A DNA stretch of 64,000 nt, from IMG/VR virus record IMGVR_UViG_3300028833_000004; one strand, given 5' to 3'. The stretch is from a virus. How positions within the stretch are numbered: position 1 is the stretch's first letter; each line of letters begins with the position of its first letter. Shown in pieces: positions 1-64,000 of the stretch. The translations under genes and the position numbers were made by a program. The notes beneath the pieces were generated by a model that had not been told where the DNA came from, did no database searches, and saw nothing but the letters and a program-made list of their open reading frames with translations.

Positions 1-1114
1 ATTTAATATCGGACTCAGTGTTTGTATAAGTCTATATATGTTCATTAACATTAACAGTGGCTGTGTCGCCAGGCTTTACTAAAATTGCTACTAATATATC
101 TCCAGAGTTCCTGGGTGTATTATCTGTAAACCAGCCTTGAGGAACTTCAATTGTATAGTGATGATACCAATAATATGTTCCGCTAATATCACTAGTATTA
201 ATCCAATCCTTTTTAGTGACGATTCCGGTCAGTTCATCTAGACCATAAGCCACACAATATTCATTATTCTAGTCAAGGTTGAGGGGAGCTGTTCGATTCA
301 CTGTTTTAGTAATTTCAAATGATTTAGATCCATTCAACATATTCCATACTAAATCATTATCTTCACTAAATATTACCCATTGATAGTTATCATTATCATC
401 ATGAACACAGATGTATGATTTAGACCCATCAATCATTTTGAACATAAATCCATCAGTTGCTGCTGATGCATCATAGGCTGTATAAACACCATCTTTTACA
501 CCTATAAGTCTGGTTTCCATATCGTCTAGGAAGCCAATTGTTTCACCTTTATAAACAAACCCAAGGTCATAATTATTTACATTATTAACAACCGTTCCTG
601 TGCCAGATCCTGAAACTTCAACCCAAATACCATACACCACTTTATAGGTTCCATCAATTGGAACATAGCCATCATCAAAACTAGTTCCATTAAATGTGTG
701 TGTAGTTAATGTTCCATCAACCCATTCTTCACCACTATTCGGAGTTTGTGCCTAAATTGAACTTGGCCGGAGAATATTTCCAGAATGAGCTTTATAATAA
801 TATTTCTTTTGGGAGTCTGCGTTAATAGCTGAAATAACAGAGTATAAAGCTTTCCTCTTCAACATGTATAGCTTATTTGTATCCTTTACAGCGACTACCA
901 TACCTTCATATAAGGGGATACTGACATCAACATAATTTCCAGTGAAACTCTAATCATATGGTTTCTATCCAACGTTATCTATTAAGAAAGTTCCATAGTT
1001 TTCGAATAAATCAGACTCATGATCAACTAAAACTCTATTATCTACAGGAACACCTGAAGTTGGATATATTATATTCGGAGTAGCAATTCCTGGATTTTTA
1101 TTATATTTAAACAT
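1..1114 (-). CDS. virion structural (tail-fibre-like) protein; C-terminus runs off the window; TAG-recoded
   Basis: ATG at 1114. One frame joins track ORFs 269..640 and 32..253 through 5 in-frame TAG, with no TAA/TGA down to position 1. Confidence 0.6.
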
Positions 1115-1125
1115 AATTATAAAAA

Positions 1126-2775
1126 TTAAAAGTTAAATTTTAAAACTCTTGGTCCGTCTTCAAATTTAAATGGGATTGTGTAAATATTATAATCTCCATC
1201 AGATGCTGAACTTATATCAGCACGTAATTGATCTGATGTTATATTTTTGTAAACCCTATTAAAATCATCATAATATTGAATATTACTCAAACCAAAAGAA
1301 ATACTATTATGTAATCTAATTTTTCTATCTGTTCCTGCAGTCATTCCACCAAAACCAACGTTAAACGATTTTAAATTGCCATTGGTGTGTGTTATATTTA
1401 ATGAAATTTCAGACAATGTGTTAGAGGTAACCCCACCATTATTAGTATCACCCTATCCAGGTTTACCGTTGGTTGATACAGGATAGCATCCATATACTGT
1501 AAATGTTTTAGTATCAGAATTGTGCGAATTTCCAACAATTTCAACCTATCCAATCTATGAATTAATACCTATTATAGTTTCGTCGCCATGTGCTTTAGTA
1601 GTGTCATTTTCTGGAAAATATGCAAATTTCAAAGAGTCATCCCCACCAGTATCAGAATCTTGAGAGAGACTCCATTGAAGTGTTCCATTTTTATATACAA
1701 CATAAACTGGTACTGGATTGGGGTCATCTAATTGTATATAACGTCCCGTTAGTGTAAAACTAGCACTATTTATACCAGGTGTTATCTCTAAACCATTATA
1801 ACTCTTGGTATAGGTTGTTGCTGGATCAAAAGTATAACTATTGTATCCACTAATATTCTTTCCGATAATCTTATAATCTGTTATCTGGCTTTGTTTAGAA
1901 ACCTGGATTTTCGATAGTGAATAATTTATAGAATTTGGGTTGATCTGCTCAGTCCCTAAAATATCTTCCCAATGAGGACCACCTACCAAATAATTCAGTT
2001 CATGAACTGAACCACTATCAACACTTGCTGTTTGATTTCCATTAGAATCAGCAACTGTAATTGATATAACTGTTCCAACAGGAACCTAAGCTCCATCATA
2101 AACTGTTGAAGAAACACTCAAATTAACCTATGGATTTGATATGCTAATAGGGGTAATATTAGGAGTGCCTAAAGATGGAACTGGGATTGCTTGATTCATA
2201 TATCGTCTAGTGAAGATATCATAGAAGACTTCATCGACACTCTTACCAGCTGATTTATATACACCACCATCCAACTGATCTTCTGTCCATCCACCTTTAT
2301 CCCACGCTGCTGCTACAGTATTAGTGTTAAGTTTAAAATTAACATCAAAATAAGTGTTTGCAGTACTATGTTTTAGAGTTACCCAGTTATTATTATGATA
2401 AACATAAACTACGGTGAGTGCGTTTAGGTTTCTTAAATGATCGTTTGTAGGATATTCAGAAACAACCTTGGATGAGTTTGTTGTGTCAAAATTTGAAGTT
2501 TCATAATTTTCATGTACAGCATTTAAAACTTCTATATAAATATCCCCCTCCTATAATCCTGGAATATTACTCTTATCTGGATGCTCATCAGACCAATAAA
2601 TATTTGCGCCGCCTGAGCCAAGTGTATACTCCATTCCATTGGCCCAAATTCTCTTATCATTTCCATTTGCATAGAAAATCAAATAACCATGAGAAGTATC
2701 TGTAGTATTTTGCGCTTTTAAGGCCTCATAGTCCTAACTATTATCGGCCTAATAAAATTTTACTTTTTCTGCCAT
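1126..2775 (-). CDS. virion structural/tail-fibre-like protein (549 aa), TAG-recoded
   Basis: ATG at 2775, TAA at 1126-1128, length 1650 nt. 8 in-frame TAG and no TAA/TGA. Joins track ORFs 1126..1416 and 1555..1989. Confidence 0.7.
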
Positions 2776-2779
2776 ATTA

Positions 2780-3421
2780 TTACTTTGTTTTATATTTATT
2801 CCAACTTAAACTATTATCAATATATCTTTTTATACTTCCAGTACTAGCGAAAGTTTTTTGCTCACCTGGCTAACCTTTTGCTCCAACATCCCGTTCAATG
2901 TCTCCGGTCCTGTCTATAACAGGCACATCTGGTAAATCTTCATTCGGGAATGTTAATTGAAGCCAGGTTCCATATTTAATATCTGTTATCTAATTAATAA
3001 GCCTCCGTTCGCCGTACTGACTACCATCAGAATTATATACAACTTTGTAAATCTGGTAATTATCCGATTCATCTAGTTCATATATAAACGAAACAAATCG
3101 GTTATTAAATTCATAGCAGTATTTAATTCTTCCACTTTTTAATTTATTTGTTGGGTAGCCTAACATATCTAAGACTCCATAAGCGCATTTAACTGGATAT
3201 GTTATAATTTCTTCCCCGCCATCTGCAAAAATCAATTTAGCTGATAGGTCTGTAGAAAGTTGAGCAAAAAGTTTAGGATCAGAGTCTTTTACTAGAACGA
3301 CCATTCCAGAGTATCCAGAAAATGCCCCATCAATATAAAAAGTTTGGGGATTTTCTAAATCTTCCACATTAGCAACTACAACTCGGTTATCTAATGGAAA
3401 AGACCCGCTTGGAATCAACAT
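2780..3421 (-). CDS. hypothetical virion protein (213 aa), TAG-recoded
   Basis: Track ORF 2990..3421 ends at TAG. The frame continues through 2 TAG to TAA at 2780-2782. Confidence 0.65.
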
Positions 3422-3458
3422 CTAAGCCTATTTTGACCAAATTGATGAATTATCGGTA

Positions 3459-6400
3459 TTATATATTAACATCTTTTGTAAGTTTATATTTTATTACTTG
3501 TGGAGAAGCACTTCCAGACACCTCAAGTGTAAATATTGATGAGTTCTAATCAACTGAATCATCGGTTTGAAGAGCTGTGGTCCATTCATCTTGAAATTTC
3601 TAAGGTTGACTTAAAAATATAACATACTGTAATGAATAACCCTTGGGGAATTTTAATTGATAATCCTAGGCCGCGTGCCTTACTATAAAAATTACTTCAC
3701 CATTACTATTAACTGGAAAATTGTGTATATACTATGGATCAGTAGTAGCATCAACGTCAAAATCTATATCTTTAATTATCCTATTTTCATTTAATATTGC
3801 CTAATAGTAGGATCCATCGGCATTAATACTATATGGGTTACTAGTATCTTCTTTTGGAGTAAACCATCCAGAAGCTGCAACTGTTACAGACTATGATACT
3901 TTAAGTTTAGTTGATACTGAACAGCCTTTAAGTTGAGTGATTCCCTAAACAGTAATTGGGAACTCAACTCCATTGTCCTCATCTATTAAATCCCAACTAT
4001 CTACAGGATAGGCTATATAACGTTCCTCCCCATTAAATCTATCACTAAAATTAATTTTACCTTCTTTAAGTAATTGTAAATTTTTATCAGTAATTATTGA
4101 ACCATTATATTCCTACCCATAGATACTACATTTACAGGTTATAGTTACATCTTCAGTAAGTTGATATTGTTCTGAATTAGATATCTATTCACCATTAGCA
4201 AAATAAGTATATTCTGGAAGTAAGACCTTTATATCACTACACTATTCCCATCCATTATTAGTAACTTCGGCTTTATCACTATCAATATAATCCCAGTCAT
4301 CCATAGGTTCCCACGTACTAAGATCAGTTAACTTAAAAGTTTCTCCCCCAATTCTATAATTCTTCTAAGTGCCTTCTATCAGATTGATCTTTTGATATAT
4401 TATATCTGTTTGTGGAAAATCTTTATTATTAAATAAATTCTACAAATTCACAATTCCTGAATTCATATTATATTCAGATTCGCAATATACATTTTCTGAA
4501 TAAGATTCATCTGAAAATTCAACGGAAACATTTGGTAATTCTTCAATTGATATATTATAAGTAATTTTAGGAGAATATTGAGAGAATATGCATGTTATAC
4601 TTGTATCCTATCTTAAATTATTAATTGTGTATCCAGTTCTATAGAATATCTCATCAATAAATTCCTATCTCTACCAATCAGACGGGCAATAAAGTAAAGC
4701 CTCCTCAGGTTCCAATGTTGTAATTGCGACAGGATGATATTCTCCCCACTAATTAAGTGTTATTGTATAAGTTCCGCCATAAGGAAGTGAGAAATATTGT
4801 TTATTAAGATCATTATTAATATCCCACTTTAAATCTGGATAATCTGAATCTACAACTTTAATTGCATCTGCTGGTATACCTTTATTGCTTTCTTCTGCAT
4901 CTTTAATTAAGTAAAAAGTTATTTTAATTAACTTCTTATTAAAAATAAGATATATTGTTGGATTCTTATCATATATTGTGACAGAAGCACCATCACGTAT
5001 TAAGCCAGTCTAACTTCCATAATTTTCAAACACCCATCCATCACGTCTTGAAATTTTATAAGATGTTAAATCTATAGGTACTCCATATGGTATATCTGGT
5101 ACAGATATTGAAACTTGATCTGAGCCATATTGTTGATATATAGTTAATGCATATTTTATAGTTTCAAAATATATATTAACAGTAGTGTCTCCAAGCAATT
5201 CCACTGAGTCTAAAACGGATTTATCAGTAGACCTTGGACCATCATTAATCTATACGGAATCGAATCTTAATTTTAAACCACCTGCGTGATCATCCCAAGT
5301 AATGCTACCAATGCCACCCTAAACCATACGTCCATTATAGGTAGCACTAACATCATTATTTGAGTCTTCTTTGTTATCAATATAGCATTTTATAGTAAGT
5401 GTTACGGAGTTTTGGTCAGATTCTACTACAATTGTATGATCTTCTTCAATTTTAAAGGTGTATAAATAAGTAGAGCTATCAACCATAGTATAATTATTTT
5501 CATTTACAGAATCCTAATTATCCACAAAACTAGAAATGCCGTATCCAGAGCGTGGTCTAAAGTAACATTTAACTTCCTCTAAGTACTAATAAGTAGACCC
5601 TAAAGCTAGATCTGTGATTATAAAATCCTCACCAGAAAATGACAGCTCAGTATTTATTCCAGAGAATGTTACCTAATATTCCTCAGGTGTTACAATGGCA
5701 TATACAGTTATATCAGAATTTATATTAGAAATTGTAAAAGAATCATATGTACTTCCTCCATATCCCCACTTTTTAAAATTAAAATGAGGATCTATATTTA
5801 AATTCTATATAAAAGATGAATCTATAGTAATTTCATTCTTTGATATACCTGTAGTATAAGGTTCGCCATAGAGAACCGCGCCTTTATATTTAGATTCATA
5901 ATCTTCACCAACAACTTCTACTGTAAGAGTGTATGTTTTTGGTTTTTCTTCTTGTGGTATTCTTACAACCAACCGCCCATCTTTAGTAATCTCTACTCCA
6001 TAATATTCACCAGAAGCAGATTTGATATAAGATTTATCTGTCTCCCCACAAACTTTTGCAAGCCCAAGATTATTAGAATTGGCTTTTGGAACTGTAACAC
6101 TATCTACGGTACTACTTTTATTGGATTGCAGATTTATTTTAAATCCATCATTTAAAGACTCTTCTGATAAATCATATGTTGGGGCTTCTTTCTACTCGGG
6201 AATTGTTATAAATGCACCTTTTCGAATACCGCCCAGAGATAAGTAATACTATCTAGTATCTTTTTTTTGTTCTATGGTATAATCCTAATCCGAACCTGAA
6301 TTACCTATATAAAATGATTTTGAATATTTGTCTTTAGTAATGGTTAATCTTTTAAGTGTACTTCCATCCTCTAAAGATTCGGCATCAACATCTAAAGGCC

Positions 6401-7097
6401 AAGCAATTGCATCTACTACTGTATCACCTCTTTTAAGAACTATCCCATTTTTAATACCAACACTCTTATCAAGGTCTGCTGTATAATTACCGTCCGCATC
6501 AACTGAAAAAGGTTGCTCTTTTAAATGATACTCTGGTATATAAAACTCCCCAACATTAACTTCATCTTTGAGTAATGTTACATGGGTGTTATTTTCATCT
6601 GATGTTACGTCTAAAGTGTAATTTGGAATATTCTATACCTCAGGTAATGGGATTTCAACTTGGTGGGCAAAATCATCGGTTGTAAAAATAGTTAAGATTC
6701 CCTGGTCAAATTCCAGACGTTTGATCTTAGTATCTTTAAAAAATGCCTCACCAGCTGGGGACTCGTTTCCATCTAAATCTCTTCTGACTAATCTAACCCC
6801 ATTATCACCGGATTTTATAGCTGGTTCTAATTTATACTAACTGCTATTTATAACGAGGGTTGTTTCTCCAGTAGCTGCGCATATTACTTTTCTAAGTGCT
6901 TCAATAAGGACCCTGAAATCTTCTTTCTAATAATATTTAGGATCAGAATCGAATCTAATAAGAAGTTCTTCAAGTAATTCGCCCAACTCCTATTGTGAAG
7001 GATTGATAAGATGCTCATTTCTCGGTTCACATATGTCTAATCCCCTAACAACCGAGCAATCATTTATAGCAACCGATTTGTCTATATTAGTATTCAT
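3459..7097 (-). CDS. giant tail-fibre/receptor-binding-like virion protein (1212 aa), TAG-recoded
   Basis: ATG at 7097, TAA at 3459-3461, 3639 nt. About 30 in-frame TAG and zero TAA/TGA. In frame with track ORF 5010..5204. Frame spot-checked at 3 places. Confidence 0.75.
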
Positions 7098-7107
7098 TTT
7101 AAAAATC

Positions 7108-7773
7108 TTAAACGTTTTTATAATCAAGTATTGTTGAAATCTTTTGAGTCTTTCTAATCAACTCCTTAAGTATCTTTCGCTCAGGAAGATCAACCGACCC
7201 CTTAAAAGCAAGCATTAAAAATCCGATCTAATCATTAACCCCTTCCAGACTACAAAAAACAACCTAAGTCATTCCATCTCCAGCCAATTCTCTATATAAT
7301 CCCGGGAAAGTTGTCTATAATTCAGATATATCTTTTATTATATATATGACTTGTTTATCCAACTCATTTATAAAATCTGGAATAGATGAAACCATAATAT
7401 TATCCAAATCCTTACTAAGTTCATCAACTCCTAATTTATTTCTCTATATAACCAGTGAAATATGTAAGAATGGGAGTCCAGTTAAATTATAACCTCCATT
7501 ATGATATTCAAAGATGGCTATACGATCCCCATCGAATTTATTCATAATCTCAGTAAGAAGTCTATTTATTTTAAATATTGAATCTTTTCTAAGTTTGCGA
7601 GCTCCTCGCTTATGTGTCTCAAACTTACCATCTAAAAGAGTTTGAGTTAGAGATTCTACTAGTTTATCTCCAAATTTAAATAATAATAATAAAAAAATAA
7701 TTAGAATAGCCCCAGCTATTCCAAATTGTTCTAAAGCCTAAATAATAAAACCACCTATCTAACTTATATCCAT
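7108..7773 (-). CDS. hypothetical protein with N-terminal transmembrane segment (221 aa), TAG-recoded
   Basis: ATG at 7773, TAA at 7108-7110, 6 in-frame TAG. Hydrophobic stretch GIAGAILIIFLLLF near the N-terminus. Confidence 0.6.
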
Positions 7774-7827
7774 ATCTAAAAATTAATAGTTAAATTACTA
7801 AACCATTAATCCATATTAATCATGGTA

Positions 7828-7835
7828 CAAATATA
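7828..7835 (-). promoter_or_regulatory. Bacteroidota-type -7 box (TAtaTTTG)
   Basis: Reverse complement reads TATATTTG, matching TAnnTTTG, about 55 nt upstream of ATG 7773. No clean -33 TTTG at canonical spacing. Confidence 0.3.
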
Positions 7836-7850
7836 ATAGATTTTCGATAT

Positions 7851-7895
7851 ATAAAAAACAAACAGACGAAATTCAGTAATTCTGAATATCATCTG
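7851..7895 (-). terminator. rho-independent terminator
   Basis: 14-bp imperfect stem 7863-7876/7882-7895, followed on the minus strand by a T-rich run. Lies 20 nt after the stop at 7915. Confidence 0.55.
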
Positions 7896-7914
7896 CTTGC
7901 CATTGTTTAAACCA

Positions 7915-8061
7915 TTAAATTTCAACCGAAAGTAAGTTAATTTCATCAATTAAGTCGAGTATGTTCGTGTTAATTAATGTTTGATTAGATTTAAGTTGAT
8001 TTATTACACACTCAAAATTGTTTTTTATTAACTCTAATTTTCCAATAATATTGTCAGACAT
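7915..8061 (-). CDS. small hypothetical protein (48 aa)
   Basis: ATG at 8061 overlaps the TGA of the upstream gene (ATGTCTGA). TAA at 7915-7917. Confidence 0.4.
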   Translation of the reverse strand: MSDNIIGKLELIKNNFECVINQLKSNQTLINTNILDLIDEINLLSVEI

Positions 8062-8536
8062 TTCCAGTAATTTTTAGAATAATTTGTTCACCTCTATTTT
8101 TTGCCGGTATTAAGTAATTATCCATTAAATCATAAAATGTTTTAACACTTTCCAAAACCTTTCCAACTGCTGTATTTTTCCCAACTATAATACAACCTAA
8201 AGAATCCGATGCAGAATTTCCAGTATGTATTAAAACACCTTCAAAACCAGGAACTCCTAAAAGTCTTGGGATTTTAGAATCATATTTCTTTGCCCATTTA
8301 TATTTAAATGGATTACTATACTTTTTACTAACAGTGTTCATATCTAATACATAAGTTCCATATGGAATAGCTGTCTCTCCATAAACCTTTCTCTTTTTTA
8401 CTTCCTATAAAGGCATAGACTAGACCAATCCTCTATCTGTATCTTCAACCGTATCACAAACGTATTTTCCATTAATAAATAATTTACCAATAGTATAGGT
8501 CGGTTTCTTAAACAGTCTTTTTAACTCCGCTATCAT
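8054..8536 (-). CDS. DUF5675-like protein (160 aa), TAG-recoded
   Basis: ATG at 8536, TGA at 8054, 2 in-frame TAG. Motifs GKLFINGKYVCDTVED, GETAIPYGTY and VPGFEGVLIHTGNSASDSLGCIIVG recalled as typical of this family. Confidence 0.6.
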
Positions 8537-8807
8537 CTTTTTTAGTTTTTCTTCCAACTTTTTTTAAAGGCTTTGGGGAAAGTTGTTTAGCTGCTGCAAT
8601 AACCTCTTCTAGGCTAGTATAAACATATGGAGATGCCTGTGTAGTATCATGCAATACAACGACCCCATTTTTTACTGTGTATACTTTATTTAATGTCTCC
8701 TTAAAAAATCTAATTGGAGATTCTTTAATATTATCCGAAACTGCGGATCTAAAAGTTGGACTTTCCCAACATTTTCTAACAATAAAATCAATAAATTTCT
8801 TTTTCAT
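8508..8807 (-). CDS. hypothetical protein (99 aa)
   Basis: Intact track ORF with ATG start, TAA stop and no TAG. Confidence 0.6.
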   Translation of the reverse strand: MKKKFIDFIVRKCWESPTFRSAVSDNIKESPIRFFKETLNKVYTVKNGVVVLHDTTQASPYVYTSLEEVIAAAKQLSPKPLKKVGRKTKKDDSGVKKTV

Positions 8808-9097
8808 TTTTCCTTATTTACATTATAAAATTTTTTTAATTTTTCTAAATCTTCTTGATTATATGCACATAATACAGTATTAACATTAAGCCTATATGTG
8901 TGTGTATATGGCATCTAATCATAATAATTTGGTTTCTCCTTAATAGGAATTCCTAAGTATTTATTTAATTCCAAATCCAAATTACTTATATCCTCAACTT
9001 CTTTAATTATTTTTGCATCAGGATATTTATTTTTAAGATTTTTAATATTTGGATAAGCTCTAACACAGCCATTTAATTCATATAAACATCCAACCAT
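8804..9097 (-). CDS. hypothetical protein (97 aa), TAG-recoded
   Basis: Track ORF 8915..9097 ends at TAG. The frame continues to a TGA overlapping ATG 8807. Confidence 0.55.
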
Positions 9098-9116
9098 CTG
9101 ATAATCAATTAATTAG

Positions 9117-9189
9117 TTGCCCTGAATGGATTCGAACCATTTCCCCAGCTTTTAGAGAGCCATCAACTAACCATTATTATGACAGGGCA
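9117..9189 (-). tRNA. suppressor tRNA, anticodon CUA (reads UAG)
   Basis: 73 nt. Acceptor TGCCCTG/CAGGGCA. Anticodon stem TGGCT/AGCTG with loop CT-CTA-AA. T-arm AATGG-TTCGAAT-CCATT. GG in D-loop. D-stem weak. Confidence 0.75.
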
Positions 9190-9212
9190 ATAAACCGCCT
9201 AAGCGGTTTATA

Positions 9213-9800
9213 TTAAAATTTAGCTTTCAAGATATTATCATGAAGTTCAAACTCAACATTGTGCATTTTAAGCAGTTCTAGTATAACTGCTGAGAGAAGC
9301 TCAGAATCAGAGATTTCTACTGGTTTATTGAGTTCCAACTCCTTTAAAACATCTTCCACTGAACGCCCCTCCTTAGGAGATTCCTTCTGAGGACAGTATT
9401 CTTTTGGGCATTCTTTAACCTCTTCAGTATCTAGAGCATCAAGAAATGCGTATATAAGTTTCTCAATATCTTTTGCTTCCTTATCTACCTTATTAGGATA
9501 TTCTTCCGTCTGGTGTTCTGTACAAGTAATTTCTTTAAGAGTTTTTGTTAAAAACTCCTTTGCCGGTTCGACATCATTCCAAATAGGATCAACCTTATCA
9601 TCTAAAAAATAACAGGTTAATAACTGCACTGCAGCTTTAAAGTTTTCCAAATCTTTCTCAGTTTTTCCGATAGCTTGTAAGAAGGCCCCAACACCATGAT
9701 TGAAAATAAATTCCTTCTCCTCATCTGAGAACTCGCACATTAGTTCATTTTCAAGAGTTTCAATTTGATTTAATTTAGCAACTGCTTCACAAAATTCCAT
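9213..9800 (-). CDS. acidic hypothetical protein (195 aa)
   Basis: Intact track ORF with no TAG. A hairpin AACCGC-ctaa-GCGGTT at 9193-9208 follows the stop. Confidence 0.65.
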   Translation of the reverse strand: MEFCEAVAKLNQIETLENELMCEFSDEEKEFIFNHGVGAFLQAIGKTEKDLENFKAAVQLLTCYFLDDKVDPIWNDVEPAKEFLTKTLKEITCTEHQTEEYPNKVDKEAKDIEKLIYAFLDALDTEEVKECPKEYCPQKESPKEGRSVEDVLKELELNKPVEISDSELLSAVILELLKMHNVEFELHDNILKAKF

Positions 9801-10012
9801 AAATTTTTAAAATTTTTAATTATTGATTCTTTTAAAACATTAACATTTAACACTAACCACATCCATATGGCAATTATACATTTTTTCATATCACTTCATC
9901 TTTTGTAATACAAAGTTACTACTTTTTTTATAAAATAAATTATCTTTTTTAAAATTTTTCCACTAAAATATATAACAACAGGAGAGAATTATATAATCCC
10001 CTCCTGTAACAA

Positions 10013-10474
10013 TTAATCTTTAAATTTCATCTTCATCTTACTGTAGTTATTAAAATTAATAATAAGATTAGCCCTACAATGTTCGCACATAAACTATTTA
10101 GCAACTGAAAACATTTCTTTGCCTATCTCTCCCTATAAATATTGAAAATCTTCACTATACGGATCAATTTTATAATACTCTGCAATATGTATTGCAGCAT
10201 GTCCTTTTTCATGATCATAAGTATTGACAAACTCCTAGGTAGAATCTGTTAATCCAATCACTATAAATGTAACATGCTTTTCTGCATCTGTATAAGTAAA
10301 TCCAGTATTTAACTCGTAATTTCTAAGCATACTCTCTACCCGATTAAATGTTTTTTCCGGGCAATCGATACTACTTAATTCATCTAATATCTCATCTGTA
10401 TAATAAGTAGTTACAGCATAGAAAATTTTAATAAGCCAATCATATTCTTCTAAATATATAACCTAAACTATCAT
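10013..10474 (-). CDS. hypothetical protein with HExxH motif (153 aa), TAG-recoded
   Basis: ATG at 10474 overlaps the upstream TGA. TAA at 10013. 4 in-frame TAG. Contains the sequence YDHEKGHAAIHI. Confidence 0.6.
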
Positions 10475-10878
10475 AACATATCTGACCATATTATTGGAGT
10501 TCCAGACGCTATACAATCAGCATAATACCTTGTAAAAGGCATCCCATCAGGAGCATCTGGATCATCACAATAATCTTTTATAAATTTTGCTAAATGGACA
10601 TCATCAGAGATAGATGATCCAAGAAAATCTGCTTTAGCCATATTTGCTACATAGATATAATCATAACCCTGTGAATTAGTTAACTTTATATTATACCTCT
10701 CCAGAAGCTAATCTACATCTTCTTTTGTATATGGCTTAATAAATTCCTTCCTACCATTTATATCTTTATACATTTTGGAGCAGGCCCATTCGCACATCTT
10801 TTTACTAAAATGCCACCCATAGAATTCCAGATACTGCTCCATATCCTATGGGAAGGCATTTCTTATATCTAACCTCAT
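10471..10878 (-). CDS. hypothetical protein (135 aa), TAG-recoded
   Basis: ATG at 10878 overlaps the upstream TGA. TGA at 10471. 2 in-frame TAG. Confidence 0.6.
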
Positions 10879-11054
10879 AATCTACTACCCATTCTACGAG
10901 ACATTCGACTACGCTCTCCATAATCAAATTCTTTCATAGCATCTTCATAGCCGTCTTCATAACCACACTCATAGGCCTCAGAATCTTGTTTATAATTCAT
11001 TCTACGGCCATAACGCTGTCCATCAAGCTCTCTAAATTCCCATATTTTATTCAT
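10875..11054 (-). CDS. small hypothetical protein (59 aa)
   Basis: ATG at 11054, TGA at 10875. Translationally coupled on both sides. Confidence 0.5.
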   Translation of the reverse strand: MNKIWEFRELDGQRYGRRMNYKQDSEAYECGYEDGYEDAMKEFDYGERSRMSRRMGSRL

Positions 11055-11586
11055 TATTTTGTCCCTTTCTATTTAATTGTTCCATCAACTATCGATTCAT
11101 TTCCATTAGATCTGATACATTTTTAGTAACATTAGAAAGCTAAGACTTCAATTCATCCATTTCAAGTTGATGTTGCTGTTTATCTGCATACTCAGGATTT
11201 AGGTTCTTAAGAACATTATCACACCCCGCAATAATATTCTTATGCATATCAACGCTATTTATTGCATCTATACTTATCTATTTATAAGCATAAACTTCAG
11301 CGTTCATTGCATCTCTATTATCAGATATTACAACATTTTCACCATTGCAGAATGTGTCCGCAGTGTCCAGGTTTACTGGGATGCTGTTAAAATTTAATAT
11401 CCGATCATTTACTTTGACAACTAAATCAATTACCATTTCCTAAGGCTGCAGATATGGAGGCATCTACTAATTATATGGTTTTGGTTTAGCTATAGGTGCA
11501 TTTGTAACTATACCACGTTCTAATGTTGGGTTTGCACCCTTTTTAAATATATAAATCTAACTATTTTGTCTAAGTGATTGAAACAT
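11047..11586 (-). CDS. hypothetical protein (179 aa), TAG-recoded
   Basis: ATG at 11586, TAA at 11047, 7 in-frame TAG. Confidence 0.6.
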
Positions 11587-11597
11587 AATTAATAAAT

Positions 11598-11933
11598 TTA
11601 AACTGTTCCTGTTAATACTTGAAGTATATTATTTAAACGGTTATAATATAATAGATATATTCCGCTACCTGCCACATCGGCAACCGTCCAATTAGATCCA
11701 CCATAAGTTGTAACATTCTATTCATATCCATTCATAGAAAATACAATTGGTAAGGTAGTTGTGGTGCCCTCAGGTATAGTTTCATTTAAACGAACTAAAA
11801 TCAATCCTCTATATGGAACATTTGGATTAAACGAAGTTCTTAAATTAACTACAACTGAAGAAGCACCAACACTTATACCTGTGGAGTCTAATGTAGCGAT
11901 ACCATTCCTATTTACAGAATTATCAAACCACAT
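11598..11933 (-). CDS. small beta-rich virion protein (111 aa), TAG-recoded
   Basis: Track ORF 11718..11933 ends at TAG. The frame continues to TAA at 11598. AAAGGAG lies 7 nt upstream of the ATG. Confidence 0.6.
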
Positions 11934-11948
11934 AATCCCACTCCTTTC

Positions 11949-12809
11949 TTAATACCAATAACCGTTGCCGAAGTATGGATTATATCCATTCCCATAAACT
12001 GAAGATGCGGGCATAGCCACAAGGTTTGGATATTGTACCGTTACTGTAGCGGGCTGAGCTGCTTTAATAGAATTAACCTCTGAAGCAATTGGATTAACCA
12101 AATTAGATACAAACGCTTCAATCTGTGCAGTTTGACTTGCATTATCTATCTAACTACGAAGAGATGTGTTTGCAGCTGTAAGAGCATCAATCTTATTCTA
12201 CAACTCACGTTCCTTCAAATCACAGAACTCTTTGGTAATTAAGGTAGTCTATGCGGCTATTGCATCAGTAATACTTCTGGTGTTTCTATCTGCCTGTGAG
12301 CCCAATTGATTGGTTTGTTCTATTGTAGCTATTCTAGACTCATAACCCTATTGAGTAGTTAAAAGTCTATTTTCGCAGCAACATTCACACAACTGACGCT
12401 CCAGTGAAGCATTACCAGACTGTATTGAATTAATTACCTATAAACCACTCATACCAACCTAAGAACCAACAGTAGCTAAGCCTGTACTCAAAGTACTCAA
12501 AGCCGATTGGATTGAGTTAATATCAGTATGTAAAGTAGATGAAAGGGTTGATATGGCTTTATCATTTCCATTAATACCCTAAATTATCAAATCTCTAGTG
12601 GCATCTCCATTAGCCCAAGTAGCAGCACCATTACCGCCACCAAAACCTCCGAAGCCATTACCTCCCCAGAGTCCACCAAATAAAATACCTGCAAGGAAAC
12701 CAAGTATACCGCCTCCCCAGCCATTACCACCAAATCCATTATTTGCAAATGCATACGGTAACATAGAGTTGGCGTCTTGTCCAAATACATAAGTTTTTTC
12801 TTCTGCCAT
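11949..12809 (-). CDS. Gly-rich membrane-like N-terminus plus coiled-coil protein (286 aa), TAG-recoded
   Basis: Track ORF 12579..12809 is extended through 7 TAG to TAA at 11949. The N-terminus reads GFGGNGWGGGILGFLAGILFGGLWGGNGFGG. Confidence 0.65.
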
Positions 12810-12839
12810 TGTAATAAAATAAAAAAAAGTTAAACATAT

Positions 12840-12873
12840 GAGACGTCTCGATTGTAATTACAATGCAAAAGTA
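12840..12873 (-). promoter_or_regulatory. two adjacent perfect palindromes plus -7 box upstream of gene 12809
   Basis: GAGACGTCTC at 12840-12849. ATTGTAATTACAAT at 12851-12864. Reverse-complement TACTTTTG (TAnnTTTG) at 12866-12873. Confidence 0.35.
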
Positions 12874-12918
12874 CTATATATTCCATCAATTTAAGAACTG
12901 TTCTAAAGATATTAATAT

Positions 12919-12959
12919 ATAAAAAAATAAGAGAACCACCTTACGATGATTCTCTTATT
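12919..12959 (-). terminator. rho-independent terminator
   Basis: 10-bp stem AATAAGAGAA/TTCTCTTATT at 12926-12935/12950-12959, followed by a T-run on the minus strand. Lies 30 nt after the stop at 12989. Confidence 0.65.
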
Positions 12960-12988
12960 TCGGAAAAATTCAACACGTTATGCTTCTA

Positions 12989-13336
12989 TTATATTGGTCT
13001 AAGATCCTAATAGGTCAGTTCCCAGGCATCTTTACCATTAAGTATCTGCCAATCAAATACTTGCTGCGGTAAATTTACATTGGTATATAAATCAGACTCT
13101 TTATGTTTTTCAACATAGAATTCACAATTATCTAAAATATAATTTTCTGCTAATTGTTTTAATGTTGATAGAGTATCTTCATCTTTCTATAAATACTAGG
13201 CCCAATCAAGCATATCTTTTATAATAGCTAAATATAAAGCCTTTTTAAAGATCGATTTATCACCCTAAGCAAATAAACACATCTGCTGCATATTTGCCTA
13301 TACCGTTTTATATATTGATTTATTAATGTTTATCAT
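12989..13336 (-). CDS. hypothetical protein (115 aa), TAG-recoded
   Basis: ATG at 13336 overlaps the upstream TGA. TAA at 12989. 5 in-frame TAG. Confidence 0.55.
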
Positions 13337-13980
13337 TTGTTACAACCACATAAATTAGGTTTTGGTTTTGGTTCTTCCGGCTATTTACAACCACAATTAT
13401 CGGGCGGAGTTCCTTTGGCGCATGAACATCTAGACGGTTTTTGACAACAATTTGCAAATTGTTTAGCTATATATTTAAAAAAGTATTTAGCAGAATCAAT
13501 ATCACGCTCATACATAGCCGCAGTGTGCCCATATAAAAGCATATAATTTCTTATAGCATCATCAGATATGGGATCACATTTTCCTGGTTTTGTTATTGCA
13601 TCAAATAATAAATCATAAACTCCATTTATATCTGAAACTAATGCAGTATCCTCAATATCTGGAGAATATCCTTCATCTGGACTATCTGAGTGCGCATATA
13701 AGGTTATTGTGTACATAGCTGGAATATGGTTGCCTAAACACTCAACTGGAATCTTTAAAGTCCATTCAGACTATTCCTATCCATCAAATTTAGTAAACTC
13801 ATATCTATCATCTCTATTTTTGAAATTTTTACAATCCTCAAGATATGAGACATTTATTTGAATTGAAGTCATGTGATAGCCGTTAGGAACATCAAAAATC
13901 AATTCGATATATTTACTATCATTAGAAACTCTTAAAAGTTCTATGTCTATATGTTTATTTTTAATACAAGGATCAGTCAT
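13333..13980 (-). CDS. hypothetical protein with Cys-rich C-terminus (215 aa), TAG-recoded
   Basis: Joins track ORFs 13777..13986 and 13381..13716 through 3 TAG. Ends at TGA 13333. Confidence 0.6.
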
Positions 13981-14248
13981 TGTCAAACTCCTCCGGATGT
14001 TTTACAGTTATTTTACTAGCAAGACCCAAACCAAAACAAAATACTATAATATATCCACATACTGTAAATAACGCCGGACTTACAGAATAAGTATTTTGAA
14101 GGTCGAACATTTTATCAGCACCAATTACTGCTACTGCTGAAGTTCCCACCCATACACATAAGTGTAAAAGTTGACTCCAAAACTTAGACAGAGGCTCTTT
14201 CCACCTCTATCTAAGTTCTTTCCAAAATGAATATTTTTTCTTTTTCAT
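13973..14248 (-). CDS. small membrane protein (91 aa), TAG-recoded
   Basis: ATG at 14248, TGA at 13973, 1 in-frame TAG. Two hydrophobic segments. Confidence 0.5.
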
Positions 14249-14249
14249 A

Positions 14250-16469
14250 TTAGTATTTTTTATCGAGAACTTCATCATTCTATTTACCATCATCTAAATA
14301 AACCTAAGCAAGTTCTATTTTATTCCGGTTTTTGATTAGTTCCAACTCCTATTCCTTTAACTCTTTCTTAGCTTTGACCTCGTACCATTTGATATTCTGG
14401 TTCATCTAATTATCTTGCTATTCAATATTCAACTTACGCTCATTTAGCTGTGCAAGTTTCTTTGTAGATTGCTCTAATCTTGATTGCATCTACTACATAT
14501 TTTGTTGTGCCTCCTATAATTGTTGAGCAAGTTGTTGTATCTAATCGTGTTCAAGTTTTTTCTCTTTTATAGATTTTCTAAGAGCATCGTACATTTCCGT
14601 AAGAGATTTAGATTGCATTACTAAAGCTACTATTTCAACATCTACCTAATCACTCTATGCTAATTGAATAGCCAATTGCCTGATTGACTCCTATTCTTTT
14701 ATTAAATCAGCACTACCAGAAACATGAACATCATAATCAGTTTGGGAGTAATGTTCCGGTAAAAGTGTAAAAATCTGTTTTCTATTACCTAGAATAATCT
14801 AACCTGAAAGTCCATTTTTAAAAACTCTTCTGGCAACGTCTAAACTATCTGTTAACATTTCGGATACTAATGTATCCATAGCTTGATAATACTATTTGGT
14901 TATAATAAAAGATTGCTACATACCAACCTCAACATTAGCTACAGCATCTCTAGCTTGAATACCTCCTAATCGCTCTCTAAATACTCCGGTAATAGAACTA
15001 GCAATCTCTTCAGTCATCTATATAGCCAATTGAATGGCCTATAGACTACCTAACTAAACAGTATCATCGTATCCATTAAAATAAGTATTTGCCATCTAGC
15101 CTTCCTAAGAAGAATCGAATATAGATAATCCAGATTTTCTATAGGCCAAATATTTAGCAAGTCTCTCCTCAACATCGTCACCTAAAACTGTCGGTAAAAA
15201 TGATAGATCAACATGAGCTCCACGAGGTCCGGATAGTGCAATAGTGTTATCTTTATAGAAAAGAAGTAAATCGTAAGAATCTTGTAAATAAGCGGTTGCA
15301 AGCATTAAGGAGTATGGGGACCCATGCCCATCAGTATAATATATACCATTTATATTTAATCTAACCTCATTTGGTGCATCCATATCTCTGACGACATGTT
15401 TATCCTCTCCCCGTAATATATACATATCAGAGCCTATTCTTACAACCTCATATCTATTACCTTTAATTTTGCCGGACTTATCTTTAACCCAATCAATCCA
15501 CTCCACTTCATATACTGGAATTAAATCCCACTTCTAATTATAATCACCACCTTCAGGATGCACCCCAACACCATCAACTACACCAGGATTATGATAATCA
15601 CCACATCTAGCACCTAAAGATTTAACCAAAATAAAGTTGCTATGATAGTCTCCTCTATCAATGTATTGATCATCAATTCTATCTATATCGTCCTGGGACA
15701 TTTCCTCACCATATTTAATAAGGATCTCTTCTTTAGTCATCCATTTACGAACAACGGCACGATATCCATTTTTTATATATTTACTTTTTGGATCTTTATC
15801 AACAAAAACATTAATTGGATCCTCAATTTCTATTTTAAAATTGGTTCCTGCAGAAGTTGGAATAACTTTATAATAGGCCTCCCCAGAAATGAACAAATCT
15901 AATAAAATTTGTTGAAGTTTATTTTTAAAATCTATCTTTCTGGACTACATTATGTATTGAACAATATCCTATCCAGCTATTTCATAATTAGATATAAAGT
16001 TTAAATCCACAGATTCCTTTATATCATCTAATTGCTGTTGAATAGTTTGATCAACTATTTTCTGATCCTGCTGTTTGGGTCCAGATAATGCCTAATATAT
16101 AGAATTTTCTAAAAATTTAGAAAGCCAGTCATGAATCTCTTTAGATAACATTAACTATTTCTCTCTAAAAATTTTAGACAAAGTCCCCTAATCTTTACAA
16201 GATATTTTAGGTCTAATTTCTGTTGTCAAGTATTCACCTACAAGTGCATCTATATGTTTTCTAATTAGCGGAGTGAATGACATTGAAGTAGGATTTCCAA
16301 CTCCCTCATTTTTTTCGAGGTTTTCGTATTGGTAATGATCTCGTTTTCCCTAATAATAATTATAAGCTTTATATAGATGTTCTTTCTCCTTAACAAGATC
16401 CCCAATACAATAATCGGCCCACTCTATTAAATAATCATCAGATCCTTTCTTAAACTAAGACTTCCACAT
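14250..16469 (-). CDS. portal protein (putative, 739 aa), TAG-recoded
   Basis: ATG at 16469, TAA at 14250, 2220 nt, more than 20 in-frame TAG and no other stops. Joins track ORFs 15534..15896 and 15105..15506. Sits next to TerL. The size and the coiled C-terminus are portal-like. Confidence 0.6.
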
Positions 16470-16471
16470 AA

Positions 16472-16801
16472 TTATAAATTACTATCATTTGCATGTAGAA
16501 TAATCTACATATGTTGAGTTAAGTCTAATCGACTTTTTTTTAGTTGTTTTCTTATAAACTGCAAAAACTCTTCTTCGGTTTTACATTGTGTTGCATATAT
16601 AATCCCACCATATTGTGGTCCATGAACATACAAAGTAGCCTGATACCAATCACCATCATGAGTTGCTTTTATCGGAACTTCACTTATACAATTATAAACC
16701 TCTTCAATTATGTCAGTTATTTTTTTCTCAAGTCCATCCATTTTTTCTAACATTTTGCTCTTGTGTTGAAATAACTCCAAACACCTTCTAACCATATTCA
16801 T
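16472..16801 (-). CDS. hypothetical protein (109 aa)
   Basis: Track ORF 16505..16816 trimmed to the first ATG. It ends at TAG and continues to TAA at 16472. Overlaps the TerL 3' end; start uncertain. Confidence 0.5.
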
Positions 16802-18983
16802 TCTTATAATACCCAATAGTTCTGAGAATTTTTTGAGTAACTTCCTATTTAGGCCTCTTACCTAACATATCTTCATCGGCTAATAAAGCCATAGCAAATG
16901 CAGCGGTAAGGTCAAATTTACCTTTATTTTCTGGGGTATATCTAATTAATTCATCTATAACTTCTAGAAAATCTATCTAGTCACAATAATCATAAACATA
17001 TTGTTGGATTAACTCTATTTGGTGTTCAATAATTCCAGCTGTAGCTGGACATCCATATTGATTTGCATTCTATGTTTTAGAAGTAAGGGTTGCTCTAGGT
17101 CTTTTTAAGAAATATCCAGTCTATCCATACCTTCTAAAGTGTGTGAATATACTCATACGGGTTGCCTCAAATAATACTTTAGCATTATAAAACTCAGCTA
17201 ATTTTAAAGCTGTATCATGGGCCATACTTGGATCATCAGGTCGTTCTTTATATATAGCAACAATTTTTGGTGGTTTAAGTCCATACTATCGCCTGAAAAC
17301 AATTAAGCCATATTTTGATAAGTCAGTTTGACCTGTACTAGTTTCTTTACCACTATCAAAGCAGTCTGCCCCTATTACATATAAATTAATAGGAACTGAA
17401 CCGTCTTCTAATTTTATTGGTGGCTCAATCATATATATTGGCCCGTTATTAGACAATTCCATTTTAGGAACTGCACTTCTATCAACTCCGCCCAACTCTT
17501 TACTATATGGCCAAATAAGTTTAATGCCTTTTGGTTTTTCAACCATACCCTATTCAATATAGGTTTTCTATTCTGCCAGCTTTTCAGTATTGAAAATATT
17601 AGAACCCTCTAATATAAAGGCATCTTCTGGAGTAAAACAATACTCTGCCTTATCTTTTAATAAAGCCTCAGGATCTTCGATAGTACTCCACTGCTATTCA
17701 TAATATCTTTTAGCCGCCTCCTCGTCAACAACTCCTCGGTCATCAAATTTACCAAACCATAAAGTATAAGCAGGGATAAAAAATCCTGTGAATGCTTCCT
17801 AACCGTCTCTTGAATAGAAATGTCTGTAAGGCAATACTTGGTAAGCTTCTGGATTATAAAAAATACTTTTTAATCCTGAAAGGGCAGGGCCCGAATCACC
17901 ACCAGTTCCACCGGTACTTCTCTAACCAACTCTGTATCCTAAAATATCGACAAGAGGCCTTGATTGAATATAAGTATCTAAAAGCATGGGATCGGATCCA
18001 CACTCCTCAAAAATTAAATTATATACACGAGCTCCACGAAGTTTTCTTGGCTTATCGTGTACACGTCCCTCAATTACGGACATCCAACCAGTCTCATTCT
18101 TATCTTTATCTACTTTAGATGCTCGTTTATAAAACTAAGTATCAGCCTTCATTCTAACCCTTTTAAAAGCACCTTCTGTGCAGGTGTTTAAAAAGTCTAA
18201 TTCCTGCCAAACCTTATCTAAGGTATTTGTTACATAATCGACATTAAAAGCAGTAACCATATTATGGGAAGCCCTATGAAAGGAATAACCACAACATACA
18301 TCTGATGCAGACATCTAAGAAAATCCAACACCACGAGATTTAAAGACATTTACATCCTTTCCCAATTTTCTGGCCAATGCTTTATAGTGAAAATACTCAT
18401 ACTATTTAGCAAAGAATCTTGGAAAATCCTCTTCCTGAGATTCTTGTTTATTTTCGGCCAATACTGACGGCAGTCTGAAATAATTTATAAAGAAATAATT
18501 TTCACCTGTTAAAGTATATCTACCTATAGTAATCCCATCTTTACATCTATTAAATTCTTCTATCCAATGTTCTCTGTGGGCAAAAGTTCCGGGGATTAAT
18601 TGTGTATATCTACCAGTTCTCCTATAAGTATCGGCAGCAACTGTAAATAGTTTTGGATCAAAATCTAAACCTCTATTTGCAGTAATTGGTCTATATCCAG
18701 TTAATTCGTATGATAATTCAGGATCGAAATATTCAATCGGATCTCCAATTTTAACATCCCACCCATCCTCATCATAAGATTTCTCTTCAACAACTGGTTT
18801 TGGTTCAGGTTCCTTATAATTAAGCATAGCTTGATACTCCTAATCATTTTTCTCTTTTTTAGTTGGAGTTTTTCTTTTCTTACTATACTTTTCATCAAGT
18901 TCCTATGCTTTAGCTATTAATTCCTCTCGTTTTTTCTCTCTCCAATATTTTTTTGATAGTTTTTCTAATTCCTTTTCATCCAT
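16728..18983 (-). CDS. terL: terminase large subunit, TAG-recoded
   Basis: Single frame from 18983 (alternative ATG at 18827) to TGA at 16728, with more than 10 in-frame TAG. Motifs KSRGVGFS, RGARVYNLIFEECG (Walker-B-like) and ENYFFINYF. Confidence 0.7.
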
Positions 18984-18985
18984 AA

Positions 18986-19564
18986 TCAATCAAATAATCC
19001 TGGAGTTGTATCACCACGCAAACCAGTAGCTTCGTCAAGTTCTTCTTTATATTGGACCTCTAAATCTTTTAAGGCAGCTAATGCTTTAGAAAGATTTTGC
19101 ATTTCTGTGAGAGTATCTTTAATTTTATATAAAGGCCTACCTTCACTATCAGTTAAAGAATAATCAATATTATCTATGAAGACCTTCATCTTATGAATAT
19201 TATTATTATAAGATTCAATCATTTGTCCTATAATAGATGAACTATTTTGAAGTTCTTGATACTTTCTACAAGCGGCTCTAAATACTTCATCATTATATTC
19301 GTCTTCAGTTAATCCAGAAGCTTCCATAGCATATTTATGGCGGTTTGCCGGGGTGTCCTTACTTCCAGGAGCACCCCAGTCTATTGCCATATAAATATAT
19401 ACTAATTCTCTAAAACCTCTCAGTTTCTTTTCGCCTGTAGGGTCTTCCTCACAGATATTTCTTTCATTAGTCCATAAATCAGCAAATTCCTTAACAAGGA
19501 ATATTTCTGGTTCGTTTACGATGATTTTATTTTTAGTATTATCGTAAGCAAAAAATTTTATCAT
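18986..19564 (-). CDS. hypothetical protein in the small-terminase position (192 aa)
   Basis: Intact track ORF with no TAG. Its TGA is coupled to the next ATG (TGATTATG). Confidence 0.6.
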   Translation of the reverse strand: MIKFFAYDNTKNKIIVNEPEIFLVKEFADLWTNERNICEEDPTGEKKLRGFRELVYIYMAIDWGAPGSKDTPANRHKYAMEASGLTEDEYNDEVFRAACRKYQELQNSSSIIGQMIESYNNNIHKMKVFIDNIDYSLTDSEGRPLYKIKDTLTEMQNLSKALAALKDLEVQYKEELDEATGLRGDTTPGLFD

Positions 19565-19688
19565 GACAAATTTTATCCAAGTCTAATATTATATTTACGT
19601 TTAACCTAAACGTCAGGACATAGATTATTCACCTACTACCCATGGGGTCAGTCGTAAATTAATGTCTTTATAGTCGTGGATGACTTTT

Positions 19689-20096
19689 TTACCGTTCTGG
19701 AGAGATTACATTACTCCCCCCGTTTCTATACACAGGTTTACCAGTACAATCAACTTCAATCAATTTTCCACCGATCTTATGTAGTGTACAACTACAAGGT
19801 TTTTCGCCTTTAGATTTTTTTTCTACTTTATCTCCCAACCAATTACGTTTTACTTTAGTTCCACATTTGGCCATTTGGGTCTGGCCCCGCATTTGTTCAA
19901 GCAACTTTCCTATCTAGGGATCAGCCTAAGCTAACTCTTCAACAGCCTAACCTAGGCCCTGTTGAATTGCGGAAGCTAATACTTGGGCAGCCTACTATGG
20001 ATTTTTCTAAATAACCTATAAAATCTCCTACGCTTCAGGAGATAAAGTCACACCTCCCTATTGGAATTTTCTGTAATACTTTTGTGTGTTAATCAT
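19689..20096 (-). CDS. hypothetical protein with TAG-dense N-terminus (135 aa)
   Basis: ATG at 20096, TAA at 19689. 9 TAG in the first 62 codons. The motif KFQ-TAG-GG parallels FKQGG in gene 30165..30929. Confidence 0.6.
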
Positions 20097-20107
20097 AATT
20101 ATAATAT

Positions 20108-20329
20108 TTAAATTTTTTCAAGATCTTTAGTAGAGAATGTTTCTTCTCTAAATATACCCTATTTGTCCAAATATCTACAAACTATTCCCTATAAGGTTTT
20201 GACAGAATCATTTCCATCTTTTATTGTAAGCTCCTTCTTTCTAACAACATACATAATCGGAGGATTTTCCAATTTATTACAAACAACTCTATCTCCAGGA
20301 ATGTAAAACTTCTTTAATGTATCTTCCAT
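20108..20329 (-). CDS. small hypothetical protein (73 aa), TAG-recoded
   Basis: ATG at 20329, TAA at 20108, 2 in-frame TAG. Confidence 0.5.
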
Positions 20330-20330
20330 A

Positions 20331-20675
20331 TTAATCTTTTTTAAATCTTTCTGATAGGCCTTCTGCAATTATCGCTTTAACAGAAACCTCATTTAATACC
20401 CATAGGTCATGCCCAAAGAACGGTGCTGGGAATACAGCTCGATGATCAAATAAAACATCATCTCCAGCTTTTACAAACTCACATTCAGGACCTGCCTCAA
20501 TAACTTTACCAAAAAATGCAGTATTTTCTAATTTTTCAACTAAACCTGAATCGGGATTAACAAAATCCTCTGTCATTTCTACCTCATTTTCTTTTACAAT
20601 CTTTTTATAAGGATTGTCAAAATAAATCTCAATCAAGAGATTATTCATAATTGGATAAATTTCTTTCTCTTCCAT
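20331..20675 (-). CDS. groES: GroES-like co-chaperonin
   Basis: Track ORF. FGKVIEAGPECEFVKAGDDVLF resembles the GroES core. The start overlaps the GroEL stop. No TAG. Confidence 0.6.
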   Translation of the reverse strand: MEEKEIYPIMNNLLIEIYFDNPYKKIVKENEVEMTEDFVNPDSGLVEKLENTAFFGKVIEAGPECEFVKAGDDVLFDHRAVFPAPFFGHDLWVLNEVSVKAIIAEGLSERFKKD

Positions 20676-22135
20676 TATTCATTAACAATTAAACAATTTG
20701 CACTAATTATATTAGTTGCAGCACTAACTGCATTTTCTAAAGTTTCTTTTACTACTAAGTATGGCTCAATAATCCCATTCTCAAAAGCATCTCCAGAAAC
20801 TCCAGTCCTAATATTTAAAACATCCCAATAATCTTCTACACTTCCACTTGAACTCGTTGCCTGATCCAATAGGATTTGTGTTGGGGCATATAAAGCCTTC
20901 TTTAAAAGTGGAACATTTAAATTCTTAGCAGCTTCTCTTAAAGCTTTACCACATCCAGGAAGTACCCCTCCTTTTAAAGCACAAGCTGTAGCTGAAATTG
21001 CATCTTCATATAAGTCACATCTAGTCTTAGCTTCTGTCTCACTATATCCACCTACGAATATTTTAGCAAGCCCACCAGAAAACATTGCAAGACGTCTTCT
21101 ATGAAATTCATACTCAATCTCAGGGAGTGGATTCTCAAGGATCTGTTTTACCATATACTTACGTTCCTCAACGGCCTCTGTATTAGAATTATAGCCTATA
21201 AAGGTTGTATCATCTTTTGTAATGATAACTTTATCACAACACATTGAATCACCTAAAACTGCTTTAATATCTTCTAAAATAGTTTCTCTCATGACTCCAA
21301 ATTCAGGACTTTGGATTAATCCTGCCTGCATTCGCCCACCTTTGTTTGGATCAAACATATTGTGATATATCAACATTGTAATAGAAGAATCGAAATCTGG
21401 GGCAATTAATAAAAGTGATTTTCCTTGATCAATCGCCTTTTGCCAGATCTCTTTAACTTTTCTAGTTTCTTCCATTTTAGTTTGGGAGATATATACCTGA
21501 ACATTATTCAATTCTATATTTCCTTCACTAGTATTGATAAGATATGGGGAAAAGAATCCTGAATTAATTCGAAAGCCTCTGCTGTACTCTATCCTATCAG
21601 TCACGCTCTCACCCTTCTCATATAATACAAGTCCATCTTTTCCAACCTTATCATAAGCTTCGGCAATTGTTTCACCAATCAACTCATCCCCATTGGCTGA
21701 CAATGTTGCAACTTTTTTAATATCTTCTTTATTAGAGATCTGCTTTGTATGTGATTTCAAATCTTCTAAAACCAAATCCCTCTCTTTAAATAATTTTCTA
21801 GAAATTTCTATTGGATTGCCAAAGTTTATATAATCATTTACAATAGCCCTTGTAAGTATTGCGACGGTACTAGAACCATCTCCGACTTCTTTTGCAGTTT
21901 TTACTGAAACTTCTTTAATAAGATCTACACCAGCTTGTATATATGGATCTAGTACTCTAACTGCTTCAGAGACGGTCTTTCCATCTTTTGTTATTTTTAT
22001 CCCAGCAGGATTTTTAATAGCTACTGTTGCTGCATTTGGACCATAAGTACACTGAATTGCATCTGTAATTAAATTAACACCCTCTAATAGTTTTTCTCTG
22101 GCAATCTCACCAATTAATACACAATCATTATTCAT
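20675..22135 (-). CDS. groEL: GroEL-like chaperonin (Cpn60 family, 486 aa)
   Basis: Track ORF. Contains GPNAATVAI..KITKDGKTVSEAV and VGDGSSTVAILTRAIV, compared with GroEL GPKGRNV..TKDGVSVA and AGDGTTTATVLA. No TAG. Confidence 0.8.
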   Translation of the reverse strand: MNNDCVLIGEIAREKLLEGVNLITDAIQCTYGPNAATVAIKNPAGIKITKDGKTVSEAVRVLDPYIQAGVDLIKEVSVKTAKEVGDGSSTVAILTRAIVNDYINFGNPIEISRKLFKERDLVLEDLKSHTKQISNKEDIKKVATLSANGDELIGETIAEAYDKVGKDGLVLYEKGESVTDRIEYSRGFRINSGFFSPYLINTSEGNIELNNVQVYISQTKMEETRKVKEIWQKAIDQGKSLLLIAPDFDSSITMLIYHNMFDPNKGGRMQAGLIQSPEFGVMRETILEDIKAVLGDSMCCDKVIITKDDTTFIGYNSNTEAVEERKYMVKQILENPLPEIEYEFHRRRLAMFSGGLAKIFVGGYSETEAKTRCDLYEDAISATACALKGGVLPGCGKALREAAKNLNVPLLKKALYAPTQILLDQATSSSGSVEDYWDVLNIRTGVSGDAFENGIIEPYLVVKETLENAVSAATNIISANCLIVNE

Positions 22136-22159
22136 AATACATATTTTTCATTAAACATA

Positions 22160-22167
22160 CAAAAATA
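22160..22167 (-). promoter_or_regulatory. Bacteroidota-type -7 box (TAttTTTG) upstream of groEL
   Basis: Reverse complement reads TATTTTTG, about 25 nt upstream of ATG 22135. Confidence 0.35.
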
Positions 22168-22182
22168 ATATTTTTTATATAT

Positions 22183-22228
22183 AAAAAAAATAATCATCTA
22201 TTGATTATCGGTAAAATGAATCAATAGA
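22183..22228 (-). terminator. rho-independent terminator
   Basis: Inverted repeat CTATTGATT...AATCAATAG at 22198-22227, followed by T8 on the minus strand. Confidence 0.6.
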
Positions 22229-22249
22229 AGATTATTTTATTCTTTAATA

Positions 22250-22540
22250 TTAAACTGGCCATTTATTTAAAACACATCTAGCAGATGGGACTCGACTCTT
22301 TTTCTCCATAAAACAATTACATCCGCATATAAATCCTTTTCCTGGGACCTGGCTGATTTCCTCAGTTTCTGGATTATAACATTTCTTTGCATCACATCGT
22401 TTAGAATTTGGATCATAAAGAACACACTCTTTACAAACCGCCATCCTAAGATCATGAAGTTCTTGTTCACGGCCTAATAAATCATTAGTCCAACCTTTAG
22501 CTATATCACCAACTTGTTTAAATGAGTTTATTCCAAACAT
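22250..22540 (-). CDS. Cys-rich small protein (96 aa)
   Basis: Track ORF 22250..22546 trimmed to the ATG. Multiple CxxC-like pairs. Last gene of the lysis cluster. Confidence 0.6.
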   Translation of the reverse strand: MFGINSFKQVGDIAKGWTNDLLGREQELHDLRMAVCKECVLYDPNSKRCDAKKCYNPETEEISQVPGKGFICGCNCFMEKKSRVPSARCVLNKWPV

Positions 22541-22542
22541 AA

Positions 22543-22944
22543 TCAATCTTCTTTAGATTTTAAATAAGCATATGCGCCACCAAAAAGAATCAAACAAGTT
22601 CCAGCTCCTATAGGTACAGCTTGATATGGAACAGCATCTTTACTATTTGGGCCACCATTAAACCAATCAACTCTATTGTTATACCAACCATCGCTGGGAG
22701 GAATAAATGGAAATATATCTCCCTTATAATGCCATTGATACCAAATCCCATTCTTCTAGTACCACCAAGTCTATGTTTTTTCATTATATCTATATTCAAC
22801 ATTAGGATCATCATTATCTCCTCCCGGAGTTTCTCTAGATTCCCCATATTCATTATATACAGTAATTCTTCTAGGTTCCTAAGTAACTCCTCTGTATACT
22901 GGTGGTTGATATAATAATATAAATAGTATTAGTAATGTTATCAT
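22543..22944 (-). CDS. membrane protein with N- and C-terminal hydrophobic segments (133 aa), TAG-recoded
   Basis: ATG at 22944 overlaps the lysozyme TGA. TGA at 22543. 3 in-frame TAG. Confidence 0.55.
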
Positions 22945-23744
22945 TTATTAAATTTTAATTCTACAATTTGTTCTCTATTACGAGCTAACATTCCACCTCC
23001 CCTAAACTAATAGGGATTTTTATCTCTAACTCTTTTATCCATATCAGACTAAGGCTAATGTAAATGCTAAACATCAACCAAGCGATTATTCCATGTAGAG
23101 CCTTTTGTGAACACACTATCAGAAAAATTCATATAAGGTGATTCATGTGTTGTAGCATAATTAATTGAGTTATTATGATTCCAATTATATAATTCACCAA
23201 TCATCGCCGCAACTCTAGACCGTCTATCGTATAAATTATTTCTATGATTTTCAGAAGGTTTAAATTCCATTTCATTTATAATCTATTGATATTCATCGGT
23301 ATCCATCTACCCATCTTCCATAGCTTTATTTATAGCAGCTGTAAATTTTGGACTTTTCAATTTAAAATTATCTGGCCCACCTCTATAGGCATTATTTAAG
23401 ATAGCATACTTCAATTGTGGATAAAAATTATCCCAATTTGGAAAATAAGATTTAATAGTTTCTTCATGCTAATCCAGATATGCACCAATAGCTTTTTCAG
23501 CATCCTCTTTTGAAATCTTATCCCCCTCTTTGACAGGAGTTCCATCTGCATATACAGTAGTTCCATAACCAATTGTCCATTTCTTACCAACCGAATCCCA
23601 ATATGCCTCTGGCCTGAAGGTTTCGTATCTCTTTAAAAAATCTATAAATCTGCTATCGTATTTTTGTCTTTTAACTTGAAAATTTTCCCAAAATTTCTAG
23701 AAGGGATTCTGAGTTGTGAGTAAATACTATTATATTTCTCCCAT
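22941..23744 (-). CDS. GH24 (T4/P22-type) lysozyme, endolysin; 5' end unresolved
   Basis: Contains FLKRYETFRPEAYWDSVGKKWTIGYGTT (the E..D..T triad), KISKEDAEKAIGAYLD and DRRSRVAAMI. 9 in-frame TAG. The only in-frame ATG (23744) is followed 4 codons later by TAA-TAG. Confidence 0.75.
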
Positions 23745-23747
23745 AAT

Positions 23748-23945
23748 TTAAAAATTCTATTTATTTTGGCTATAATTATAAAATCCATTTATATAAGGGT
23801 GGTCGCCAATCCCATAAACACCAATAGACATATTCTAACTCTATCCCAAGGTATTCTTATTAAGATTAATATCAAAACCCCCAATAGGTTTATGTCTGCG
23901 TAGTTCAATATTTAACCTCGGATTTATATTTATAAATCCATCCAT
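23748..23945 (-). CDS. small hypothetical protein (65 aa), same frame as the lysozyme
   Basis: ATG at 23945, TAA at 23748, 3 in-frame TAG. Confidence 0.35.
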
Positions 23946-24099
23946 TCAACCGAGCTAAGTTTTCAAGGTTTCTTGGTGTTATACCAGAGCTTCCCCAACC
24001 ATAATTGGGTATAGTATCTCCATCGGCCTTATAAATACCATTATTCAGTTCATACACCATTATATGCCTTGTATCTTTGGGGCTTGCATAAAACTCCAC
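23905..24099 (-). CDS. small hypothetical protein (64 aa)
   Basis: Track ORF with GTG start and TGA stop. Confidence 0.4.
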   Translation of the reverse strand: MEFYASPKDTRHIMVYELNNGIYKADGDTIPNYGWGSSGITPRNLENLARLNGWIYKYKSEVKY

Positions 24100-24127
24100 T
24101 CTATTTCCTAAATTTTGTGTTGGTATA

Positions 24128-24667
24128 TTATTTTATATTAATCATTCTTCCAATTCCAACCTAAACACCTACACCAAATTCAGGACCGTATCCAAAAGTT
24201 CCCTATTGAATATTTCCATGTACCCCGAATCCTCCATAAAATCCGAATGAGACAACCATGCCCCATTTCTTAGGCTATTGGATTATTGTTTGTATTTCTT
24301 TATTATATTTATAATTTAATTTAATAGAATCTATATCAGAAGCAAATCCATGATAGTAAACATCTAATTTTGTTTCTGAAGAATCGGACGTTATAGTATC
24401 AGAATATACTTTATAATCTATTGGTAAATCATATAGATATACCGTATCATTATTAGTAACATAAAAAGTATCTGTAGTATTTACATATTGAACTTTTGTA
24501 TGTTCTACTATCCTTTCTTCTACTAATGTTATTGTATCATGTTTCTCTACGTACTCTGTAGTAATCTATGGTTTCTAAGAACAATTACTCATTAAACAGA
24601 TACATAGAATAATATTTATAACTATAGAAGTTATAAGATAAGTGTGTTTTTTTAAAAAATTTATCAT
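24128..24667 (-). CDS. secreted/lipoprotein-like protein (179 aa), TAG-recoded
   Basis: ATG at 24667, TAA at 24128, 5 in-frame TAG. The N-terminus ITSIVINIILCICLMSNCS looks like a signal peptide with a Cys. Confidence 0.55.
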
Positions 24668-24674
24668 AGTAATT

Positions 24675-24710
24675 AAAAAAAACTACTCCGACTTTCCCAA
24701 GCAGGAGTAG
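24675..24710 (-). terminator. rho-independent terminator
   Basis: Stem CTACTCC/GGAGTAG at 24684-24690/24704-24710, followed by T8-9 on the minus strand. Confidence 0.6.
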
Positions 24711-24779
24711 CAAAAATAATTCTACAAAAATAATTCTAAAATTATGAAAACTTTTTCATTGTTATTTCTAAAACCAATG

Positions 24780-24811
24780 CAAAGATAATACTTTTTTCTG
24801 AAACTACCAAA
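24780..24811 (-). promoter_or_regulatory. canonical Bacteroidota sigma-AB-type promoter (TTTG-N20-TAtcTTTG)
   Basis: Reverse complement has TTTG at 24811-24808 and TATCTTTG at 24787-24780, with 20-nt spacing. Confidence 0.5.
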
Positions 24812-24910
24812 TTTTAAATCACAATTTTCAACTTTATAAAATCTGATAATTTCTCTTCAGTTTACTACCAAATAAATCAAAAGTTCTATTCTTCATGTTC
24901 ATTAATCAAA

Positions 24911-25651
24911 TTATTTTTCTGGGGTAAGAACCCCAGCTCCCAATGATACCGGAGGGACAGCCATAAAGTACTTCATATACTTCTTTAATGATTCAGGAGT
25001 AAATATTTCCTATAATTGGCGCATATTTAAGTTCCAAAGTTCTGGCGAATTTAAATATTTTTCCATAGGTACTCTCTTCTTTGCTGCATCTATTTCTGCC
25101 GTAAGAGCACGTTGTCTAATCTCCTAATCAGAAGCAACGTTTCTATAATGTTTTTCCGCCTCAACATCATTTAGGATTTCATCCAGAGCGTCTTCTCGTT
25201 CAATTGGGCGAATTTCATGATTATAATCCATGGCCTTTTTAACTTCAGGATTCTCCTTACCAATTTTCAAAAAATAAGTATCATATTCTGGAGAAGCCTC
25301 TCTAAATATTGAACCCTCGGGTTCATAATTCATTGTTCCGGCATGTCCAAACTCATGTACAGCAACCTCGTGTGCAGATTGTTTATTTGTGAAGAATCTT
25401 GGATCAAAAGTCATACGGGTTCCATGTGGAACTAGCTCTCCGTTTCTAAGATAGCCCACGGTAACAGCTACATTATCTCCCTCTAAATTTCCTAACATAA
25501 TCTGGGAGTTCTAGAGGTTTAATAACTATTCATCAGCTAGAGAACGAACCTATGATTCCGGAATGCCATTAGCCAGCTATCTCTTATACCAAACTCCTCC
25601 TGGAGATAGGGCTCGGTGATAGTCCTGGTATCCTGATGCGAGACCCTTCAT
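24911..25651 (-). CDS. HExxH zinc-metallopeptidase-like protein (246 aa), TAG-recoded
   Basis: ATG at 25651, TAA at 24911, 6 in-frame TAG. Contains AVHEFGHAGT. Includes track ORF 25124..25498. Confidence 0.6.
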
Positions 25652-25726
25652 AACATCTTCCTATGAAGCATCACCAGTTAAAACAGATTTTGCTGTGGTA
25701 AAATTATTCGTTGGGGTCGTGCCTTT

Positions 25727-26875
25727 TTACAAACTAAATGTCTTACCACTTTTATCAAATCTAAAGGGTCTCTATCCAAAATATGGGCCCCTTCTATATA
25801 AACTTCCAAAGGGAACTGTTTTTGTTAAGGATTGCCGTTCTAAAAATGGAGACACCTCACTATATAAAGCACCCACATCTATCGGATTTGGGTATAATTT
25901 AGAGGCTATTACATCGGCCCCAAACTCCATACCAGTTCTAGGACTCGTAAAATCAAAACTTCCATATTTATACCCCTAGACTGGGGCACGTCTAATAAAA
26001 TTAGGTCTATTACTGTCCAGAATCCCCTAGGAATCTTCAAACAAATGCCCATATTCATGAGCTGCGTCCCACATCTTAACTGTTGTTCCATTCTTAGAGT
26101 TTCCACCAAGTCCATGTATACTTGGGATAGCTCCCTCACCTCCGAAGTATTCTGGACCACCATTAACTTCTCTATTATAATATCTAACTCTCTTAGCAAA
26201 TGGGGAGAAATTATTTAGCATCACATTAGCCTCTTCAGGACTGTAATTATTTCTTATAGCCCGCTATAAATTTCTATTTATAGTGGCAAACCTCATAGTT
26301 TCTATCGGATGTGCTAATCTATTACCGACGGTCACCCATGAAGTAGTTGGGGCTAAATATTGATAACCACCTAAAGCAGTTAAACCTCCAACGAGTGCCG
26401 TTTTACCATACTCCTTCAAAGCCTAATCAGATCTCCATCCATATTTCTTACCGGTGTCATAGGCATTTTTTGCATTAATACCAGTATAAATAGTACCTTC
26501 CGCCGTAAGTAATGGAAGTGTGATTTCCGGAGCAGCTATAAGTCCTAAAGTGCCAACTCCAAATTTAACTGGAAAACTTACAACTTCCTCAATAGGTTTA
26601 CTTTGTTCTATTAATTTATGTTCATTATATATTTTTACATTTTTATTAGTATCCTATTGTTTCTTTTGCTTCTATTCCGTAGTTAATTTTTCCCCCTAAG
26701 ATATGACTTGCTATGGTGTAGAGTTCTACTCCAACCACAAGAGATAATCCTAATATGTTGGTGTCTTATGAGCATTTTTTGAAGCTTCTAGAAATTCATC
26801 GGGAAATGTAAACTTTATTGGCTGAATAGGTTCTAGAAAAGAAACCATAGTTGCATCGTTTGAAAATGTTGGCAT
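25727..26875 (-). CDS. HExxH zinc-metallopeptidase-like protein (382 aa), TAG-recoded
   Basis: ATG at 26875, TAA at 25727, 11 in-frame TAG. Contains AAHEYGHLF. Includes track ORF 26027..26224. Confidence 0.6.
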
Positions 26876-26933
26876 AATTTCATTTATTTAATTTTCCACA
26901 CTTTTCTATAAAAGTTTAATTATATATTTTTAG

Positions 26934-27004
26934 CAGGTCTACTTCGAATCGAACAAAGGATCTCAGTTTTGGAGACTGATGTTTTACCACTAAACTATAG
27001 ACCT
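26934..27004 (-). tRNA. tRNA-Trp (CCA)
   Basis: Full cloverleaf. Acceptor AGGTCTA/TAGACCT. D-stem GTTT/AAAC. Anticodon loop CT-CCA-AA. T-loop TTCGATT. Confidence 0.85.
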
Positions 27005-27027
27005 ATCAGTAGAGTATAAGAGTTTGG

Positions 27028-27098
27028 ACACCATAGTAAGAATCGAACTTACGATAACAGTTTTGCAGACTGTTGCCTTTCCACTTGGCTATATGGTG
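27028..27098 (-). tRNA. tRNA-Cys (GCA)
   Basis: Acceptor CACCATA/TATGGTG. Anticodon stem ACAGT/ACTGT with loop CT-GCA-AA. T-arm GTAAG-TTCGATT-CTTAC. Confidence 0.8.
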
Positions 27099-27255
27099 TT
27101 GAAACAGCGTTTTAAGGATTTACGGTACGCTGTTAAGAGAAACCTCTGCCACATGGGCAGGGTGTTATAATGGAACCTCTCTCACCGATCCCACCAAGGC
27201 TCATGCACTACCTGTGGGCTGATACTCTTCTATTGCATTATTCAAGTATCCAGTG
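27099..27255 (-). ncRNA. structured spacer inside the tRNA cluster (possible small RNA)
   Basis: GC-richer 157 nt with an 8-bp hairpin AACAGCGT/ACGCTGTT, a CTGCC/GGCAG hairpin and an enclosing AGAGA/TCTCT helix. No tRNA fold found. Confidence 0.3.
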
Positions 27256-27329
27256 CGGATTCAGTAGGACTTGAACCTACGACCCTCTGATTAACAGTCA
27301 GATGCTCTAACCAACTGAGCTATGAATCC
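27256..27329 (-). tRNA. tRNA-Asn (GTT)
   Basis: Acceptor GGATTCA/TGAATCC. D-stem GCTC/GAGC. Anticodon loop CT-GTT-AA. T-arm GTAGG-TTCAAGT-CCTAC. Confidence 0.85.
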
Positions 27330-27347
27330 AAATCCCAGAATCTGGGA

Positions 27348-29057
27348 TTATTTATTATTTAATTCACCTCCTGATTTAAATGTAATGGTTGGGCCAAGCT
27401 AGAGTTCATCCATAGTTGCCCCGGCTGTAGTTATTCCAGTTTGATTAGGACCTGGATAAGAATACTAATCAGATATAAAGGGCTAATTTAACACACTTCT
27501 AGCAGAGCCTTGTCCATAAGGATAATATCCTGGAGCGTACTTTCCTCCAACAATATTTTTTACATTACCATCACCTAACGTAAGTTTAATTTTTCCCCAG
27601 GGTCCTGTGGCGACACCTCCAGGATTTTTATGATATTCTTCTTTAAACCACGACTGAAATTCTGGAGACCCCCAATTTTTAACAGTCTACCAAGTTGATA
27701 ATTTGGGAATTGTAACTATAGTAGATGTTGATGGGATAGTTGAAGTAGTCGGATTATCATACCTAGGAAAATATGTTGGATAGAAAAACTTATTTGGAAG
27801 ATTAAAACTATAAGAATATACTCCATAATCAACCGGACTTGGGGTCATTTCTACAGCAAAAGTCTACTACCCCCTACCATCTACAGCAAAAGTCTACTAC
27901 CCCCTACCATGAGGTTGCGCATCTCCATGTCCAAATTTATATCTTGAGGTATTATTCCATCTAAATAAGCCACTGCTTGGTTTTCCAGTATTAAATCCTG
28001 GAGTAGAAGTACCTTTTACTACCTGAGGATTTGCCAACACAACTCTCTAGGTGTCTCCAAATTCTCCAGCAAGACCTTCTAAAGCATTTCCCCCAACCTA
28101 TAAAGTTACATCCGGAGTACTTACATTTTTTAAATGCACTGATCCATCTTTATAACGAACCCACTAATATTGATCCGATATGGGAGTATACGAAAGTTCT
28201 GCAGTTGGAAAGACTTTTGCAGCACCAAAACCAACTCCAAGAGCTGCAGGATGTACAACATTCCAAAAATGGGAATCATTTTCAGCTGGATCTATAAAAA
28301 GATCACTTATAGGTCTTCCAACCTTCTTTTCCATAACATCGGAAAATCCAGAATACTTTCCATCAGACGCTTGTCGTATTGTATAATCTGTTGCAGATGC
28401 AGCTCCAGCACCAGCTATGGCTGCCAATGGATTTGTAAAACCAATTATTGCTGGGGCAATAATAGAGGCAGCTTTATCGGTACTCTATCTTATTCCTCTA
28501 TTAAAAAGCGCTGATTGCACCTACTCTGGTATATATTTAGAAGTCTCTTTATTCCACCAATTTGGATGAGCTTCAATGATTTTAACCCAATCAGGTATAG
28601 GTAAGATCTATCTATACTTTGTATAATTTGGGTTGAATAGAACAGATGGATCATTAGCCGCTTCATTTCTCCAAGCAGTTAATCCCTCAGAACTGGCTTT
28701 TTTATCAGCTTTTCCTGTAACTGTAACTTCTGGAAGCTATCCTGCATATGCGTATGCAGTATTAGAAGTTGTTAAATCTGCATCCTTCACCTACTTTGGT
28801 GTAATGCGAGTAGTATTTCCTTTTGTTTCTACTACATCCTCAAATTGAAATTGATTTCTATATTTAGGGTTAATTACTATTTCTTTATTTCTTTTATCTC
28901 CACCACCCATAGTCTATAATGCCTTAGCTAATCTAATATTAGCTTCAGCCTAACCAACTTCAGAAGGATTAATTCCTAATTCCGGATGATCCTAAACAAA
29001 CTATTTTCGAGATTCTATACTCGATAAATTATACTTCTAAAAAATCTAATACGGTAA
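27348..29057 (-). CDS. large virion-associated hypothetical protein (about 570 aa), TAG-recoded; start uncertain
   Basis: The frame is open from 29135 to TAA at 27348 with about 20 TAG. Includes track ORF 28164..28427. The nearest ATG (29059) is out of frame by one base in an A5/T5 run. Confidence 0.6.
27851..27910 (-). repeat. perfect 30-bp tandem duplication inside CDS
   Basis: ctacagcaaaagtctactaccccctaccat occurs twice, encoding GRGQQTFAV(D/E) twice. Each copy contains two TAG codons. Confidence 0.9.
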
Positions 29058-29083
29058 CATTAGTATATAATATATTTACAATT

Positions 29084-29860
29084 ATTAATTTCTTTCTACA
29101 TCTTTAACTACCTAACCTCCCAATTTATAAGGGTATCAATATCATCCTTTATATAATCTACAGTATATTTTCCCCTAACTTTTAAATCAGCTATATGCCA
29201 GATTTCTAAGGAATCAATAATAAAATCAGGATTAAGCTTTTGTAATATCCAAGCATATATAGAAACCTATATTTGATATCTTGTGAGATCTGAATCCATA
29301 TATTTAGACATAGGATATCTTAAGGTTTTCTTCTTATGTTTAGACATGTCATATTGAGAATTCTTTTTAATTTTATCACCGGTTTTAAAGTCTATAATAG
29401 TAATATGATTCCCATCTCTAATAAGACAATCAATCACCCCAACCAATAATATATTTTCATCTAAAGGATATTCAACTCTTAATTCATTAAATACTCCCTT
29501 TTCAGTCTTCATAAAATTCTCCTATGCAGATATGGAGTATACTGAAGTGTCTATGCCTAATGTTGATATAGCATTAGAATTGAATAGATTTCGGATCTAT
29601 TCATGAACTTCAGTACCTTGCTTTTTAGCATCATCAGATTTATTCTTCCAATCTTCTTCAATCTCTTTATAAGTGTTTATATAATCGATTGGATCTAAAT
29701 CCTTTATATATTTCTCATCAATTCTCTTACTTTTTAAGAGTGATAATTTAATTTCTTCAAAATCTGGATGTAGTTTTTCAAGAGTCTTGTAATACAACCA
29801 AAACTCCTTTTCAAAGATCCTCAATTCCGATAATATTCTTGTAGGCGATAGTATTTCCAT
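29084..29860 (-). CDS. PD-(D/E)XK nuclease (RecB/Cas4/lambda-exo-like), TAG-recoded
   Basis: ATG at 29860, TAA at 29084, 4 in-frame TAG. Motifs GTEVHE, GVIDCL, IIDFKTG and RYQIQVSIY (QxxxY). Confidence 0.65.
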
Positions 29861-30135
29861 AACGTGCAAAGTTAATTATTATTCAAATAATATAAAATAT
29901 GGATCGATATTTTTTATAAAAATAAAATTAATAAGAATTCTTTATTATATTATACATAATATATAATATATAAGGTATTGATTTGAATTTTATTATGGAC
30001 TCAGTTAAATATTACTAATAATATCCCAGCTCTGTTTTTACTTTGCTAAATAAGTAGTACTTTTGTGCATTATAGGTAATGAATAGAAGTTTTACTTAAA
30101 GTCCTTCGAGCTTGTCGAAAAATATCCTATAATAG

Positions 30136-30165
30136 AAAACCCGGTTTATGCCGGGTTTTTCTTTT
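30136..30165. terminator. bidirectional terminator hairpin
   Basis: 9-bp stem AAAACCCGG/CCGGGTTTT at 30136-30144/30151-30159, with A/T runs on both sides. Abuts the stop at 30165. Confidence 0.65.
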
Positions 30166-30929
30166 TATACTTTATTACGACGATGCACGTGGAAGTGCGG
30201 ACCAGTAGTAATTCCAGGAATGGGATTATCTTTCTCATTTTTAATATAAATGCCCTTATCTCTCATATATTGTTGTATCTCTGGATCATTATCAATAATC
30301 TATTGAGCGAGTTCATAATCATTATCGATAGGGGTAAAATCAACGGCATTACCTTGATAGTGTGTTGAATTTTTTACATGCCCAGACTAAGCAAATCCCT
30401 CAGTAACTCTAACTCCAATCCCCTTACTAGTTAATAACTTTAAGAAATCGATAACATCATTGTGTACATTATCTAATGTTATTCCTTTTTTAAATATTAA
30501 CTCCCCTGGTTCTATATCCCTGGATTTAATATTTGTAGTCCTAATATAATCTCTTAATTTTAAATCAGGATTAAATTTAGACTTATTATCAAGATTTTTA
30601 TCAAGATTGGCTGAAATCTCTTTATATCTTTCAAAAGCTTGAAATCTCTAATTGAACCGATCTGGAAAGAGATCAGAGTAATCCTTGTATTCTGGCTGAG
30701 ATGTATTTGGCAAATATGTAGAGTTATAAAACTCTAAACCTTCTGCTCCTTTTTTAACCCATTTACGTGCGTTCTAAGCAAATGTAGCCTTCTTTCTTAT
30801 AGAGGCTAGTGGAGAATTTTTTCCCTTTCTAATACATTCTTCTGTAACTTTCCCACCACAGTAATCTGTGAAGGAACCTCGTTTTGAGGGTTTTATATGA
30901 ATCCCACCTTGTTTAAATATATTGATCAT
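30165..30929 (-). CDS. LAS-family zinc peptidase (peptidase M15-like cell-wall hydrolase), TAG-recoded
   Basis: ATG at 30929, TAA at 30165, 4 in-frame TAG. Contains STHYQGNAVDF (H-x6-D) and PHFHV (HxH). Confidence 0.65.
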
Positions 30930-30999
30930 AACTAAAAATTTTTTACAAAATTAAAAATTTTTTTAAAAAAATAAAAGTCAAAAATAGGCCCCCCGGGGT

Positions 31000-31600
31000 T
31001 TTTAAATGAGGGGGTGTTTAGGTGCAGAAGTTGGGTGTAGATTGGAAGTTTTTGTGAGTTGTGGGAGCGGGAGGACACCTAGGCAGCATGGCCCCCCGCA
31101 AAGCGTATGGGAAAACAATACCCAGCAGGCCTCAGGCCCTGCCGGGTATAATTTTCCCATAGACACAATTTCGCGGAGGAGCGTGATCGCCTTTCCTGGA
31201 AATGGCTGTGTTGCACCAATAGCAGCATGGCTCCGCGGCCTCACGAAATTGTGTCGACATCCCGACAGGTGACCTGGCGTGCTAACCGACTGGGATGTAA
31301 AACAGCACTGCATCTTCGGATGTACCAGGACGGGGCGGTTGGAGACAACCAGACGAAACCGTGACGGAAGTAGTCTAGTAGAATCATGCAATCGGAGATG
31401 GTATCAAAGATTAAGCACTAATTCACAATAGATGTGGAAAGTCTGAATCCCTCTTTAAAGTGTAAGGAGATGACCGTTGATAAAATGCTTTCAACAAGGT
31501 AAGACAAGTACTGCTATAATGAATTCAAACGGGCAATCTTAACTGCCCCAAAGCTCTCTGAGTTCTGGAATCTTAGTAGGAGAGTTATAATTAATAAAGA
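31000..31600 (+). ncRNA. large structured non-coding RNA candidate
   Basis: Nested helices 31106-31115/31152-31161 and 31162-31178/31231-31255. UUCG hairpin at 31310-31323. GAGA-loop hairpin at 31337-31350. Only overlapping low-quality ORFs on both strands. Confidence 0.4.
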
Positions 31601-31608
31601 TACTTGGT

Positions 31609-32019
31609 ATGAAGACATATCAAGAAAATGTTAAAGCATTAATTAGTAAACTTAATGCCTCATTTGGCTTTAAGTTTTACTTAGAAGAGATGGCCAATTT
31701 TGGCCGTCCCTTCACAATTCTCCGTGAGGGGACTGGATACTGTTTAGATATACAGTATTCAGAATCTGGGTTTGGAACAACCGACCTGGGCCTTTTTGGG
31801 CCCTCGCCAAAGGTTCCAAAACCAACAGACCAATTGCCGGCCATTGCGATAGTGACCGAAACGTGGGACGATTGGTACCCACAAATTAAAGACACCAATG
31901 TGGAATTCTGTCAAAGAATTCCAATACCGTTTCCGCAATCCCACACCAAAGAGGTGTGGCATACGTGCGGCTGTGCGCATACAATACACACCCACACCAG
32001 GGTAATTGTGGAGTGCTAG
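31609..32019 (+). CDS. hypothetical protein (136 aa; C-terminal third doubtful)
   Basis: Track ORF. The N-terminal 100 aa look protein-like. Ends at TAG, then TAA two codons later. Confidence 0.45.
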   Translation: MKTYQENVKALISKLNASFGFKFYLEEMANFGRPFTILREGTGYCLDIQYSESGFGTTDLGLFGPSPKVPKPTDQLPAIAIVTETWDDWYPQIKDTNVEFCQRIPIPFPQSHTKEVWHTCGCAHTIHTHTRVIVEC

Positions 32020-32063
32020 CCCTAAGGCCCATCTATGGAGCAGGACACAGTTCGATTCTGTGT

Positions 32064-32351
32064 ATGGGCCCTATGCCTATGAAACAAGATGGAGTCCCTG
32101 CTGGATGCATGCGATTTAACGTCGCCTTGTATCAAGCAAGACTCGAATCCTTGGAGAGTTTCTTAGGCTCTAATCCGTATGCCGGGGAATACGAACTGGC
32201 CTTATGCTGGGGAGTATCTCTGTCCGCGGCAATAGCCACCATGCATAAAATAATGGTTGGGATTAGAGCCGGGATACTTCAATCAAAATTCCCAATAAAT
32301 GGGAAGAAGATTGGAGTAAAAGGAAACTATTATGTCGTATATAAGGCATAA
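32064..32351 (+). CDS. small hypothetical protein, possible HTH (about 95 aa)
   Basis: In-frame ATGs at 32064 and 32079 within track ORF 31956..32351. LESLES motif shared with ORF 32471. Confidence 0.45.
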   Translation: MGPMPMKQDGVPAGCMRFNVALYQARLESLESFLGSNPYAGEYELALCWGVSLSAAIATMHKIMVGIRAGILQSKFPINGKKIGVKGNYYVVYKA

Positions 32352-32407
32352 CTCCTGCAGAGGGATGCGTATTCTGCATTACTCATAACGCATAACGATA
32401 GATCTTA

Positions 32408-32453
32408 GCTATTACAAAACACCTCCTTGTAATAGCCGGACAAGTATAGGAGG
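32408..32453 (+). promoter_or_regulatory. leader hairpin whose loop (CCTCC) is complementary to the downstream AGGAGG
   Basis: Perfect 10-bp stem 32408-32417/32427-32436. Loop aacaCCTCC. AGGAGG at 32448-32453, 17 nt before ATG 32471. Confidence 0.35.
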
Positions 32454-32470
32454 TATAAATTCGACAGACT

Positions 32471-32731
32471 ATGAATATGTATGTCGACATGGCTGTAGAG
32501 CCTCACGGCCCTACGTCTGAGAATGACATCGGGATTGCCATTCTACAGGCGTTAGAATCAAGATTGGAGAGTCCTAATGCTTTCTAGGCATCTCCAATCA
32601 AGTACTGTCTGTACGCAAATTCTGATGAGGACATAGCCTATTTGAGATCTTGGATTTGTAGTAATCTTAGATCTACAAATGGCAAATCTGTCCTATCAGA
32701 ATTTGACTACGGTCAGTAGTAGGGCTCCTGA
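32471..32731 (+). CDS. small hypothetical protein (86 aa if 3 TAG are read; 38 aa in the standard code)
   Basis: ATG at 32471. TAG at 32585, 32717 and 32720. TGA at 32729. ALESRLES motif paralogous to ORF 32064. Confidence 0.35.
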
Positions 32732-33180
32732 GTAAGACTCCGAGTGTAATGAGCTCGGGAACAGAAATCATCCCTGTATTGATATTGGTTTATCATACAG
32801 GCCTAAAGTTGGCCGTACATGGACACCACTATGTGTAGGGCCTAAATTAAAGAGCATCATCTCTCTAAACTGTCTAGCGGCTTGACCACATCCTTTCGGT
32901 ACTGGCGGTGAAAATCCAAACCGGGCTAGCAAGCAGCTCATCTTGTAAAACCGAGCCACCTAAGCATTCATATATGTGAGCTTTCGGCAGCAGCATGTAT
33001 GAAAGACGGGCATCCTCAATATGATGTAAAACTATTGACATCAGATAAGATGTAAAAATCCCCACTACCGGGGTGACATGGTACTCGGATTGTTAATTGT
33101 CTGGCCGAGCGGACTAGAGCAGTTCTTGACCCACGGGCTGTCGACGATCCACATTTTATGTGGATATTTTGGGTATTCAT

Positions 33181-33849
33181 ATGGCAACAAAGAATATTAT
33201 TGCCGAAGTAATTAATGCGAGCAAAGATGCTCGCCAATTTAGTGAGGAAGAGCTTCAAAAGAAGCTTGCCTCTCTAAATGGGCGAGATGGCTCGCCCCTC
33301 AAAGCCGAAGAGGAGCTTTGGCTCCTCCCGGTGCTCCTTCCAAGCTGGAAGTGGAAGGGCATTGAGGGTGAATACCCTGCACTTCCAGCCATCAACCAGA
33401 ACGGACACCTGGTCGTAATAGGTCTTGGAAGCCTCGCTGGAGGTTCTGGGTACCTAGAGGATCCAGGCGAAGGAACCTGGGAAATTTCGGAGACCGGATG
33501 GTGGTATCTAAAACCGTCTGAGGTCCCCGAAGGTGGTAGCAGGGCCACCAAAGTCTGGGGGTTGTCGAGGAGTCTTAAAGACTCATTCAACGACAACCTC
33601 GAGCTCAGAGGGGTCGTATCCCTCAAAGTAGAGGAGGACGGCTATTGTTACGGGCCGAGGCTCGTAAAGGCCGGGAGTCCCGACGAGGGACGAGAGAGGG
33701 CAAGCCTGCGCTTTAAGCGCAACACCCATTTCTGGGAAGGCAAGGCCCAGCCAATAACCGCCATTCCGAGCAAACTTAAAAAGTTTGCAGAGAAGCTGGG
33801 TTTACCGATGGAATGGCTAAAACCATTCCCAGCTGACTTCTACTGCTGA
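33181..33849 (+). CDS. hypothetical protein (222 aa), starts MATKN
   Basis: Track ORF 33160..33849 trimmed to the ATG. Followed by a strong terminator. Confidence 0.65.
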   Translation: MATKNIIAEVINASKDARQFSEEELQKKLASLNGRDGSPLKAEEELWLLPVLLPSWKWKGIEGEYPALPAINQNGHLVVIGLGSLAGGSGYLEDPGEGTWEISETGWWYLKPSEVPEGGSRATKVWGLSRSLKDSFNDNLELRGVVSLKVEEDGYCYGPRLVKAGSPDEGRERASLRFKRNTHFWEGKAQPITAIPSKLKKFAEKLGLPMEWLKPFPADFYC

Positions 33850-33850
33850 A

Positions 33851-33892
33851 ATAAAGGATCCTAGAGAAATCTAGGATCCTTTATTTTTTTTG
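33851..33892 (+). terminator. rho-independent terminator
   Basis: 14-bp perfect stem 33851-33864/33871-33884, then T8. Confidence 0.85.
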
Positions 33893-33970
33893 GCGACTCA
33901 TCATGGCCCCAGGTACTTTATAGCGCATAAAGCGTATTATTATTTTTTTTTAATTTAATATTTTTATTGT

Positions 33971-34639
33971 ATGGCAACGAAAAATTCGTATCTGGGTGAA
34001 AAATTCAACCCAGCAGATGAGAGCGATCGTGCTCTCAAAGACATGAAGGCACTCGAATCAGTTAATTTTGAGCGCCAAGCTCCATTAACTGAAGGTGCAA
34101 CTTATATCCTCCTACCGCAGGAAAATACAGCGGCTGTATATACTATCCCAGGAGTTGGTGATAGAGTTTCTCGCCGATTCTGGGCAGTTGAGCTTAACCG
34201 AAAGAATGAGCCTGTATCTATACGTAGTATAGGCTATTCATCGATAGCCAAAATGGGATATCAAGAAAAGACTTCAGCTCAACCTGCTGCACCAGAGGTT
34301 CCTGCATATCAGGATAAAGAAGGAAAATGGCACCCGAAACGTGGGTTAAGTTATGTGTTCTCATGCGAGGACCACAACTTCATTAAGGCAAACCCAGAGA
34401 CAATGCTTATGGAGATAAAGACTCCTACGGCATTGAAAGTGATGCGTAGAGCCGAAGTGTGGGTTGCATCCTTTAAGGATCAAGCATTAGTAGTAAAGGA
34501 CGGGATGATTGTTCCTGAAGTAGATGACCGATTCGTGTTCTTCAAAACCCTCGTAGCCCCAACTGAAGATATAGTTGAGGCTTGCAAAAAGGTCCTTGAA
34601 AATGAAGACTCAATTCAAGACTGCCTTTACCTGTTGTAA
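33971..34639 (+). CDS. hypothetical protein (222 aa), starts MATKN
   Basis: Track ORF. Same length and same first 5 residues as ORF 33181. Confidence 0.65.
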   Translation: MATKNSYLGEKFNPADESDRALKDMKALESVNFERQAPLTEGATYILLPQENTAAVYTIPGVGDRVSRRFWAVELNRKNEPVSIRSIGYSSIAKMGYQEKTSAQPAAPEVPAYQDKEGKWHPKRGLSYVFSCEDHNFIKANPETMLMEIKTPTALKVMRRAEVWVASFKDQALVVKDGMIVPEVDDRFVFFKTLVAPTEDIVEACKKVLENEDSIQDCLYLL

Positions 34640-34649
34640 GGGTAGTCTT

Positions 34650-35330
34650 GAAGGTAACACTTTTAAAACCGAAAATATTTCATATAAGTGTTATTTTATA
34701 AAGGGCCGACCGAAACCAGCAGACGGTGAAATAGTTTATGCCATGTTTCGCCGTCTGTCTGATGATTCGGTATTATTATTAATGTATCTCCCTGAATGGT
34801 CAGGAGTATAAATATTGTTGACCAGGAATTTGTCAGTAGTATTGAAACTGTCAATATGTAGTTATATAACATCCGCAGTATTATACATTGAAATATGTAT
34901 AATTGTCTAACAAGTTATGTATAATAAGTTGAAGGTGAAATCTAAATCCTAATCCTGTATAGTTAGACTACAGGTAGCATGTGCAATACCTATAGGTCAT
35001 GCTGTGTGTATATACCCTAAGAGTATCTAGTTCCTATGCTTATAAATGGAAATGGTAGGGGTATTATACACACAAAAAATTGTATTTTGTTAATCAAAAG
35101 TAGTTCAGTATTAAAATGAAGCATAGCGGCTGGTAACCGATTAGAGAGTACCAGACATAGAGTGAAGTCTGTGTCGAAACACATTGCTATAGGAAGACCT
35201 CTATAGATAAAAGGACAATGTGTATGCAATTTCCTTACTGCATAAATCCGAGACTGTTGGTAACAGTTGAACTTCACAGACAGCTATATAGGTGGACTAA
35301 CCATCCGCATCTAGACTATATAGCTTTTTT
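34650..35330 (+). ncRNA. hairpin-dense non-coding tract (one or more small RNAs?)
   Basis: Hairpins at 34954-34974 and 35004-35073 (14+ bp). Two ATGTATAAT boxes at about 34894 and 34917. Ends at terminator 35282-35330. Confidence 0.3.
35282..35330 (+). terminator. rho-independent terminator
   Basis: 9-bp stem AGCTATATA/TATATAGCT at 35282-35290/35317-35325, then T6. Confidence 0.6.
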
Positions 35331-35581
35331 ACTCATACCACTGTGATAGGTGGTATGGGTCCTATCTTGCTTTCTGATATACAATCAGTGGACAACTGCT
35401 TACTTTGAAGAATAAAGGTATGGCAAGAGCTGCACTCTTACTAGGTTCTTGAGTGATAACTTCAAAGCGCTGCGTTTATTAGAGCGTGGAAACAGAAATC
35501 TAATACTCTATTTCTTATTCAGAGTATAACTGAATATATCCCATCCGATGGTAGTGAAAACGATGTAAAACTAAACCTACC

Positions 35582-35607
35582 AATTTTTATTAACAATCTA
35601 AAAATTA
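35582..35607 (+). promoter_or_regulatory. conserved 26-nt early leader/promoter motif, copy 1
   Basis: aatttttattaacaatctaaaaatta lies 8 nt before ATG 35616. A near-identical copy sits at 35993-36018. Confidence 0.4.
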
Positions 35608-35615
35608 TTAGTAAT

Positions 35616-35984
35616 ATGCAAACAATTATGTATCAAGATGAAAAAGGATATAGATATATCCCAGTTTTCCAACCAGAGTTATCAAACTTGTTTGAATATA
35701 CTCGAAAAAAAGTATATCACATCTATACAGATAATCCTAAATGGTGTGGAAAAATATTACCAGAAGTAGTAAATGACACATCTATAGACGTAGGTACAAG
35801 AACTTATTGGCTGGAGAGAACTAATAACTCCATAGAGTGGGGACTAAAACCTTATCACAAGATATCATTTAAAGACATTGAAGAATTAGATGAAGATATA
35901 TGTGAAATATATAATTTTGAGTCAATTGGAATTGATTCAAGTGGAGTTTATGAATATGAAATTATCTATCCCTATGATGATTAG
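35616..35984 (+). CDS. hypothetical protein (122 aa)
   Basis: Track ORF. Terminates at TAG (35982-35984). Confidence 0.65.
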   Translation: MQTIMYQDEKGYRYIPVFQPELSNLFEYTRKKVYHIYTDNPKWCGKILPEVVNDTSIDVGTRTYWLERTNNSIEWGLKPYHKISFKDIEELDEDICEIYNFESIGIDSSGVYEYEIIYPYDD

Positions 35985-35992
35985 GGATAGAT

Positions 35993-36018
35993 AATTTTTA
36001 TTAACAATTTAAAAATTA
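35993..36018 (+). promoter_or_regulatory. conserved 26-nt early leader/promoter motif, copy 2
   Basis: aatttttattaacaatttaaaaatta lies 6 nt before ATG 36025. Confidence 0.4.
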
Positions 36019-36024
36019 AAAAAT

Positions 36025-36324
36025 ATGAAAAAAGTATATAACGTTGTTCATCACTATGATGTTGATGGCGGAATTGGATATGCCATCAGTCAAAAAGAAG
36101 TTCTATTTATAACTTCTGTCAAAAAAGTGGCAGAAGAATTTATAGATAAATATTCCCATGATCATGTCTATGATGTTCCATATTCAGAACTTCATATGGG
36201 ATTATTAAAAGTGGAAGAATTCAATGTAATAGAATCTTGGGAGGATATCCCCAAAAATATAATTGAATGGGGAGATGAAAACAAAAGTGAGACAGACAAC
36301 TATAATCCGGATGACTATCATTAA
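36025..36324 (+). CDS. hypothetical protein (99 aa)
   Basis: Track ORF. Confidence 0.65.
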   Translation: MKKVYNVVHHYDVDGGIGYAISQKEVLFITSVKKVAEEFIDKYSHDHVYDVPYSELHMGLLKVEEFNVIESWEDIPKNIIEWGDENKSETDNYNPDDYH

Positions 36325-36382
36325 GATTATGAGTTTTCTATCTCAGACTGGTTAGATTGGTAATTATTAAAATATATAAATT

Positions 36383-36601
36383 ATGAAGAAGATATTGAAT
36401 TATATACTGTTGTACGGCACAATAGTGTACAGCTTGCTATTTTTAATGGCGGCAGAGTCATTAATCGAAAGCCTTCCCGCAATAGCCTGTATTATGATTT
36501 TAATACAGGCAACATTAATATTCTTATGTATAGGAATATTTGGAGATGGAAAGTGGCGTGAATATGTACCTAAATGGATAAGTAGGATGGATGAAGATTA
36601 A
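36383..36601 (+). CDS. small membrane protein (72 aa)
   Basis: Track ORF with two hydrophobic helices. Confidence 0.6.
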   Translation: MKKILNYILLYGTIVYSLLFLMAAESLIESLPAIACIMILIQATLIFLCIGIFGDGKWREYVPKWISRMDED

Positions 36602-36804
36602 TTAAATCATGATATATCCTTATATAATGAAACCCTTTTTGACTAACCATTTATGGAGGAATAAATGGAAGCAGGTAAGAAGACATAATAGAAATTGACC
36701 AATTTTCATTATCCTGAGGATCTGGGTACACACAGTATCCTGAAAGTCTTCAATTTGTTCCTAAGAGAGTGATATCTGTTAGGGGCACTAACCCTGCAAA
36801 GGGA

Positions 36805-36878
36805 TTTGTCGTATTAATTTGTGTTTTTCCTGTCGAGAGAGTCTTAATCCTTATTTGGTTGGAAGATGGTTTAGAAGA
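36805..36878 (+). repeat. 74-bp border repeat, order A(36 nt)-B(38 nt)
   Basis: A is tttgtcgtattaatttgtgtttttcctgtcgagaga. B is gtcttaatccttatttggttggaagatggtttagaaga. Both recur at 38350-38423 in swapped order. Confidence 0.9.
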
Positions 36879-37101
36879 CATGCGCGTGCGGTTATATAAG
36901 TAGTGTGTCTTCCGAGTAGTGTGTCTTGCGAACGACTCGGATGAACGACTACAAATTAACGTTTTTTTAGTAACTTGTTTGGGCATGTTAAGTCTTGGTG
37001 TTGATTTCATGTTCTCGAAGTGTCCGTTTGAGGTATATTCGGACGATTTTTATATTACTATTTCAAAAGTGGAGGCACCACGATAAAAACTGTTTATTGT
37101 T

Positions 37102-37383
37102 ATGTATTTATTGAACGCATTTAGTTTGCAGATGGTGGAAACACCTGTATCTGTGAAATTTTCTGAAATAGAAGTGAACGAATTGCCCAAAGAATTAACA
37201 TCAGCCATCGGGCATGCGGATACTGCTGCTGTTCTTGGTGTTGAATGCAATCGCATAAATGTTAAATTAGCAAAAGGCGATACCGCATACGTTGCCCAAC
37301 TGATGGGCGGACGACTCCCCGAAGGGAGCACAACTCTCCCCGAAGGATTCCACTTCAAGTTTATTAAGGTGGACGTTGAATAA
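37102..37383 (+). CDS. acrIII-1: DUF1874 / AcrIII-1-like viral ring nuclease (anti-type III CRISPR), 93 aa
   Basis: LLNAFSLQM, SAIGHADTA, CNRINVKLAKGDTAYVAQ and GGRLPEGSTTLPEG match recalled hallmarks of SIRV1 gp29 / STIV B116 (NAFSINM, IGHxSTA, NR..GD, RLEEG). Confidence 0.7.
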   Translation: MYLLNAFSLQMVETPVSVKFSEIEVNELPKELTSAIGHADTAAVLGVECNRINVKLAKGDTAYVAQLMGGRLPEGSTTLPEGFHFKFIKVDVE

Positions 37384-37499
37384 ATCCCTTATTCAAAATA
37401 ATCAATACGTCAAAGAGCTAATAAATAGGATTTTTGACTAAAATGACAAATCATAAATCCTTAATTAAAAATTACTTATATTTATAAACCTACAATCAA

Positions 37500-37925
37500 A
37501 TGCCATTTAATGAGATGTGGGAAAGTTTAGTGAATATGTATAAGAGTACTGTAATGTTTCTCCGCTCAAATCGGAGAAATCGTCAAACAAAAATGACGAG
37601 GGGCGAATATTGTCCAGGAGAGCTTAAAAGTTCTCAGGCAATTCGCCAAATACTTTTTGATTTGAGAGGTAAGTTAATTCACTTTCCCAAGGATTCTTGG
37701 GTGTACTACATCTTAAGAGACCTTAAGATGGAAGAGTTCCGAAGAGGTGAAATAACCTACTGGAGATGTTGCCCGTACTTTGAGAGGGTGTACATTAACT
37801 TCAATGATGAAGCTAATTGGAACGAACTCCAAAGTACAGGTAAACTCTCCTGGGCTCGGGATGAGTATATATCATGGCTAAAAGCTGTGATGCCGCTCCG
37901 TTCTGAGATTATCCAGGTAGAGTGA
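37500..37925 (+). CDS. hypothetical protein (141 aa)
   Basis: Track ORF downstream of the acr-like gene. No recognised motif. Confidence 0.5.
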   Translation: MPFNEMWESLVNMYKSTVMFLRSNRRNRQTKMTRGEYCPGELKSSQAIRQILFDLRGKLIHFPKDSWVYYILRDLKMEEFRRGEITYWRCCPYFERVYINFNDEANWNELQSTGKLSWARDEYISWLKAVMPLRSEIIQVE

Positions 37926-38219
37926 TCTCCATCGGAGTTCCCACTACAGCAATGTGAATGGCAAGAGAGTGGGTGAAAGAGAGTTGCCCGCTGGTCACGT
38001 AAGACCACAGTCGAAGGTTACACGGAATCTTAAAGATGTAACCGAGTATTTAAAGTTGGGGACAAGTGATTGGTTTTGCTTGTACTTTCTAAATGGGTGT
38101 ACGCCATTCCGTCGGGAATAGTATTCTACTACCATTCCTTGTAAACGACCCGACGCTAAATAATAAACGTTCGACAACGGAAGGACTTGTGCTATCAGGC
38201 TGAACGGGCGGAAATATAG

Positions 38220-38260
38220 CAATCGCATGGGTTAGGTGCGTCCGTGCGGTTGCTTTTTTG
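38220..38260 (+). terminator. rho-independent terminator
   Basis: 9-bp stem GCAATCGCA/TGCGGTTGC (one G-U) at 38220-38228/38246-38254, then T6. Confidence 0.6.
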
Positions 38261-38349
38261 TTATGCACCAAAACGATTTGAACGGATGAAGAGTCTGAAA
38301 ATTTGGCTTGTCAATGTATCTAATTGGCAAGTTGTAGAACATTGCGGCG

Positions 38350-38423
38350 GTCTTAATCCTTATTTGGTTGGAAGATGGTTTAGAAGATTTGTCGTATTAA
38401 TTTGTGTTTTACCTGTCGAGAGA
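38350..38423 (+). repeat. 74-bp border repeat, order B(38 nt)-A(36 nt)
   Basis: B is identical to 36841-36878. A differs from 36805-36840 at one base. Confidence 0.9.
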
Positions 38424-38480
38424 CAGTAAGATCCTGTTGTGAAACAGTGTCTCTGGCATTTTAGATGTTAATAATATACG

Positions 38481-38603
38481 GGTATAGGAGTTTGAATACT
38501 CCCATACCTCCTAAAGTAATAAAGTTGTTAAAACTTTGCTGAGGCCGAATATACTCGCTTAGGCTTTGTTACTTGGGTATAGAGATTTGGTTATCTCTAT
38601 ACC
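38481..38603 (+). repeat. two related hairpins (GGTATAGrAG...CTCyATACC)
   Basis: Hairpins at 38481-38508 and 38576-38603 share stem sequence and the flanking TACCTyCTAA. No T-runs. Confidence 0.6.
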
Positions 38604-38697
38604 TTCTAATTTAATTGAAGAATTTATTTGTTGTTTATTGGGTTGTTTTGTTGAAGTTTGTCATGAGGATTACTTAATTGGGGTTAAGTAATCAGAA

Positions 38698-38727
38698 CTC
38701 TCCCCTGAAATATGGGGAGAGTTTTAT
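38698..38727. terminator. bidirectional terminator hairpin
   Basis: Stem CTCTCCCC/GGGGAGAG at 38698-38705/38714-38721. Abuts the stop of the minus-strand gene at 38724. Confidence 0.6.
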
Positions 38728-39476
38728 AAAACTATATCTTGAAAATTAACTTTATTTTCTTGTATATGTTTTACCAGTGCATTAATTGTTTTAGATTGAT
38801 GTTCTAACTTCTCTTGTAATTGTTTATATTTAAGAGATAAATCATCATGTTCTGATTGTAGAGATTCAATTTTAGAATCTGTTTCTAAGAATTTAAGAGC
38901 AATAGTATTGGCGAATTCATTAAAATTATATATTCGCTGGTAATTACATTCTAAATCAGTATGCCCATTATCTGGGATTTTTACCAATATATTTTTATCT
39001 TCTAAGGATTTCTCATATTTTTGTAAAGTTCTGGGATCTATATTGAGATAATTTGCTAATTGTTTATTACTATATGTAATAATTCCATTTTGTGCAACTG
39101 GATCTTTAAACATAAATTGTTGACTCATTACAATCATCGACTTATCTCTAGAGGATAAATTAGAATCATTTAGAAAATCAAAAGAAAATATTTCAAATTT
39201 ATTATAATCATTAAAGGTATATATAGAAGATGTGCCAGGTCTCTTAGTTATATTAATATATCCTGCATTTTCTAACCTTTTAAGTCCATTTAAAATAGTT
39301 TTTCTATCTAATTCGGAATCTTTTACAATAGTGGAAATTTGTGGATATGCCTGTTTTGTTTCTAAATTCATATATTTTTTAATACAGGCATAGATATAGG
39401 GATCATTTAGTGTTAATCCTTGCTTTTTTAAATCCATATTTGGGATTTGTACGTGCTGTTTTGATAATTCATTCAT
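38724..39476 (-). CDS. replication initiator-like protein with two winged-helix-type domains (250 aa)
   Basis: Track ORF. Contains YPQISTIVKDSELDRKTILNGLKRLENAGYI and NKQLANYLNIDPRTLQKYEKSLEDKNIL. Divergent from the adjacent iteron array. Confidence 0.55.
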   Translation of the reverse strand: MNELSKQHVQIPNMDLKKQGLTLNDPYIYACIKKYMNLETKQAYPQISTIVKDSELDRKTILNGLKRLENAGYINITKRPGTSSIYTFNDYNKFEIFSFDFLNDSNLSSRDKSMIVMSQQFMFKDPVAQNGIITYSNKQLANYLNIDPRTLQKYEKSLEDKNILVKIPDNGHTDLECNYQRIYNFNEFANTIALKFLETDSKIESLQSEHDDLSLKYKQLQEKLEHQSKTINALVKHIQENKVNFQDIVL

Positions 39477-39630
39477 AATAACTTTTATTTTTTACAAAAT
39501 TACTAAAATATAAATATATAAAAAAGATAATGTTATTATTTTTAAAATAATCTAAAGAAGTTATTATTATTGCATAAATGTAATTAGGTAGTGTAATTTT
39601 TGTAATTATATTGGGAATTAAATAAACTTA

Positions 39631-39724
39631 TTGGTATTGGTATACAAATTCGATACTACCCTATGCAAATTCGATACTACCCCCCTATGCAAAATTGGTA
39701 CTACCCTATGCAAAATTGGTACTC
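39631..39724 (+). repeat. iteron array (4 x about 21-24 bp), origin-like
   Basis: TAT(A/G)CAAA(A)TT(C/G)G(A/T)TACTACCC starts at 39641, 39662, 39686 and 39707. Followed by AT-rich direct repeats at 39725-39760. Confidence 0.7.
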
Positions 39725-39789
39725 TAACTATACTTATATATACTTATATAACTATACTTAACCGGCTAAGCCGGAACCTAGCCTCGAAA

Positions 39790-39806
39790 TGTACAATAAT
39801 TGTACA
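39790..39806. promoter_or_regulatory. perfect 8-1-8 palindrome TGTACAAT-A-ATTGTACA
   Basis: Seen directly, between the iterons and tRNA-Arg. Confidence 0.4.
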
Positions 39807-39846
39807 AAAGAGGGCTACCATATGGTAAAAATAGAGCTGGGTCAAT

Positions 39847-39919
39847 GCCGCAATAGCTCAATGGATAGAGCAACTGACTTCTAATCAGTAGGTTGTAAGT
39901 TCGATTCTTACTTGCGGTA
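39847..39919 (+). tRNA. tRNA-Arg (TCT)
   Basis: Acceptor GCCGCAA/TTGCGGT. D-stem GCTC/GAGC. Anticodon loop CT-TCT-AA. T-arm GTAAG-TTCGATT-CTTAC. Confidence 0.85.
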
Positions 39920-39990
39920 CTAGGGAGAGAGGAGTATCTCCACCCTCAAACACTCCCAACTGCTTACTAATCAGTTAAATATATTTTTTT

Positions 39991-40067
39991 ATGAGGTGAA
40001 CATTAGTATAACGTGTGTGCTTTTTTTGTTTTCATGTTTTTAGCTATCTATACTAATGTCACCTCAT
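39991..40067. repeat. about 20-bp inverted repeat with 38-nt spacer
   Basis: atgaggtgaacattagtata (39991-40010) pairs with tatactaatgtcacctcat (40049-40067), with a 1-nt indel. T-runs flank it. Confidence 0.7.
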
Positions 40068-40107
40068 TTCTTTTTTATGAACAGACTTAATATTAATATA
40101 TAAAATC

Positions 40108-40263
40108 ATGAAACCTATAATGATTCTTTTGCTTGTTTTATTTATTTTAACAAGTACATTTGGATTAGTTAATTTCAACTTTAATCCTAAACAAGAATTT
40201 CTTATACTCTTAATTATAGGATTATTTGGAACATTATTATCAATATTTTATTTTATGTTATGA
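40108..40263 (+). CDS. small membrane protein (51 aa)
   Basis: ATG at 40108. The TGA overlaps ATG 40260. Two hydrophobic segments. Confidence 0.45.
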   Translation: MKPIMILLLVLFILTSTFGLVNFNFNPKQEFLILLIIGLFGTLLSIFYFML

Positions 40264-40592
40264 CAAACCAACAACTAGCCCGGAGAGAGAAACTTCGTAA
40301 AGTTATGAATTGTTACATTCTAACTGAAAACCAAACTCTGAGTACTCTTACTCAGTTTGTAGATTATGCTTTTATCTATAAATTAAAGCAATTAGGCTAT
40401 TTAATGAATAATGGCCGACTTCTTCGTTGGGTTAATAGAGAATTTTTATCAAATGTTGAGAGAAATTCTGAATTTATTATCCTACGTGGATGGGATGGAA
40501 TCAGCAAATTGCCAAAACTCGGAGAACCTAAATTACTCCAAGAATTTACTAATCAAGAATTAATGAATGAACTTTTAAGAAGATTATGCTAA
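40260..40592 (+). CDS. hypothetical protein (110 aa)
   Basis: Track ORF. Confidence 0.6.
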   Translation: MTNQQLARREKLRKVMNCYILTENQTLSTLTQFVDYAFIYKLKQLGYLMNNGRLLRWVNREFLSNVERNSEFIILRGWDGISKLPKLGEPKLLQEFTNQELMNELLRRLC

Positions 40593-40879
40593 ACACCTAC
40601 ATTAACGAGGGAAAACGCACTATAGTTGTAGTCCTCACAGAAGGTAATTTATCATTTGTTGGAAAAGCAAAATGCTCTCCAAATGATATTTTTGACGAAT
40701 CCAAAGGTAAGAAGATTGCTCTTAAAAGAGCACAAATCAAATTCTACAAGCACTTGAAGCAAATGAATTCTATTCGAATATCTATGCTTAATGGAGCAAT
40801 TAATCAATTACAAGTCGAAAAAGAAAAGTTTGGCTCCAAAATCCAAAAACTGGAACAACAACTTAAAGAATTAAATTAA
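40586..40879 (+). CDS. hypothetical protein (97 aa)
   Basis: Track ORF with a coiled-coil C-terminus. Confidence 0.6.
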   Translation: MLNTYINEGKRTIVVVLTEGNLSFVGKAKCSPNDIFDESKGKKIALKRAQIKFYKHLKQMNSIRISMLNGAINQLQVEKEKFGSKIQKLEQQLKELN

Positions 40880-40899
40880 CTTTTTAAATATTTAAAAAC

Positions 40900-41136
40900 A
40901 TGGAACAAAACATTATTAATGTCTATGTAACCAAGAGAGGTATACGTAGAGTGTTGTCCTGCGATTACGACGGACAAAATGAAGTTGATATTATTTTCGA
41001 ACTATCGAAACCCGATCAACAAGTGTATAACTATATTAATCTTAATAGAAAAGAAGCACTGTGTCTTCTTTTCGAATTGTTAAGACAATTACTTCCTGGT
41101 AGTTTTCTTATTAAAAAGAAAAATCAAACTACTTAA
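40900..41136 (+). CDS. hypothetical protein (78 aa)
   Basis: Track ORF. Confidence 0.55.
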   Translation: MEQNIINVYVTKRGIRRVLSCDYDGQNEVDIIFELSKPDQQVYNYINLNRKEALCLLFELLRQLLPGSFLIKKKNQTT

Positions 41137-41199
41137 CTATCATAACACACCTGTTCGTGAGAATGGGTGTGTTTTTTTTAACTAGTAAAAAAATATAAA

Positions 41200-42174
41200 A
41201 TGAAAATATTAACAGAAAGAGATGTGAATAAGCATGGCTGGGGTATAGTATCGGTAATTACATCCGACATGCTAGAGAAATATGGGTATACACAAATTGG
41301 AGATTATGCTTTTTGGGGCGATGATCTTGAATCAATCATAATACCTAATAGTATAACAAAAATTGGAATTGGCGCGTTCAGAAATTGTCCTAAACTGACT
41401 TCAGTAACAATCCCCAATAGTGTAACAATTATTGACTCTAGGGCTTTTTTAAATTGTAGTAATTTAACCTCAATCAAGATTCCAAATAGTGTAACAGGTA
41501 TTGGTATACATGCTTTTAATGGTTGTTCTAATTTAACTTCAATAGTAGTAGAAGCAGATAATCCAAATTATGATAGTAGAAACAATTGCAATGCTATAAT
41601 AGAGACTGCTACAAACACTCTTATCGCTGGTTGTAAAAATACAATTATTCCCAATAGTGTAACAAATATTGGAAGTTTTGCCTTCTATAGCTGTGATGAT
41701 TTGACATCTATAATAATTCCCGATAATGTAATTAGCATTGGAGATGATGCTTTCTGCAAAACAGGTTTGAAATCCATATCTATTCCAAATAGTGTTACAA
41801 GCATTGGATATTGTGCTTTTAAGGATTGTAAAATTAACATACCTAAAAAATATGATAGTCTGGGTAGACTAATTGCATATAAAGGATTTGATTCTAAGAT
41901 GCAATGTTATGATCATTTTCAATACATTGAAGGACATACTTATAAAACTTCTGAAGCTATATTATGTGAATGCGGATTCCACGCTTGTACTAATCCCTTA
42001 GATATATTTTCTTATTATTTCGGAAGAATAAATAAAAATGTATATATACATGAGGTATATCTTGATGATGTAAGTACTGAAAAGGGTACGGATAGTAAGG
42101 TTGTATCTAAGAAAATAACTATTGGTCGAAGATTAACCATTGAAGACATAAACAATATAATACAAGAAAAATAA
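41200..42174 (+). CDS. BspA-type leucine-rich-repeat protein with conserved Cys/His C-terminal domain, paralogue 1
   Basis: Repeats IPNSVTxIGxxAFxxCxxLTSI. C-terminus [46 protein letters not shown]. Confidence 0.75.
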   Translation: MKILTERDVNKHGWGIVSVITSDMLEKYGYTQIGDYAFWGDDLESIIIPNSITKIGIGAFRNCPKLTSVTIPNSVTIIDSRAFLNCSNLTSIKIPNSVTGIGIHAFNGCSNLTSIVVEADNPNYDSRNNCNAIIETATNTLIAGCKNTIIPNSVTNIGSFAFYSCDDLTSIIIPDNVISIGDDAFCKTGLKSISIPNSVTSIGYCAFKDCKINIPKKYDSLGRLIAYKGFDSKMQCYDHFQYIEGHTYKTSEAILCECGFHACTNPLDIFSYYFGRINKNVYIHEVYLDDVSTEKGTDSKVVSKKITIGRRLTIEDINNIIQEK

Positions 42175-42221
42175 AAAAACATTTGTATAATTCAAAAACA
42201 AAGTAAAAAAAATAAACAAAC

Positions 42222-43070
42222 ATGAAAACATTAACACAAAATAGTGTAATTGAACACGGATGGGATAAATTATCAGTTATAACGGCTGATATGATAGAAA
42301 AATATAGGTATACACAAATTGGGAAAAATGCTTTTAATCATTGCCATAGCCTTACCTCAATTACTATACCTAATAGTGTAACAACCATTGGACTTTATGC
42401 TTTCTATGATTGCACTAATCTTACCTTAATAACCATTCCAAATAGTGTAACAAAAATTGGGGATTATGCTTTCTATAATTGCCGTAGTCTTACCTCAATA
42501 ACAATACCAAATAGTGTAATAGCCATTGGGTGTTGGACTTTTTATAGATGTAATAATCTTACCTCAATTACTATTCCAAATAGTGTAACATACATTGGAA
42601 ATGGTGCTTTCTATCATTGCAGTAATCTTACCTCTATAATCATACCTAATAGTGTAACAACCATTGAAGATGATGCTTTTGCTGATTGTGGAATAAACCT
42701 GCCTAAAAAATACGATAATCAAGGTAGGTTAATTGCATATAAGGGATTTGATAAACACATGCAATGTCGTGGTTTTCAATACATTGAGGGTGAAACCTAC
42801 GAAACAGATAAAGCTAAGTTATGTGTATGTGGTTTTCATGCTTGTACAAATCCTCTTGACATATTTAACTATTATGCTGGTGAAATAAATAATAAAATGT
42901 TTATTCACGAAGTGTATCTTGAAGATGTAAGTGGTGAGGAAAAAAATGATAGTAAAGTAGTTAGTAAGAAAATAACCATAGGTCGAAGATTAACAATTGA
43001 AGATATTAATAATATATTACAAGATGAAAGAGTTAACACGAGACAATGTAACCAAACATGGATGGAATGA
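42222..43070 (+). CDS. BspA-type LRR protein, paralogue 2
   Basis: Same repeat and C-terminal domain as paralogue 1. Confidence 0.75.
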
Positions 43071-43845
43071 ACTATCGGTTATTACAGCCGATATGATAAA
43101 GGAATATGGCTATACTTCTATTGGAGAATACGCTTTCTATAATTGTAAAAATCTAGTTTCAATAACCTTACCAAATAGTATAACGAATATTAGAAGAAGT
43201 GCTTTTTTTAATTGTTATAAATTAGCCTTTATAACAATTCCTAATAGTGTAATCAGTATTGGAAATTATGCTTTCACATTTTGTCACAGCTTGACTTCGG
43301 TTATTATTCCTAATAGCGTAATAAATATTGGAAATAATGCATTCACTGGTTGTAATAGTCTAACCTCAGTCACAATTGGTAATGGTACAACAGGCATTGG
43401 AGATTGTACTTTTGCTTTTTGCAATAATCTTATTTCTATTATCATTCCTAATAGTATAAAAATTATTGGATTTCGTGCTTTTGGAGGTTGTAAAATAAAG
43501 TTGCCTAAAAAATATGATGCCCAAGGTAGATTAATTGCTTACAAAGGATTTAATAAAAACATGCAGTGTCGTAATTTTCAATATGCGGAAGGACAAACTT
43601 ATGAGACATACAAGGCGGAATTGTGTAAATGTGGCTTCCATGCCTGTACTAATCCTCTTGATGTATTTACTTATTATGCAGGTGAAATAGGTAAAGATAT
43701 GTTTATCCATGAAGTATATCTTGAAGAAGTGAATGATGAAGAAGATAGTGATAGCAAGATAGTTGCTAATAAAATAACTATTGGTAAACGTTTAACAATC
43801 AAAGATATTAATAAAATTATACAAAATGAAAATATTAACAGATGA
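43024..43845 (+). CDS. BspA-type LRR protein, paralogue 3
   Basis: Track ORF 42997..43845 trimmed to the ATG giving [14 protein letters not shown], by homology with the paralogue N-termini. Confidence 0.75.
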
Positions 43846-44571
43846 TGAGGTAATTAAAAATGAATGGAATAAAAAGTCCATTATCACCTCCCATATGATA
43901 GAAAAATATGGATACACACAAATTGGAGATCATGCTTTTTTATTTGCCACAATCTTACCTCTATAACTCTTCCAGATAATATAACTAGTATTGAAGCTTA
44001 TGCTTTCTATGGTTGTAACAGGCTGACTTCGGTCACAATTGGCAATAGAGTAACAAGTATTGGAAAGTGTGCATTCGGAAATTGTAAAAAGCTTGCATCT
44101 ATAAATATACCAAATAGTATAATAAGTATTGGAGATTATGCTTTCCATGATTGCTATGGGCTTACTTCGATTGTTATATCAAATAATGTAACAAATATTG
44201 GATGTGGTGCGTTTAGAACAGGTAAATTAATAATTCCTTTAAAAAAATATGATAATCTAGGCAGGTTAATTGCTTATAAAGGTTTTCGTAGAGATATGAC
44301 TTGTCTTGGTTTTCAATACGAAGAGGGAAAGACCTTCGAAACAAATAGAGCAAAGTTATGCGAGTGTGGATTTCATGCTTGTATCAACCCATTGGATGTT
44401 TTCAATTACTATTATGGGAAAATAAATGAAGATATAGTTATTCATGAAGTATATCTTGAGGGCGTATCAGAAGATTTAAGCCCATTTTTATATGATAGTA
44501 AGGTCGTTGCAAAGAAAATCACTATTGGCAAAAGATTGTCTATAGAAGACATTAATAAAATTATACAATAA
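43826..44571 (+). pseudogene. BspA-type LRR protein, paralogue 4, interrupted by a -1 frame change at a T6 run
   Basis: ATG at 43826 ([14 protein letters not shown]). The frame breaks at GCT TTT TTA (43934-43942). The -1 frame from 43942 restores ICHNLTSITLPDN and joins track ORF 44296..44571. Confidence 0.65.
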
Positions 44572-44581
44572 AATAAAAATT

Positions 44582-44980
44582 ATGTGTTTACTAGATACTA
44601 AAAGAATAAGATTTACAATCTTCCCAAAAAAAGTATATAAGATCGTATATGTTGAGGATGGGTGTTATTATTCTCCTTACAGATGTATCGATGTTAAACT
44701 AATGCAGGTGCAATATCCATACTTTAAAAATGTAGAACCATCTGTATTACACGGTGAAACAGAACTTTATGAATTCGGAGATGGATTTGTATTTGGATAT
44801 ACTGATTTAATAGAAGCTATATATGCGAAACACAATCTTGAAAGACAACATCCAAGATTTGAATATGTAATAATAAAAGGTATAATACCTCCATTTACAA
44901 GATATGCTCGTGAAGACCGTTATCCTCTATCCGAAGTATGTGCTAGAAAAATGTTTTGGTATAAAGTGTTAGGAAGATAA
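44582..44980 (+). CDS. hypothetical protein (132 aa)
   Basis: Track ORF. Confidence 0.6.
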   Translation: MCLLDTKRIRFTIFPKKVYKIVYVEDGCYYSPYRCIDVKLMQVQYPYFKNVEPSVLHGETELYEFGDGFVFGYTDLIEAIYAKHNLERQHPRFEYVIIKGIIPPFTRYAREDRYPLSEVCARKMFWYKVLGR

Positions 44981-45018
44981 ATAACATTTGAAAACTAAAT
45001 AATAAAAGTAGTACTATA

Positions 45019-45270
45019 ATGAACAGATATATTGAACATAACAGAATAACTGAAAAGTGTCGAGGTTTTACATTTACATTTTTACAACCACGCCGATCAA
45101 TTTCTTATGGAGAAAATTATCTGATTAGAAAAGAAAGATTCAGAACAGATAGATCTGCTCTTATTGAGGTTTGGAGTGTATATAAAAATAATATATCTCT
45201 TGAAATATTCAAGACAAAGAAAGCAGCTGAAGAATATGTAAAAAGTAAAAATGAGTATGGAAATCAATAA
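45019..45270 (+). CDS. hypothetical protein (83 aa)
   Basis: Track ORF. Confidence 0.55.
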   Translation: MNRYIEHNRITEKCRGFTFTFLQPRRSISYGENYLIRKERFRTDRSALIEVWSVYKNNISLEIFKTKKAAEEYVKSKNEYGNQ

Positions 45271-45970
45271 ACAATTATTTGAAGATGTTCTTTCAGGCAA
45301 ATTTAAAGGTACATTTGTGTTAAGAAATGAAGCAGTATACTCTTCCAATGATTTGCATAGAAATTATGGAACACTTAAACTCATGTATCCTTATAAGATA
45401 GGTTCTGTATCTTTTACACAAAGAGGATTATTTCTTTTAGGTGGTACATCTGCCTGTGATATTATTGATTTTAAACCAGATAAAAATATGAAAGAAAATG
45501 AATTGACAATCGAAATCCCAGACAACAAGGCTGTAGACTGGGAGGAATCCAAGAAACAAAACAAGATTATTTTAAAAGATAAGCAATTGACTTATGAGGA
45601 TGTTTGTAAGAAATATTTAAAAAACGACTTTTATTTTATAAGACCTAACGGTAGTATAGGTTATCTTTCAGATGCTCGTATTACACCCAATTGTTCAAAG
45701 ACTCAACATCAACTTGAATGCATTCTTGCAAAAAACAAACTTGCTAATATTGCATTATTCCTTAATGATGGTTGGAAACCATTATTTGATAGTAACATTT
45801 TTTTATTGAGACAAACATCAACAGGGGTTTCGGTATTTGAAGCTATGAATGGTAGCTGTGCATCTGATTGTGGTAGTATTTGGTTCAAATCTGAAGAACT
45901 TGCTAAACAAGCAATAGAAATTCTTGGAGAGAAAACTGTTAAACTTGCATTAAAACCTTTAGGAATATGA
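45251..45970 (+). CDS. hypothetical protein (239 aa); C-terminal half related to 46221 and 51493
   Basis: Track ORF. Shares the ELTIEIP..W.E and FKSEELAKQAIEIL pattern with the METKELKIEIP family. Confidence 0.65.
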   Translation: MSMEINKQLFEDVLSGKFKGTFVLRNEAVYSSNDLHRNYGTLKLMYPYKIGSVSFTQRGLFLLGGTSACDIIDFKPDKNMKENELTIEIPDNKAVDWEESKKQNKIILKDKQLTYEDVCKKYLKNDFYFIRPNGSIGYLSDARITPNCSKTQHQLECILAKNKLANIALFLNDGWKPLFDSNIFLLRQTSTGVSVFEAMNGSCASDCGSIWFKSEELAKQAIEILGEKTVKLALKPLGI

Positions 45971-46239
45971 TATTAGTATTAGTAATTGTCTTTATGCTAT
46001 GGTCTTTTGGATTGTCTTTAATATGGATCTATCTTTTATCTGATGAATTTGAAGACAGCTTAGGTATATTTGGCGTCTTACTTATAGTAATAAGTGTAAT
46101 TATAGCTTTTTATCAGTTCTCAACAACACTAAATGAAAAAGATATTCTTACAGGTGAGGCAATTTACCAAGAAGATTTACATATTATTGATAATGATACA
46201 ATAAAAACTTATGAAATTATATGGAAACAAAAGAATTAA
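45967..46239 (+). CDS. small membrane protein (90 aa)
   Basis: Track ORF. Paralogue of 51227..51511. Confidence 0.6.
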   Translation: MILVLVIVFMLWSFGLSLIWIYLLSDEFEDSLGIFGVLLIVISVIIAFYQFSTTLNEKDILTGEAIYQEDLHIIDNDTIKTYEIIWKQKN

Positions 46240-46733
46240 AAATTGAAATTCCCACTGGATATGTTATTGACGAAAGCAAGTCAACTTTCGAAAAAATAGT
46301 CTTTAAAAAGAAAGATACTAAACCAAGAAGTTGGGAGGATTATTGTAAACAAGAACATCATGATAAACATGATGGTTATTATATAAATAATGGTTCTCGC
46401 ATATTCTCAGTAAATTGGGGAAACGTACAAGTAAACCGCACAGACTATTTAAATTATTCTAGAAATATTTTACCTTCTAAAGAATTAGCAGCAGTATTTT
46501 TAGCTATGATGCAACTCATGGCATTGAGACAATCGTGGATAGGAGATTGGAAAGCTGATTTTAGTAATTCTAATCAATGTAAATGGTGTATAGTAATAGA
46601 TAATAATCGAATAATTGATAGAGAGTCATTTTATGGGCGCTCTCATCCGTTATCTTTTCCAACAGAAGAAATGGCTATTGATTTTATTGACACATTTAAA
46701 GATTTAATAGAAATCGCTAAACCCCTGATATAA
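46221..46733 (+). CDS. hypothetical protein, METKELKIEIP family (170 aa)
   Basis: Track ORF. Paralogue of 51493..51984. Confidence 0.65.
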   Translation: METKELKIEIPTGYVIDESKSTFEKIVFKKKDTKPRSWEDYCKQEHHDKHDGYYINNGSRIFSVNWGNVQVNRTDYLNYSRNILPSKELAAVFLAMMQLMALRQSWIGDWKADFSNSNQCKWCIVIDNNRIIDRESFYGRSHPLSFPTEEMAIDFIDTFKDLIEIAKPLI

Positions 46734-46965
46734 TGAAGTATAAAAAGCAAATACAAAACAAAGAATCAAGAATAAAAAATTGGGAAGTCAATCTTGCCAA
46801 AGATTCAGGTTATAGAAAACCAGGTAGTAATAAGAAATAATTCTATTTTTTACAAAAGCTAATATGCATATCCATAATTTTTATGGTATGTTAAAACGCC
46901 CTTAGGATATTGATTTATCCTAAGGGTTCTAATTAAATATAAATTTTTATAAAAATTTTTAAATT

Positions 46966-47457
46966 ATGGCAGCAATAGACAAGATTTACATTAAAGATTA
47001 TTACACCTTTGATAGATTTCGTTTATGGTGTATAGCTCATAAACCAACTCTTTTATATCATTTTTATAAATGGAATATGACTGAAAAAGAGTGGGATGAG
47101 TTAAAAGAACACTATTATGAAAATAGTAAGAAGAATAGTGATCATGCCTATGATCGTTGTAGTTGTTTCGAATCATTAAGAAAATACTATGACTCTTTTT
47201 TGTTAGAATGTCCAGATAGTAGTAAAGTTTCTGATGAACAGGTTAAAAGAGAAGTATCATATTATCTTAGGGATAGAGTACAACTCCAAGATAAAGAAAC
47301 TTGGACTGAGAATTACCCCATTCCTATAACTAATTTTTCTTGTGAAGAAGATAAATATCTTTTATGGCATTGTCCTATTAAAGAAATTCGAGAATATTTA
47401 CATGAACAATGTGGATATAAAGAAAAATGGTATTATAAGTTATTTTTTAAATACTAA
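46966..47457 (+). CDS. hypothetical protein (163 aa)
   Basis: Track ORF. Confidence 0.6.
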   Translation: MAAIDKIYIKDYYTFDRFRLWCIAHKPTLLYHFYKWNMTEKEWDELKEHYYENSKKNSDHAYDRCSCFESLRKYYDSFLLECPDSSKVSDEQVKREVSYYLRDRVQLQDKETWTENYPIPITNFSCEEDKYLLWHCPIKEIREYLHEQCGYKEKWYYKLFFKY

Positions 47458-47461
47458 TAAT

Positions 47462-48076
47462 ATGGAAGAAAATTACTTACCTAACACTCACAAAACACGT
47501 TATGTAAAAGCAACTATTTATCTTGAAGTTCCTGAAGACTTAGATGATGAAGACAAGATAGAACGTGAGATTGAACGTCTACTTAATTATGGTTCTTTGT
47601 ATTTTACAGGGCCGGCAGACGTAATGGTTAGTGAATGCGGCGGTGATGAACCAGAAAAATTCGATAGTCCAGTCGGTTATATTGCTCCTGACGGTAAGTT
47701 TTATCTCATGGAATCATCTGAGAATGGCCTTGCACATTTCGAATTAGCTCCTCTTATGCTCAAGATATATGGAGATAAATTAGATAGGACACTTCTATAT
47801 GGAGATGGGATGAGTATAGATTATGGTTTAGAAAAAGCAGGATTTGTAAAGGTACATGATTATGATATACGTTATCTGGCTCATTTTCAAGTCGGATTTG
47901 GCGATAATGAACGATACACACCAGATATTACAGATGCACAATTAGAATCTATAATTCATTATTGTGAGTTATGGAAGCATGATGGATATATTAATGTAAA
48001 CGATAAACTAGTAGAAGTATCTAAAATTAAACAAGCTGATAAGTATGCATTAAGAAAAATATTTAGTTTGATTTAA
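47462..48076 (+). CDS. hypothetical protein (204 aa)
   Basis: Track ORF 47342..48076 trimmed to the first ATG after the upstream stop (MEENYLPNTHK). Confidence 0.6.
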   Translation: MEENYLPNTHKTRYVKATIYLEVPEDLDDEDKIEREIERLLNYGSLYFTGPADVMVSECGGDEPEKFDSPVGYIAPDGKFYLMESSENGLAHFELAPLMLKIYGDKLDRTLLYGDGMSIDYGLEKAGFVKVHDYDIRYLAHFQVGFGDNERYTPDITDAQLESIIHYCELWKHDGYINVNDKLVEVSKIKQADKYALRKIFSLI

Positions 48077-48079
48077 TAT

Positions 48080-48463
48080 ATGAGGGCAAATGAATTAATG
48101 ATGGAAGATTGGGTTCGATATAAATCATCTAAAAATCCTGTAATTATTAAGGATTACAGACAATTAGATGGTATAGAAACAGATTATTATGAACCTATTC
48201 CTCTTACAAATGAAATATTAGAGAATAATGAATTTGAATATGTTGAAGATGATACTTATATATATAAATATACTGATCAACAAAAATTAATTCGTATATA
48301 TTTAGATGATTGGAAAAATAACACATGGGCTATTACTATTAGTGTAATGGACAGAATTACAAAACAAGAATTTAAATATATGGCAGGAAATATTTCCATA
48401 AATGTTCATGAATTACAACATATTCTTAAAATTTGTAAAATAGAAAAAGAAATTGTATTATGA
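48080..48463 (+). CDS. hypothetical protein, family X (ends VHELQHxLKxCKIxKEIVL)
   Basis: Track ORF. Paralogues at 52627 and 61348. Confidence 0.65.
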   Translation: MRANELMMEDWVRYKSSKNPVIIKDYRQLDGIETDYYEPIPLTNEILENNEFEYVEDDTYIYKYTDQQKLIRIYLDDWKNNTWAITISVMDRITKQEFKYMAGNISINVHELQHILKICKIEKEIVL

Positions 48464-48864
48464 CAACAATAAATCATGAATATTACGTATCACTTGAAGT
48501 GGCAAAATTGTTAAGAGAATCTGGATTTAATTGGGAATGCCGTAAGGTATATAAGACTGTTATGACAGAGGATTTAACCCTATTCACGTGTACGAAGGAG
48601 GAAGGATACAGAAACACATCTGAATTTATTTGTTCTGCTCCAACTCTAGATGTAGCACAAAGATGGTTAAGAGAAGTGAAAAATGCCCATATTGAAATCT
48701 CTTATGATAAAGAGAGAATGTGGAATGTTACATGTATATTTGATATTGATAAAACCGTAACTATTGATAATTATTATTATGAAAAGTATTTTGATTCTTA
48801 TGAAGACGCTCAAGAGAAGGGTATAAAGAAAGCACTTGAAATGATTTTAGAGGAAGGAGAATAA
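48460..48864 (+). CDS. hypothetical protein, family Y (SAPT..QRWLRE.KN.HI)
   Basis: Track ORF. Paralogue at 53019. Confidence 0.65.
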   Translation: MTTINHEYYVSLEVAKLLRESGFNWECRKVYKTVMTEDLTLFTCTKEEGYRNTSEFICSAPTLDVAQRWLREVKNAHIEISYDKERMWNVTCIFDIDKTVTIDNYYYEKYFDSYEDAQEKGIKKALEMILEEGE

Positions 48865-48865
48865 T

Positions 48866-49000
48866 ATGGAAATTTTTATTATTTTTATTACTTCAGTAAT
48901 AGCAGGACTTTTGCTTTTTATTGCATTAACTATAAACTCTATCAGTCATGACTTATTTAGTATTAAACGATTTTTAAAAAAGAGAGAAGAAGAATTATGA
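48866..49000 (+). CDS. small membrane protein (44 aa)
   Basis: ATG at 48866. The TGA overlaps ATG 48997. One hydrophobic helix. Confidence 0.4.
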   Translation: MEIFIIFITSVIAGLLLFIALTINSISHDLFSIKRFLKKREEEL

Positions 49001-49185
49001 CTAAAGAAGAAATTAAACAATTGTTTGAGAATACACTTAATAAAGAAATGCTTAATGAAATATATAAGCATGATTATCAAGACAGTTCTCATCTAATTAA
49101 TCCGTATTTGATTGATACTCAAAAACTGATAAAATTAATTAATAACATAAGAAAAAGTAAAAATTATGACAAGTTTATATTATAA
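48997..49185 (+). CDS. hypothetical protein (62 aa)
   Basis: Track ORF. Confidence 0.5.
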   Translation: MTKEEIKQLFENTLNKEMLNEIYKHDYQDSSHLINPYLIDTQKLIKLINNIRKSKNYDKFIL

Positions 49186-49375
49186 TAATAATAGGACTAA
49201 TGTTACAATTACTATTGTTTTTAATGTTGCTGATGATTATCATTATCCATACATTACAAAAATAGTTGTTGGGGGCACTACTCTTAAAGAGAATAAGTTT
49301 GAAACACAAGAAGAAGCATTGCGTGACTTTATGTGGTTAGTATCAAGTAATATTCTGAAGGAAGAAAATGTGTAA
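49166..49375 (+). CDS. hypothetical protein (69 aa)
   Basis: Track ORF. Confidence 0.5.
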   Translation: MTSLYYNNNRTNVTITIVFNVADDYHYPYITKIVVGGTTLKENKFETQEEALRDFMWLVSSNILKEENV

Positions 49376-49464
49376 TTATGACCGCGAAAGTAAAAGAAAT
49401 AGATACTGCCATAGATGTTGGTTAATTAGGCATCATTGTCTGCAAAAAGAAGGAGAATAAGATT

Positions 49465-49683
49465 ATGAATAAACAAAAAATTATCGCTTGGATAGCAAGA
49501 AATGAAGATACTAGTTTGTACATCTATATAGGAGAATGTCCATATAAAACAGATTGTAATTGGGATGTCATTTATCGAGATGGAGTAAACATACAGGAAC
49601 TAAATAGCGATTTGTATCCTCAAGTTAAATGGGAAGACCACGAACCCACTAAAGTTGAATTAACAATTAATATTTGTGAGTAA
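49465..49683 (+). CDS. hypothetical protein (72 aa)
   Basis: Track ORF. Confidence 0.55.
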   Translation: MNKQKIIAWIARNEDTSLYIYIGECPYKTDCNWDVIYRDGVNIQELNSDLYPQVKWEDHEPTKVELTINICE

Positions 49684-49685
49684 AT

Positions 49686-49859
49686 ATGAATTTATTACAG
49701 GCTTTGACTCTTATTAAAGAGCCTAATTATACTACATTAGAACAATCAAAGCGCCTTACGGACTTAGGTTTGCCTAAAGAAAGTGCAGATATGTACTACA
49801 AACTACAATATAAAGATGTTTGTGCAGGGGAATCCTTGAAGATATTGACAAACTTGTAA
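49686..49859 (+). pseudogene. truncated family Z member (N-terminal 57 aa only)
   Basis: MNLLQALTLIKEPNYTTLEQSKRLTDLGLPKESADMYY matches the N-termini of 52200, 59649 and 60011. It stops where a GC-rich insert begins. Confidence 0.5.
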
Positions 49860-50055
49860 GCAATTTGTTCAATAAAGATGTGCACCCACAACACACGGGA
49901 GATATTTTTCATTATGGCTGGCGTAAAATTGAAATTGCGCAACATAAAGAGAAAGGAAACGAGAAATGAAAAAGATAATGTATAATGAACAGTTTGGCTT
50001 GCAGCAAGCCACGTTTGAACGAAATAACATTATTAACAATTAAAACACAAACATT

Positions 50056-50358
50056 ATGACAGATTACACAGGAAAGAAAGTAATTGTCCGCTCGCACGGA
50101 GCGGGAGTGTTCTTCGGAACGTTGAAAGAATTTGATGCCGCCAACGGTATCGTAGAGTTAACAAACTGCCGCCGTGTGTGGTACTGGAGCGGTGCAACCT
50201 CGCTGTCCCAACTCGCTTGCGAGGGCGTTAAGAATGCCGGAGGCAGCAAGATAACGCAAGAGGTTGCGTCTATATGCGTTACACAAGTTTTGGAAATTAT
50301 TCCATGCACGGAAGAGGCTATTGAAAATCTAAATCGTGTGCCGGTATGGAAGATGTAA
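50056..50358 (+). CDS. hypothetical protein (100 aa) in a GC-richer insert
   Basis: Track ORF. Confidence 0.65.
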   Translation: MTDYTGKKVIVRSHGAGVFFGTLKEFDAANGIVELTNCRRVWYWSGATSLSQLACEGVKNAGGSKITQEVASICVTQVLEIIPCTEEAIENLNRVPVWKM

Positions 50359-51065
50359 TTAAACGCTTTTTAGCAGTAGAATATGGCTATGGTTATGGTT
50401 ATGGCTTTGGCTATGGCTATGGCTATGGCGATGGCGATGGCTCTGGCGATGGCTCTGGCTCTGGCTATAGCGATGGCGATGGCGATGGCTCTGGCGATGG
50501 CTCTGGCTTTGGCTATAGCGATGGCTATGGCTATGGTTATGGCTCTGGCTTTGGCTATGGCTCTGGCGATGGCGATGGCTCTGGCGATGGCGATGGCTCT
50601 GGCATAAAATCTTTTTGTGGGCAAAAAGTCTATATCATAGATAGCGTGCAAACTCTTATCGATAGTATACATGGCAATTATGCAAGAGGTGCGATACTCA
50701 AATCTGATTTGACTACCGAGTCTTGCTACATAGCTAAGGTAGGCAATTTCTTTGCTCACGGCACTACGCTCAAGCAGGCGTTTGCAGACGCACAAGAAAA
50801 GTACGACAGGAACAGATCTATAAAAGAACGCATTGCAGATTTCGTGCAGCAATACCCGACACTTGACACAAAGTGCAAGGGCGCAGACCTCTTCCGGTGG
50901 CACAATGTCCTAACGGGCTCGTGCCAATTAGGCAGAGAGCAGTTTTGCAACGAGCGTGGCATTAACCCCGATACCGTTACGATGACTGTAAGAGAGTTTA
51001 TAGAACTGACAAAAAACGCCTACGGCAGTAAGGCAATCCTACTACTGCGTGAAGCGTATAACTAA
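50346..51065 (+). CDS. protein with N-terminal (Gly-X)n repeat, X = Y/F/D/S, and a globular C-terminal domain (239 aa)
   Basis: Track ORF. About 75 residues of GYGYGYGFGYGYGYGDGDGSGDGSGSG... followed by non-repetitive sequence. Confidence 0.7.
   Translation: MEDVIKRFLAVEYGYGYGYGFGYGYGYGDGDGSGDGSGSGYSDGDGDGSGDGSGFGYSDGYGYGYGSGFGYGSGDGDGSGDGDGSGIKSFCGQKVYIIDSVQTLIDSIHGNYARGAILKSDLTTESCYIAKVGNFFAHGTTLKQAFADAQEKYDRNRSIKERIADFVQQYPTLDTKCKGADLFRWHNVLTGSCQLGREQFCNERGINPDTVTMTVREFIELTKNAYGSKAILLLREAYN
50383..50607 (+). repeat. hexanucleotide-periodic tandem repeat (ggc-tat / ggc-gat / ggc-tct / ggc-ttt units)
   Basis: Seen directly. It generates open frames in several phases on both strands. Confidence 0.9.
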
Positions 51066-51103
51066 CATTAACGGCTGTGCTATCGGCTTGACGGGCATTG
51101 ATT

Positions 51104-51214
51104 ATGAAGACAAAAATTGTGCCGTTCGACTTGGAGACGGCAAAGGCACATGGGAAAGTAACCCGCTTGTCTTTGCTTACGAATACAAGCGAATTGACTA
51201 AATTCAGGTACTAA
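51104..51214 (+). pseudogene. short gene remnant (36 aa)
   Basis: MKTKIVPFDLETAKAHGKV... then an early stop, at the right edge of the GC-rich insert. Confidence 0.3.
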
Positions 51215-51226
51215 AACGATAAGACA

Positions 51227-51511
51227 ATGATAACATTAGGAATTATTTTATTAGTAGTAGCATTTTTATGCGCGAGTACCTATTTTGTATCAATTTTTAT
51301 TGATTGTTATAATGAATCGGTTTTGAAAATTATTATGATATTGGGGGGCGTAACAGCTTTGTTAGGTGCAATTATAATAATAGTTTCTATAGCCTAAAAA
51401 CCGACCGATAAAGATGTATTGGATGGCAAAGCCGAGTATCGAGAAACACAAATAATAACAGGTACTGATACTGTTAAAACTTATCATATTATATGGAAAC
51501 AAGAGAATTAA
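51227..51511 (+). pseudogene. paralogue of 45967..46239 interrupted by an in-frame TAA
   Basis: TAA at 51395-51397. The downstream frame still matches the paralogue (DTVKTYHIIWKQEN vs DTIKTYEIIWKQKN) and keeps the same overlap with the next gene. Confidence 0.6.
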
Positions 51512-51984
51512 AGATTGATGTGCCGGAAGGGTATGAGATAGACAAAGAAAAGTCTACTTTTGAACACATTGTGCTTAGAAAAATTTCTAATTCATTACCA
51601 AGGAGTTGGGATGAATATTGTAGGCAACAAAAAGATATGGGTCTTACTGGGTATTATCTTAATAATACTAAAATAAATGAATGTTCATGGAGAGATATGA
51701 GCATTCCTTCTAACTGGAGTAGTGTTTTACCTTCCAGAGAATTAGCAGAAGCAGTTTGTGCTTTGATGCAATTAATGTCCCTTAGACAAGCATGGATTGG
51801 TGACTGGGAACCTAATTGGGATGGATATACGTGCCATCATTGTATTGTTACTATTGAAAACAAATATTGTGTCCAACAATATTATGACTCTTATCGAGCT
51901 TTATCTTTTCCAACATCAGAAAAGGCAGAAGATTTTATGAATACCTTTAAAGATTTATTGGAAATTGCCAAGTCTTTAATATGA
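51493..51984 (+). CDS. hypothetical protein, METKELKIEIP family (163 aa)
   Basis: Track ORF. Paralogue of 46221..46733. Confidence 0.65.
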   Translation: METRELKIDVPEGYEIDKEKSTFEHIVLRKISNSLPRSWDEYCRQQKDMGLTGYYLNNTKINECSWRDMSIPSNWSSVLPSRELAEAVCALMQLMSLRQAWIGDWEPNWDGYTCHHCIVTIENKYCVQQYYDSYRALSFPTSEKAEDFMNTFKDLLEIAKSLI

Positions 51985-52053
51985 TGAAGTCTTAATTTAT
52001 CTTTAGGATATTGATTTATTCTAAAGATACTAATTTTAAAATTTATTTTATTT

Positions 52054-52203
52054 ATGAATCCAAAATGGTGCAATTACCCGGACAATGAATTAGGAGATGC
52101 CACTACTCCAGGCTTAGGTTGTTGGGGATTATTAAATAAATTTGTAAAATCTGAAGAAGATTGTAAAGATTGTGAATTATATAAAAAATTAAAACAAGTA
52201 TGA
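52054..52203 (+). CDS. small Cys-containing protein (49 aa)
   Basis: ATG at 52054. The TGA overlaps ATG 52200. Confidence 0.4.
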   Translation: MNPKWCNYPDNELGDATTPGLGCWGLLNKFVKSEEDCKDCELYKKLKQV

Positions 52204-52625
52204 AACAGTTACAAAGCGATTTTACAACCCCTGAGCAGTCAAAGAGACTGTTAGAATTAGGGCTTCCCGCTGATAGCGCGAATATGCATTATAAACAATA
52301 TTCTGAAGCGGTTGTTTATGTAGGTGAAGTCGGAGATGTTCCACAACCGAAAACATATTACATTCATGAGCCTGAATTAAGGCACATTAATCCAGAAGGA
52401 ACATGGACTTACAAAGATGGAGAAAAGATGAATTTAAGTGGAAAGTATGATGAATTAAGAAAAACAGACATTCCTTGTTGGTCAGTCGGTAGGCTGATTA
52501 AGATATACTTTATTTGCAGTTATCAGTCCGAAATTTTAATAGATTACACAATGGAAGATTTAGTTGATTATCTTGTATCACTCTTTGAGAGCGTAGCAAT
52601 GAACTTTTCAAAATTGGAGGAATAA
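52200..52625 (+). CDS. hypothetical protein, family Z (FTTPEQSKRLLELGLPADSA ... PCWSVGRLI ... FSKLEE)
   Basis: Track ORF. Paralogues at 59649 and 60011. Confidence 0.65.
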   Translation: MKQLQSDFTTPEQSKRLLELGLPADSANMHYKQYSEAVVYVGEVGDVPQPKTYYIHEPELRHINPEGTWTYKDGEKMNLSGKYDELRKTDIPCWSVGRLIKIYFICSYQSEILIDYTMEDLVDYLVSLFESVAMNFSKLEE

Positions 52626-52626
52626 T

Positions 52627-53022
52627 ATGGAAACAACAGATTTAATGATTGGAGATTGGGTTTTTTATAAAAATTTCAAAGGTAATTTAGTACCTCATAA
52701 AATTATATGTATTAGTGAAACCTTTGCGGAATTTGAAGACCCTCCTTATAATTTGTATAAATATGAAAGAATGTATCCAATTCCTCTCACACCCGAGATA
52801 TTGGAGAAGAATGGGTTTGTAATATCAAGTGAACATGCAAATCTTTATTTTTCAGAAGGTGATGAAAAAATGAGTTTTTGCTTAAGAAAAATGTATGATA
52901 AATTAAACAACTTTGTGTTTTATGGGTCAATATGTTATAATATAGTGAGTCCAATTAAATATGTTCACGAACTCCAACACGCACTTAAACTTTGTAAAAT
53001 TGATAAGGAGATTGTATTATGA
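52627..53022 (+). CDS. hypothetical protein, family X
   Basis: Track ORF. GGAGGA lies upstream of the ATG. Confidence 0.65.
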   Translation: METTDLMIGDWVFYKNFKGNLVPHKIICISETFAEFEDPPYNLYKYERMYPIPLTPEILEKNGFVISSEHANLYFSEGDEKMSFCLRKMYDKLNNFVFYGSICYNIVSPIKYVHELQHALKLCKIDKEIVL

Positions 53023-53459
53023 CTCACGAACAATTTATAGAACTTGAAACAGCCAAATTCGCTAAACAAGCAGGGTTTGATTGGGAAATAAATAGTTATC
53101 TATCGTATTATGGTAATTGCCCAGACAATCCACATTGGGCTGTATCTATTCAGCAAGAATATAAAGATTGGAATAATTACAAATTTAAACATATTCATGA
53201 GGCTTATTCCGCGCCCACTCAATCCGTCTTGCAAAGGTGGTTGAGAGAGATTAAGAATATACATATACAAATAATGTTTGATAGTAGTATAACTGTTAAT
53301 AAATACTATGTTATAATAAAAATAAAAGATGTAACAAAAACAAAAAATATTTATTATAATTTCTTAATGAGAGATAATCATATTTCTTATTTCGATACTT
53401 TCGAAGATGCTCTTGAAGCAGGCTTGAAACAATGTTTAACACTTTTAATTGAGAAATAA
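53019..53459 (+). CDS. hypothetical protein, family Y
   Basis: Track ORF. Confidence 0.65.
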   Translation: MTHEQFIELETAKFAKQAGFDWEINSYLSYYGNCPDNPHWAVSIQQEYKDWNNYKFKHIHEAYSAPTQSVLQRWLREIKNIHIQIMFDSSITVNKYYVIIKIKDVTKTKNIYYNFLMRDNHISYFDTFEDALEAGLKQCLTLLIEK

Positions 53460-53677
53460 TGTTAGTTAGATTTGCAATAATATGGGCATTGCTAAACATA
53501 GGTTGCCTGATTCGTGAAATAATGGAATATAGGAAGTCCAGTCGTTGGGGATGGAAATGGTGGTTAAAATACCACATAAGCGAACTGACAAGATTTGTAA
53601 TCTCTATAAACAAGGTGCTTATACTCGCTGCTATTGTGTATTGGGTATTAACTGGCTTCAAATTAAAGATATTATGA
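53459..53677 (+). CDS. small membrane protein (72 aa)
   Basis: Track ORF. Confidence 0.5.
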   Translation: MLVRFAIIWALLNIGCLIREIMEYRKSSRWGWKWWLKYHISELTRFVISINKVLILAAIVYWVLTGFKLKIL

Positions 53678-54108
53678 CCGAAGAACAAATCAAACAAAAC
53701 GCAGATATATATGCCGATAAATTGTATAAAGACGGCAGATGTATAGAAAGTACTGCCCCAACAATACAGGAAATATACATCGCAGGTGCTTATAGTCGTG
53801 ATGAGGAGATTGAACATTACCGCAGAATCGCCACTGCATATAAGATAGATGCACAAGATACGGCAGCTGAATGCGAAAGGCTACACGACATTATTGACAA
53901 ACTCCACAATCCGTGGATTAGCGTGGAGGATAGGTTGCCGGAAAAGATAAACACGTTTATGTCAGAGCCTGTCTTATGCCGTTATACAAGAGGCAACAAA
54001 GAATACTATCACGTTTGTCAATACGACTACGAGTTTGACGAGTGGCAAATAAGCAAAGTCACCCACTGGATGCCTATCCCAGAACTGCCGAAAGGAGGTG
54101 AGAAATGA
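53674..54108 (+). CDS. DUF551-like domain protein (144 aa)
   Basis: Track ORF 53545..54108 trimmed to the ATG overlapping the upstream TGA. The C-terminus WISVEDRLPE...VTHWMPIPELP matches the recalled DUF551 pattern. Confidence 0.6.
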   Translation: MTEEQIKQNADIYADKLYKDGRCIESTAPTIQEIYIAGAYSRDEEIEHYRRIATAYKIDAQDTAAECERLHDIIDKLHNPWISVEDRLPEKINTFMSEPVLCRYTRGNKEYYHVCQYDYEFDEWQISKVTHWMPIPELPKGGEK

Positions 54109-54341
54109 AACGTAAAAAGTTTTATATAGTATGTAGAGAATATTTAGATGGAAAGTTTTATTTAGGAGTGGATGATGAATTTGATAATTATCATGCTGGG
54201 GCTTTTGATAGTCAGAATTGGATATTAAAATTATTTCCAACTAAAGAATCAGCAAAATACTATTTACCTCCTTATGTTAAATTAGATGATTGTGATATAT
54301 ATTTAGAAGAGGTTTATATAGAATATTCTAAAAATTTATAA
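54105..54341 (+). CDS. hypothetical protein (78 aa)
   Basis: Track ORF. Ends with A-AAT-TTA-TAA. Confidence 0.55.
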   Translation: MKRKKFYIVCREYLDGKFYLGVDDEFDNYHAGAFDSQNWILKLFPTKESAKYYLPPYVKLDDCDIYLEEVYIEYSKNL

Positions 54342-54565
54342 GACGATCAAGATATAAAATAGGTGATGTTGTTTTACTTAAAAGTATTCATGGTTATAAG
54401 CATGTCCTTAAAATAGAGGATATGAAATATAATTTTAATGAAGGAGAATATGTTTATTATGACAGTGTTTCATTTGTTTATGAATCTAATATATTAGGTC
54501 TATTATCAGACTCTGAGGTAAAAGAATATGAACTATATTTAAAATTAAAAGAGAAATATGGATAA
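54332..54565 (+). CDS. ORF without a start codon in the -1 frame of 54105..54341 (77 codons)
   Basis: The frame opens right after TAA 54329-54331. Protein-like sequence KIGDVVLLKSIHGYKHVLKIEDM.... First ATG is only at codon 27. Confidence 0.4.
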   Translation, partial: KFIRRSRYKIGDVVLLKSIHGYKHVLKIEDMKYNFNEGEYVYYDSVSFVYESNILGLLSDSEVKEYELYLKLKEKYG

Positions 54566-54710
54566 ATATATCAGATTACCATGGCCTGAATATCAATCAT
54601 ATATGGAATATGAGGGTTATGAAGAAAATGCAGTATATGATGTATATAATAATACTGTATTTATGAGAGAAGATTGGTTTACTAAAATGAATGAAAAATA
54701 TGGGAACTAA
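54558..54710 (+). CDS. small hypothetical protein (50 aa)
   Basis: ATG at 54558, TAA at 54708. Confidence 0.4.
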   Translation: MDKYIRLPWPEYQSYMEYEGYEENAVYDVYNNTVFMREDWFTKMNEKYGN

Positions 54711-55125
54711 TTTTTATTGTGCTTACAGAATAACTCCTGAGAAGCATAAAACTCTACAAGAGTTATTAGATAAGAACATGTATAAAGAGTTAATTGATAC
54801 TCTTATGAATTTTACTAAAGAAATTCATATTGGTAAAAGAAGTTGTGGTTGGCAATTTCTTTTTGAATCAGGTCCTTGGGAATGTAATTTACAATCTATT
54901 AAAGATTTCTTGAGTCAACCTGATATAGAAATTTATGATGAATATGGTATTTATTTCACCTCTGAAGAATTTTGGAAAGAGATTGAAGATTGTTTATATA
55001 GAGATGAAAATCATGGTAATGCTAAAGACTATGACAAGAAATATCCATCAGGTTACTGTGTAGCTCCTTATGAATTTACTTCTGAAGACGGTTTAAGATT
55101 TTCTAAAAATATAGATTTTTTCTAA
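54691..55125 (+). CDS. hypothetical protein (144 aa)
   Basis: Track ORF. Confidence 0.6.
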   Translation: MKNMGTNFYCAYRITPEKHKTLQELLDKNMYKELIDTLMNFTKEIHIGKRSCGWQFLFESGPWECNLQSIKDFLSQPDIEIYDEYGIYFTSEEFWKEIEDCLYRDENHGNAKDYDKKYPSGYCVAPYEFTSEDGLRFSKNIDFF

Positions 55126-55200
55126 TGAATAAAGTATTTTTCTTTTTAGGTATAATTTGTATAGTACTAGGTGTAGTATTATATTTTAAATTTTTTAATA

Positions 55201-55422
55201 ATGATTTATTTTGTTAATATAGAAAATAGTGAGCTTATTGCTCAAAGTTTTGAAAATAATAGTCCAATTATTCCTTAAAAAGGTGATGAAATTTTTTTAA
55301 AAAATGATAATTAGCTAGTTGAAGAACGTAATTTTACATATGAAGATACTGAAGGAGCTGACGCTCATGTATCTTATAAAACTTTATATGTTTGTTTAAA
55401 AAAGATAAAAGAAAATGAATGA
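55201..55422 (+). pseudogene. 73-codon reading frame interrupted by TAA (55276) and TAG (55312)
   Basis: All three segments look protein-like and share one frame. Confidence 0.35.
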
Positions 55423-55570
55423 AGAATTATTAGCTCAGTCTTATTGTAATAAGATGGGATATTATCCAGAAGATGACTGGAGTAATCAATTAATTTCATT
55501 AATTAAACTCGCTTTTATAGCAGGTTATAAACTTAAAAGAGATGAAAACATTAGTTCAAGCAATGAATGA
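55415..55570 (+). CDS. small hypothetical protein (51 aa)
   Basis: ATG at 55415, TGA at 55568. Confidence 0.4.
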   Translation: MNEELLAQSYCNKMGYYPEDDWSNQLISLIKLAFIAGYKLKRDENISSSNE

Positions 55571-57629
55571 GCATTTTAAACAAATGCTTACAAAATCAGA
55601 TACCTTATATAAGGTACAAGTTTCTGGTGAAGACCTTTGGGAAACTTATTTAAATGGATTTAATAAGAAACCAATTTTTAGAGATCCTGCATCTTCTGAA
55701 TATAATTGTAATAATTGTAAACATTTCATTACGCATTATGGAAATATTGTTATTATAAATAATGACAATTCCATTACATCTATCTTTGATTTTAAAGTTC
55801 CTGATGAATGTAAAGATGAATATGAAAAAACTATCAAAGATTTAAGTAATCTTATTCATTCATCTGTTGTAGGTAATGTTTTTAGTATAACTAAACATAC
55901 TATTGAAAGATCTAATTATAGTAAATGTTATACTCCTAAATACCGACATATAGGAATTTCTGAGAATCATAAAATTTATACTCAAGAAGAGGCTGATAAA
56001 TTTGGAGTAGTTAAGCCAAATCAATTATATACATTTTATCATTTCTATTTAGAAATTCCTGAACGATATATACTTGATACAGAAGAGTCTTTAGAATCAA
56101 TAAATGCCAAACATTTATCTGATTTTGAAGCACTTTATAAAGCCTTGAATGAATTTTCTTCAGATACTATAGAATTGGCTATAGAGTTAATTAAGAATCA
56201 AGCACTTTTAAATGCTGAGAAAGATGTTTATAAATTAACTGCTTTATTAAACTTAAAAAAGGAGTTTGATCTAGTACCTAAATCTCAACGACATAATTGG
56301 GTATGGAAACAATGTGTTTCTTTTAAGTATTGTCATATTTATGGGGAACTTATTGGTACACTATTAAAAGATTTATCTTCAAAAGATTTGGAAGATGCTT
56401 GCAGAGATTGGAATTACAGAGTTGATCCAATAAATTATATGCGGGCTCAGAAACCAATTACTAAAAATCAAATAAAATTAGCTCAGCAGTTTGTTGAAGA
56501 AAATGGATATTTGGAATCCTTTGATAGAAGATGTGCAACTATCGATGATATTTCAGTATCCGAGATAATTCATATTAATAATAAATCTAAATCAATATCA
56601 ATTTTTGATACATTAATATCAAAAACCACTACTAAACCTATTGATTTTGAGAATATTCCAGAAATTCCAATTCAAGAATTTATGGATAATATTCTGCCAA
56701 AATGTACTTCATTAGAAGCTTATTTTGACAATAAACATGTTAATAATTTAGTAACTCTTATTACCGCAAAAAATAAAGAGTCTAAACCAATGTTTAAATG
56801 GAAAAACAACTTCTCATGGACTTATATAGGAGATTTATCTGGAAAATCTTTGATTACTCAAGCAGTAAAAAATGCTGGAGGCTTTGTTGATGCACCATTT
56901 AGATTTTCTATAATGTGGAATGAAGATGGGCGAAGTATTTGTGATTTAGATGCACATTGTGTCACACCTCTTTTCAGAGAAATCTTTTTTGCAAATAAAT
57001 TTGATTCTACAAGTGGTGGTACCTTAGATGTTGATATGATTAGACCTGCTGGAGTGGGTGTAGAAAATATTTTCTGGAAAGATACTTCTAAAATACCTGA
57101 TGGTAATTATGAGTTTTTCATAGTTAATTACGATTGTGGAAGAAATTCTGGATGTAAGGCTGAACTATGTTTCTTAGATCAAGTTTGGACATATCAAATT
57201 GATAAAATGATTACCGATAGAATTTATATAGCAACACTTTCTATTAAGGGTGGAAAACTTATAGATATTAAACATTCTATAGAACCTATAGAGGTTAATA
57301 AGACTGTTTATAATATTTCTACAAACCAATTTTATCCAGTAAAATTAATGTGTTTGTCTCCAAATTATTGGGGAGATAATGTAGGGAATAAACATTATTT
57401 CTTCTTCTTAGAAGGATGTAGAACAGATGAAAAACTAAGGGGATTCCATAATGAATTTCTATGTGATGAATTAAAAAATCATCGCAAGGTTTTAGATGTT
57501 CTAGCATACTCTATGAAAGTTGAACCTGATAAGAATCAATTATCTGGTTTGGGATTTAATTCAACGGTTAAAGATGAATTAATTGTTAAAGCACATGGTA
57601 TTAATAAATTATTTAAAATTATTTTTTAA
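55542..57629 (+). CDS. large orphan protein (695 aa)
   Basis: Track ORF. Longest early-arm gene. No motif recognised. Confidence 0.75.
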   Translation: MKTLVQAMNEHFKQMLTKSDTLYKVQVSGEDLWETYLNGFNKKPIFRDPASSEYNCNNCKHFITHYGNIVIINNDNSITSIFDFKVPDECKDEYEKTIKDLSNLIHSSVVGNVFSITKHTIERSNYSKCYTPKYRHIGISENHKIYTQEEADKFGVVKPNQLYTFYHFYLEIPERYILDTEESLESINAKHLSDFEALYKALNEFSSDTIELAIELIKNQALLNAEKDVYKLTALLNLKKEFDLVPKSQRHNWVWKQCVSFKYCHIYGELIGTLLKDLSSKDLEDACRDWNYRVDPINYMRAQKPITKNQIKLAQQFVEENGYLESFDRRCATIDDISVSEIIHINNKSKSISIFDTLISKTTTKPIDFENIPEIPIQEFMDNILPKCTSLEAYFDNKHVNNLVTLITAKNKESKPMFKWKNNFSWTYIGDLSGKSLITQAVKNAGGFVDAPFRFSIMWNEDGRSICDLDAHCVTPLFREIFFANKFDSTSGGTLDVDMIRPAGVGVENIFWKDTSKIPDGNYEFFIVNYDCGRNSGCKAELCFLDQVWTYQIDKMITDRIYIATLSIKGGKLIDIKHSIEPIEVNKTVYNISTNQFYPVKLMCLSPNYWGDNVGNKHYFFFLEGCRTDEKLRGFHNEFLCDELKNHRKVLDVLAYSMKVEPDKNQLSGLGFNSTVKDELIVKAHGINKLFKIIF

Positions 57630-57631
57630 TT

Positions 57632-58006
57632 ATGTATAAAGAAGCTTCTAAAATGAAATTAAGATTTTCATCTAAAAAGGGAAATCTTACAGTTGAACAA
57701 TTATGGGATTTAACTATGTCCGATTTAAAGGATATTATTATAAATCTATATAATTCAAAACAAAAACCTAATCTTTCTGAGTTAGATTTCTTGCAAGTAG
57801 TATCTGAAGAAGATGAAATATCTAATTTAGCATACAATATTGCTGTTGACGTTTATAAGACACGACAAAAAGAATCTGAAGAGTATAAAAATAAACTTGA
57901 GAAAAAGGCTTATAATCAACACCTTGCTGATATTATTGCTGAAAAAGAAGATGCTGAATTGAGAAACAAATCAATTGAAGAATTAAAGGCAATGCTTAAA
58001 GATTAA
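57632..58006 (+). CDS. hypothetical protein (124 aa)
   Basis: Track ORF. Confidence 0.6.
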   Translation: MYKEASKMKLRFSSKKGNLTVEQLWDLTMSDLKDIIINLYNSKQKPNLSELDFLQVVSEEDEISNLAYNIAVDVYKTRQKESEEYKNKLEKKAYNQHLADIIAEKEDAELRNKSIEELKAMLKD

Positions 58007-58044
58007 TCTTATTAAGGGAGTGGGAAACCACTCCCTTTTACATT

Positions 58045-58443
58045 ATGAAAAATAAATTACATAAAATTCCAATTGATGTATATAATCTTGATTTATTAAT
58101 ATTTTTTGGACATATGTCAGAGTGTTGTAAACTTTTGTCTAAAAGATTAGATCAGAGATATATAGACAAGTTAATGGAAATGGGATCTGATAATAAGGGT
58201 TTGTTTTTTCATGTTCAAGATGTATATTTAATTTGGCTTCCAGATATTCCAAATACTTTTAGAAAATACGCGATATTAGTTCATGAGCTTGAGCATGCTA
58301 CCTATAGAATACTCACTTATAAAGACTTAATACATACTGCAGAAAGTGATGAAGGATATGCATATTTATTAGAGTATTTATATTATAAATCATTAGTACT
58401 TATAAATAATTTAAAAAAGAATAGAGATGAAAAAGAAATATAA
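58045..58443 (+). CDS. HExxH motif protein (132 aa), putative small zinc metallopeptidase
   Basis: Track ORF. Contains ILVHELEHATYRIL. Confidence 0.55.
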   Translation: MKNKLHKIPIDVYNLDLLIFFGHMSECCKLLSKRLDQRYIDKLMEMGSDNKGLFFHVQDVYLIWLPDIPNTFRKYAILVHELEHATYRILTYKDLIHTAESDEGYAYLLEYLYYKSLVLINNLKKNRDEKEI

Positions 58444-59656
58444 TATTATTGGGGATATTCATGGAAGATCCTGGTGGAAGAAGTTACTAATTGATGATGG
58501 GATAAATGTATTTGTAGGAGATTATTTTTCACCATATGAAGAAATTTCTTGGGAAAATCAAAAACAGAATTTTCTAAATATTTTGGATCTGAAGAAAGAA
58601 AATCCCAATATGTATGTACTATTAATAGGTAATCATGATGAAGATCATTGGCATTGGGGTGAGGAGTGCTCCAGACATGATTCGGAACATGAACAAGAAA
58701 TTAGGCAATTATTTGAGGAAAATAAAGAATATTTTCAAATGGCCTATAATATTGAAGAATTTGGTATTGTAACACATGCTGGAGTATCAGCTTATTGGTA
58801 TGTCAATAACCTTTATGATAAAAACATAATTCATGCACATTCAGATTTAAAAAGTTGCGTAGATGGAGATTTAGTTTATTCAAAAGGATTTTTTTATAAA
58901 AATGGTGATGAATTAATAAAGTTATCTGAAATTAAACCTTCTGAATTATCTAAAACAATTAACGATTTATGGAAACAAAATCCTCAAATCTTTAGTTTTT
59001 TTAATTGTGATGTAAATTATTTAGATACTTATGGTGATTTAATAACACAGTCACCTTGTTGGATACGTCCTAATTCATTATATAAATCTAATATCTATAG
59101 AAATTCTGAATTATTTCAAATCGTTGGGCATACTCAATTTTATGAAATTGTTCCATTACAAAAATTGACAGATTCAAATGATAAACTGTATTTTATTGAT
59201 TGTCTAGGATTTCAACCTCAATCTTTGGTTATTACTACCGATTCTGAAACTTATGAGGTTAGTACCAATAAAATACTTATAGCAAATCGATGGAAAACTC
59301 CTGATGGAACAATTCTTCATTCTAAGCATGTGCATGATTATGTAAGTCACACTGATAAGAATGGTGAACATTATTTTATCGACGGAGGAACTGATTATAT
59401 CAGAAGGTCGGTAAATAATGAACTTATGGAAAATATGTGCATTTATTCTGATTCTCCATTTGATGTTATTCGTACTGTATTGTATAGATTTCCAGCTAAT
59501 AAACCTATTTGTGAATTATCTAATGAACATTTACAAAATATTATTACTTATGAGTTAGATCATGGTAAAGATAATTCTCTATATGTCAATTATATTAGAA
59601 AAGAAATTGAATATAGAGCAAAGCACCATATTAAAATAGAGGATAATTATGATTAA
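58427..59656 (+). CDS. calcineurin-like metallophosphoesterase (409 aa)
   Basis: Track ORF. Contains IIGDIHGR, VFVGDYF, LLIGNHDEDHW and VTHAG, in the canonical order of phosphoesterase motifs. Confidence 0.7.
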   Translation: MKKKYNIIGDIHGRSWWKKLLIDDGINVFVGDYFSPYEEISWENQKQNFLNILDLKKENPNMYVLLIGNHDEDHWHWGEECSRHDSEHEQEIRQLFEENKEYFQMAYNIEEFGIVTHAGVSAYWYVNNLYDKNIIHAHSDLKSCVDGDLVYSKGFFYKNGDELIKLSEIKPSELSKTINDLWKQNPQIFSFFNCDVNYLDTYGDLITQSPCWIRPNSLYKSNIYRNSELFQIVGHTQFYEIVPLQKLTDSNDKLYFIDCLGFQPQSLVITTDSETYEVSTNKILIANRWKTPDGTILHSKHVHDYVSHTDKNGEHYFIDGGTDYIRRSVNNELMENMCIYSDSPFDVIRTVLYRFPANKPICELSNEHLQNIITYELDHGKDNSLYVNYIRKEIEYRAKHHIKIEDNYD

Positions 59657-60008
59657 TATGAGAAAACTGCAAAATAATTTTACTACCTCTGAACAATCAG
59701 AACAACTTCTTAAATTAGGAGTGCCTGCTGATAGTGCTGATATGTATTATAAGCGTACGATGCTTGATCCTTACATATTTACTCTTGGTGTTCGTTTTTC
59801 TGTATATGCAGAAGTAGAAGATATAGTTCCTTGTTGGTCTGTAGGCCGACTGATAGAAATATTAAGGATTTGTGTAACTGATGAAGAAGAAATAGTTGAA
59901 ATAATGGAAAATCTTATATATTGGACACTATTAGACCTTACAGATTTTTTATTACAAACATATCAAGAGTATAAAGAGGTTATTGATTTTTCAAAACTGG
60001 AGGATTGA
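59649..60008 (+). CDS. hypothetical protein, family Z
   Basis: Track ORF. Confidence 0.6.
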   Translation: MINMRKLQNNFTTSEQSEQLLKLGVPADSADMYYKRTMLDPYIFTLGVRFSVYAEVEDIVPCWSVGRLIEILRICVTDEEEIVEIMENLIYWTLLDLTDFLLQTYQEYKEVIDFSKLED

Positions 60009-60010
60009 GT

Positions 60011-60370
60011 ATGAAACAATTATCAAATAATTTCACGACCCCTGAACAGTCAAAAAGATTGCTTGAGTTGGGACTGCCTGCTGATAGTTCTGATTGTTAC
60101 TATGATTGGTATGGTATGAAGTCTGAATCATATCCATATAAAGTTATATCAGTATTTAATGGAGATGATACTTTTTCTATTTTAAAAGATAGATTTAAAA
60201 GAGAACTTCTTCCCTGCTGGTCTGTTGGAAGGTTGATTGAGATACTATGTATTTGTAAAAAAGGCGAAGAAGTATCATTTTATACTTGGTCAGATAAAGT
60301 TGATTTAGTAGAATGGATAATTTATAAAATAGAAGTAGCAGAACCCGACTTTTCAAAACTGGAGGAATGA
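60011..60370 (+). CDS. hypothetical protein, family Z
   Basis: Track ORF 60005..60370 trimmed to the ATG. GGAGG lies upstream. Confidence 0.6.
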   Translation: MKQLSNNFTTPEQSKRLLELGLPADSSDCYYDWYGMKSESYPYKVISVFNGDDTFSILKDRFKRELLPCWSVGRLIEILCICKKGEEVSFYTWSDKVDLVEWIIYKIEVAEPDFSKLEE

Positions 60371-60750
60371 TTATGAAACAAATTTATAATTATACACAGC
60401 AGTCTATTTCGTATGATGGTGGATGGGATGATTATCGATACTACCAATGTGAAACAGAGGAAGAGTATAGGCAGTGTGTCGCTAAGGCACTGAGTGATGT
60501 TGAGGACTATACTCGGCGAGGTTATGCTGCTTTCATTAATATTGACCAAGATACCAAGATAGTTACTCGTCAGTATCATTCGCCCGGTTGCGGATGGATT
60601 GGTAGAATCTTCGATGCCGAAGGTTTGGCTGTACATAAGCGCTTTGAGCGAAGTAATGAACATTGTTATTATATTCGTCCCGACACGTTTGTCGAGCAAC
60701 CACAACCTAAGCGAGAAGTATCATTCATGGACGCATTAACAGACTCATAA
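60367..60750 (+). CDS. hypothetical protein (127 aa), GC-richer
   Basis: Track ORF. Confidence 0.6.
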   Translation: MIMKQIYNYTQQSISYDGGWDDYRYYQCETEEEYRQCVAKALSDVEDYTRRGYAAFINIDQDTKIVTRQYHSPGCGWIGRIFDAEGLAVHKRFERSNEHCYYIRPDTFVEQPQPKREVSFMDALTDS

Positions 60751-60763
60751 AAGAAGCATAATT

Positions 60764-61336
60764 ATGACTTATACATTTGTAAAAATCAAGTCCAAGATGG
60801 ATGGAAAAACCTACTGGTACTTTCGTCCCAAAGATGAACTACAAGTAATTGAACATTGGTACAAATACCCAGCCTCAGTCATTAAGGAGGGCACACATAT
60901 TATGGTACGAAAGGGATTAAAAACTGCTATTGGACATTTTCAAAATAATTTCGAAATAGGCGTAGAAGCATTTATGGCAGCTACCGGTTCTGACTTAAGA
61001 ACAGCCCTAGTTACAGTAGAAAATGAAGCCTTCAACTCACGTCTTAAAGACTTTGGAAAACGTGAGATATACCTTAATCATGATATGCAAGTCTTATTGC
61101 TTGATGAACGTATTGCTGAAATTGTAGAGACCATAGAAAAAGACACACTCACATTTCCTGATGAAGAAAAGCCAGAAATGAAGAATGTGAGGTTTCTTGT
61201 ATGGCCTGGGGGTTCTCATTACTATGCTAAGATAGGAAGTCTTGACGTTACTGATGAACAGGGTAATCAGAAATGGAACACAAAAGCCGAAGCGATGAAA
61301 GCTGCTGAATGGTATATCAAAAATAATTGGAAATAG
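60764..61336 (+). CDS. hypothetical protein (190 aa)
   Basis: Track ORF. Confidence 0.65.
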   Translation: MTYTFVKIKSKMDGKTYWYFRPKDELQVIEHWYKYPASVIKEGTHIMVRKGLKTAIGHFQNNFEIGVEAFMAATGSDLRTALVTVENEAFNSRLKDFGKREIYLNHDMQVLLLDERIAEIVETIEKDTLTFPDEEKPEMKNVRFLVWPGGSHYYAKIGSLDVTDEQGNQKWNTKAEAMKAAEWYIKNNWK

Positions 61337-61347
61337 GAGGATTAAAT

Positions 61348-61746
61348 ATGAAACCAGAAGAATTAATGATTAATGACTGGGTTATGGCTGATGGAACTCC
61401 TACACAAATCTTATCGTTAGGAAGTAAAGGTGCAATAATCACTGGTGGTTTTGACAAGGTATGTTATTATGATAATATGCAGGGAATTCTACTTACTCCA
61501 GAGATACTAGAGAAGAATGATTTTACTTTCTTTAATAATCTCGAAAATAATGTTGTATATAAGTATTTAATTGATGATATTTATCTAAATTTTATATGCA
61601 TCACTATTATAAATACTACAGAATTTTATTATTCTTATTATTCTGATGACGATAATAAAGTAATTTCACTTTTACCAATTCATTATATTCATGAACTTCA
61701 ACATGCTTTCAAACTTTGTGGGATCGATAAAGAAATAGTATTATGA
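61348..61746 (+). CDS. hypothetical protein, family X
   Basis: Track ORF 61327..61746 trimmed to the ATG, which is preceded by TAGGAGG. Confidence 0.6.
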   Translation: MKPEELMINDWVMADGTPTQILSLGSKGAIITGGFDKVCYYDNMQGILLTPEILEKNDFTFFNNLENNVVYKYLIDDIYLNFICITIINTTEFYYSYYSDDDNKVISLLPIHYIHELQHAFKLCGIDKEIVL

Positions 61747-61780
61747 ATTATTAGAAGGTTTTCATAAAATTTTTTAAAAT

Positions 61781-62092
61781 ATGTATTCAAATAAATTTAT
61801 ATTAGACAACATTGTAGAATACCTTAATGAAAATTTTAGTCAGGACTCTGAACACTATGAATGGTTGGAAGATCCAAACTCCCCAATTATACCATACGGC
61901 AGTTCTTTAATTTCTCTATGGGCTTGTGGTGCCGTTGTTTGTATAGGACATCTTTTGTATTTTATTACAGAAGATGATGGAAGTTGGTTTATTGATGAAA
62001 CTGAAAATGATTGTGGTGTTCAGAATAGTTTTAGTATTGCTTGGGCAGATAGTTTTACTACTGCAATACAAAAATTAAGAGAACTTAGATAA
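61781..62092 (+). CDS. hypothetical protein (103 aa)
   Basis: Track ORF. Confidence 0.6.
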   Translation: MYSNKFILDNIVEYLNENFSQDSEHYEWLEDPNSPIIPYGSSLISLWACGAVVCIGHLLYFITEDDGSWFIDETENDCGVQNSFSIAWADSFTTAIQKLRELR

Positions 62093-62120
62093 TATAAAAC
62101 ATTTTAAAATTTAAAAAAAA

Positions 62121-62450
62121 ATGAACAAATTTCAAAAACTTATTGCTGATTCATCCAGCAATACACTTAAAAGACGTGCTAAAAGTATTAGCACACAAGC
62201 AGAAATTGCTCAACAAACTGTTGTTAATACTTTAAAAAGTAAAGTATCAGAATTAGAACTTAAGGTTGAAAATCTTACAGATTTTGCCCCAAGTAGTACT
62301 TATTCCCTGCGTCCCGGAACAGATAACTGGAATCCTTCTGAATGGGCTACTGAATTACAAAGAACTAAATGGGAAGTATTCTTAGCAAAACAACAACTTG
62401 AAATAGCTGAAAATACTTATAAAGAATTTTTTGAAGAAGATAAACAATGA
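62121..62450 (+). CDS. hypothetical protein (109 aa)
   Basis: Track ORF. Confidence 0.6.
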   Translation: MNKFQKLIADSSSNTLKRRAKSISTQAEIAQQTVVNTLKSKVSELELKVENLTDFAPSSTYSLRPGTDNWNPSEWATELQRTKWEVFLAKQQLEIAENTYKEFFEEDKQ

Positions 62451-62776
62451 AAAAGATGTATTTATTTATAAATGGTTATTCAGATATAATATTATCTGAG
62501 AATCCTCCTGTATATAATGAGGAAGACGATTCATATTGGACAGATTCCAAAAACCCTGGTGCACACATTGTATTAGACACTGATGATTCCGGATTTGATT
62601 TTTTTAATAAGAATTCTTATGGAAATGATGGAGATGGACCTCAATATTATTTTGAACTTGTTCCCCATAAATGTGGAGAAGAAGTGAGTTCAAGTATAAT
62701 ACAAACTGATTCTAAAAATTCACCTCAAAAATTATCAGGAGATCTTTTAAATTTTGATATCAAATCAATAATTTAA
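62447..62776 (+). CDS. hypothetical protein (109 aa)
   Basis: Track ORF. Confidence 0.6.
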   Translation: MKKMYLFINGYSDIILSENPPVYNEEDDSYWTDSKNPGAHIVLDTDDSGFDFFNKNSYGNDGDGPQYYFELVPHKCGEEVSSSIIQTDSKNSPQKLSGDLLNFDIKSII

Positions 62777-62778
62777 CA

Positions 62779-62895
62779 ATGTATTACGTTAAATCTAAGG
62801 ATGAAATAAAAGAATTTGATTCTTATAATGAAGCATTTGATTATGCTTTAGAAAAAAATGGGTATATTGTAAGTAAAGAATATGAAAAAATTTAA
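62779..62895 (+). CDS. small hypothetical protein (38 aa)
   Basis: ATG at 62779, TAA at 62893. Confidence 0.35.
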   Translation: MYYVKSKDEIKEFDSYNEAFDYALEKNGYIVSKEYEKI

Positions 62896-63544
62896 ATTTA
62901 TTTGGAAACGATTATGTAAATTTGTTCCAGAGGTATATTTAATTAAAGAAGACTCCTCTGGATTATATTTTAAATTTAGATTAAGTGAAGGAATTCTTAA
63001 AGTGGTTGAATGTTTTGTAACGACAGATGGACAAACTATTGATCTTCCAAATTCGATTTTTTTATATGATTTTAAGGATGATTTAAAGGGAGTTTTAGAT
63101 GATGATGAGTTTAATCCTTATAAAGAAAAAATTGAATCAAAATTAAAAAAATATATTATTAAAGAATCAATTAGAAGATGGTTTAGTCAAAAATTTTTTA
63201 AAGTTCAAGATTATTATCTCGATTTAAGAAATTTCATTAAACATTCAATATATTTAAGAAAAGAACTTTCTTTGGATTGTGATTCCTCAGATTTTAGTCT
63301 TGAATTATTTATGAAATCTTTACAGTTATTAAAAAATAATATGTTAAAGAATGGTTATAATTTAGAGGATGATAAGATTGAAGAAATTGATAGATTAATT
63401 AAACTTTTAAAAGATTTTGATTCTTTTGATTCAGATCCAGTAATTAGAATGGAGAATCGTCATAATCGATATAAAGAAGTATTTACATTACTGGAGGGAT
63501 CTAAAAATTGTATAAATTCAGGAATTGAAACATGGTATTATTAA
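62882..63544 (+). CDS. hypothetical protein (220 aa)
   Basis: Track ORF. Confidence 0.65.
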   Translation: MKKFKFIWKRLCKFVPEVYLIKEDSSGLYFKFRLSEGILKVVECFVTTDGQTIDLPNSIFLYDFKDDLKGVLDDDEFNPYKEKIESKLKKYIIKESIRRWFSQKFFKVQDYYLDLRNFIKHSIYLRKELSLDCDSSDFSLELFMKSLQLLKNNMLKNGYNLEDDKIEEIDRLIKLLKDFDSFDSDPVIRMENRHNRYKEVFTLLEGSKNCINSGIETWYY

Positions 63545-63545
63545 T

Positions 63546-64000
63546 ATGAATATGGATTATAGTAAATTTGCAATGTCTCGTGATGATATTTTAAGCGAGA
63601 TTATTTTAAAATGTAAGCGCGAATTATATGAGCGTGCTCAACCATCTGCTAATTATGATGAATTACTTGAAAATTGGCGTAAAAGTGAGAATAGAGATAA
63701 GGAAAAGTATTTTGACAAATATTATCTATCTCAGAGCGAATTTAAGTATGTAGTAGAAAAATATGCAGAAAATTATGGTATAAAAAGTAAATTTAAGGAT
63801 CATCTAGAATTATTAATTGCTAATATGAAAGATGGCACCATTAAAGATAAATGGATACCTGAACGTACTGATGAACATGGAACTCATCCTGGATATAGAG
63901 GATATGAAGATGTAGCTCCAATAAAGAAAATGATTGGTGAGGAAAATGCTCAATATGTAATTAATTATATTAACGATCGAATTAAGTTTTATAGTAGAGA
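63546..64000 (+). CDS. hypothetical protein; 3' end beyond the window
   Basis: ATG at 63546. Open frame to the window end (MNMDYSKFAMSRDDILSEII...). Confidence 0.55.
   Translation, partial: MNMDYSKFAMSRDDILSEIILKCKRELYERAQPSANYDELLENWRKSENRDKEKYFDKYYLSQSEFKYVVEKYAENYGIKSKFKDHLELLIANMKDGTIKDKWIPERTDEHGTHPGYRGYEDVAPIKKMIGEENAQYVINYINDRIKFYSR

What the first reader, a model, noticed from the sequence alone, without database searches (positions are those of the whole stretch)
31000..31600. About 600 nt of ORF-poor, highly base-paired sequence: candidate large structured RNA
Nested long-range helices can be read directly. TATGGGAAAA (31106-31115) pairs with TTTTCCCATA (31152-31161) and encloses a GC-rich bulged hairpin. 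GACACAATTTCGCGGAG (31162-31178) pairs with CTCCGC...CGAAATTGTGTC (31231-31255). There is a UUCG-loop hairpin at 31310-31323 and a GAGA (GNRA) loop hairpin at 31337-31350. The only ORFs overlap each other on both strands and have non-protein-like composition. Large ornate RNAs are known to occur in phages, often near tRNAs, but I cannot assign this one to any named class.
Basis: seen in the sequence. Interest (0 to 1): 0.7.

Follow-up and report, generated by a model that had tools for sequence, protein, structure and literature searches.

The report
Orphan structured non-coding leader in phage
A GC-rich stretch with no gene, at the start of one arm of a gut/rumen-type phage genome, can fold into two unusually stable hairpin domains and is probably a non-coding leader RNA, but it has no relatives anywhere, so this cannot be proven.

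Summary
Only about 250 of the 600 nt fold better than chance: 31025-31270 has z = -5.4 (+) and -6.1 (-), with 0 of 200 shuffles as good. 31271-31600, which holds the UUCG and GAGA hairpins, has z = -1.15.

No ORF there is credible. There is no Pfam or PHROG hit, no real homologue among 1.84 billion representative proteins, and no stop-codon recoding opens a frame. No Rfam family matches at E <= 10.

The region is an orphan. I found identical copies in three metagenome contigs that cover it, and nothing diverged in GenBank phages, IMG/VR, metagenome or genome scans, or related phages. Covariation therefore could not be tested.

The host genome is a TAG-recoded phage distantly related to Crassvirales. 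The region opens the rightward gene arm, just after a palindromic signal (A5T5...CCCCCGGGGT) that relatives also carry. It is the first part of a 3.7-kb GC-rich, hairpin-dense island (31000-34700).

My best reading (confidence about 0.4) is a transcribed non-coding leader or early lncRNA, like the unexplained early lncRNAs of phage phi14:2. A DNA-level element remains a serious rival.

A separate conserved structured element at 35019-35325, shared with Crassvirales, is better supported than the finding itself.

The parts
30934..30999 (.). Bipartite palindromic signal: two AAAAATTTTTT tracts followed by CCCCCGGGGT. It lies in the divergent intergenic region between the leftward M15-like gene (start at 30929) and the rightward arm.
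   Evidence: Read. CCCCCGGGG occurs only here in the 64 kb. The same order of blocks is found in relatives: L011 and L016. The pattern is also found in at least 120 IMG/VR contigs.
31025..31270 (+). Structured GC-rich core. This is the only part of the finding that folds better than chance.
   Evidence: z = -5.4 (+) and -6.1 (-), 0 of 200 shuffles as good. GC is 53-55%.
31067..31099 (+). Small GC hairpin (GCGGG / CCCGC).
   Evidence: Pair probability 1.00 in the ensemble.
31106..31161 (+). Long hairpin of 10 + 6 + 5 + 2 bp with small internal loops.
   Evidence: Inverted repeat I1. P 0.8-0.99. z = -7.1.
31162..31255 (+). Domain closed by a 12 + 5 bp helix with a 7-nt bulge, enclosing an 11-bp hairpin at 31204-31232. 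Its 3' strand can instead pair with 31030-31064.
   Evidence: z = -4.8. The competing pairing has P 0.8-0.99.
31271..31608 (+). Spacer that becomes AT-rich. It contains the UUCG (31310-31323) and GAGA (31337-31350) hairpin sequences and a sigma70-like site (31491-31520). It is not more structured than chance.
   Evidence: z = -1.15. Individual hairpins were tested.
31609..32351 (+). Two overlapping ORFs, 31609-32019 (136 aa) and 31956-32351 (131 aa). Their coding status is doubtful, and the RNA here is strongly structured.
   Evidence: There are no homologues: orf136 matched only itself among 5.8 billion protein clusters, and neither ORF has a Pfam or PHROG hit. Codon-position bias is weak. 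z reaches -7.0.
32352..33180 (+). Second ORF-free stretch, very structured. It includes a long imperfect hairpin at 32603-32718.
   Evidence: z = -7.9 for 32340-33200. Inverted repeat I2. No open frame under any stop-codon recoding.
33181..33886 (+). orf222a (33181-33849) and a perfect 17-bp hairpin with a GAAA loop and a T run (33849-33886). This hairpin is the first strong intrinsic terminator downstream of 31000.
   Evidence: Gene call in L001 and L002. Codon bias is coding-like. Inverted repeat I4. z = -8.9.
33971..34639 (+). orf222b, the second orphan 222-aa gene of the GC-rich island. Like orf222a it starts MATKN.
   Evidence: Exact copies in 8 contigs. No homologues. Clear coding bias.

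Best explanation
The 31000-31600 stretch is the non-coding start of the rightward transcription arm of a TAG-recoded phage distantly related to Crassvirales.

Transcription would begin near the A5T5...CCCCCGGGGT signal at 30934-30999. It would run rightward through about 620 nt without a gene, then through a hairpin-dense GC-rich island, to the first strong terminator at 33849-33886.

Within the finding, the functional part is the 246-nt domain 31025-31270: a 21-23 bp hairpin plus a domain closed by a 17-bp stem. I propose that it acts at the RNA level as a very stable 5' module. It would protect the long early transcript from 5'-end-dependent decay and give it a long life, either as a cis leader for the downstream orphan genes or as part of a long non-coding RNA. 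The model is the abundant, unusually persistent early lncRNAs of the crAss-like phage phi14:2.

Shown: the sequence, the excess folding stability, the absence of coding capacity and of homologues, the position relative to the signal and the strand switch, and the absence of an earlier intrinsic terminator.

Inferred: that it is transcribed, in which direction, where the transcript starts and ends, and everything about its function.
For: - Folding stability is far above shuffled controls for 31025-31270.
- The whole island 31050-34800 has mean z = -3.1 against -0.8 in neighbouring genes. The + strand is slightly more structured than the - strand (Wilcoxon p = 0.013).
- The alternative outer helix that uses G.U pairs exists only on the + strand.
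- There is no coding capacity: no Pfam or PHROG hit, no codon bias, no frame opened by recoding, and only low-complexity hits among 1.84 billion representative proteins.
- Strand composition and gene direction switch at about 31000. Island ORFs lie on the + strand, and the first strong + strand terminator is at 33849-33886.
- Relatives L011 and L016 carry the same signal about 110 nt upstream of their first rightward gene. So here the signal is followed by an inserted leader.
- The iteron-type origin lies elsewhere, at 39641-39723.
[quoted passage not shown] The corresponding ORFs were de-annotated in NC_021806.
Against: - There is no transcription data.
- No homologue exists, so there is no covariation. 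All three contigs that cover the region are 100% identical.
- Both strands fold equally well in the core. G.T and A.C mismatches in hairpins are balanced at 7:6. The structure is therefore equally compatible with DNA palindromes.
- No recognisable promoter lies upstream: the Bacteroidota -7 motif is not enriched and is absent on the + strand here.
- The A5T5...CCCCCGGGGT signal sits among iteron-like repeats in other phages. That fits an origin or operator at least as well as a promoter.
- The phi14:2 lncRNA regions are AT-rich and share no sequence with this one.
- Relatives do without this segment.
Confidence: 0.4

Rival explanations
1. It is an independent, trans-acting large structured RNA of a new class. 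It could extend over the ORF-poor 2.2 kb (31000-33180) and act, for example, as a decoy or scaffold during host takeover.
For: - The 2.2 kb are ORF-poor, GC-rich and strongly structured.
- There is no Rfam match, so if real it would be a new class.
- phi14:2 shows that crAss-like phages make abundant lncRNAs.
- A genuinely conserved structured element lies 3.4 kb downstream in the same arm.
Against: - Within the finding only 246 nt exceed chance.
- Predicted structure is mostly a chain of local hairpins, not multi-way junctions.
- There is no terminator or other 3' end signal before 33849.
- No homologue was found in any collection, and a covariance model found only itself.
- It is not adjacent to tRNA genes.
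- ORFs of 136 and 131 codons interrupt the stretch.
Confidence: 0.2
2. It is a DNA-level element. The inverted repeats would act as hairpins or cruciforms in DNA next to the A5T5...CCCCCGGGGT signal. They could serve in replication or packaging, in control of genome ejection, or as structured promoters for a virion RNA polymerase that prefers single-stranded templates.
For: - Both strands are equally palindromic, and there is no G.U excess.
- The cumulative GC-skew minimum and the gene-direction switch are at about 31000.
- The adjacent signal is made of two palindromes. It lies beside iterons in L016 and among repeated TTTTCAGAG motifs in a large IMG/VR family.
- The phi14:2 virion RNA polymerase was assayed on denatured DNA, and its early transcripts share no upstream sequence motif.
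- From my own knowledge, not tested here: phage N4 early promoters are DNA hairpins, and the phage T5 injection-stop region is rich in inverted repeats.
Against: - An iteron array next to the HTH_36 initiator-like gene is 8.6 kb away, at 39641-39723.
- Relatives carry the signal without this hairpin domain.
- The excess of structure continues for 3.7 kb, including inside two coding-like ORFs. That is hard to explain by a local DNA site.
- Over the island the + strand folds slightly better than the - strand.
Confidence: 0.2
3. It has no specific function. It is recently acquired or decaying foreign DNA of higher GC content, and its palindromes and open frames are remnants or chance.
For: - The island is an orphan: its ORFs and its DNA have no relatives.
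- GC3 of the island ORFs is 0.38-0.57, against 0.15-0.25 in backbone genes.
- Related phages have different, unrelated first genes at this position.
- L016 has GC-rich first genes without excess structure.
Against: - Dinucleotide-controlled z-scores of -5 to -8 over several independent stretches are not a composition effect.
- Decaying genes are not expected to gain stable helices.
- The sequence is identical in contigs from several independent samples.
Confidence: 0.15
4. It is protein-coding: one of the overlapping ORFs, 31002-31391(-) or 31006-31272(+), is a real small gene.
For: A metagenome gene caller called the 88-aa + strand ORF in L001. A 133-codon open frame is somewhat long for chance.
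Against: - No Pfam hit.
- phmmer of the 129-aa ORF against 1.84 billion representative proteins gave only repeat or low-complexity matches.
- G at the three codon positions is 0.33/0.36/0.27 for one ORF and 0.22/0.21/0.25 for the other. Real genes of this phage show about 0.3/0.13/0.12.
- The translations are rich in Cys, Arg, Pro and His.
- The second assembly's gene caller made no call here (L002).
Confidence: 0.03

Closest known systems
Early long non-coding RNAs of crAss-like phage phi14:2 (g004-g005 and g005-g006 intergenic regions; Drobysheva et al., bioRxiv 10.1101/2020.03.07.982082)
   Same: Both are long gene-free stretches among the first genes of one arm of a crAss-type genome, oriented with the neighbouring genes. 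In phi14:2 they are transcribed early, at very high level, and persist. Their function is unknown.
   Different: There is no sequence similarity. The phi14:2 regions are AT-rich (17-36% GC), whereas this one is 53-55% GC and hairpin-dense. Transcription of the present region is unknown. The present phage is only distantly related: its large terminase (TerL) is 26-29% identical to those of Crassvirales.
Large ornate phage-associated RNAs: ROOL and GOLLD (Rfam; cryo-EM paper PMC12286853)
   Same: They are large, GC-rich relative to their surroundings, found in phages or prophages, and of unknown function.
   Different: No covariance-model match even at E <= 10. The region is not next to tRNA genes. 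Only about 250 nt of the finding are structured above chance. There is no family, so no covariation support.
5' stabiliser stem-loops and long structured leaders of bacterial and phage mRNAs (for example the ompA 5' UTR; from my own knowledge)
   Same: A very stable stem-loop domain near the presumed 5' end of a transcript, followed by genes, with no terminator in between.
   Different: At 246 nt it is far larger than known stabilisers. The transcript start is not mapped. The effect on stability is untested.
Hairpin-rich non-coding DNA at the leading end of phage genomes (N4 hairpin early promoters, T5 injection-stop region; from my own knowledge)
   Same: Clustered inverted repeats in a non-coding stretch at the start of the early region.
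   Different: The genome ends of this phage are unknown. N4 promoter hairpins are 5-7 bp with 3-nt loops, not helices of 17-23 bp. No repeated promoter-like hairpin consensus was seen.
Conserved structured element of Crassvirales found here at window 35019-35325
   Same: It lies in the same arm and strand and in an ORF-free stretch of the same island neighbourhood.
   Different: That element has homologues (cr273_1, cr130_1, two IMG/VR contigs) and 16 of its 55 pairs show compensatory changes. It shows no similarity to 31000-33200.

Membership tests
ROOL / GOLLD / other curated large RNAs (Rfam 15) | A match to the family covariance model. | tested here: not met
   cmscan at gathering thresholds on the whole window found only 5 tRNAs. 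At E <= 10 on 30500-33500 there were only chance miRNA/sRNA hits far below threshold.
ROOL / GOLLD | The usual genomic setting next to tRNA genes in phages or prophages. | tested here: not met
   The nearest tRNA genes are at 27255-27329 and 39847-39920, 3.7 kb and 8.2 kb away.
Group I / group II self-splicing introns | A match to the catalytic-core model, and interruption of a recognisable host gene. | tested here: not met
   No intron model hit at E <= 10. The flanking sequence carries no split ORF with homologues.
tRNA / tmRNA | Cloverleaf or tRNA-like domain plus tag reading frame, detected by ARAGORN. | tested here: not met
   The default ARAGORN run finds nothing between 27329 and 39847. 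Only noise appears at thresholds lowered to 60-80%.
phi14:2-type early lncRNA of crAss-like phages | A long gene-free stretch among the first genes of the early arm, co-oriented with them. | tested here: inconclusive
   The gene-free stretch is confirmed. The strand switch at about 31000 is confirmed. That the rightward arm is 'early' is inferred only from the late genes (portal, terminase) lying on the other arm and from the absence of in-frame TAG codons in the island ORFs.
phi14:2-type early lncRNA of crAss-like phages | Abundant transcript present early and persisting late. | not testable with these tools
   No expression data are available here.
phi14:2-type early lncRNA of crAss-like phages | Sequence or structure homology to the phi14:2 regions. 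| tested here: not met
   nhmmer of 30900-35500 against NC_021806 1-9000 gave no hit at E <= 10.
Evolutionarily conserved structured RNA (any class) | Base pairs kept through compensatory changes among homologues. | not testable with these tools
   No diverged homologue was found.
- The three contigs that cover the region are 100% identical.
- GenBank phages: nothing.
- IMG/VR: nothing.
- Metagenome and genome collections: nothing.
- Related loci: nhmmer found nothing, and covariance model R1 found only itself.
Protein-coding gene | A homologue, or coding-type codon-position bias. | tested here: not met
   Pfam gave nothing. The search of representative proteins gave only low-complexity hits. 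Codon-position statistics are flat.
Iteron-type replication origin | Tandem direct repeats next to an initiator gene. | tested here: not met
   In 30933-30976 there is only the A/T tract repeat. The real iteron array (a 21-nt unit, 3.5 copies) is at 39641-39723, beside the HTH_36 gene.

The most novel reading that the evidence does not exclude
The 246-nt domain is the 5' module of a very large (2 kb or more), lineage-specific structured non-coding RNA. It would be made early by a TAG-recoded crAss-related phage and would be a GC-rich counterpart of the unexplained phi14:2 lncRNAs. It would work in trans, for example as a nuclease-resistant decoy or scaffold during host takeover.
Probability: 0.2. 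Interest if true: 0.7.

Novelty: new member of a known kind. Interest (0 to 1): 0.35.

Why it matters
crAss-type phages are among the most abundant viruses in animal guts. In phi14:2, the one member whose early transcriptome I found described, long non-coding RNAs of unknown function are made at higher levels than most protein-coding genes.

If this GC-rich, hairpin-dense leader is transcribed, it would be a second, unrelated example. That would suggest that large early non-coding RNAs are a general, fast-evolving feature of the group, comparable to hypervariable anti-defence genes.

As it stands the evidence is a single sequence. It is a candidate worth a transcriptome check, not a discovery.

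The better-supported by-product is the conserved element at 35019-35325, which has covariation across Crassvirales and no Rfam family.

Tried and rejected
Homologue searches that found nothing for 31000-33200:
- blastn 'distant' against GenBank phages.
- An exact 24-mer in IMG/VR.
- Translated-ORF spaced-seed scans of IMG/VR and of metagenome contigs.
- The helix pattern TATGGGAAAA..TTTTCCCATA in metagenome and genome collections. It gave 154 loci, all chance palindromes without extended similarity.
- nhmmer against 25 related loci and the rest of the window, and against 120 IMG/VR loci that carry the upstream signal.
- A single-sequence covariance model searched over 399 kb.

Neighbour-guided searches:
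- orf136 and orf222b match only themselves among 5.8 billion protein clusters.
- Homologues of the M15-like neighbour led to phages that lack the island.

Strand tests were uninformative: the G.T versus A.C mismatch count and the tetraloop census.

The Bacteroidota promoter motif TAnnTTTG is not enriched.

Low-threshold ARAGORN gave only noise.

AlphaFold single-sequence models of orf222a and orf222b had pLDDT 33 and 38, so I ran no fold search.

An apparent analogue turned out to be false. In a large IMG/VR family a GC-rich 'ORF-poor' kilobase follows the same signal, but it is a set of small reverse-strand genes with Shine-Dalgarno sites.

Readings rejected: intron, tmRNA, ROOL/GOLLD, iteron origin and protein-coding (see the membership tests).

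Full report
**What the window is.** The 64 kb are AT-rich (about 30% GC) phage DNA. Genes lie on the minus strand up to about 30.9 kb and on the plus strand after it, and the cumulative GC-skew minimum is at the switch. Reading TAG as sense roughly doubles the total length of long ORFs, and a tRNA with anticodon CTA is encoded at 9116-9189. The left arm carries portal, large terminase and a GroEL-like gene. The terminase is 43.6% identical to that of an unclassified human-gut phage and 26-29% identical to those of Crassvirales. So this is a TAG-recoded phage distantly related to crAss-like phages. Exact copies of the region occur in contigs of 117 kb and 159 kb and in shorter ones, from JGI, ENA and Logan assemblies. 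The three contigs that span 30900-34700 are 100% identical over those 3.8 kb.

**Checking the observation.** Two of them are far beyond chance:
- The hairpin 31106-31161 (z = -7.1 for 31100-31165).
- The domain closed by 31162-31178 / 31231-31255 (z = -4.8 for 31160-31258).

Each had 0 of 200 dinucleotide shuffles as good. Together with a small GC hairpin they form a core, 31025-31270, with z = -5.4 on the plus strand and -6.1 on the minus strand.

The UUCG and GAGA hairpins are not above chance (z = -0.8 and -1.6). They are not favoured in the ensemble of the longer RNA. The remaining 330 nt, 31271-31600, have z = -1.15 and become AT-rich. So about 250 nt, not 600, are 'highly base-paired'.

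On the plus strand the 3' strand of the second helix can also pair with a G/U-rich tract at 31030-31064. The thermodynamic model prefers that pairing. This is a prediction only.

**Coding capacity.** The ORFs inside the finding, 31002-31391(-) and 31006-31272(+), have no Pfam hit and flat codon-position statistics, unlike real genes of this phage. Their translations are rich in Cys, Arg, Pro and His. An exhaustive phmmer search of the 129-aa ORF against 1.84 billion representative proteins gave only a repeat-protein hit and one marginal hit. No single stop-codon reassignment opens a long frame anywhere in 30950-33200.

**Known RNA families.** Rfam 15 gives only the five tRNAs at gathering thresholds. 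At E <= 10 nothing meaningful appears in 30500-33500 or, at E <= 5, in 33400-39000. ARAGORN finds no tRNA or tmRNA in the island. Lowering its thresholds yields only noise.

**The wider picture.** The finding is the first part of a larger anomaly. From 31000 to about 34700 the DNA is 39-58% GC. Its 150-nt windows fold much better than shuffles: mean z is -3.1 on the plus strand and -2.6 on the minus strand, against -0.8 in the neighbouring genes.

The stretch 30950-33180 holds only two doubtful overlapping ORFs, of 136 and 131 codons. orf136 matched only itself in the protein-cluster search, neither has a Pfam or PHROG hit, and their codon bias is weak. 32340-33200 has z = -7.9.

Two orphan genes of 222 codons each follow, at 33181-33849 and 33971-34639. 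Both begin MATKN. Both show coding-type bias but a GC3 of 0.38-0.57, against 0.15-0.25 in the backbone. They are as structured as the non-coding part.

The first strong plus-strand intrinsic terminator after 31000 is the perfect 17-bp hairpin at 33849-33886.

**The search for relatives.** This decided how far the case could go. Nothing similar to 31000-33200 was found by any route:
- GenBank phages.
- IMG/VR.
- Metagenome or genome collections.
- Loci of related phages reached through the neighbouring M15-like gene.
- A covariance model built from the core.

The covariation test is therefore impossible with the data I could reach. The region is an orphan of one phage species.

**What relatives do share.**

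(a) The signal upstream of the finding. It consists of A5T5-type tracts followed about 30 nt later by CCCCCGGGGT (30934-30999). CCCCCGGGG is unique in the window. The signal recurs in L011 and L016, about 110 nt upstream of their first rightward gene. The pattern also hits at least 120 IMG/VR contigs in about nine sequence families. In L016 it lies beside iterons and an HTH_36/DnaD_N gene. In the largest IMG/VR family it lies among repeated TTTTCAGAG motifs between co-directional genes. It may therefore be an origin or operator element rather than a promoter. In the window, the iteron array is 8.6 kb away, at 39641-39723 next to the HTH_36 gene.

(b) Downstream non-coding elements. Window 35019-35325 is homologous to unannotated intergenic DNA of Crassvirales cr273_1 and cr130_1 and of two IMG/VR contigs. 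In a five-sequence alignment, 16 of 55 predicted pairs show compensatory changes. A hairpin at 35328-35364 recurs in L011 and L022, with two compensatory pairs between the window copy and the second L011 copy (read by eye).

The first genes after the signal are unrelated among these phages. The segment after the signal is thus hypervariable, and in this phage about 2.2 kb of ORF-poor sequence has been interposed.

**Interpretation.** The closest precedent is in the literature. [quoted passage not shown] They appear at the earliest time point and do not decline. They are called long non-coding RNAs of unknown function, and the ORFs once annotated there were removed from NC_021806. Those regions are AT-rich and share no sequence with the window. 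The relation is one of analogy, not homology.

I therefore read 31000-31600 as the non-coding start of the rightward transcript. Its 246-nt domain would be a stable 5' module, either a cis stabiliser of a long leader or part of an lncRNA. My confidence is about 0.4.

The main rivals are:
- A separate trans-acting large RNA (0.2).
- A DNA-level hairpin element tied to the adjacent palindromic signal (0.2). In its favour, both strands fold equally well and G.T-type and A.C-type mismatches are balanced.
- Functionless foreign DNA (0.15).
- Protein-coding (0.03).

Weak arguments for an RNA on the plus strand are the slightly better plus-strand folding over the island (p = 0.013), the G.U-dependent outer helix, and the fact that excess structure runs through 3.7 kb including coding sequence. 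That last point is hard to assign to a local DNA site.

**Novelty and score.** The feature is real as a sequence anomaly and belongs to no curated family. Without homologues or expression data it is a single-sequence candidate. I file it as a probable new member of a known kind, a phage early non-coding or leader RNA, and give it interest 0.35. The most novel reading not excluded is a structured early RNA of 2 kb or more belonging to a new class. I give that a probability of 0.2 and an interest of about 0.7 if true.

Noticed in passing
window 35019-35325 (+), inside the ORF-free stretch 34640-35460: An element of about 300 nt is homologous to unannotated intergenic DNA of Crassvirales phages cr273_1 (L023:4760-5075, inside a 2-kb gene-free gap) and cr130_1 (L024:5003-5337), and of two IMG/VR contigs (L026, L029). 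nhmmer E-values are 1e-10 to 1e-12. The consensus fold has 55 pairs, 16 of them with compensatory changes in only 5 sequences. There is no Rfam hit. It is a better-supported candidate structured RNA than the finding itself.
   Followed up: partly
window 35328-35364 (+); L011 937-901 and 725-691 (-); L022 1322-1231 (-): A short hairpin (CATACCAC-TGTGATAG-GTGGTATG) is repeated in intergenic DNA of related phages. Two base pairs change in a compensatory way between the window copy and the second L011 copy (read by eye). The hairpin occurs once in the window.
   Followed up: partly
window 30934-30999; L011 about 3515-3462 (-); L016 8045-8106: A bipartite signal made of two palindromes, AAAAATTTTT and then about 30 nt later CCCCCGGGGT, lies at the divergent intergenic region. 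It is often found among iteron-like repeats. It could be an origin, an operator or a promoter.
   Followed up: partly
window 39641-39723, beside the HTH_36 gene at 38724-39476 (-): An iteron array, TATGCAAATTCGATACTACCC in 3.5 copies, is followed by AACTATACTTA-type repeats. This is the likely replication origin. The layout is the same as in L016.
   Followed up: partly
window 32340-33200 (+): A second ORF-free stretch of the island is even more structured than the finding (z = -7.9). It includes a 116-nt imperfect hairpin at 32603-32718.
   Followed up: partly
window 32026-32070 (+): A tRNA-like minihelix: an 8-bp stem GGGCCCAT/ATGGGCCC flanking an arm with a T-loop-like sequence (ACACAG-TTCGATT-CTGTGT). 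It lies in the overlap of orf136 and orf131. It is not called by ARAGORN, and its fold is only marginally better than chance (z = -1.85).
   Followed up: partly
window 33181-33849 and 33971-34639 (+): Two adjacent orphan genes of exactly 222 codons both start MATKN but are otherwise not detectably similar. orf222b matched only itself among 5.8 billion protein clusters; neither has a Pfam or PHROG hit. Their GC3 is far above the backbone and their mRNA is strongly structured.
   Followed up: partly
window 37926-38723: Another stretch of about 800 nt has no ORF of 100 aa or more. It is GC-rich at 37801-38300 and carries two similar hairpins, at 38481-38508 and 38575-38604, whose stems differ in a compensatory way (GGAG/CTCC against GAGA/TCTC).
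   Followed up: no
window 9116-9189 (-), and the genome as a whole: There is a suppressor-type tRNA with anticodon CTA, and many in-frame TAG codons in left-arm (late) genes. None occur in the island ORFs. This indicates stop-codon recoding restricted to part of the genome.
   Followed up: partly
window 50325-51065 (+): A GC-rich spot (48% GC) encodes a protein with a long Gly/Tyr/Asp/Ser repeat N-terminal region (GYGYGFGYGYGDGDGSGDGSG...).
   Followed up: no

Follow-up and report, generated by a model that had tools for sequence, protein, structure and literature searches.

Repeats of a type III-associated CRISPR family and duplicated spacer-length units around a putative acrIII-1 cassette in a rumen phage

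Introduction

Solitary CRISPR repeats carried by phages, known as solitary repeat units (SRUs), were reportedly described by Faure and colleagues in 2019. In phages, they are found clustered with acr genes and are able to function as RNA anti-CRISPRs, or Racrs (Camara-Wilpert et al. 2023, PMC10651486). The locus described here, located in the window (i.e., the whole 64-kb stretch of phage DNA that was analyzed), resembles them in sequence, presenting an intergenic CRISPR-like repeat outside any array, with no cas genes nearby and less than 1 kb from a type-matched acr gene. However, different from the described units, two identical repeats 1509 nt apart bracket the acr cassette, the same spacer-length unit is found outside each of them, and the repeats are antisense to the neighboring genes. 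The occurrence of solitary CRISPR repeats beside acr genes is already known in phages.

Mini-CRISPR arrays borne by viruses have also been reported (Medvedeva et al. 2019; Faure et al. 2019; both as cited in PMC8616872). The locus shares with them the presence of host-type repeats and of one spacer-length unit on a virus devoid of cas genes; the viral sequence matched by its candidate "spacer" is the second copy of the unit. Nonetheless, it reads spacer-repeat ... repeat-spacer, so that a mini-array is obtained only after circular permutation, and a 1.47-kb cassette separates the repeats. Moreover, recombination between spacer and protospacer, involving phages and CRISPR loci, has been documented (Varble et al. 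2019, Nat Microbiol, as cited in PMC8616872). As far as that account goes, a homologous crossover within a 30- to 40-nt spacer/protospacer pair links phage DNA to CRISPR repeats and predicts a protospacer abutting a repeat exactly at its boundary, as in the present case; however, the system it deals with consists of transducing particles with host CRISPR loci in staphylococci, and not of a stable phage scar around an acr cassette.

A further term of comparison is provided by the PeSL elements, repeat-flanked mobile cassettes of the hyperplastic regions of T4-type phages that yield minicircles, as reportedly described by Arbiol and colleagues in 2010. The likeness consists of the short direct repeats around small accessory cassettes of the early region and, potentially, of circle excision and shuffling between phages. 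Whereas the PeSL repeats are promoter/stem-loop sequences of the phage itself and are present in many copies, here we observe host CRISPR repeats in two copies, accompanied by a permuted spacer unit.

Results

Geometry of the locus and assembly support

Two units, named A and B, occur twice each around the cassette (Table 1). Unit B, recovered by both the repeat search and the DNA search, is a 38-nt sequence (GTCTTAATCCTTATTTGGTTGGAAGATGGTTTAGAAGA) whose copies at 36841 to 36878 and 38350 to 38387 are identical at 38/38 positions. Unit A, also 38 nt long (GATTTGTCGTATTAATTTGTGTTTT[T/A]CCTGTCGAGAGA), is identical at 37/38 positions, with the single mismatch between copies at position 38411; a 36-nt version of A (36805 to 36840 and 38388 to 38423) is the same object. 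The start-to-start spacing is 1509 nt for B and 1583 nt for A, and all four units are direct repeats on one strand, with A before B in the left pair and B before A in the right pair, where the two overlap by 2 nt (GA). This order, together with the one mismatch in A and the identity of the B copies, confirms what a first-pass annotation of the region had noticed. In contrast, the closure GTCTT...AAGAC that it had read in copy 1 of B turned out to be a coincidence, since the final C follows copy 1 only and lies outside the 37-nt repeat unit; the base just past that unit, at 36878 (A), is common to both copies. No third copy of A or B was found in the 64-kb window at up to 3 mismatches, and a shuffled control (n = 100) gave zero matches to either unit.

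The limits of the A/B homology coincide with the repeat boundaries within 1 nt, and the sum of A and B, 74 nt, falls inside the period range of the arrays described below. The locus therefore reads spacer-repeat-[acrIII-1 cassette]-repeat-spacer; circularly permuted, this order becomes repeat-spacer-repeat with the cassette added.

Table 1. Features of the bracketed cassette and their positions in the window
Feature	Position	Strand	Remarks
A copy 1, spacer-length	36803..36840 (37-nt core, 36804-36840)	n/a	Core end abuts the start of B exactly
B copy 1, 37-nt repeat of type III CRISPR family	36841..36877	-	Assigned by family membership and orientation
Insert of 1471 bp, in the "spacer slot" between the repeats	36879..38349	+	
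Tandem 16-nt repeat (AGTAGTGTGTCTTCCG / AGTAGTGTGTCTTGCG)	36899..36930	+	Within the 223-nt leader of the acr gene
acrIII-1-like gene, 93 aa, DUF1874 / STIV B116-like ring-nuclease family	37102..37383	+	
orf141, orphan ORF	37500..37925	+	
Intrinsic-terminator-like hairpin and T run	38218..38254	+	
B copy 2, 37-nt repeat of type III CRISPR family	38350..38386	-	Identical to copy 1
A copy 2, spacer-length	38386..38423 (core, 38387-38423)	n/a	Core starts exactly at the end of B
Replication-initiator gene (HTH_36/DnaD_N)	38724..39476	-	Convergent with the cassette; synteny anchor for relatives

The arrangement was found in four independent assemblies and is thus not an assembly artifact: it is identical in JGI 3300031992 and ENA ERZ27257202 (L001 and L002), while the contigs from JGI 3300024342 (L003) and JGI 3300035054 (L004) span 36803 to 38942 and 36823 to 38791, respectively. 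Regarding the circles which had been predicted from the repeat pairs, the 1509-bp junction (insert end-B-insert start) is indeed present in a public contig (L007), and a second contig (L005) has a length of 1509 + 30 nt with identical ends. Both contigs fit either a 1509-bp circle or a tandem copy, and since a k=31 assembly graph passing through a 38-nt repeat can also yield both of them, they were not counted as proof of excision; the Logan flank contigs stop inside B, just as such a graph would.

Unit B belongs to a family of type III-associated CRISPR repeats

A pattern of the conserved core of B, with 22 specified bases, matched more than 120 metagenome contigs in the form of regular arrays, with a repeat of 37 nt, spacers of 33 to 41 nt, a period of 70 to 78 nt, and up to 75 copies. 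These arrays sit in rumen and gut Bacteroidales genomes and adjoin type III cas genes encoding RAMPs, a CARF protein, Cas1, and a CRISPR-associated PrimPol. In particular, one array locus (L131) encodes a TIGR03986 type III RAMP, Csx7/Csm3-like and Csx10-like RAMPs, and a TM1812 CARF protein, and another (L122) encodes a CARF protein, a RecD-like helicase, Cas1, and a PrimPol of type B. The closest array consensus repeats are 32/37 identical to B. Judged by these matches, B is a genuine CRISPR repeat of a type III-associated Bacteroidales family. The idea of repeat/spacer-like units, which the first-pass annotation had offered as one alternative, was therefore right, in that the family of B comprises hundreds of arrays with type III cas genes next to them.

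The crRNA-sense strand of B is the minus strand of the window, antisense to acrIII-1 and orf141, and it follows that gene-sense RNA would bear an anti-repeat. This orientation, together with the lack of any promoter found for that strand, complicates the RNA decoy which the first-pass annotation had put forward as speculation. As plus-strand text, copy 1 reads GTCTTAATCC...GAAG, and the 3' tag in the crRNA sense (minus strand) is ATTAAGAC. The identity of the repeat, the type III context of its family, the strand, and the geometry are all direct observations.

The phage does not carry a CRISPR array of its own, as the window contains only the two B copies, 1509 nt apart, and no other array; the leader-like flank conserved in the host arrays (AGCAAAGAC...) is absent beside both phage repeats. 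The exact sequence of B had no match in IMG/VR, where a looser pattern retrieved one array at a contig end in addition to chance matches.

Unit A as a candidate spacer and protospacer

The 37-nt core of A lies within the 33- to 41-nt spacer range of the B-family arrays, and A most likely represents a phage protospacer together with the matching spacer. Beyond its own two copies, A is absent from IMG/VR, from the GTDB genomes, and from all retrieved loci, and none of the approximately 2,200 spacers from the retrieved arrays matches it. When the same spacers were compared with the phage, one marginal match was obtained (27/30, from array L181) to a repeated motif at 59985/60347. Neither a donor bearing repeat-A-repeat in the searched data nor a contiguous repeat-spacer-repeat in the phage was found, repeat-A-repeat existing only on the hypothetical 1583-bp circle. 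We also considered A as an array leader or flank, and this was rejected for lack of similarity to the array loci.

The insert and its genes

The GC content of the insert is 40.7%, versus 30.5% and 27.2% in the flanks, and the insert, its acr gene excepted, resembles neither the array loci nor other acr loci. The product of the acrIII-1-like gene matches PF08960 (34.9 bits versus a cutoff of 26) with conservation of the AIGH motif, shows structure matches to PDB entries 2J6B, 2X4I, and 6SCF and a PHROG match to phrog_5063, and keeps SAIGH when aligned to chains of the AFV3-109/SIRV1 gp29 type. On the basis of the Pfam match and the catalytic His motif, we consider it a putative AcrIII-1 (DUF1874 viral ring nuclease). 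Copy 1 of B ends 223 nt upstream of this gene, and the assignment of the repeat to a type III family fits the neighboring anti-type III gene (PF08960, AcrIII-1 family). In the leader, the tandem 16-nt repeat could be an operator. The gene has 36 viral homologues, and in those 36 other loci it is the only element in common, with no cassette and no repeats.

The second ORF, orf141, has no Pfam or PHROG match and, among 5.8 billion proteins, matches only itself; its AlphaFold2 model (pLDDT 39.7) is unusable. Downstream, the hairpin with its T run probably terminates transcription of the cassette some 95 nt upstream of copy 2 of B. The coding content of the insert is limited to the acr gene and the orphan ORF; genes for an integrase or a transposase are lacking, and the search for terminal inverted repeats was negative. 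An interpretation as att sites, an IS element, or a target-site duplication was rejected because a recombinase, a transposase, and terminal inverted repeats are all missing, so that their earlier exclusion is upheld by the gene content of the insert.

RNA and promoter scans

A search of Rfam over 36500 to 38800, with both gathering and E-value thresholds, gave nothing meaningful, the sole match being RAGATH-26 beside copy 2 of B (19.8 bits versus a cutoff of 86). Folding z-scores reached only -1.5 to -1.8 for the repeat regions, the 337-nt 3' noncoding part of the insert, and the reconstructed empty sites. Sigma-70 sites were no more common than in shuffled sequences, and the Bacteroidetes -7 motif TAnnTTTG is absent across 36300 to 39000, so neither type of scan detected a promoter for the B repeats on either strand. 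No terminator or promoter consensus was found inside A or B, nor was a hammerhead-like core found near A.

Relatives of the phage

No near match to the region was found among the GenBank phages, and identical contigs are the only ones to encode exactly the same flanking proteins. In the closest long-contig relatives, Rep is 43 to 54% identical, and the site is not alignable; no empty site, either as a single A or as A-B-A, was found among the relatives. At a different intergenic site, a distant relative (L055) has a single solitary repeat of the B family, so that repeat carriage recurs in this phage group. The core of that repeat matches the array consensus at 25/27 positions, versus 23/27 for B, and its crRNA-sense strand is likewise antisense to the neighboring genes. 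Another relative (L194) presents acrIII-1 at the syntenic place, without repeats and without the duplication of A. The repeats and the A copies are thus a lineage-specific addition, and acrIII-1 may have been resident there for long, rather than having arrived as the cargo of an imported circle.

Discussion

The A-B and B-A junctions can be obtained only from an alternating order of repeat and spacer, from which we infer a recombination with CRISPR-array-type DNA. On balance, we lean toward the explanation that the structure arose by homologous recombination of the phage with such DNA, be it an array or a mini-array. Two routes may be envisaged. In one of them, a small circular or array-borne repeat-A-repeat with the cassette would cross over at the phage's own A (a predicted 1583-bp unit); in the other, a repeat-bearing cassette would recombine with a previously captured repeat lying between duplicated copies of A (a predicted 1509-bp unit). 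In both cases, the acr cassette would have come to lie in a "spacer slot" with a solitary CRISPR repeat on each side, and, if we may infer present function as we do past history, the B repeats would today probably be RNA-level partners of the Acr protein. Being 38-bp direct repeats, they would also allow the cassette to be lost, amplified, or exchanged. The type III match between Acr and repeat, the coincidence of the homology limits with the repeat boundaries, the higher GC content of the insert, the solitary repeat of L055, the repeat-free acrIII-1 locus of L194, and the array of the B family (L181) in which one spacer occupies two consecutive slots all speak for a recombination origin, whereas the lack of an empty site and of a donor, the confinement of A to this phage within the data searched, the identity of just 32/37 with the closest array repeat, the assembly-graph ambiguity behind the circle-compatible contigs, the possible long residence of acrIII-1, and the absence of a promoter motif for either strand of the repeats speak against it.

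More tentatively, it is possible to regard the locus as a preserved intermediate of the way in which phages acquire solitary CRISPR repeats, although we would not expect this to be the case. A phage targeted by a type III system would recombine with an array, or with a mini-array circle, at the spacer/protospacer, and would leave with a repeat between duplicated protospacer copies; captured repeats of this kind may then serve as portable "slots" for the insertion, excision, and exchange of acr cassettes. As a by-product, protospacer copy 1 in a plus-strand transcript would be followed by the perfect anti-tag GUCUUAAU, which is the "self" mark of type III systems, and gene-sense anti-repeat RNA could pair with the host pre-crRNA.

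Among the other explanations, the locus could encode a solitary-repeat RNA anti-CRISPR, where B RNA in the crRNA sense would be bound by, and sequester, the Cas6 of the host along with its type III backbone proteins, A would act as functional context (i.e., a promoter or processing flank), and selection would keep two A+B units around the acr operon. An intergenic CRISPR-repeat-like sequence outside any array, 223 nt from an acr gene, does correspond to the signature of a Racr candidate (PMC10651486), and a second phage of the group (L055) has such a repeat. However, the crRNA sense is antisense to acrIII-1/orf141, as it is to the neighboring genes in L055. Upstream of the repeats on the minus strand, motifs of sigma-70-like or Bacteroidetes-type promoters are missing, and the swapped order, in which A precedes B on the left and follows it on the right, is at odds with one functional A+B unit, so that we deem this explanation unlikely.

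It is more doubtful still that copy 1 of the repeat and the complement of A, on the minus strand, form a working crRNA (tag AUUAAGAC plus a 37-nt guide) directed at plus-strand A RNA, for instance of cassette-less competitors, as in a virus-borne mini-array for conflict between phages. A repeat followed by a spacer is indeed the minimal type III crRNA unit, since the 3' end gets trimmed; in plus-strand RNA, copy 1 of A precedes the perfect anti-tag and would count as "self," while copy 2 lies behind the cassette terminator, and virus-borne mini-arrays against related viruses are known (PMC8616872). Nevertheless, the sole known target would be the phage itself, where the flank of A copy 2 (CAGUAAGA) is non-self, a putative inhibitor of type III signaling is encoded in this very cassette, no promoter was found, and A occurs in no other phage searched.

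A very improbable alternative is that the host adaptation machinery, Cas1-Cas2, inserted a long DNA into a solitary repeat of the phage, duplicating the repeat as in spacer acquisition. The duplication of exactly one repeat on each side is a hallmark of spacer integration, and the host loci encode Cas1 together with PrimPol; however, such an event would leave the identical outer A units unexplained unless A-repeat-A preexisted, no leader-like AGCAAAGAC... flank lies beside either repeat, and 1471 bp is about 40 times the normal spacer length. Finally, although the units are intergenic and phages often repeat regulatory elements, as this one does at 35582 and 35993, an ordinary duplicated promoter or terminator, a chance similarity, or an assembly artifact with no CRISPR link is scarcely credible, given the match of the B core to hundreds of regularly spaced array repeats beside cas genes, the zero matches in shuffled sequences, the agreement of four independent assemblies, and the lack of a promoter or terminator consensus in A/B.

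Returning to recombination with CRISPR-array-type DNA, the observed geometry is the one to be expected of phages whose repeats were captured through recombination with the very arrays targeting them. If this is true, one mechanism would join spacer-protospacer recombination, solitary repeats, and the mobility of acr genes, and the order spacer-repeat ... repeat-spacer would offer a simple signature to be searched for in other phages. Moreover, a concrete pairing for experiments is offered by a Bacteroidales type III system with CARF effectors and a TAG-recoded rumen phage with AcrIII-1 and repeat mimics.

Arrangement of the repeats around the acrIII-1 cassette

The 1471-bp insert carrying the acrIII-1-like gene is flanked by two repeated units, A and B, which read A-B on its left side and B-A on its right, with all four units in direct orientation (see table). 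This swapped direct-repeat pattern, proposed in the first-pass annotation, was borne out by the repeat search and by four independent assemblies (JGI, ENA), which reproduce the arrangement base for base; the source of the window is a rumen phage contig of 117 to 158 kb. No further copy of either unit with up to three mismatches occurs in the window, and a shuffled-sequence control gave 0 matches.

Given a repeat of 37 nt, A is spacer-sized and abuts the repeat exactly at its boundary on both sides; the homology of the units reaches 1 base further on each inner side, producing a 2-nt GA overlap. Together A and B span 74 nt, which falls within the period distribution of the arrays described below. 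In fact, the B-A junction is not obtainable by duplicating or deleting a single A-B unit, and the two junctions coexist only in an alternating arrangement (repeat-spacer-repeat or spacer-repeat-spacer). It follows that the locus is "repeat-A-repeat plus cassette" in circularly permuted form.

Coordinates of the features discussed (window positions unless a contig is named)
Feature	Position	Strand or orientation	Details
B, GTCTTAATCCTTATTTGGTTGGAAGATGGTTTAGAAGA	36841-36878 and 38350-38387	direct	copies identical
A, GATTTGTCGTATTAATTTGTGTTTT[T/A]CCTGTCGAGAGA	36803-36840 and 38386-38423	direct	one mismatch between copies
A, given a 37-nt repeat	36804-36840 and 38387-38423	direct	37 nt
Terminator-like hairpin	38218-38254
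Replication-initiator (Rep) gene	38724-39476	minus	convergent, right flank of insert
Iteron-like direct repeats	39620-39730 and 39847-39920		TATGCAAA(A)TT(C/G)G(A/T)TACTACCC units
TAG-containing reading frame	3459-7157		1232 aa stop to stop, 30 TAGs
TAG-containing reading frame	14250-16478		742 aa stop to stop, 28 TAGs
Suppressor tRNA	9116-9189		anticodon CTA
Tandem duplication	27850-27909		perfect, 30 nt
Region lacking a convincing ORF	34873-35615		~750 nt
Conserved segment	35131-35319		74.6% identity to L055
Tandem paralogues	41200-44600		at least 4
Tandem repeats	50336-50647		long run, 12/18 nt
Motif matching L181 spacer	59985-60031 and 60347-60393		27/30
Hammerhead ribozyme, L194	12094-12164	minus	RF03152 RAGATH-1 hammerhead, 59.9 bits (cut-off 56.3)
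tRNA-like fragment, L055	13800-13860	minus	T-arm and acceptor, AAAGGTTCGATTCCTTTGGTGGGCT
Adaptation module, L122	3512-7050
Array broken by IS element, L066	261-1629		390-aa DDE transposase
Array, L181	3770-3915		twice-held spacer of 35 nt

Relationship of B to type III CRISPR repeats

A single B-like sequence (30/38) was found in another intergenic region of L055, a related phage detected through its Rep homologue (54% identity), and the positions common to the two phage copies were used as a metagenome search pattern, GTCTTAATCCTTNTTTNNNNGGAAGAT. This pattern matched at least 120 metagenome contigs, nearly all of them bearing arrays. Among the matches listed, the arrays hold up to 75 copies with a period of 70 to 78 nt, their 37-nt repeat unit consisting of 27 conserved and 10 variable nt and their spacers measuring 33 to 41 nt. 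The best array repeats among these matches share 32 of 37 positions with B, and one of these nearest arrays (L129) and the phage share a single rumen sample as their source. The subfamily nearest to B, ATTT, is represented among reference genomes by Prevotella denticola, Hoylesella shahii, Paludibacteraceae, Proteiniphilum, and other Bacteroidales.

The well-flanked arrays lie beside genes for a TIGR03986 type III RAMP and for Csx7/Csm3-like and Csx10-like RAMPs, together with TM1812-type CARF proteins, Cas1, a CRISPR-associated PrimPol, and a RecD-like helicase. Since arrays of the B family adjoin type III cas genes, the repeat type of B agrees with the anti-type III gene that it flanks. The suggestion in the first-pass annotation that B is CRISPR-repeat-like is therefore upheld more firmly than it was put, as B falls in a real type III repeat family. 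As for A, no match was found in IMG/VR, in GTDB genomes, in the array loci, or in the relatives, nor among ~2,200 array spacers.

In the type III locus L122, as well as in L062, L075, and L123, the adaptation module comprises a RecD-like helicase, Cas1, and a CRISPR-associated primase-polymerase (NF040562, E = 1e-132), and no separate cas2 was seen among the ORFs listed. In one host array of the B family (L066), an IS element sits between two repeats and breaks the array. In L055, a tRNA-like fragment, not called as a tRNA by ARAGORN, immediately precedes the solitary repeat.

Contents of the insert and comparison with relatives

The acr gene of the insert encodes a protein of 93 aa of the STIV B116/DUF1874 family (PF08960, 34.9 bits; cut-off, 26), which matches solved chains of the AFV3-109 and SIRV1 gp29 type and retains the SAIGH motif; on these sequence grounds, the product is assigned to the AcrIII-1 ring-nuclease family. 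Type III CRISPR systems signal through cyclic tetra-adenylate, which AcrIII-1 ring nucleases destroy. Downstream lies orf141, an orphan of 141 aa that matched no family, lacked homologues in a set of 5.8 billion proteins, and gave an unusable structure model, followed by ~330 nt of noncoding DNA ending in the terminator-like hairpin. The GC content of the insert is 40.7%, compared to 30.5% and 27.2% in its flanks. The iteron-like repeats on the right, just upstream of the Rep gene, are probably a replication origin; a tRNA-Arg(TCT) follows them.

In the related phage L194 (Rep 43% identical), an acrIII-1 gene with 73% protein identity occupies the syntenic place beside Rep, without a B-family repeat and without a flanking duplication, whereas L055, L056, and three more relatives carry other small genes there. 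Thus, the site is an accessory region of variable content, to which the lineage of the window has specifically added the repeats and the A duplication. About 300 nt upstream of the L194 acrIII-1 gene and codirectional with it, a hammerhead ribozyme lies inside a structured noncoding region of ~960 nt.

Origin of the permuted structure

Most likely, homologous recombination of the phage with CRISPR-type DNA produced the structure, and three routes can be envisaged. In route 1, a circle or array segment with repeat-A-repeat and the cassette would cross over at the phage's own A, yielding left-A-B-insert-B-A-right directly from a 1583-bp unit. In route 2, the phage would recombine with a host array at A and exit via the flanking repeats, leaving A-B-A, whereupon a repeat-bearing 1509-bp cassette would enter at B. 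In route 3, the cassette would already reside in a host array, in the slot adjoining spacer A; the phage would integrate at A and be excised via the outer repeats. All of these steps are documented or previously proposed: spacer-protospacer recombination with phages is reported in Varble 2019, as summarized in PMC8616872, and recombination via phage solitary repeats is a proposal in PMC10651486 and PMC8616872. Moreover, one array of the B family (L181) holds one spacer in two consecutive slots, which indicates that spacer-repeat-spacer with identical spacers occurs naturally. Neither an empty site nor a donor was found that would separate the routes. Because acrIII-1 occupies the same position in L194, the gene may have long been present at the site, which somewhat weakens the version involving an imported circle.

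The first-pass annotation had also predicted excision circles. In public Logan assemblies, one contig (L007) joins the insert end to the insert start via one B, and another (L005) measures 1509+30 nt with identical 30-nt ends, both fitting a 1509-bp circle or a tandem copy. These assemblies use k=31, shorter than the 38-nt B; flank contigs of the same runs stop within B, precisely the outcome expected of a branching graph, and all L007 k-mers are also present in the integrated form. Hence, the two contigs are compatible with excision but are not evidence for it.

The L181 array belongs to a roe-deer-rumen Paludibacteraceae MAG and has a B-subfamily repeat. Its twice-held spacer matches a repeated motif located before paralogous phage genes in the window, which is a weak hint of the host, ~0.1 such hits being expected by chance across all spacers tested.

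Strand of the repeats and possible functions

Read in the orientation of B, the arrays begin with a degenerate repeat, the flank after the last repeat (AGCAAAGAC...) is conserved across different arrays, and array pairs with common spacers have these at the B-upstream end, with unique spacers at the opposite end. Taken together, these features place the leader after the last repeat, so that the crRNA-sense repeat is the reverse complement of B, ending with ATTAAGAC, a typical 8-nt tag. In the window, the sense repeats consequently run opposite to acrIII-1 and orf141, on the minus strand; the solitary repeat of L055 is likewise antisense to the genes beside it. No promoter motif for the repeats was found on either strand.

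The known analogues are solitary repeat units or RNA anti-CRISPRs, phage repeat mimics that sequester Cas6 as well as backbone proteins and are enriched less than 1 kb from acr genes (PMC10651486). The window locus resembles them in location, in the agreement of type, and in recurring in a related phage but differs in its antisense orientation to local genes and in its lack of a detectable promoter. Phage solitary repeats and mini-arrays beside acr genes are known already; what is new here is the permuted spacer-repeat-cassette-repeat-spacer form. In the simple reading that we favor, the repeats are a scar left by recombination that may have been kept as decoys and as recombination handles. 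Plus-strand RNA would continue from A copy 1 into GUCUUAAU, which complements the crRNA tag exactly and is what type III discrimination reads as "self." Copy 2, located past the cassette terminator, has a noncomplementary flank, CAGUAAGA. These flanks and the antisense repeats leave room for more unusual readings, for instance, an RNA acting as an anti-repeat or a former protospacer shielded by its anti-tag, all of which we rank below the scar.

Other features of the window

The minus-strand genes at 1-31000 contain many in-frame TAG codons, and the total stop-to-stop ORF length (ORFs of at least 150 aa) doubles when TAG is read as sense. Given also the CTA suppressor tRNA, the phage appears to recode TAG in this block, while the plus-strand cassette block uses the standard code. 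The region at 34873-35615, which has no convincing ORF under either genetic code and no Rfam match, may be a structured RNA; within it, the similarity of the segment at 35131-35319 to the distant relative L055 is unusually high for intergenic DNA of the group. Finally, besides the two tandem-repeat tracts listed in the table, the window carries paralogues encoding LRR_5/DUF7666 proteins with an internal 69-nt periodicity and homologues in related phages.

Follow-up and report, generated by a model that had tools for sequence, protein, structure and literature searches.

What does a small ring nuclease gene do for a phage, and why does a CRISPR repeat stand, in exact copies, on either side of it? 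Both questions are raised by one locus in a stretch of viral DNA of 64,000 nucleotides (hereafter, the window; Table 1). A preliminary description of its sequence had read the gene as a DUF1874/AcrIII-1-like ring nuclease, likely directed against type III CRISPR systems, and had placed it in a separate cassette. The enzyme family is already known; the repeat-flanked architecture is the new finding.

Table 1. Features of the ring nuclease cassette, by position in the window.
Feature	Positions	Strand	Basis or remark
Outer flank H, copy 1	36803..36840	.	spacer-length (~37 nt); abuts outer side of repeat copy 1
CRISPR repeat, copy 1	36841..36877	-	minus-strand sense CTTCTAAACCATCTTCCAACCAAATAAGGATTAAGAC; 37/37 identical to L065 consensus repeat
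Palindromic TTATATAA, then two tandem 16-nt units (AGTAGTGTGTCTTCCG / AGTAGTGTGTCTTGCG)	36892..36930	.	between repeat copy 1 and gene
AcrIII-1/DUF1874-family ring nuclease gene	37102..37383	+	ORF, PF08960, phrog_5063, PDB matches, AF2 model
orf141	37500..37925	+	only self match among 5.8 billion proteins; no Pfam/PHROG match
Conserved non-coding 3' region	38058..38272	+	terminator scan; common to DUF1874 locus L069
CRISPR repeat, copy 2	38350..38386	-	identical to copy 1
Outer flank H, copy 2	38387..38423	.	abuts outer side of repeat copy 2

Fold, active site and relatives of the 93-aa protein

The open reading frame of the preliminary description was recovered exactly (ATG start, TAA stop, 93-aa product), together with every motif that had been singled out in it: NAFSLQM (residues 5-11), SAIGHADTA (34-42), NR (50-51), GD (59-60) and RLPEG (71-75), the last followed by a second LPEG at residues 79-82. 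The Pfam profile PF08960, against which a search had been proposed, matched residues 1-76 at 34.9 bits, above the Pfam cutoff of 26 (E 1.8e-8). The protein also matched phrog_5063 (8e-16) and, in sequence searches of the PDB, AFV3-109, SIRV1 gp29, the complex of SIRV1 gp29 with cA4 (6scf) and STIV B116. When an AF2 model of the single chain (pLDDT 97, pTM 0.86) was compared with the PDB by Foldseek, significant matches were obtained only with 6scf, 2x4i, 2j85, 2j6b and 8y7g/8y7f, all of them structures of the AcrIII-1 family or of Csx1-Crn2 (TM 0.64-0.74 on query length), and the next match had an E value above 2. The known AcrIII-1 structures were thus found both by sequence and with the predicted model, and the modelled protein has the AcrIII-1-family fold, which is unrelated to CARF. 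Compared with the family, the protein is trimmed, to 93 aa versus 109-122 aa in the archaeal viral proteins, and two loop/helix segments are absent, which explains why the structural overlap is at a TM of ~0.7 and not near-identity.

We next compared the active site with that of SIRV1 gp29, whose published catalytic and cA4-contact residues are H47, R85, N8, S11, R66, T50 and Q81. The conserved histidine that the earlier assignment invoked is present: the predicted catalytic residue is H38, which aligns with H47 in both HMMER and MAFFT alignments. Six of the eight cA4-contact sites of SIRV1 gp29 that were compared are kept, giving N5, S8, T41, R51, Q66 and R71 as the predicted contact residues, and two are altered (N13 to Q10 and S49 to D40); E74 is conserved too. 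H38, R51, R71, E74, N5 and T41 are invariant in an alignment with SIRV1 gp29, AFV3-109 and the DUF1874 protein of phage THSA-485A. R51 does not vary among 73 diverse relatives, in which H38, N5, S8, Q66, R71 and E74 are each at least 90% conserved.

The THSA-485A protein is 55% identical to the 93-aa protein over 100% of its length (E 8e-27), and in a plasmid challenge assay it abolished type III immunity that depends on cA4, though not that which depends on cA6. A total of 2319 relatives were found, many of them 70-80% identical and spread as a lone gene across unrelated phages; PF08960 is carried by every one of the 120 relatives among the matches listed. This clade is large and strongly constrained. 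Altogether, the Pfam and PDB sequence matches, the predicted fold, the aligned residues and the THSA-485A relative bear out the DUF1874/AcrIII-1-like identity, and on sequence and model the enzyme is an additional phage member of the well-described AcrIII-1 family.

A repeat-bracketed cassette in a TAG-recoding phage

The gene is carried by a ~158-kb phage known from metagenomes, in which TAG is recoded. The same contig encodes a portal, a large terminase, GroEL, tRNAs that include a suppressor tRNA, and TAG-recoded late/structural genes. By the contig annotation the ring nuclease gene is virus-encoded and outside any cas operon. It has no in-frame TAG and lies in a standard-code block, not in the TAG-recoded structural block, where its neighbours are a replication initiator gene with iterons (~1.3 kb away) and small ORFs to which no function could be assigned. 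A DNA similarity search of GenBank phages with positions 35500-39500 gave no match, and searches of IMG/VR did not recover the phage.

The gene does sit in a GC-richer cassette, as had been described: GC content is 0.433 in the gene and 0.407 in the segment between the repeats, while the flanks are at 0.25-0.32 and the window as a whole at 0.328. The edges of this cassette are sharp and consist of two exact 37-nt direct repeats, of which shuffles predict none by chance. The first lies 224 nt upstream of the ring nuclease ATG and the second begins 966 nt past the stop codon, for a start-to-start distance of 1509 nt. Their sense strand was set by the leader side of a matching CRISPR array (L065, below) and by the degenerate last repeat of that array, and the repeat family follows the pattern ...CTTCCA-N7-AAGGATTAAGAC. 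On the outer side of each repeat stands a spacer-like sequence, H (TCTCTCGACAGGAAAAACACAAATTAATACGACAAAT), whose two copies differ at 1 position, so that the elements are ordered H-R-X-R-H, where H is the outer flank, R the repeat and X the segment carrying the ring nuclease gene. The order H-R-X-R-H was seen independently in the window phage and in another DUF1874 locus, L044. The sequence is 100% identical in independent assemblies from several samples and is therefore not an assembly artefact. Contigs from SRR7634052 and 3300024342 break at position 36757; the source samples include 3300024342 and JGI 3300031992.

Across 36 viral and 22 genomic loci, DUF1874 is the sole gene in common, and no neighbour is conserved in the 58. 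Together with the GC content of the cassette (0.41 versus 0.33 in the phage), this suggests, at the sequence level, that the cassette was acquired horizontally. Short repeats flanking DUF1874 in the 58 other loci are mostly ordinary-looking intergenic elements; they are of CRISPR type only in L044.

The remainder of X was searched for further genes and signals. orf141 was considered as a partner protein and rejected, having neither relatives nor family matches, and it is maybe no real gene; nothing was found among the small ORFs in 37750-38430. Two hairpins lie in the conserved 3' region, one at 38058-38086 and a second, at 38218-38254, that is strong and, with its T-run, resembles a terminator. 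The region is 86-88% identical in nucleotides to its counterpart in L069, with substitutions that preserve stem pairing. A structured RNA in 37926-38349 was rejected, the folding energy being close to that of shuffles on both strands (z about -1.5). Rfam was searched with the whole window at gathering scores and, at permissive E-values, with 36500-38800, and only tRNAs and chance-level matches were returned; the non-coding part of the cassette is explained by no known Rfam RNA family. Upstream of the gene, the palindrome and its tandem units form a possible promoter or operator, in either direction, judged by their sequence; a consensus promoter scan gave no site at these positions, and its predicted sites were not enriched over shuffles.

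Two further ideas about the cassette were discarded. Its removal would not restore a gene: the rebuilt junction p1-H-p2 is intergenic and no ORF is regained. Two contigs (L005 and L006) begin and end in the repeat, as a free 1.5-kb circle would, but the circle was not accepted on these grounds, since a 37-nt repeat breaks de Bruijn assemblies in just this way.

A type III CRISPR locus with the same repeat and the proposed role of the enzyme

The consensus repeat of a 14-repeat array, L065 (contig Ga0326513_10000242), is identical to both window copies at 37 of 37 positions. Beside this array are genes for Csm5, a TIGR02221 CARF protein, a homologue of Card1/Can2 and Cas1-PrimPol-Cas2. A syntenic locus, L066, encodes Cas6b, Cas10, Csm2-5, a CARF protein and a Card1 that is 82% identical to that of L065. 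We infer from L066 that the L065 system includes Cas10 as well, because the retrieved L065 stretch begins at Csm5; the exact L065 Csm5 protein, sought in a protein collection as a way to Cas10, was absent from it. Can2 is activated by cA4. The named relatives of the L065-type locus are Paludibacteraceae.

It had been proposed to check candidate hosts for type III loci with CARF effectors, and here the outcome was divided: the flanking repeat is the repeat of an array beside a Csm/Card1 locus, but no spacer of the L065, L063 or L067/68 arrays matched the 64-kb window. Judged by repeat identity, the owner of the L065 array would be a host of the phage. The repeat match in this way ties an uncultured, TAG-recoding phage of ~158 kb to a locus type that combines Csm, Card1/Can2, CARF and Cas1-PrimPol-Cas2 proteins.

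Altogether, we consider it probable that a homodimeric AcrIII-1/Crn2 ring nuclease serves the phage against type III cA4 signalling and that the repeats are a footprint of its acquisition. The anti-type III CRISPR function first suggested for the gene is thus likely, with support from family, predicted fold, residues, the tested relative and the repeat match. By analogy with its relatives, the 93-aa protein would dimerise and cleave cA4. As in the SIRV1 gp29-cA4 structure, two subunits would enclose one cA4 molecule and a loop with R71 and E74 would close over it; H38 of each subunit would protonate the leaving group while a ribose 2'-OH attacks, and the ring would be cut at both sides to yield inactive A2 products. 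The enzyme would remove the cA4 that Cas10 makes after the type III complex has detected phage RNA, and CARF effectors such as Card1/Can2 would thus never be activated. Phage inhibitor, second messenger and effector form a triad that can be rebuilt and tested in vitro.

Such a role is sensitive to timing in at least one relative: SIRV2 gp37, which is close to the type enzyme, is made too late during native infection to have an anti-CRISPR effect there, and binds a host methyltransferase instead. The window protein could likewise have a ring nuclease fold and yet not act as an anti-CRISPR in the phage, being made too late, having another main role or being a captured passenger. An apparently recent acquisition of the cassette and a neighbour, orf141, that has no relatives would be in keeping with this. 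We nevertheless regard it as improbable in view of the full conservation of the active-site residues, of the constraint on a clade of 2319 relatives that occur as a lone gene in unrelated phages, and of a repeat match that indicates a cA4-using defence system. The place of the gene in the standard-code block, outside the TAG-recoded structural block, also speaks against it, and is an indirect hint that the gene may be expressed early.

Origin of the repeats and comparison with known systems

The flanking repeats and the duplicated H are most simply explained as the footprint of the segment's acquisition. Recombination between the phage and a host CRISPR array would have taken place at a spacer matching the phage sequence H, and the phage would have exited by recombination between non-adjacent repeats, carrying off the segment between them. 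Integration and excision of this type would leave H-R-X-R-H, each H directly joined to its R, which is the order found. Recombination between spacers and protospacers of CRISPR loci and phages is reportedly on record. In the strictest form of this explanation, the repeats are recombination scars only, functionless in the phage, and X brought in a host crn2-type ring nuclease gene; we judge this form plausible, if a little short of an even chance. It bears on where the cassette came from and leaves room for the enzyme to act as an anti-CRISPR.

Several features of host loci agree with scars of this kind. The GC content of X (0.41) is host-like, that of L065, L066 and L043 being 0.37-0.41 and that of the phage 0.33. 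In L063, a DUF1874 gene 70% identical to that of the window has a 23-repeat array of this repeat family ~2.8 kb away and is surrounded by DUF7017 and PIF1 genes, which are typical of these CRISPR loci. In L044, another DUF1874 gene is bracketed in the H-R-X-R-H manner, with that genome's own variant of the repeat. The outer flank of L044 measures, however, ~410 nt and its two copies share just 80-91% identity, and a spacer cannot account for such an H. Moreover, repeat pairs are perfectly identical within each of the two genomes while the L044 flanks have diverged, a hint that the repeats may be selected or homogenised. The predicted donor was also not met with: H, sought as a spacer, leader or promoter target, had no match above 10 nt in L065 and no match in IMG/VR, so that no array with spacer H was found in either, and no host locus was found with DUF1874 directly between two repeats.

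Prophages reportedly integrate into CRISPR loci, and the repeats could, in a similar way, be attachment or homology sites by which the phage or the cassette inserts into host arrays and disrupts them. Viral integration into CRISPR arrays has also been suggested as a role of solitary repeat units (Camara-Wilpert et al., 2023). We give this very little credence here: no integrase is seen among the annotated ORFs near the cassette, the genome, which encodes its own replication initiator, looks like that of a large lytic phage, and recombination between the two direct copies would lose the cassette.

The repeats may be capture scars from a host CRISPR array, but they may also be RNA decoys, or both. 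As decoys, they would be expressed as Racr-type or crRNA-like minus-strand RNAs that sequester or misdirect host Cas6 and Csm subunits, and the locus would then pair a protein and an RNA inhibitor against one type III system. In viruses, the 1 kb around predicted acr genes is significantly enriched in solitary repeat units, several of which inhibited CRISPR when tested (Camara-Wilpert et al., 2023); the window has two copies, 37/37 identical to a type III array repeat, at less than 1 kb from an acr gene. Single units of the same repeat family were found in other IMG/VR viral contigs, and the perfect conservation of the repeat pairs in the window and L044 is in line with a function. Read on the minus strand, the left unit is laid out like a type III crRNA precursor, with a repeat and then 37 nt.

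That this RNA is made and used in this way seems to us rather unlikely. The sense strand of the repeat is antisense to the acr gene and to all neighbour genes over ~33-38 kb. A consensus scan predicted no minus-strand promoter upstream of either unit, with sites about as frequent as in shuffles, although the consensus may not be the host's promoter type. The phage has a second, matching copy of the 37-nt segment that adjoins the left unit, so that a guide made from this segment would target the phage itself. Candidate units have been described for every CRISPR-Cas type other than VI, but by the text of that study no type III unit is among the nine tested (Camara-Wilpert et al., 2023).

Taking scars and decoys together, we suggest, tentatively and with some doubt, that H-R-X-R-H represents a general route by which genes leave or pass through arrays, with Crn2 caught in the act of becoming an anti-CRISPR, and/or the first type III RNA decoys. 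The recurrent repeat-bracketed layout offers a concrete handle on the traffic of ring nuclease genes between CRISPR loci and viruses, and it raises the question whether RNA decoys that mimic repeats act against type III systems.

Two known repeat-bearing arrangements resemble the cassette. Like virus-borne mini-CRISPR arrays, it joins host-identical repeats to a spacer-sized segment in a virus. Unlike them, it has no second repeat beyond the spacer-like segment in either unit, and its "spacer" matches the phage's own second copy, not a competitor. A mini-array with degenerate third repeats was considered and rejected, since local alignment scores fell below the shuffle mean. The acr-racr loci (Camara-Wilpert et al., 2023) share with it a virus-borne, exact host-type CRISPR repeat at less than 1 kb from an acr gene. 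In the window, by contrast, two copies bracket the acr gene in antisense, with the same spacer-length segment outside each, no promoter is evident, and the repeat belongs to a type III family, for which we found no functional Racr test reported.

Among enzymes, the nearest likeness is to the AcrIII-1 of the Thermoanaerobacterium phage THSA-485A (DUF1874, PF08960). Both proteins are phage-encoded and single-domain, and they have in common the motifs NAFSLQM, SAIGHADTA, NR, GD and AQLMGGRLPEGSTTLPxGF; the window protein is 9 residues shorter, with small deletions after strand 1 and the His helix. THSA-485A is a 42-kb phage of a thermophilic Firmicute, whereas the carrier of the window gene is the ~158-kb TAG-recoding metagenome phage. 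CRISPR repeats flank the window gene, and a scan of the THSA-485A flanks (L021) found none.

The likeness to SIRV1 gp29 (2x4i; 6scf with cA4), STIV B116 and AFV3-109 is one of fold (Foldseek E 7e-7 to 7e-5, probability 1.00) and of paired residues (SIRV1 gp29/window: N8/N5, S11/S8, H47/H38, T50/T41, R66/R51, Q81/Q66, R85/R71 and E88/E74), whereas identity in structural alignments is only 26-30%. The window protein also differs from this group in being bacterial-viral, not archaeal-viral, and in its C-terminal element, which is predicted to be a strand.

Finally, the protein resembles Crn2, the cellular DUF1874 protein of type III loci (Csx1-Crn2 fusion, 8y7g and 8y7f). The domain is shared (Foldseek TM ~0.7), a 70%-identical gene stands in an apparent host CRISPR neighbourhood (L063), and CRISPR repeats also stand on both sides of the window gene. 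In contrast to Crn2, the window gene is phage-borne and not fused to an effector, no cas genes are seen near it, and while Crn2 resets immunity, the expected role of the window protein is to defeat it.

Family, fold and active site of the DUF1874 protein

The open reading frame described earlier as a likely anti-type III CRISPR gene was found at the predicted position and runs from ATG to TAA over 93 codons. Its product (hereafter the window protein) contains every motif named for it: NAFSLQM (5-11), SAIGHADTA (34-42), NR (50-51), GD (59-60) and RLPEG (71-75). DNA with 100% identity was recovered in one contig of 117 kb from JGI, one of 158.6 kb from ENA and several short ones from other samples, showing that the sequence is real and excluding an assembly artefact. 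The protein matched PF08960 (STIV_B116-like, DUF1874) at 34.9 bits (curated cutoff 26) and PHROG 5063 (8e-16), and a sequence search of the PDB returned AFV3-109, SIRV1 gp29, the H47A-cA4 complex 6scf and STIV B116, in agreement with the AcrIII-1 likeness proposed at the outset. A 5.8-billion-protein collection held 2319 relatives, many of them 70-80% identical and with PF08960 in every relative listed; clustering at 50% gave 1444 family representatives. Among GenBank phages, the nearest relative comes from Thermoanaerobacterium phage THSA-485A: its DUF1874 protein is 55% identical from end to end (E 8e-27), and in the study that defined AcrIII-1 the gene for it removed type III immunity that depends on cA4 (cyclic tetra-adenylate) but not immunity that depends on cA6. 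Compared with 102 aa in THSA-485A and 109-122 aa in archaeal viral proteins, the window protein is a shortened family member of 93 aa, with short deletions in two loops.

AlphaFold2, supplied with 73 diverse relatives, gave a model with a mean pLDDT of 97 and a pTM of 0.86. When this model was compared with the PDB by Foldseek, the only matches were AcrIII-1-family chains (6scf, 2x4i, 2j85 and 2j6b; E 7e-7 to 7e-5, TM 0.64-0.74 by query length) and the Crn2 domain of Csx1-Crn2 (8y7g, 8y7f), the following match having an E above 2. According to the AcrIII-1-defining paper, the conserved general acid is H47 (catalysis drops >2500-fold in H47A), and R85, N8, S11, N13, S49, T50, R66 and Q81 contact cA4. 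In our alignments, H38 of the window protein occupies the H47 position, as expected for a catalytic histidine; contact positions R71, N5, S8, T41, R51 and Q66 are kept and two are changed (Q10 replaces N13 and D40 replaces S49). R51 is shared by all 73 relatives, and N5, S8, H38, Q66, R71 and E74 are each at least 90% conserved. Altogether, these results establish family membership, with a fold predicted to be that of AcrIII-1 and with conserved catalytic and binding residues.

We consider it likely that the window protein functions as a cA4 ring nuclease deployed against type III CRISPR. It would dimerise and cut cA4 by an H38-assisted in-line attack, with the R71/E74 loop closing over cA4; it would also have to be expressed early enough to matter. 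Chief among the published caveats is SIRV2 gp37, whose overly late expression keeps it from acting as an anti-CRISPR in native infection.

CRISPR repeats around the gene and a matching type III locus

The gene lies in a GC-richer cassette, as the preliminary description had it (gene 0.433 and cassette 0.407, vs 0.328 for the window and 0.25-0.32 for the immediate flanks). This cassette is bracketed by two copies of a CRISPR repeat (R) and, outside them, by two copies of a flank (H), in the order H-R-X-R-H, where X is 1471 nt long. When the R core was scanned against public metagenome contigs, a single contig, L065 (Ga0326513_10000242), was retrieved, with 13 occurrences at ~75-nt spacing. These belong to a CRISPR array of 14 repeats, with spacers of 32-40 nt and a degenerate last repeat, and its consensus repeat, CTTCTAAACCATCTTCCAACCAAATAAGGATTAAGAC, is identical to R at 37/37 positions. 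The leader and degenerate last repeat of L065 place the sense strand of R on the window minus strand, antisense to the DUF1874 gene, and the minus strand thus reads H-R, antisense X, R-H.

The L065 array is preceded by Csm, CARF, Card1 and adaptation genes (listed in the table). No Cas10 was observed in L065 itself; the syntenic locus L066, whose Csm5 and Card1 are 68% and 82% identical to those of L065, shows the complete effector operon (Cas6b, Cas10, Csm2, Csm3, Csm4, Csm5, CARF protein, Card1). The relatives of the Csm5 that carry names are encoded in Paludibacteraceae genomes. The cassette is tied by an exact repeat to a Csm/Card1 locus, which goes as far as sequence allows in answering the suggestion that type III loci with CARF effectors be sought in candidate hosts. 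Can2 is switched on by cA4, and Card1 is likewise cA4-activated. The repeats beside the predicted cA4-degrading enzyme thus belong to a type III-A-like system with effectors that are expected to respond to cA4. The owner of an L065-type array may be a host of the phage; spacers of L065 and related arrays gave no match to the 64-kb window.

Features of the window and of L065
Feature	Location	Strand	Remarks
tRNA, anticodon CUA	9116-9189		
GroEL-type chaperonin	20675-22135	-	phrog_5725, E 2e-87; without in-frame TAG, unlike its neighbours
MATKN ORFs	33160-33849; 33971-34639	+	adjacent, 222 aa each
H copies	36803-36840; 38387-38423		~37 nt; abut R on outer side; one mismatch between copies
R copies	36841-36877; 38350-38386		37 nt, identical
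X core shared with L069	37065-37376; 38058-38086; 38188-38272		gene + 37 nt upstream; hairpin; terminator region
DUF1874 gene	37102-37383	+	
Terminator-like hairpin	38218-38254	+	strong; between DUF1874 gene and right-hand repeat
DnaD/replication-initiator-like gene	38724-39476	-	~1.3 kb downstream of DUF1874 gene
Iteron-like direct repeats	39641-39723		38 nt; in AT-rich stretch, GC 0.21-0.25
tRNA-Arg(TCT)	39847-39920		after AT-rich iteron stretch
LRR_5 / DUF7666 genes	41200-44600	+	paralogous series, mutual DNA identity 66-84%
Csm5-type RAMP protein	L065, upstream of array		
AbiEi/AbiEii pair	L065, upstream of array		inserted between Csm5 and CARF genes
TIGR02221 CARF protein	L065, upstream of array		DxTHG motif
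CARF_Card1 + Card1-endonuclease protein	L065, upstream of array		PDB Card1 6wxw E 1e-24; Can2 7bdv E 5e-13
Adaptation module: Cas1, CRISPR-associated PrimPol, Cas2	L065, upstream of array		PrimPol between Cas1 and Cas2 (NF040562, E 1e-114)
DUF7017/TOTE S1-CSD protein	L065, upstream of array		adjoins array leader
PrimPol / DUF7017-TOTE region	L065, 7061-8098; 8555-10012		

Origin and possible function of the repeats

A second, independent case of a bracketed DUF1874 gene comes from L044, a contig of 144 kb assigned to Bacteroidales by binning. Here a 69%-identical gene sits between two 38-nt copies, identical to each other, of ACTCACAAACCTACTTCCACTAAAACAAGGATTAAGAC; this sequence is another member of the repeat family of R, and both copies share the orientation of the gene. 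Its outer flanks are mutual copies of ~410 nt (80-91% identity) that abut the repeats exactly. This cassette with its two repeats (9475-11446) separates a truncated 5' copy from a full copy of one 332-aa gene, and the context looks bacterial, with genes for YceG and Endonuclease_NS close by. The repeat family (37 nt, ...CTTCCA-N7-AAGGATTAAGAC) is further represented in the arrays of two other Csm/Card1 loci (L067 and L068). Another contig, L069, carries the X core without repeats and with a different middle gene, showing that the repeats are not intrinsic to the DUF1874 operon.

The repeats may be the scar of gene capture from a CRISPR array, a reading that we hold tentatively, at somewhat under an even chance. 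A genome carrying H would have recombined with an array at an H-identical spacer, ended up flanked by H copies and repeats, and left by recombination of two non-adjacent repeats, carrying off the segment between; such integration and exit would yield the H-R-X-R-H topology. Recombination of phages with CRISPR loci at spacers was reportedly described by Varble and colleagues in 2019. The host-like GC of X is consistent with capture, as is the array-proximal gene of L063, a locus in which a 70%-identical DUF1874 gene lies, amid DUF7017 and PIF1 genes, ~2.8 kb from a 23-repeat array of a more divergent family form (3' end alone retained). However, the diverged 410-nt H of L044 fits capture poorly, and no array carrying H as a spacer was found.

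The compatible reading that the units act as repeat-mimic RNAs (Racr) or crRNA-like RNAs appears rather unlikely. Solitary repeat units are known to be enriched near acr genes, both repeat pairs (window and L044) are perfectly conserved, and other IMG/VR viral contigs hold single units of the family, with no DUF1874 nearby, all of which would suit a functional RNA. Against it, the window repeats are antisense to the DUF1874 gene, and a consensus promoter scan of the minus strand came up empty upstream of both units. No second repeat, even degenerate, lies beyond H, so that neither copy forms a mini-array.

The non-coding 3' region of the cassette (38058-38272) is 86-88% conserved in L069 (3001-3234), although the two DUF1874 loci differ otherwise. 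Along with a hairpin and the motif TGTGCTATCRGGCTGAACGGGC, it holds a strong terminator with substitutions that preserve stem pairing; possible interpretations are a small RNA and a conserved 3' UTR. In another locus, L062, DUF1874-flanking sequences (9953-9988 and 10698-10733) contain CTGAYGAG...CGAAAC, the hammerhead ribozyme core pattern.

Phage context and relation to known systems

The DUF1874 gene belongs to a phage genome. From 1 to 31 kb, long minus-strand genes, including the portal and large terminase, appear when TAG is taken as a sense codon; one of them, at 3459-7157, spans 1232 codons and contains 30 in-frame TAGs. The structural and late genes can be read in no other way, indicating a stop-codon-recoded phage of ~158 kb. 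From ~33 kb onward, plus-strand genes, among them DUF1874, contain nearly no in-frame TAG and follow the standard code. Recoded genes in such phages are mostly late ones, and the standard-code position of DUF1874 thus hints at early or middle expression. Gene orientation diverges at the initiator-like gene and AT-rich iteron region, which probably form a replication origin. Across 36 IMG/VR and 22 genome loci with relatives, the only gene shared with this locus is DUF1874, in keeping with a solitary accessory gene that moves horizontally.

Elsewhere in the region, the two MATKN ORFs share this start and are otherwise barely alike (E 0.12); family searches gave no match for either, and the first lies in a GC 0.55 island, the highest of the region. 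The segment may be another acquired one. Contigs L082 and L083, from two separate samples, both end at 36757, 46 nt before H and outside any repeat, which suggests a population variant diverging there, possibly with cassette-free genomes. The final 100 nt of a JGI contig (L003, 2141-2241) have a high GC content and no relation to the phage; they probably mark a chimeric end of the assembly.

In the literature searched, we found no description of an H-R-X-R-H layout with duplicated flanks. The enzyme itself is a new member of an already known family; it is the repeat-bracketed layout with duplicated flanks, recurring in a second genome, that sets this locus above a routine homologue.
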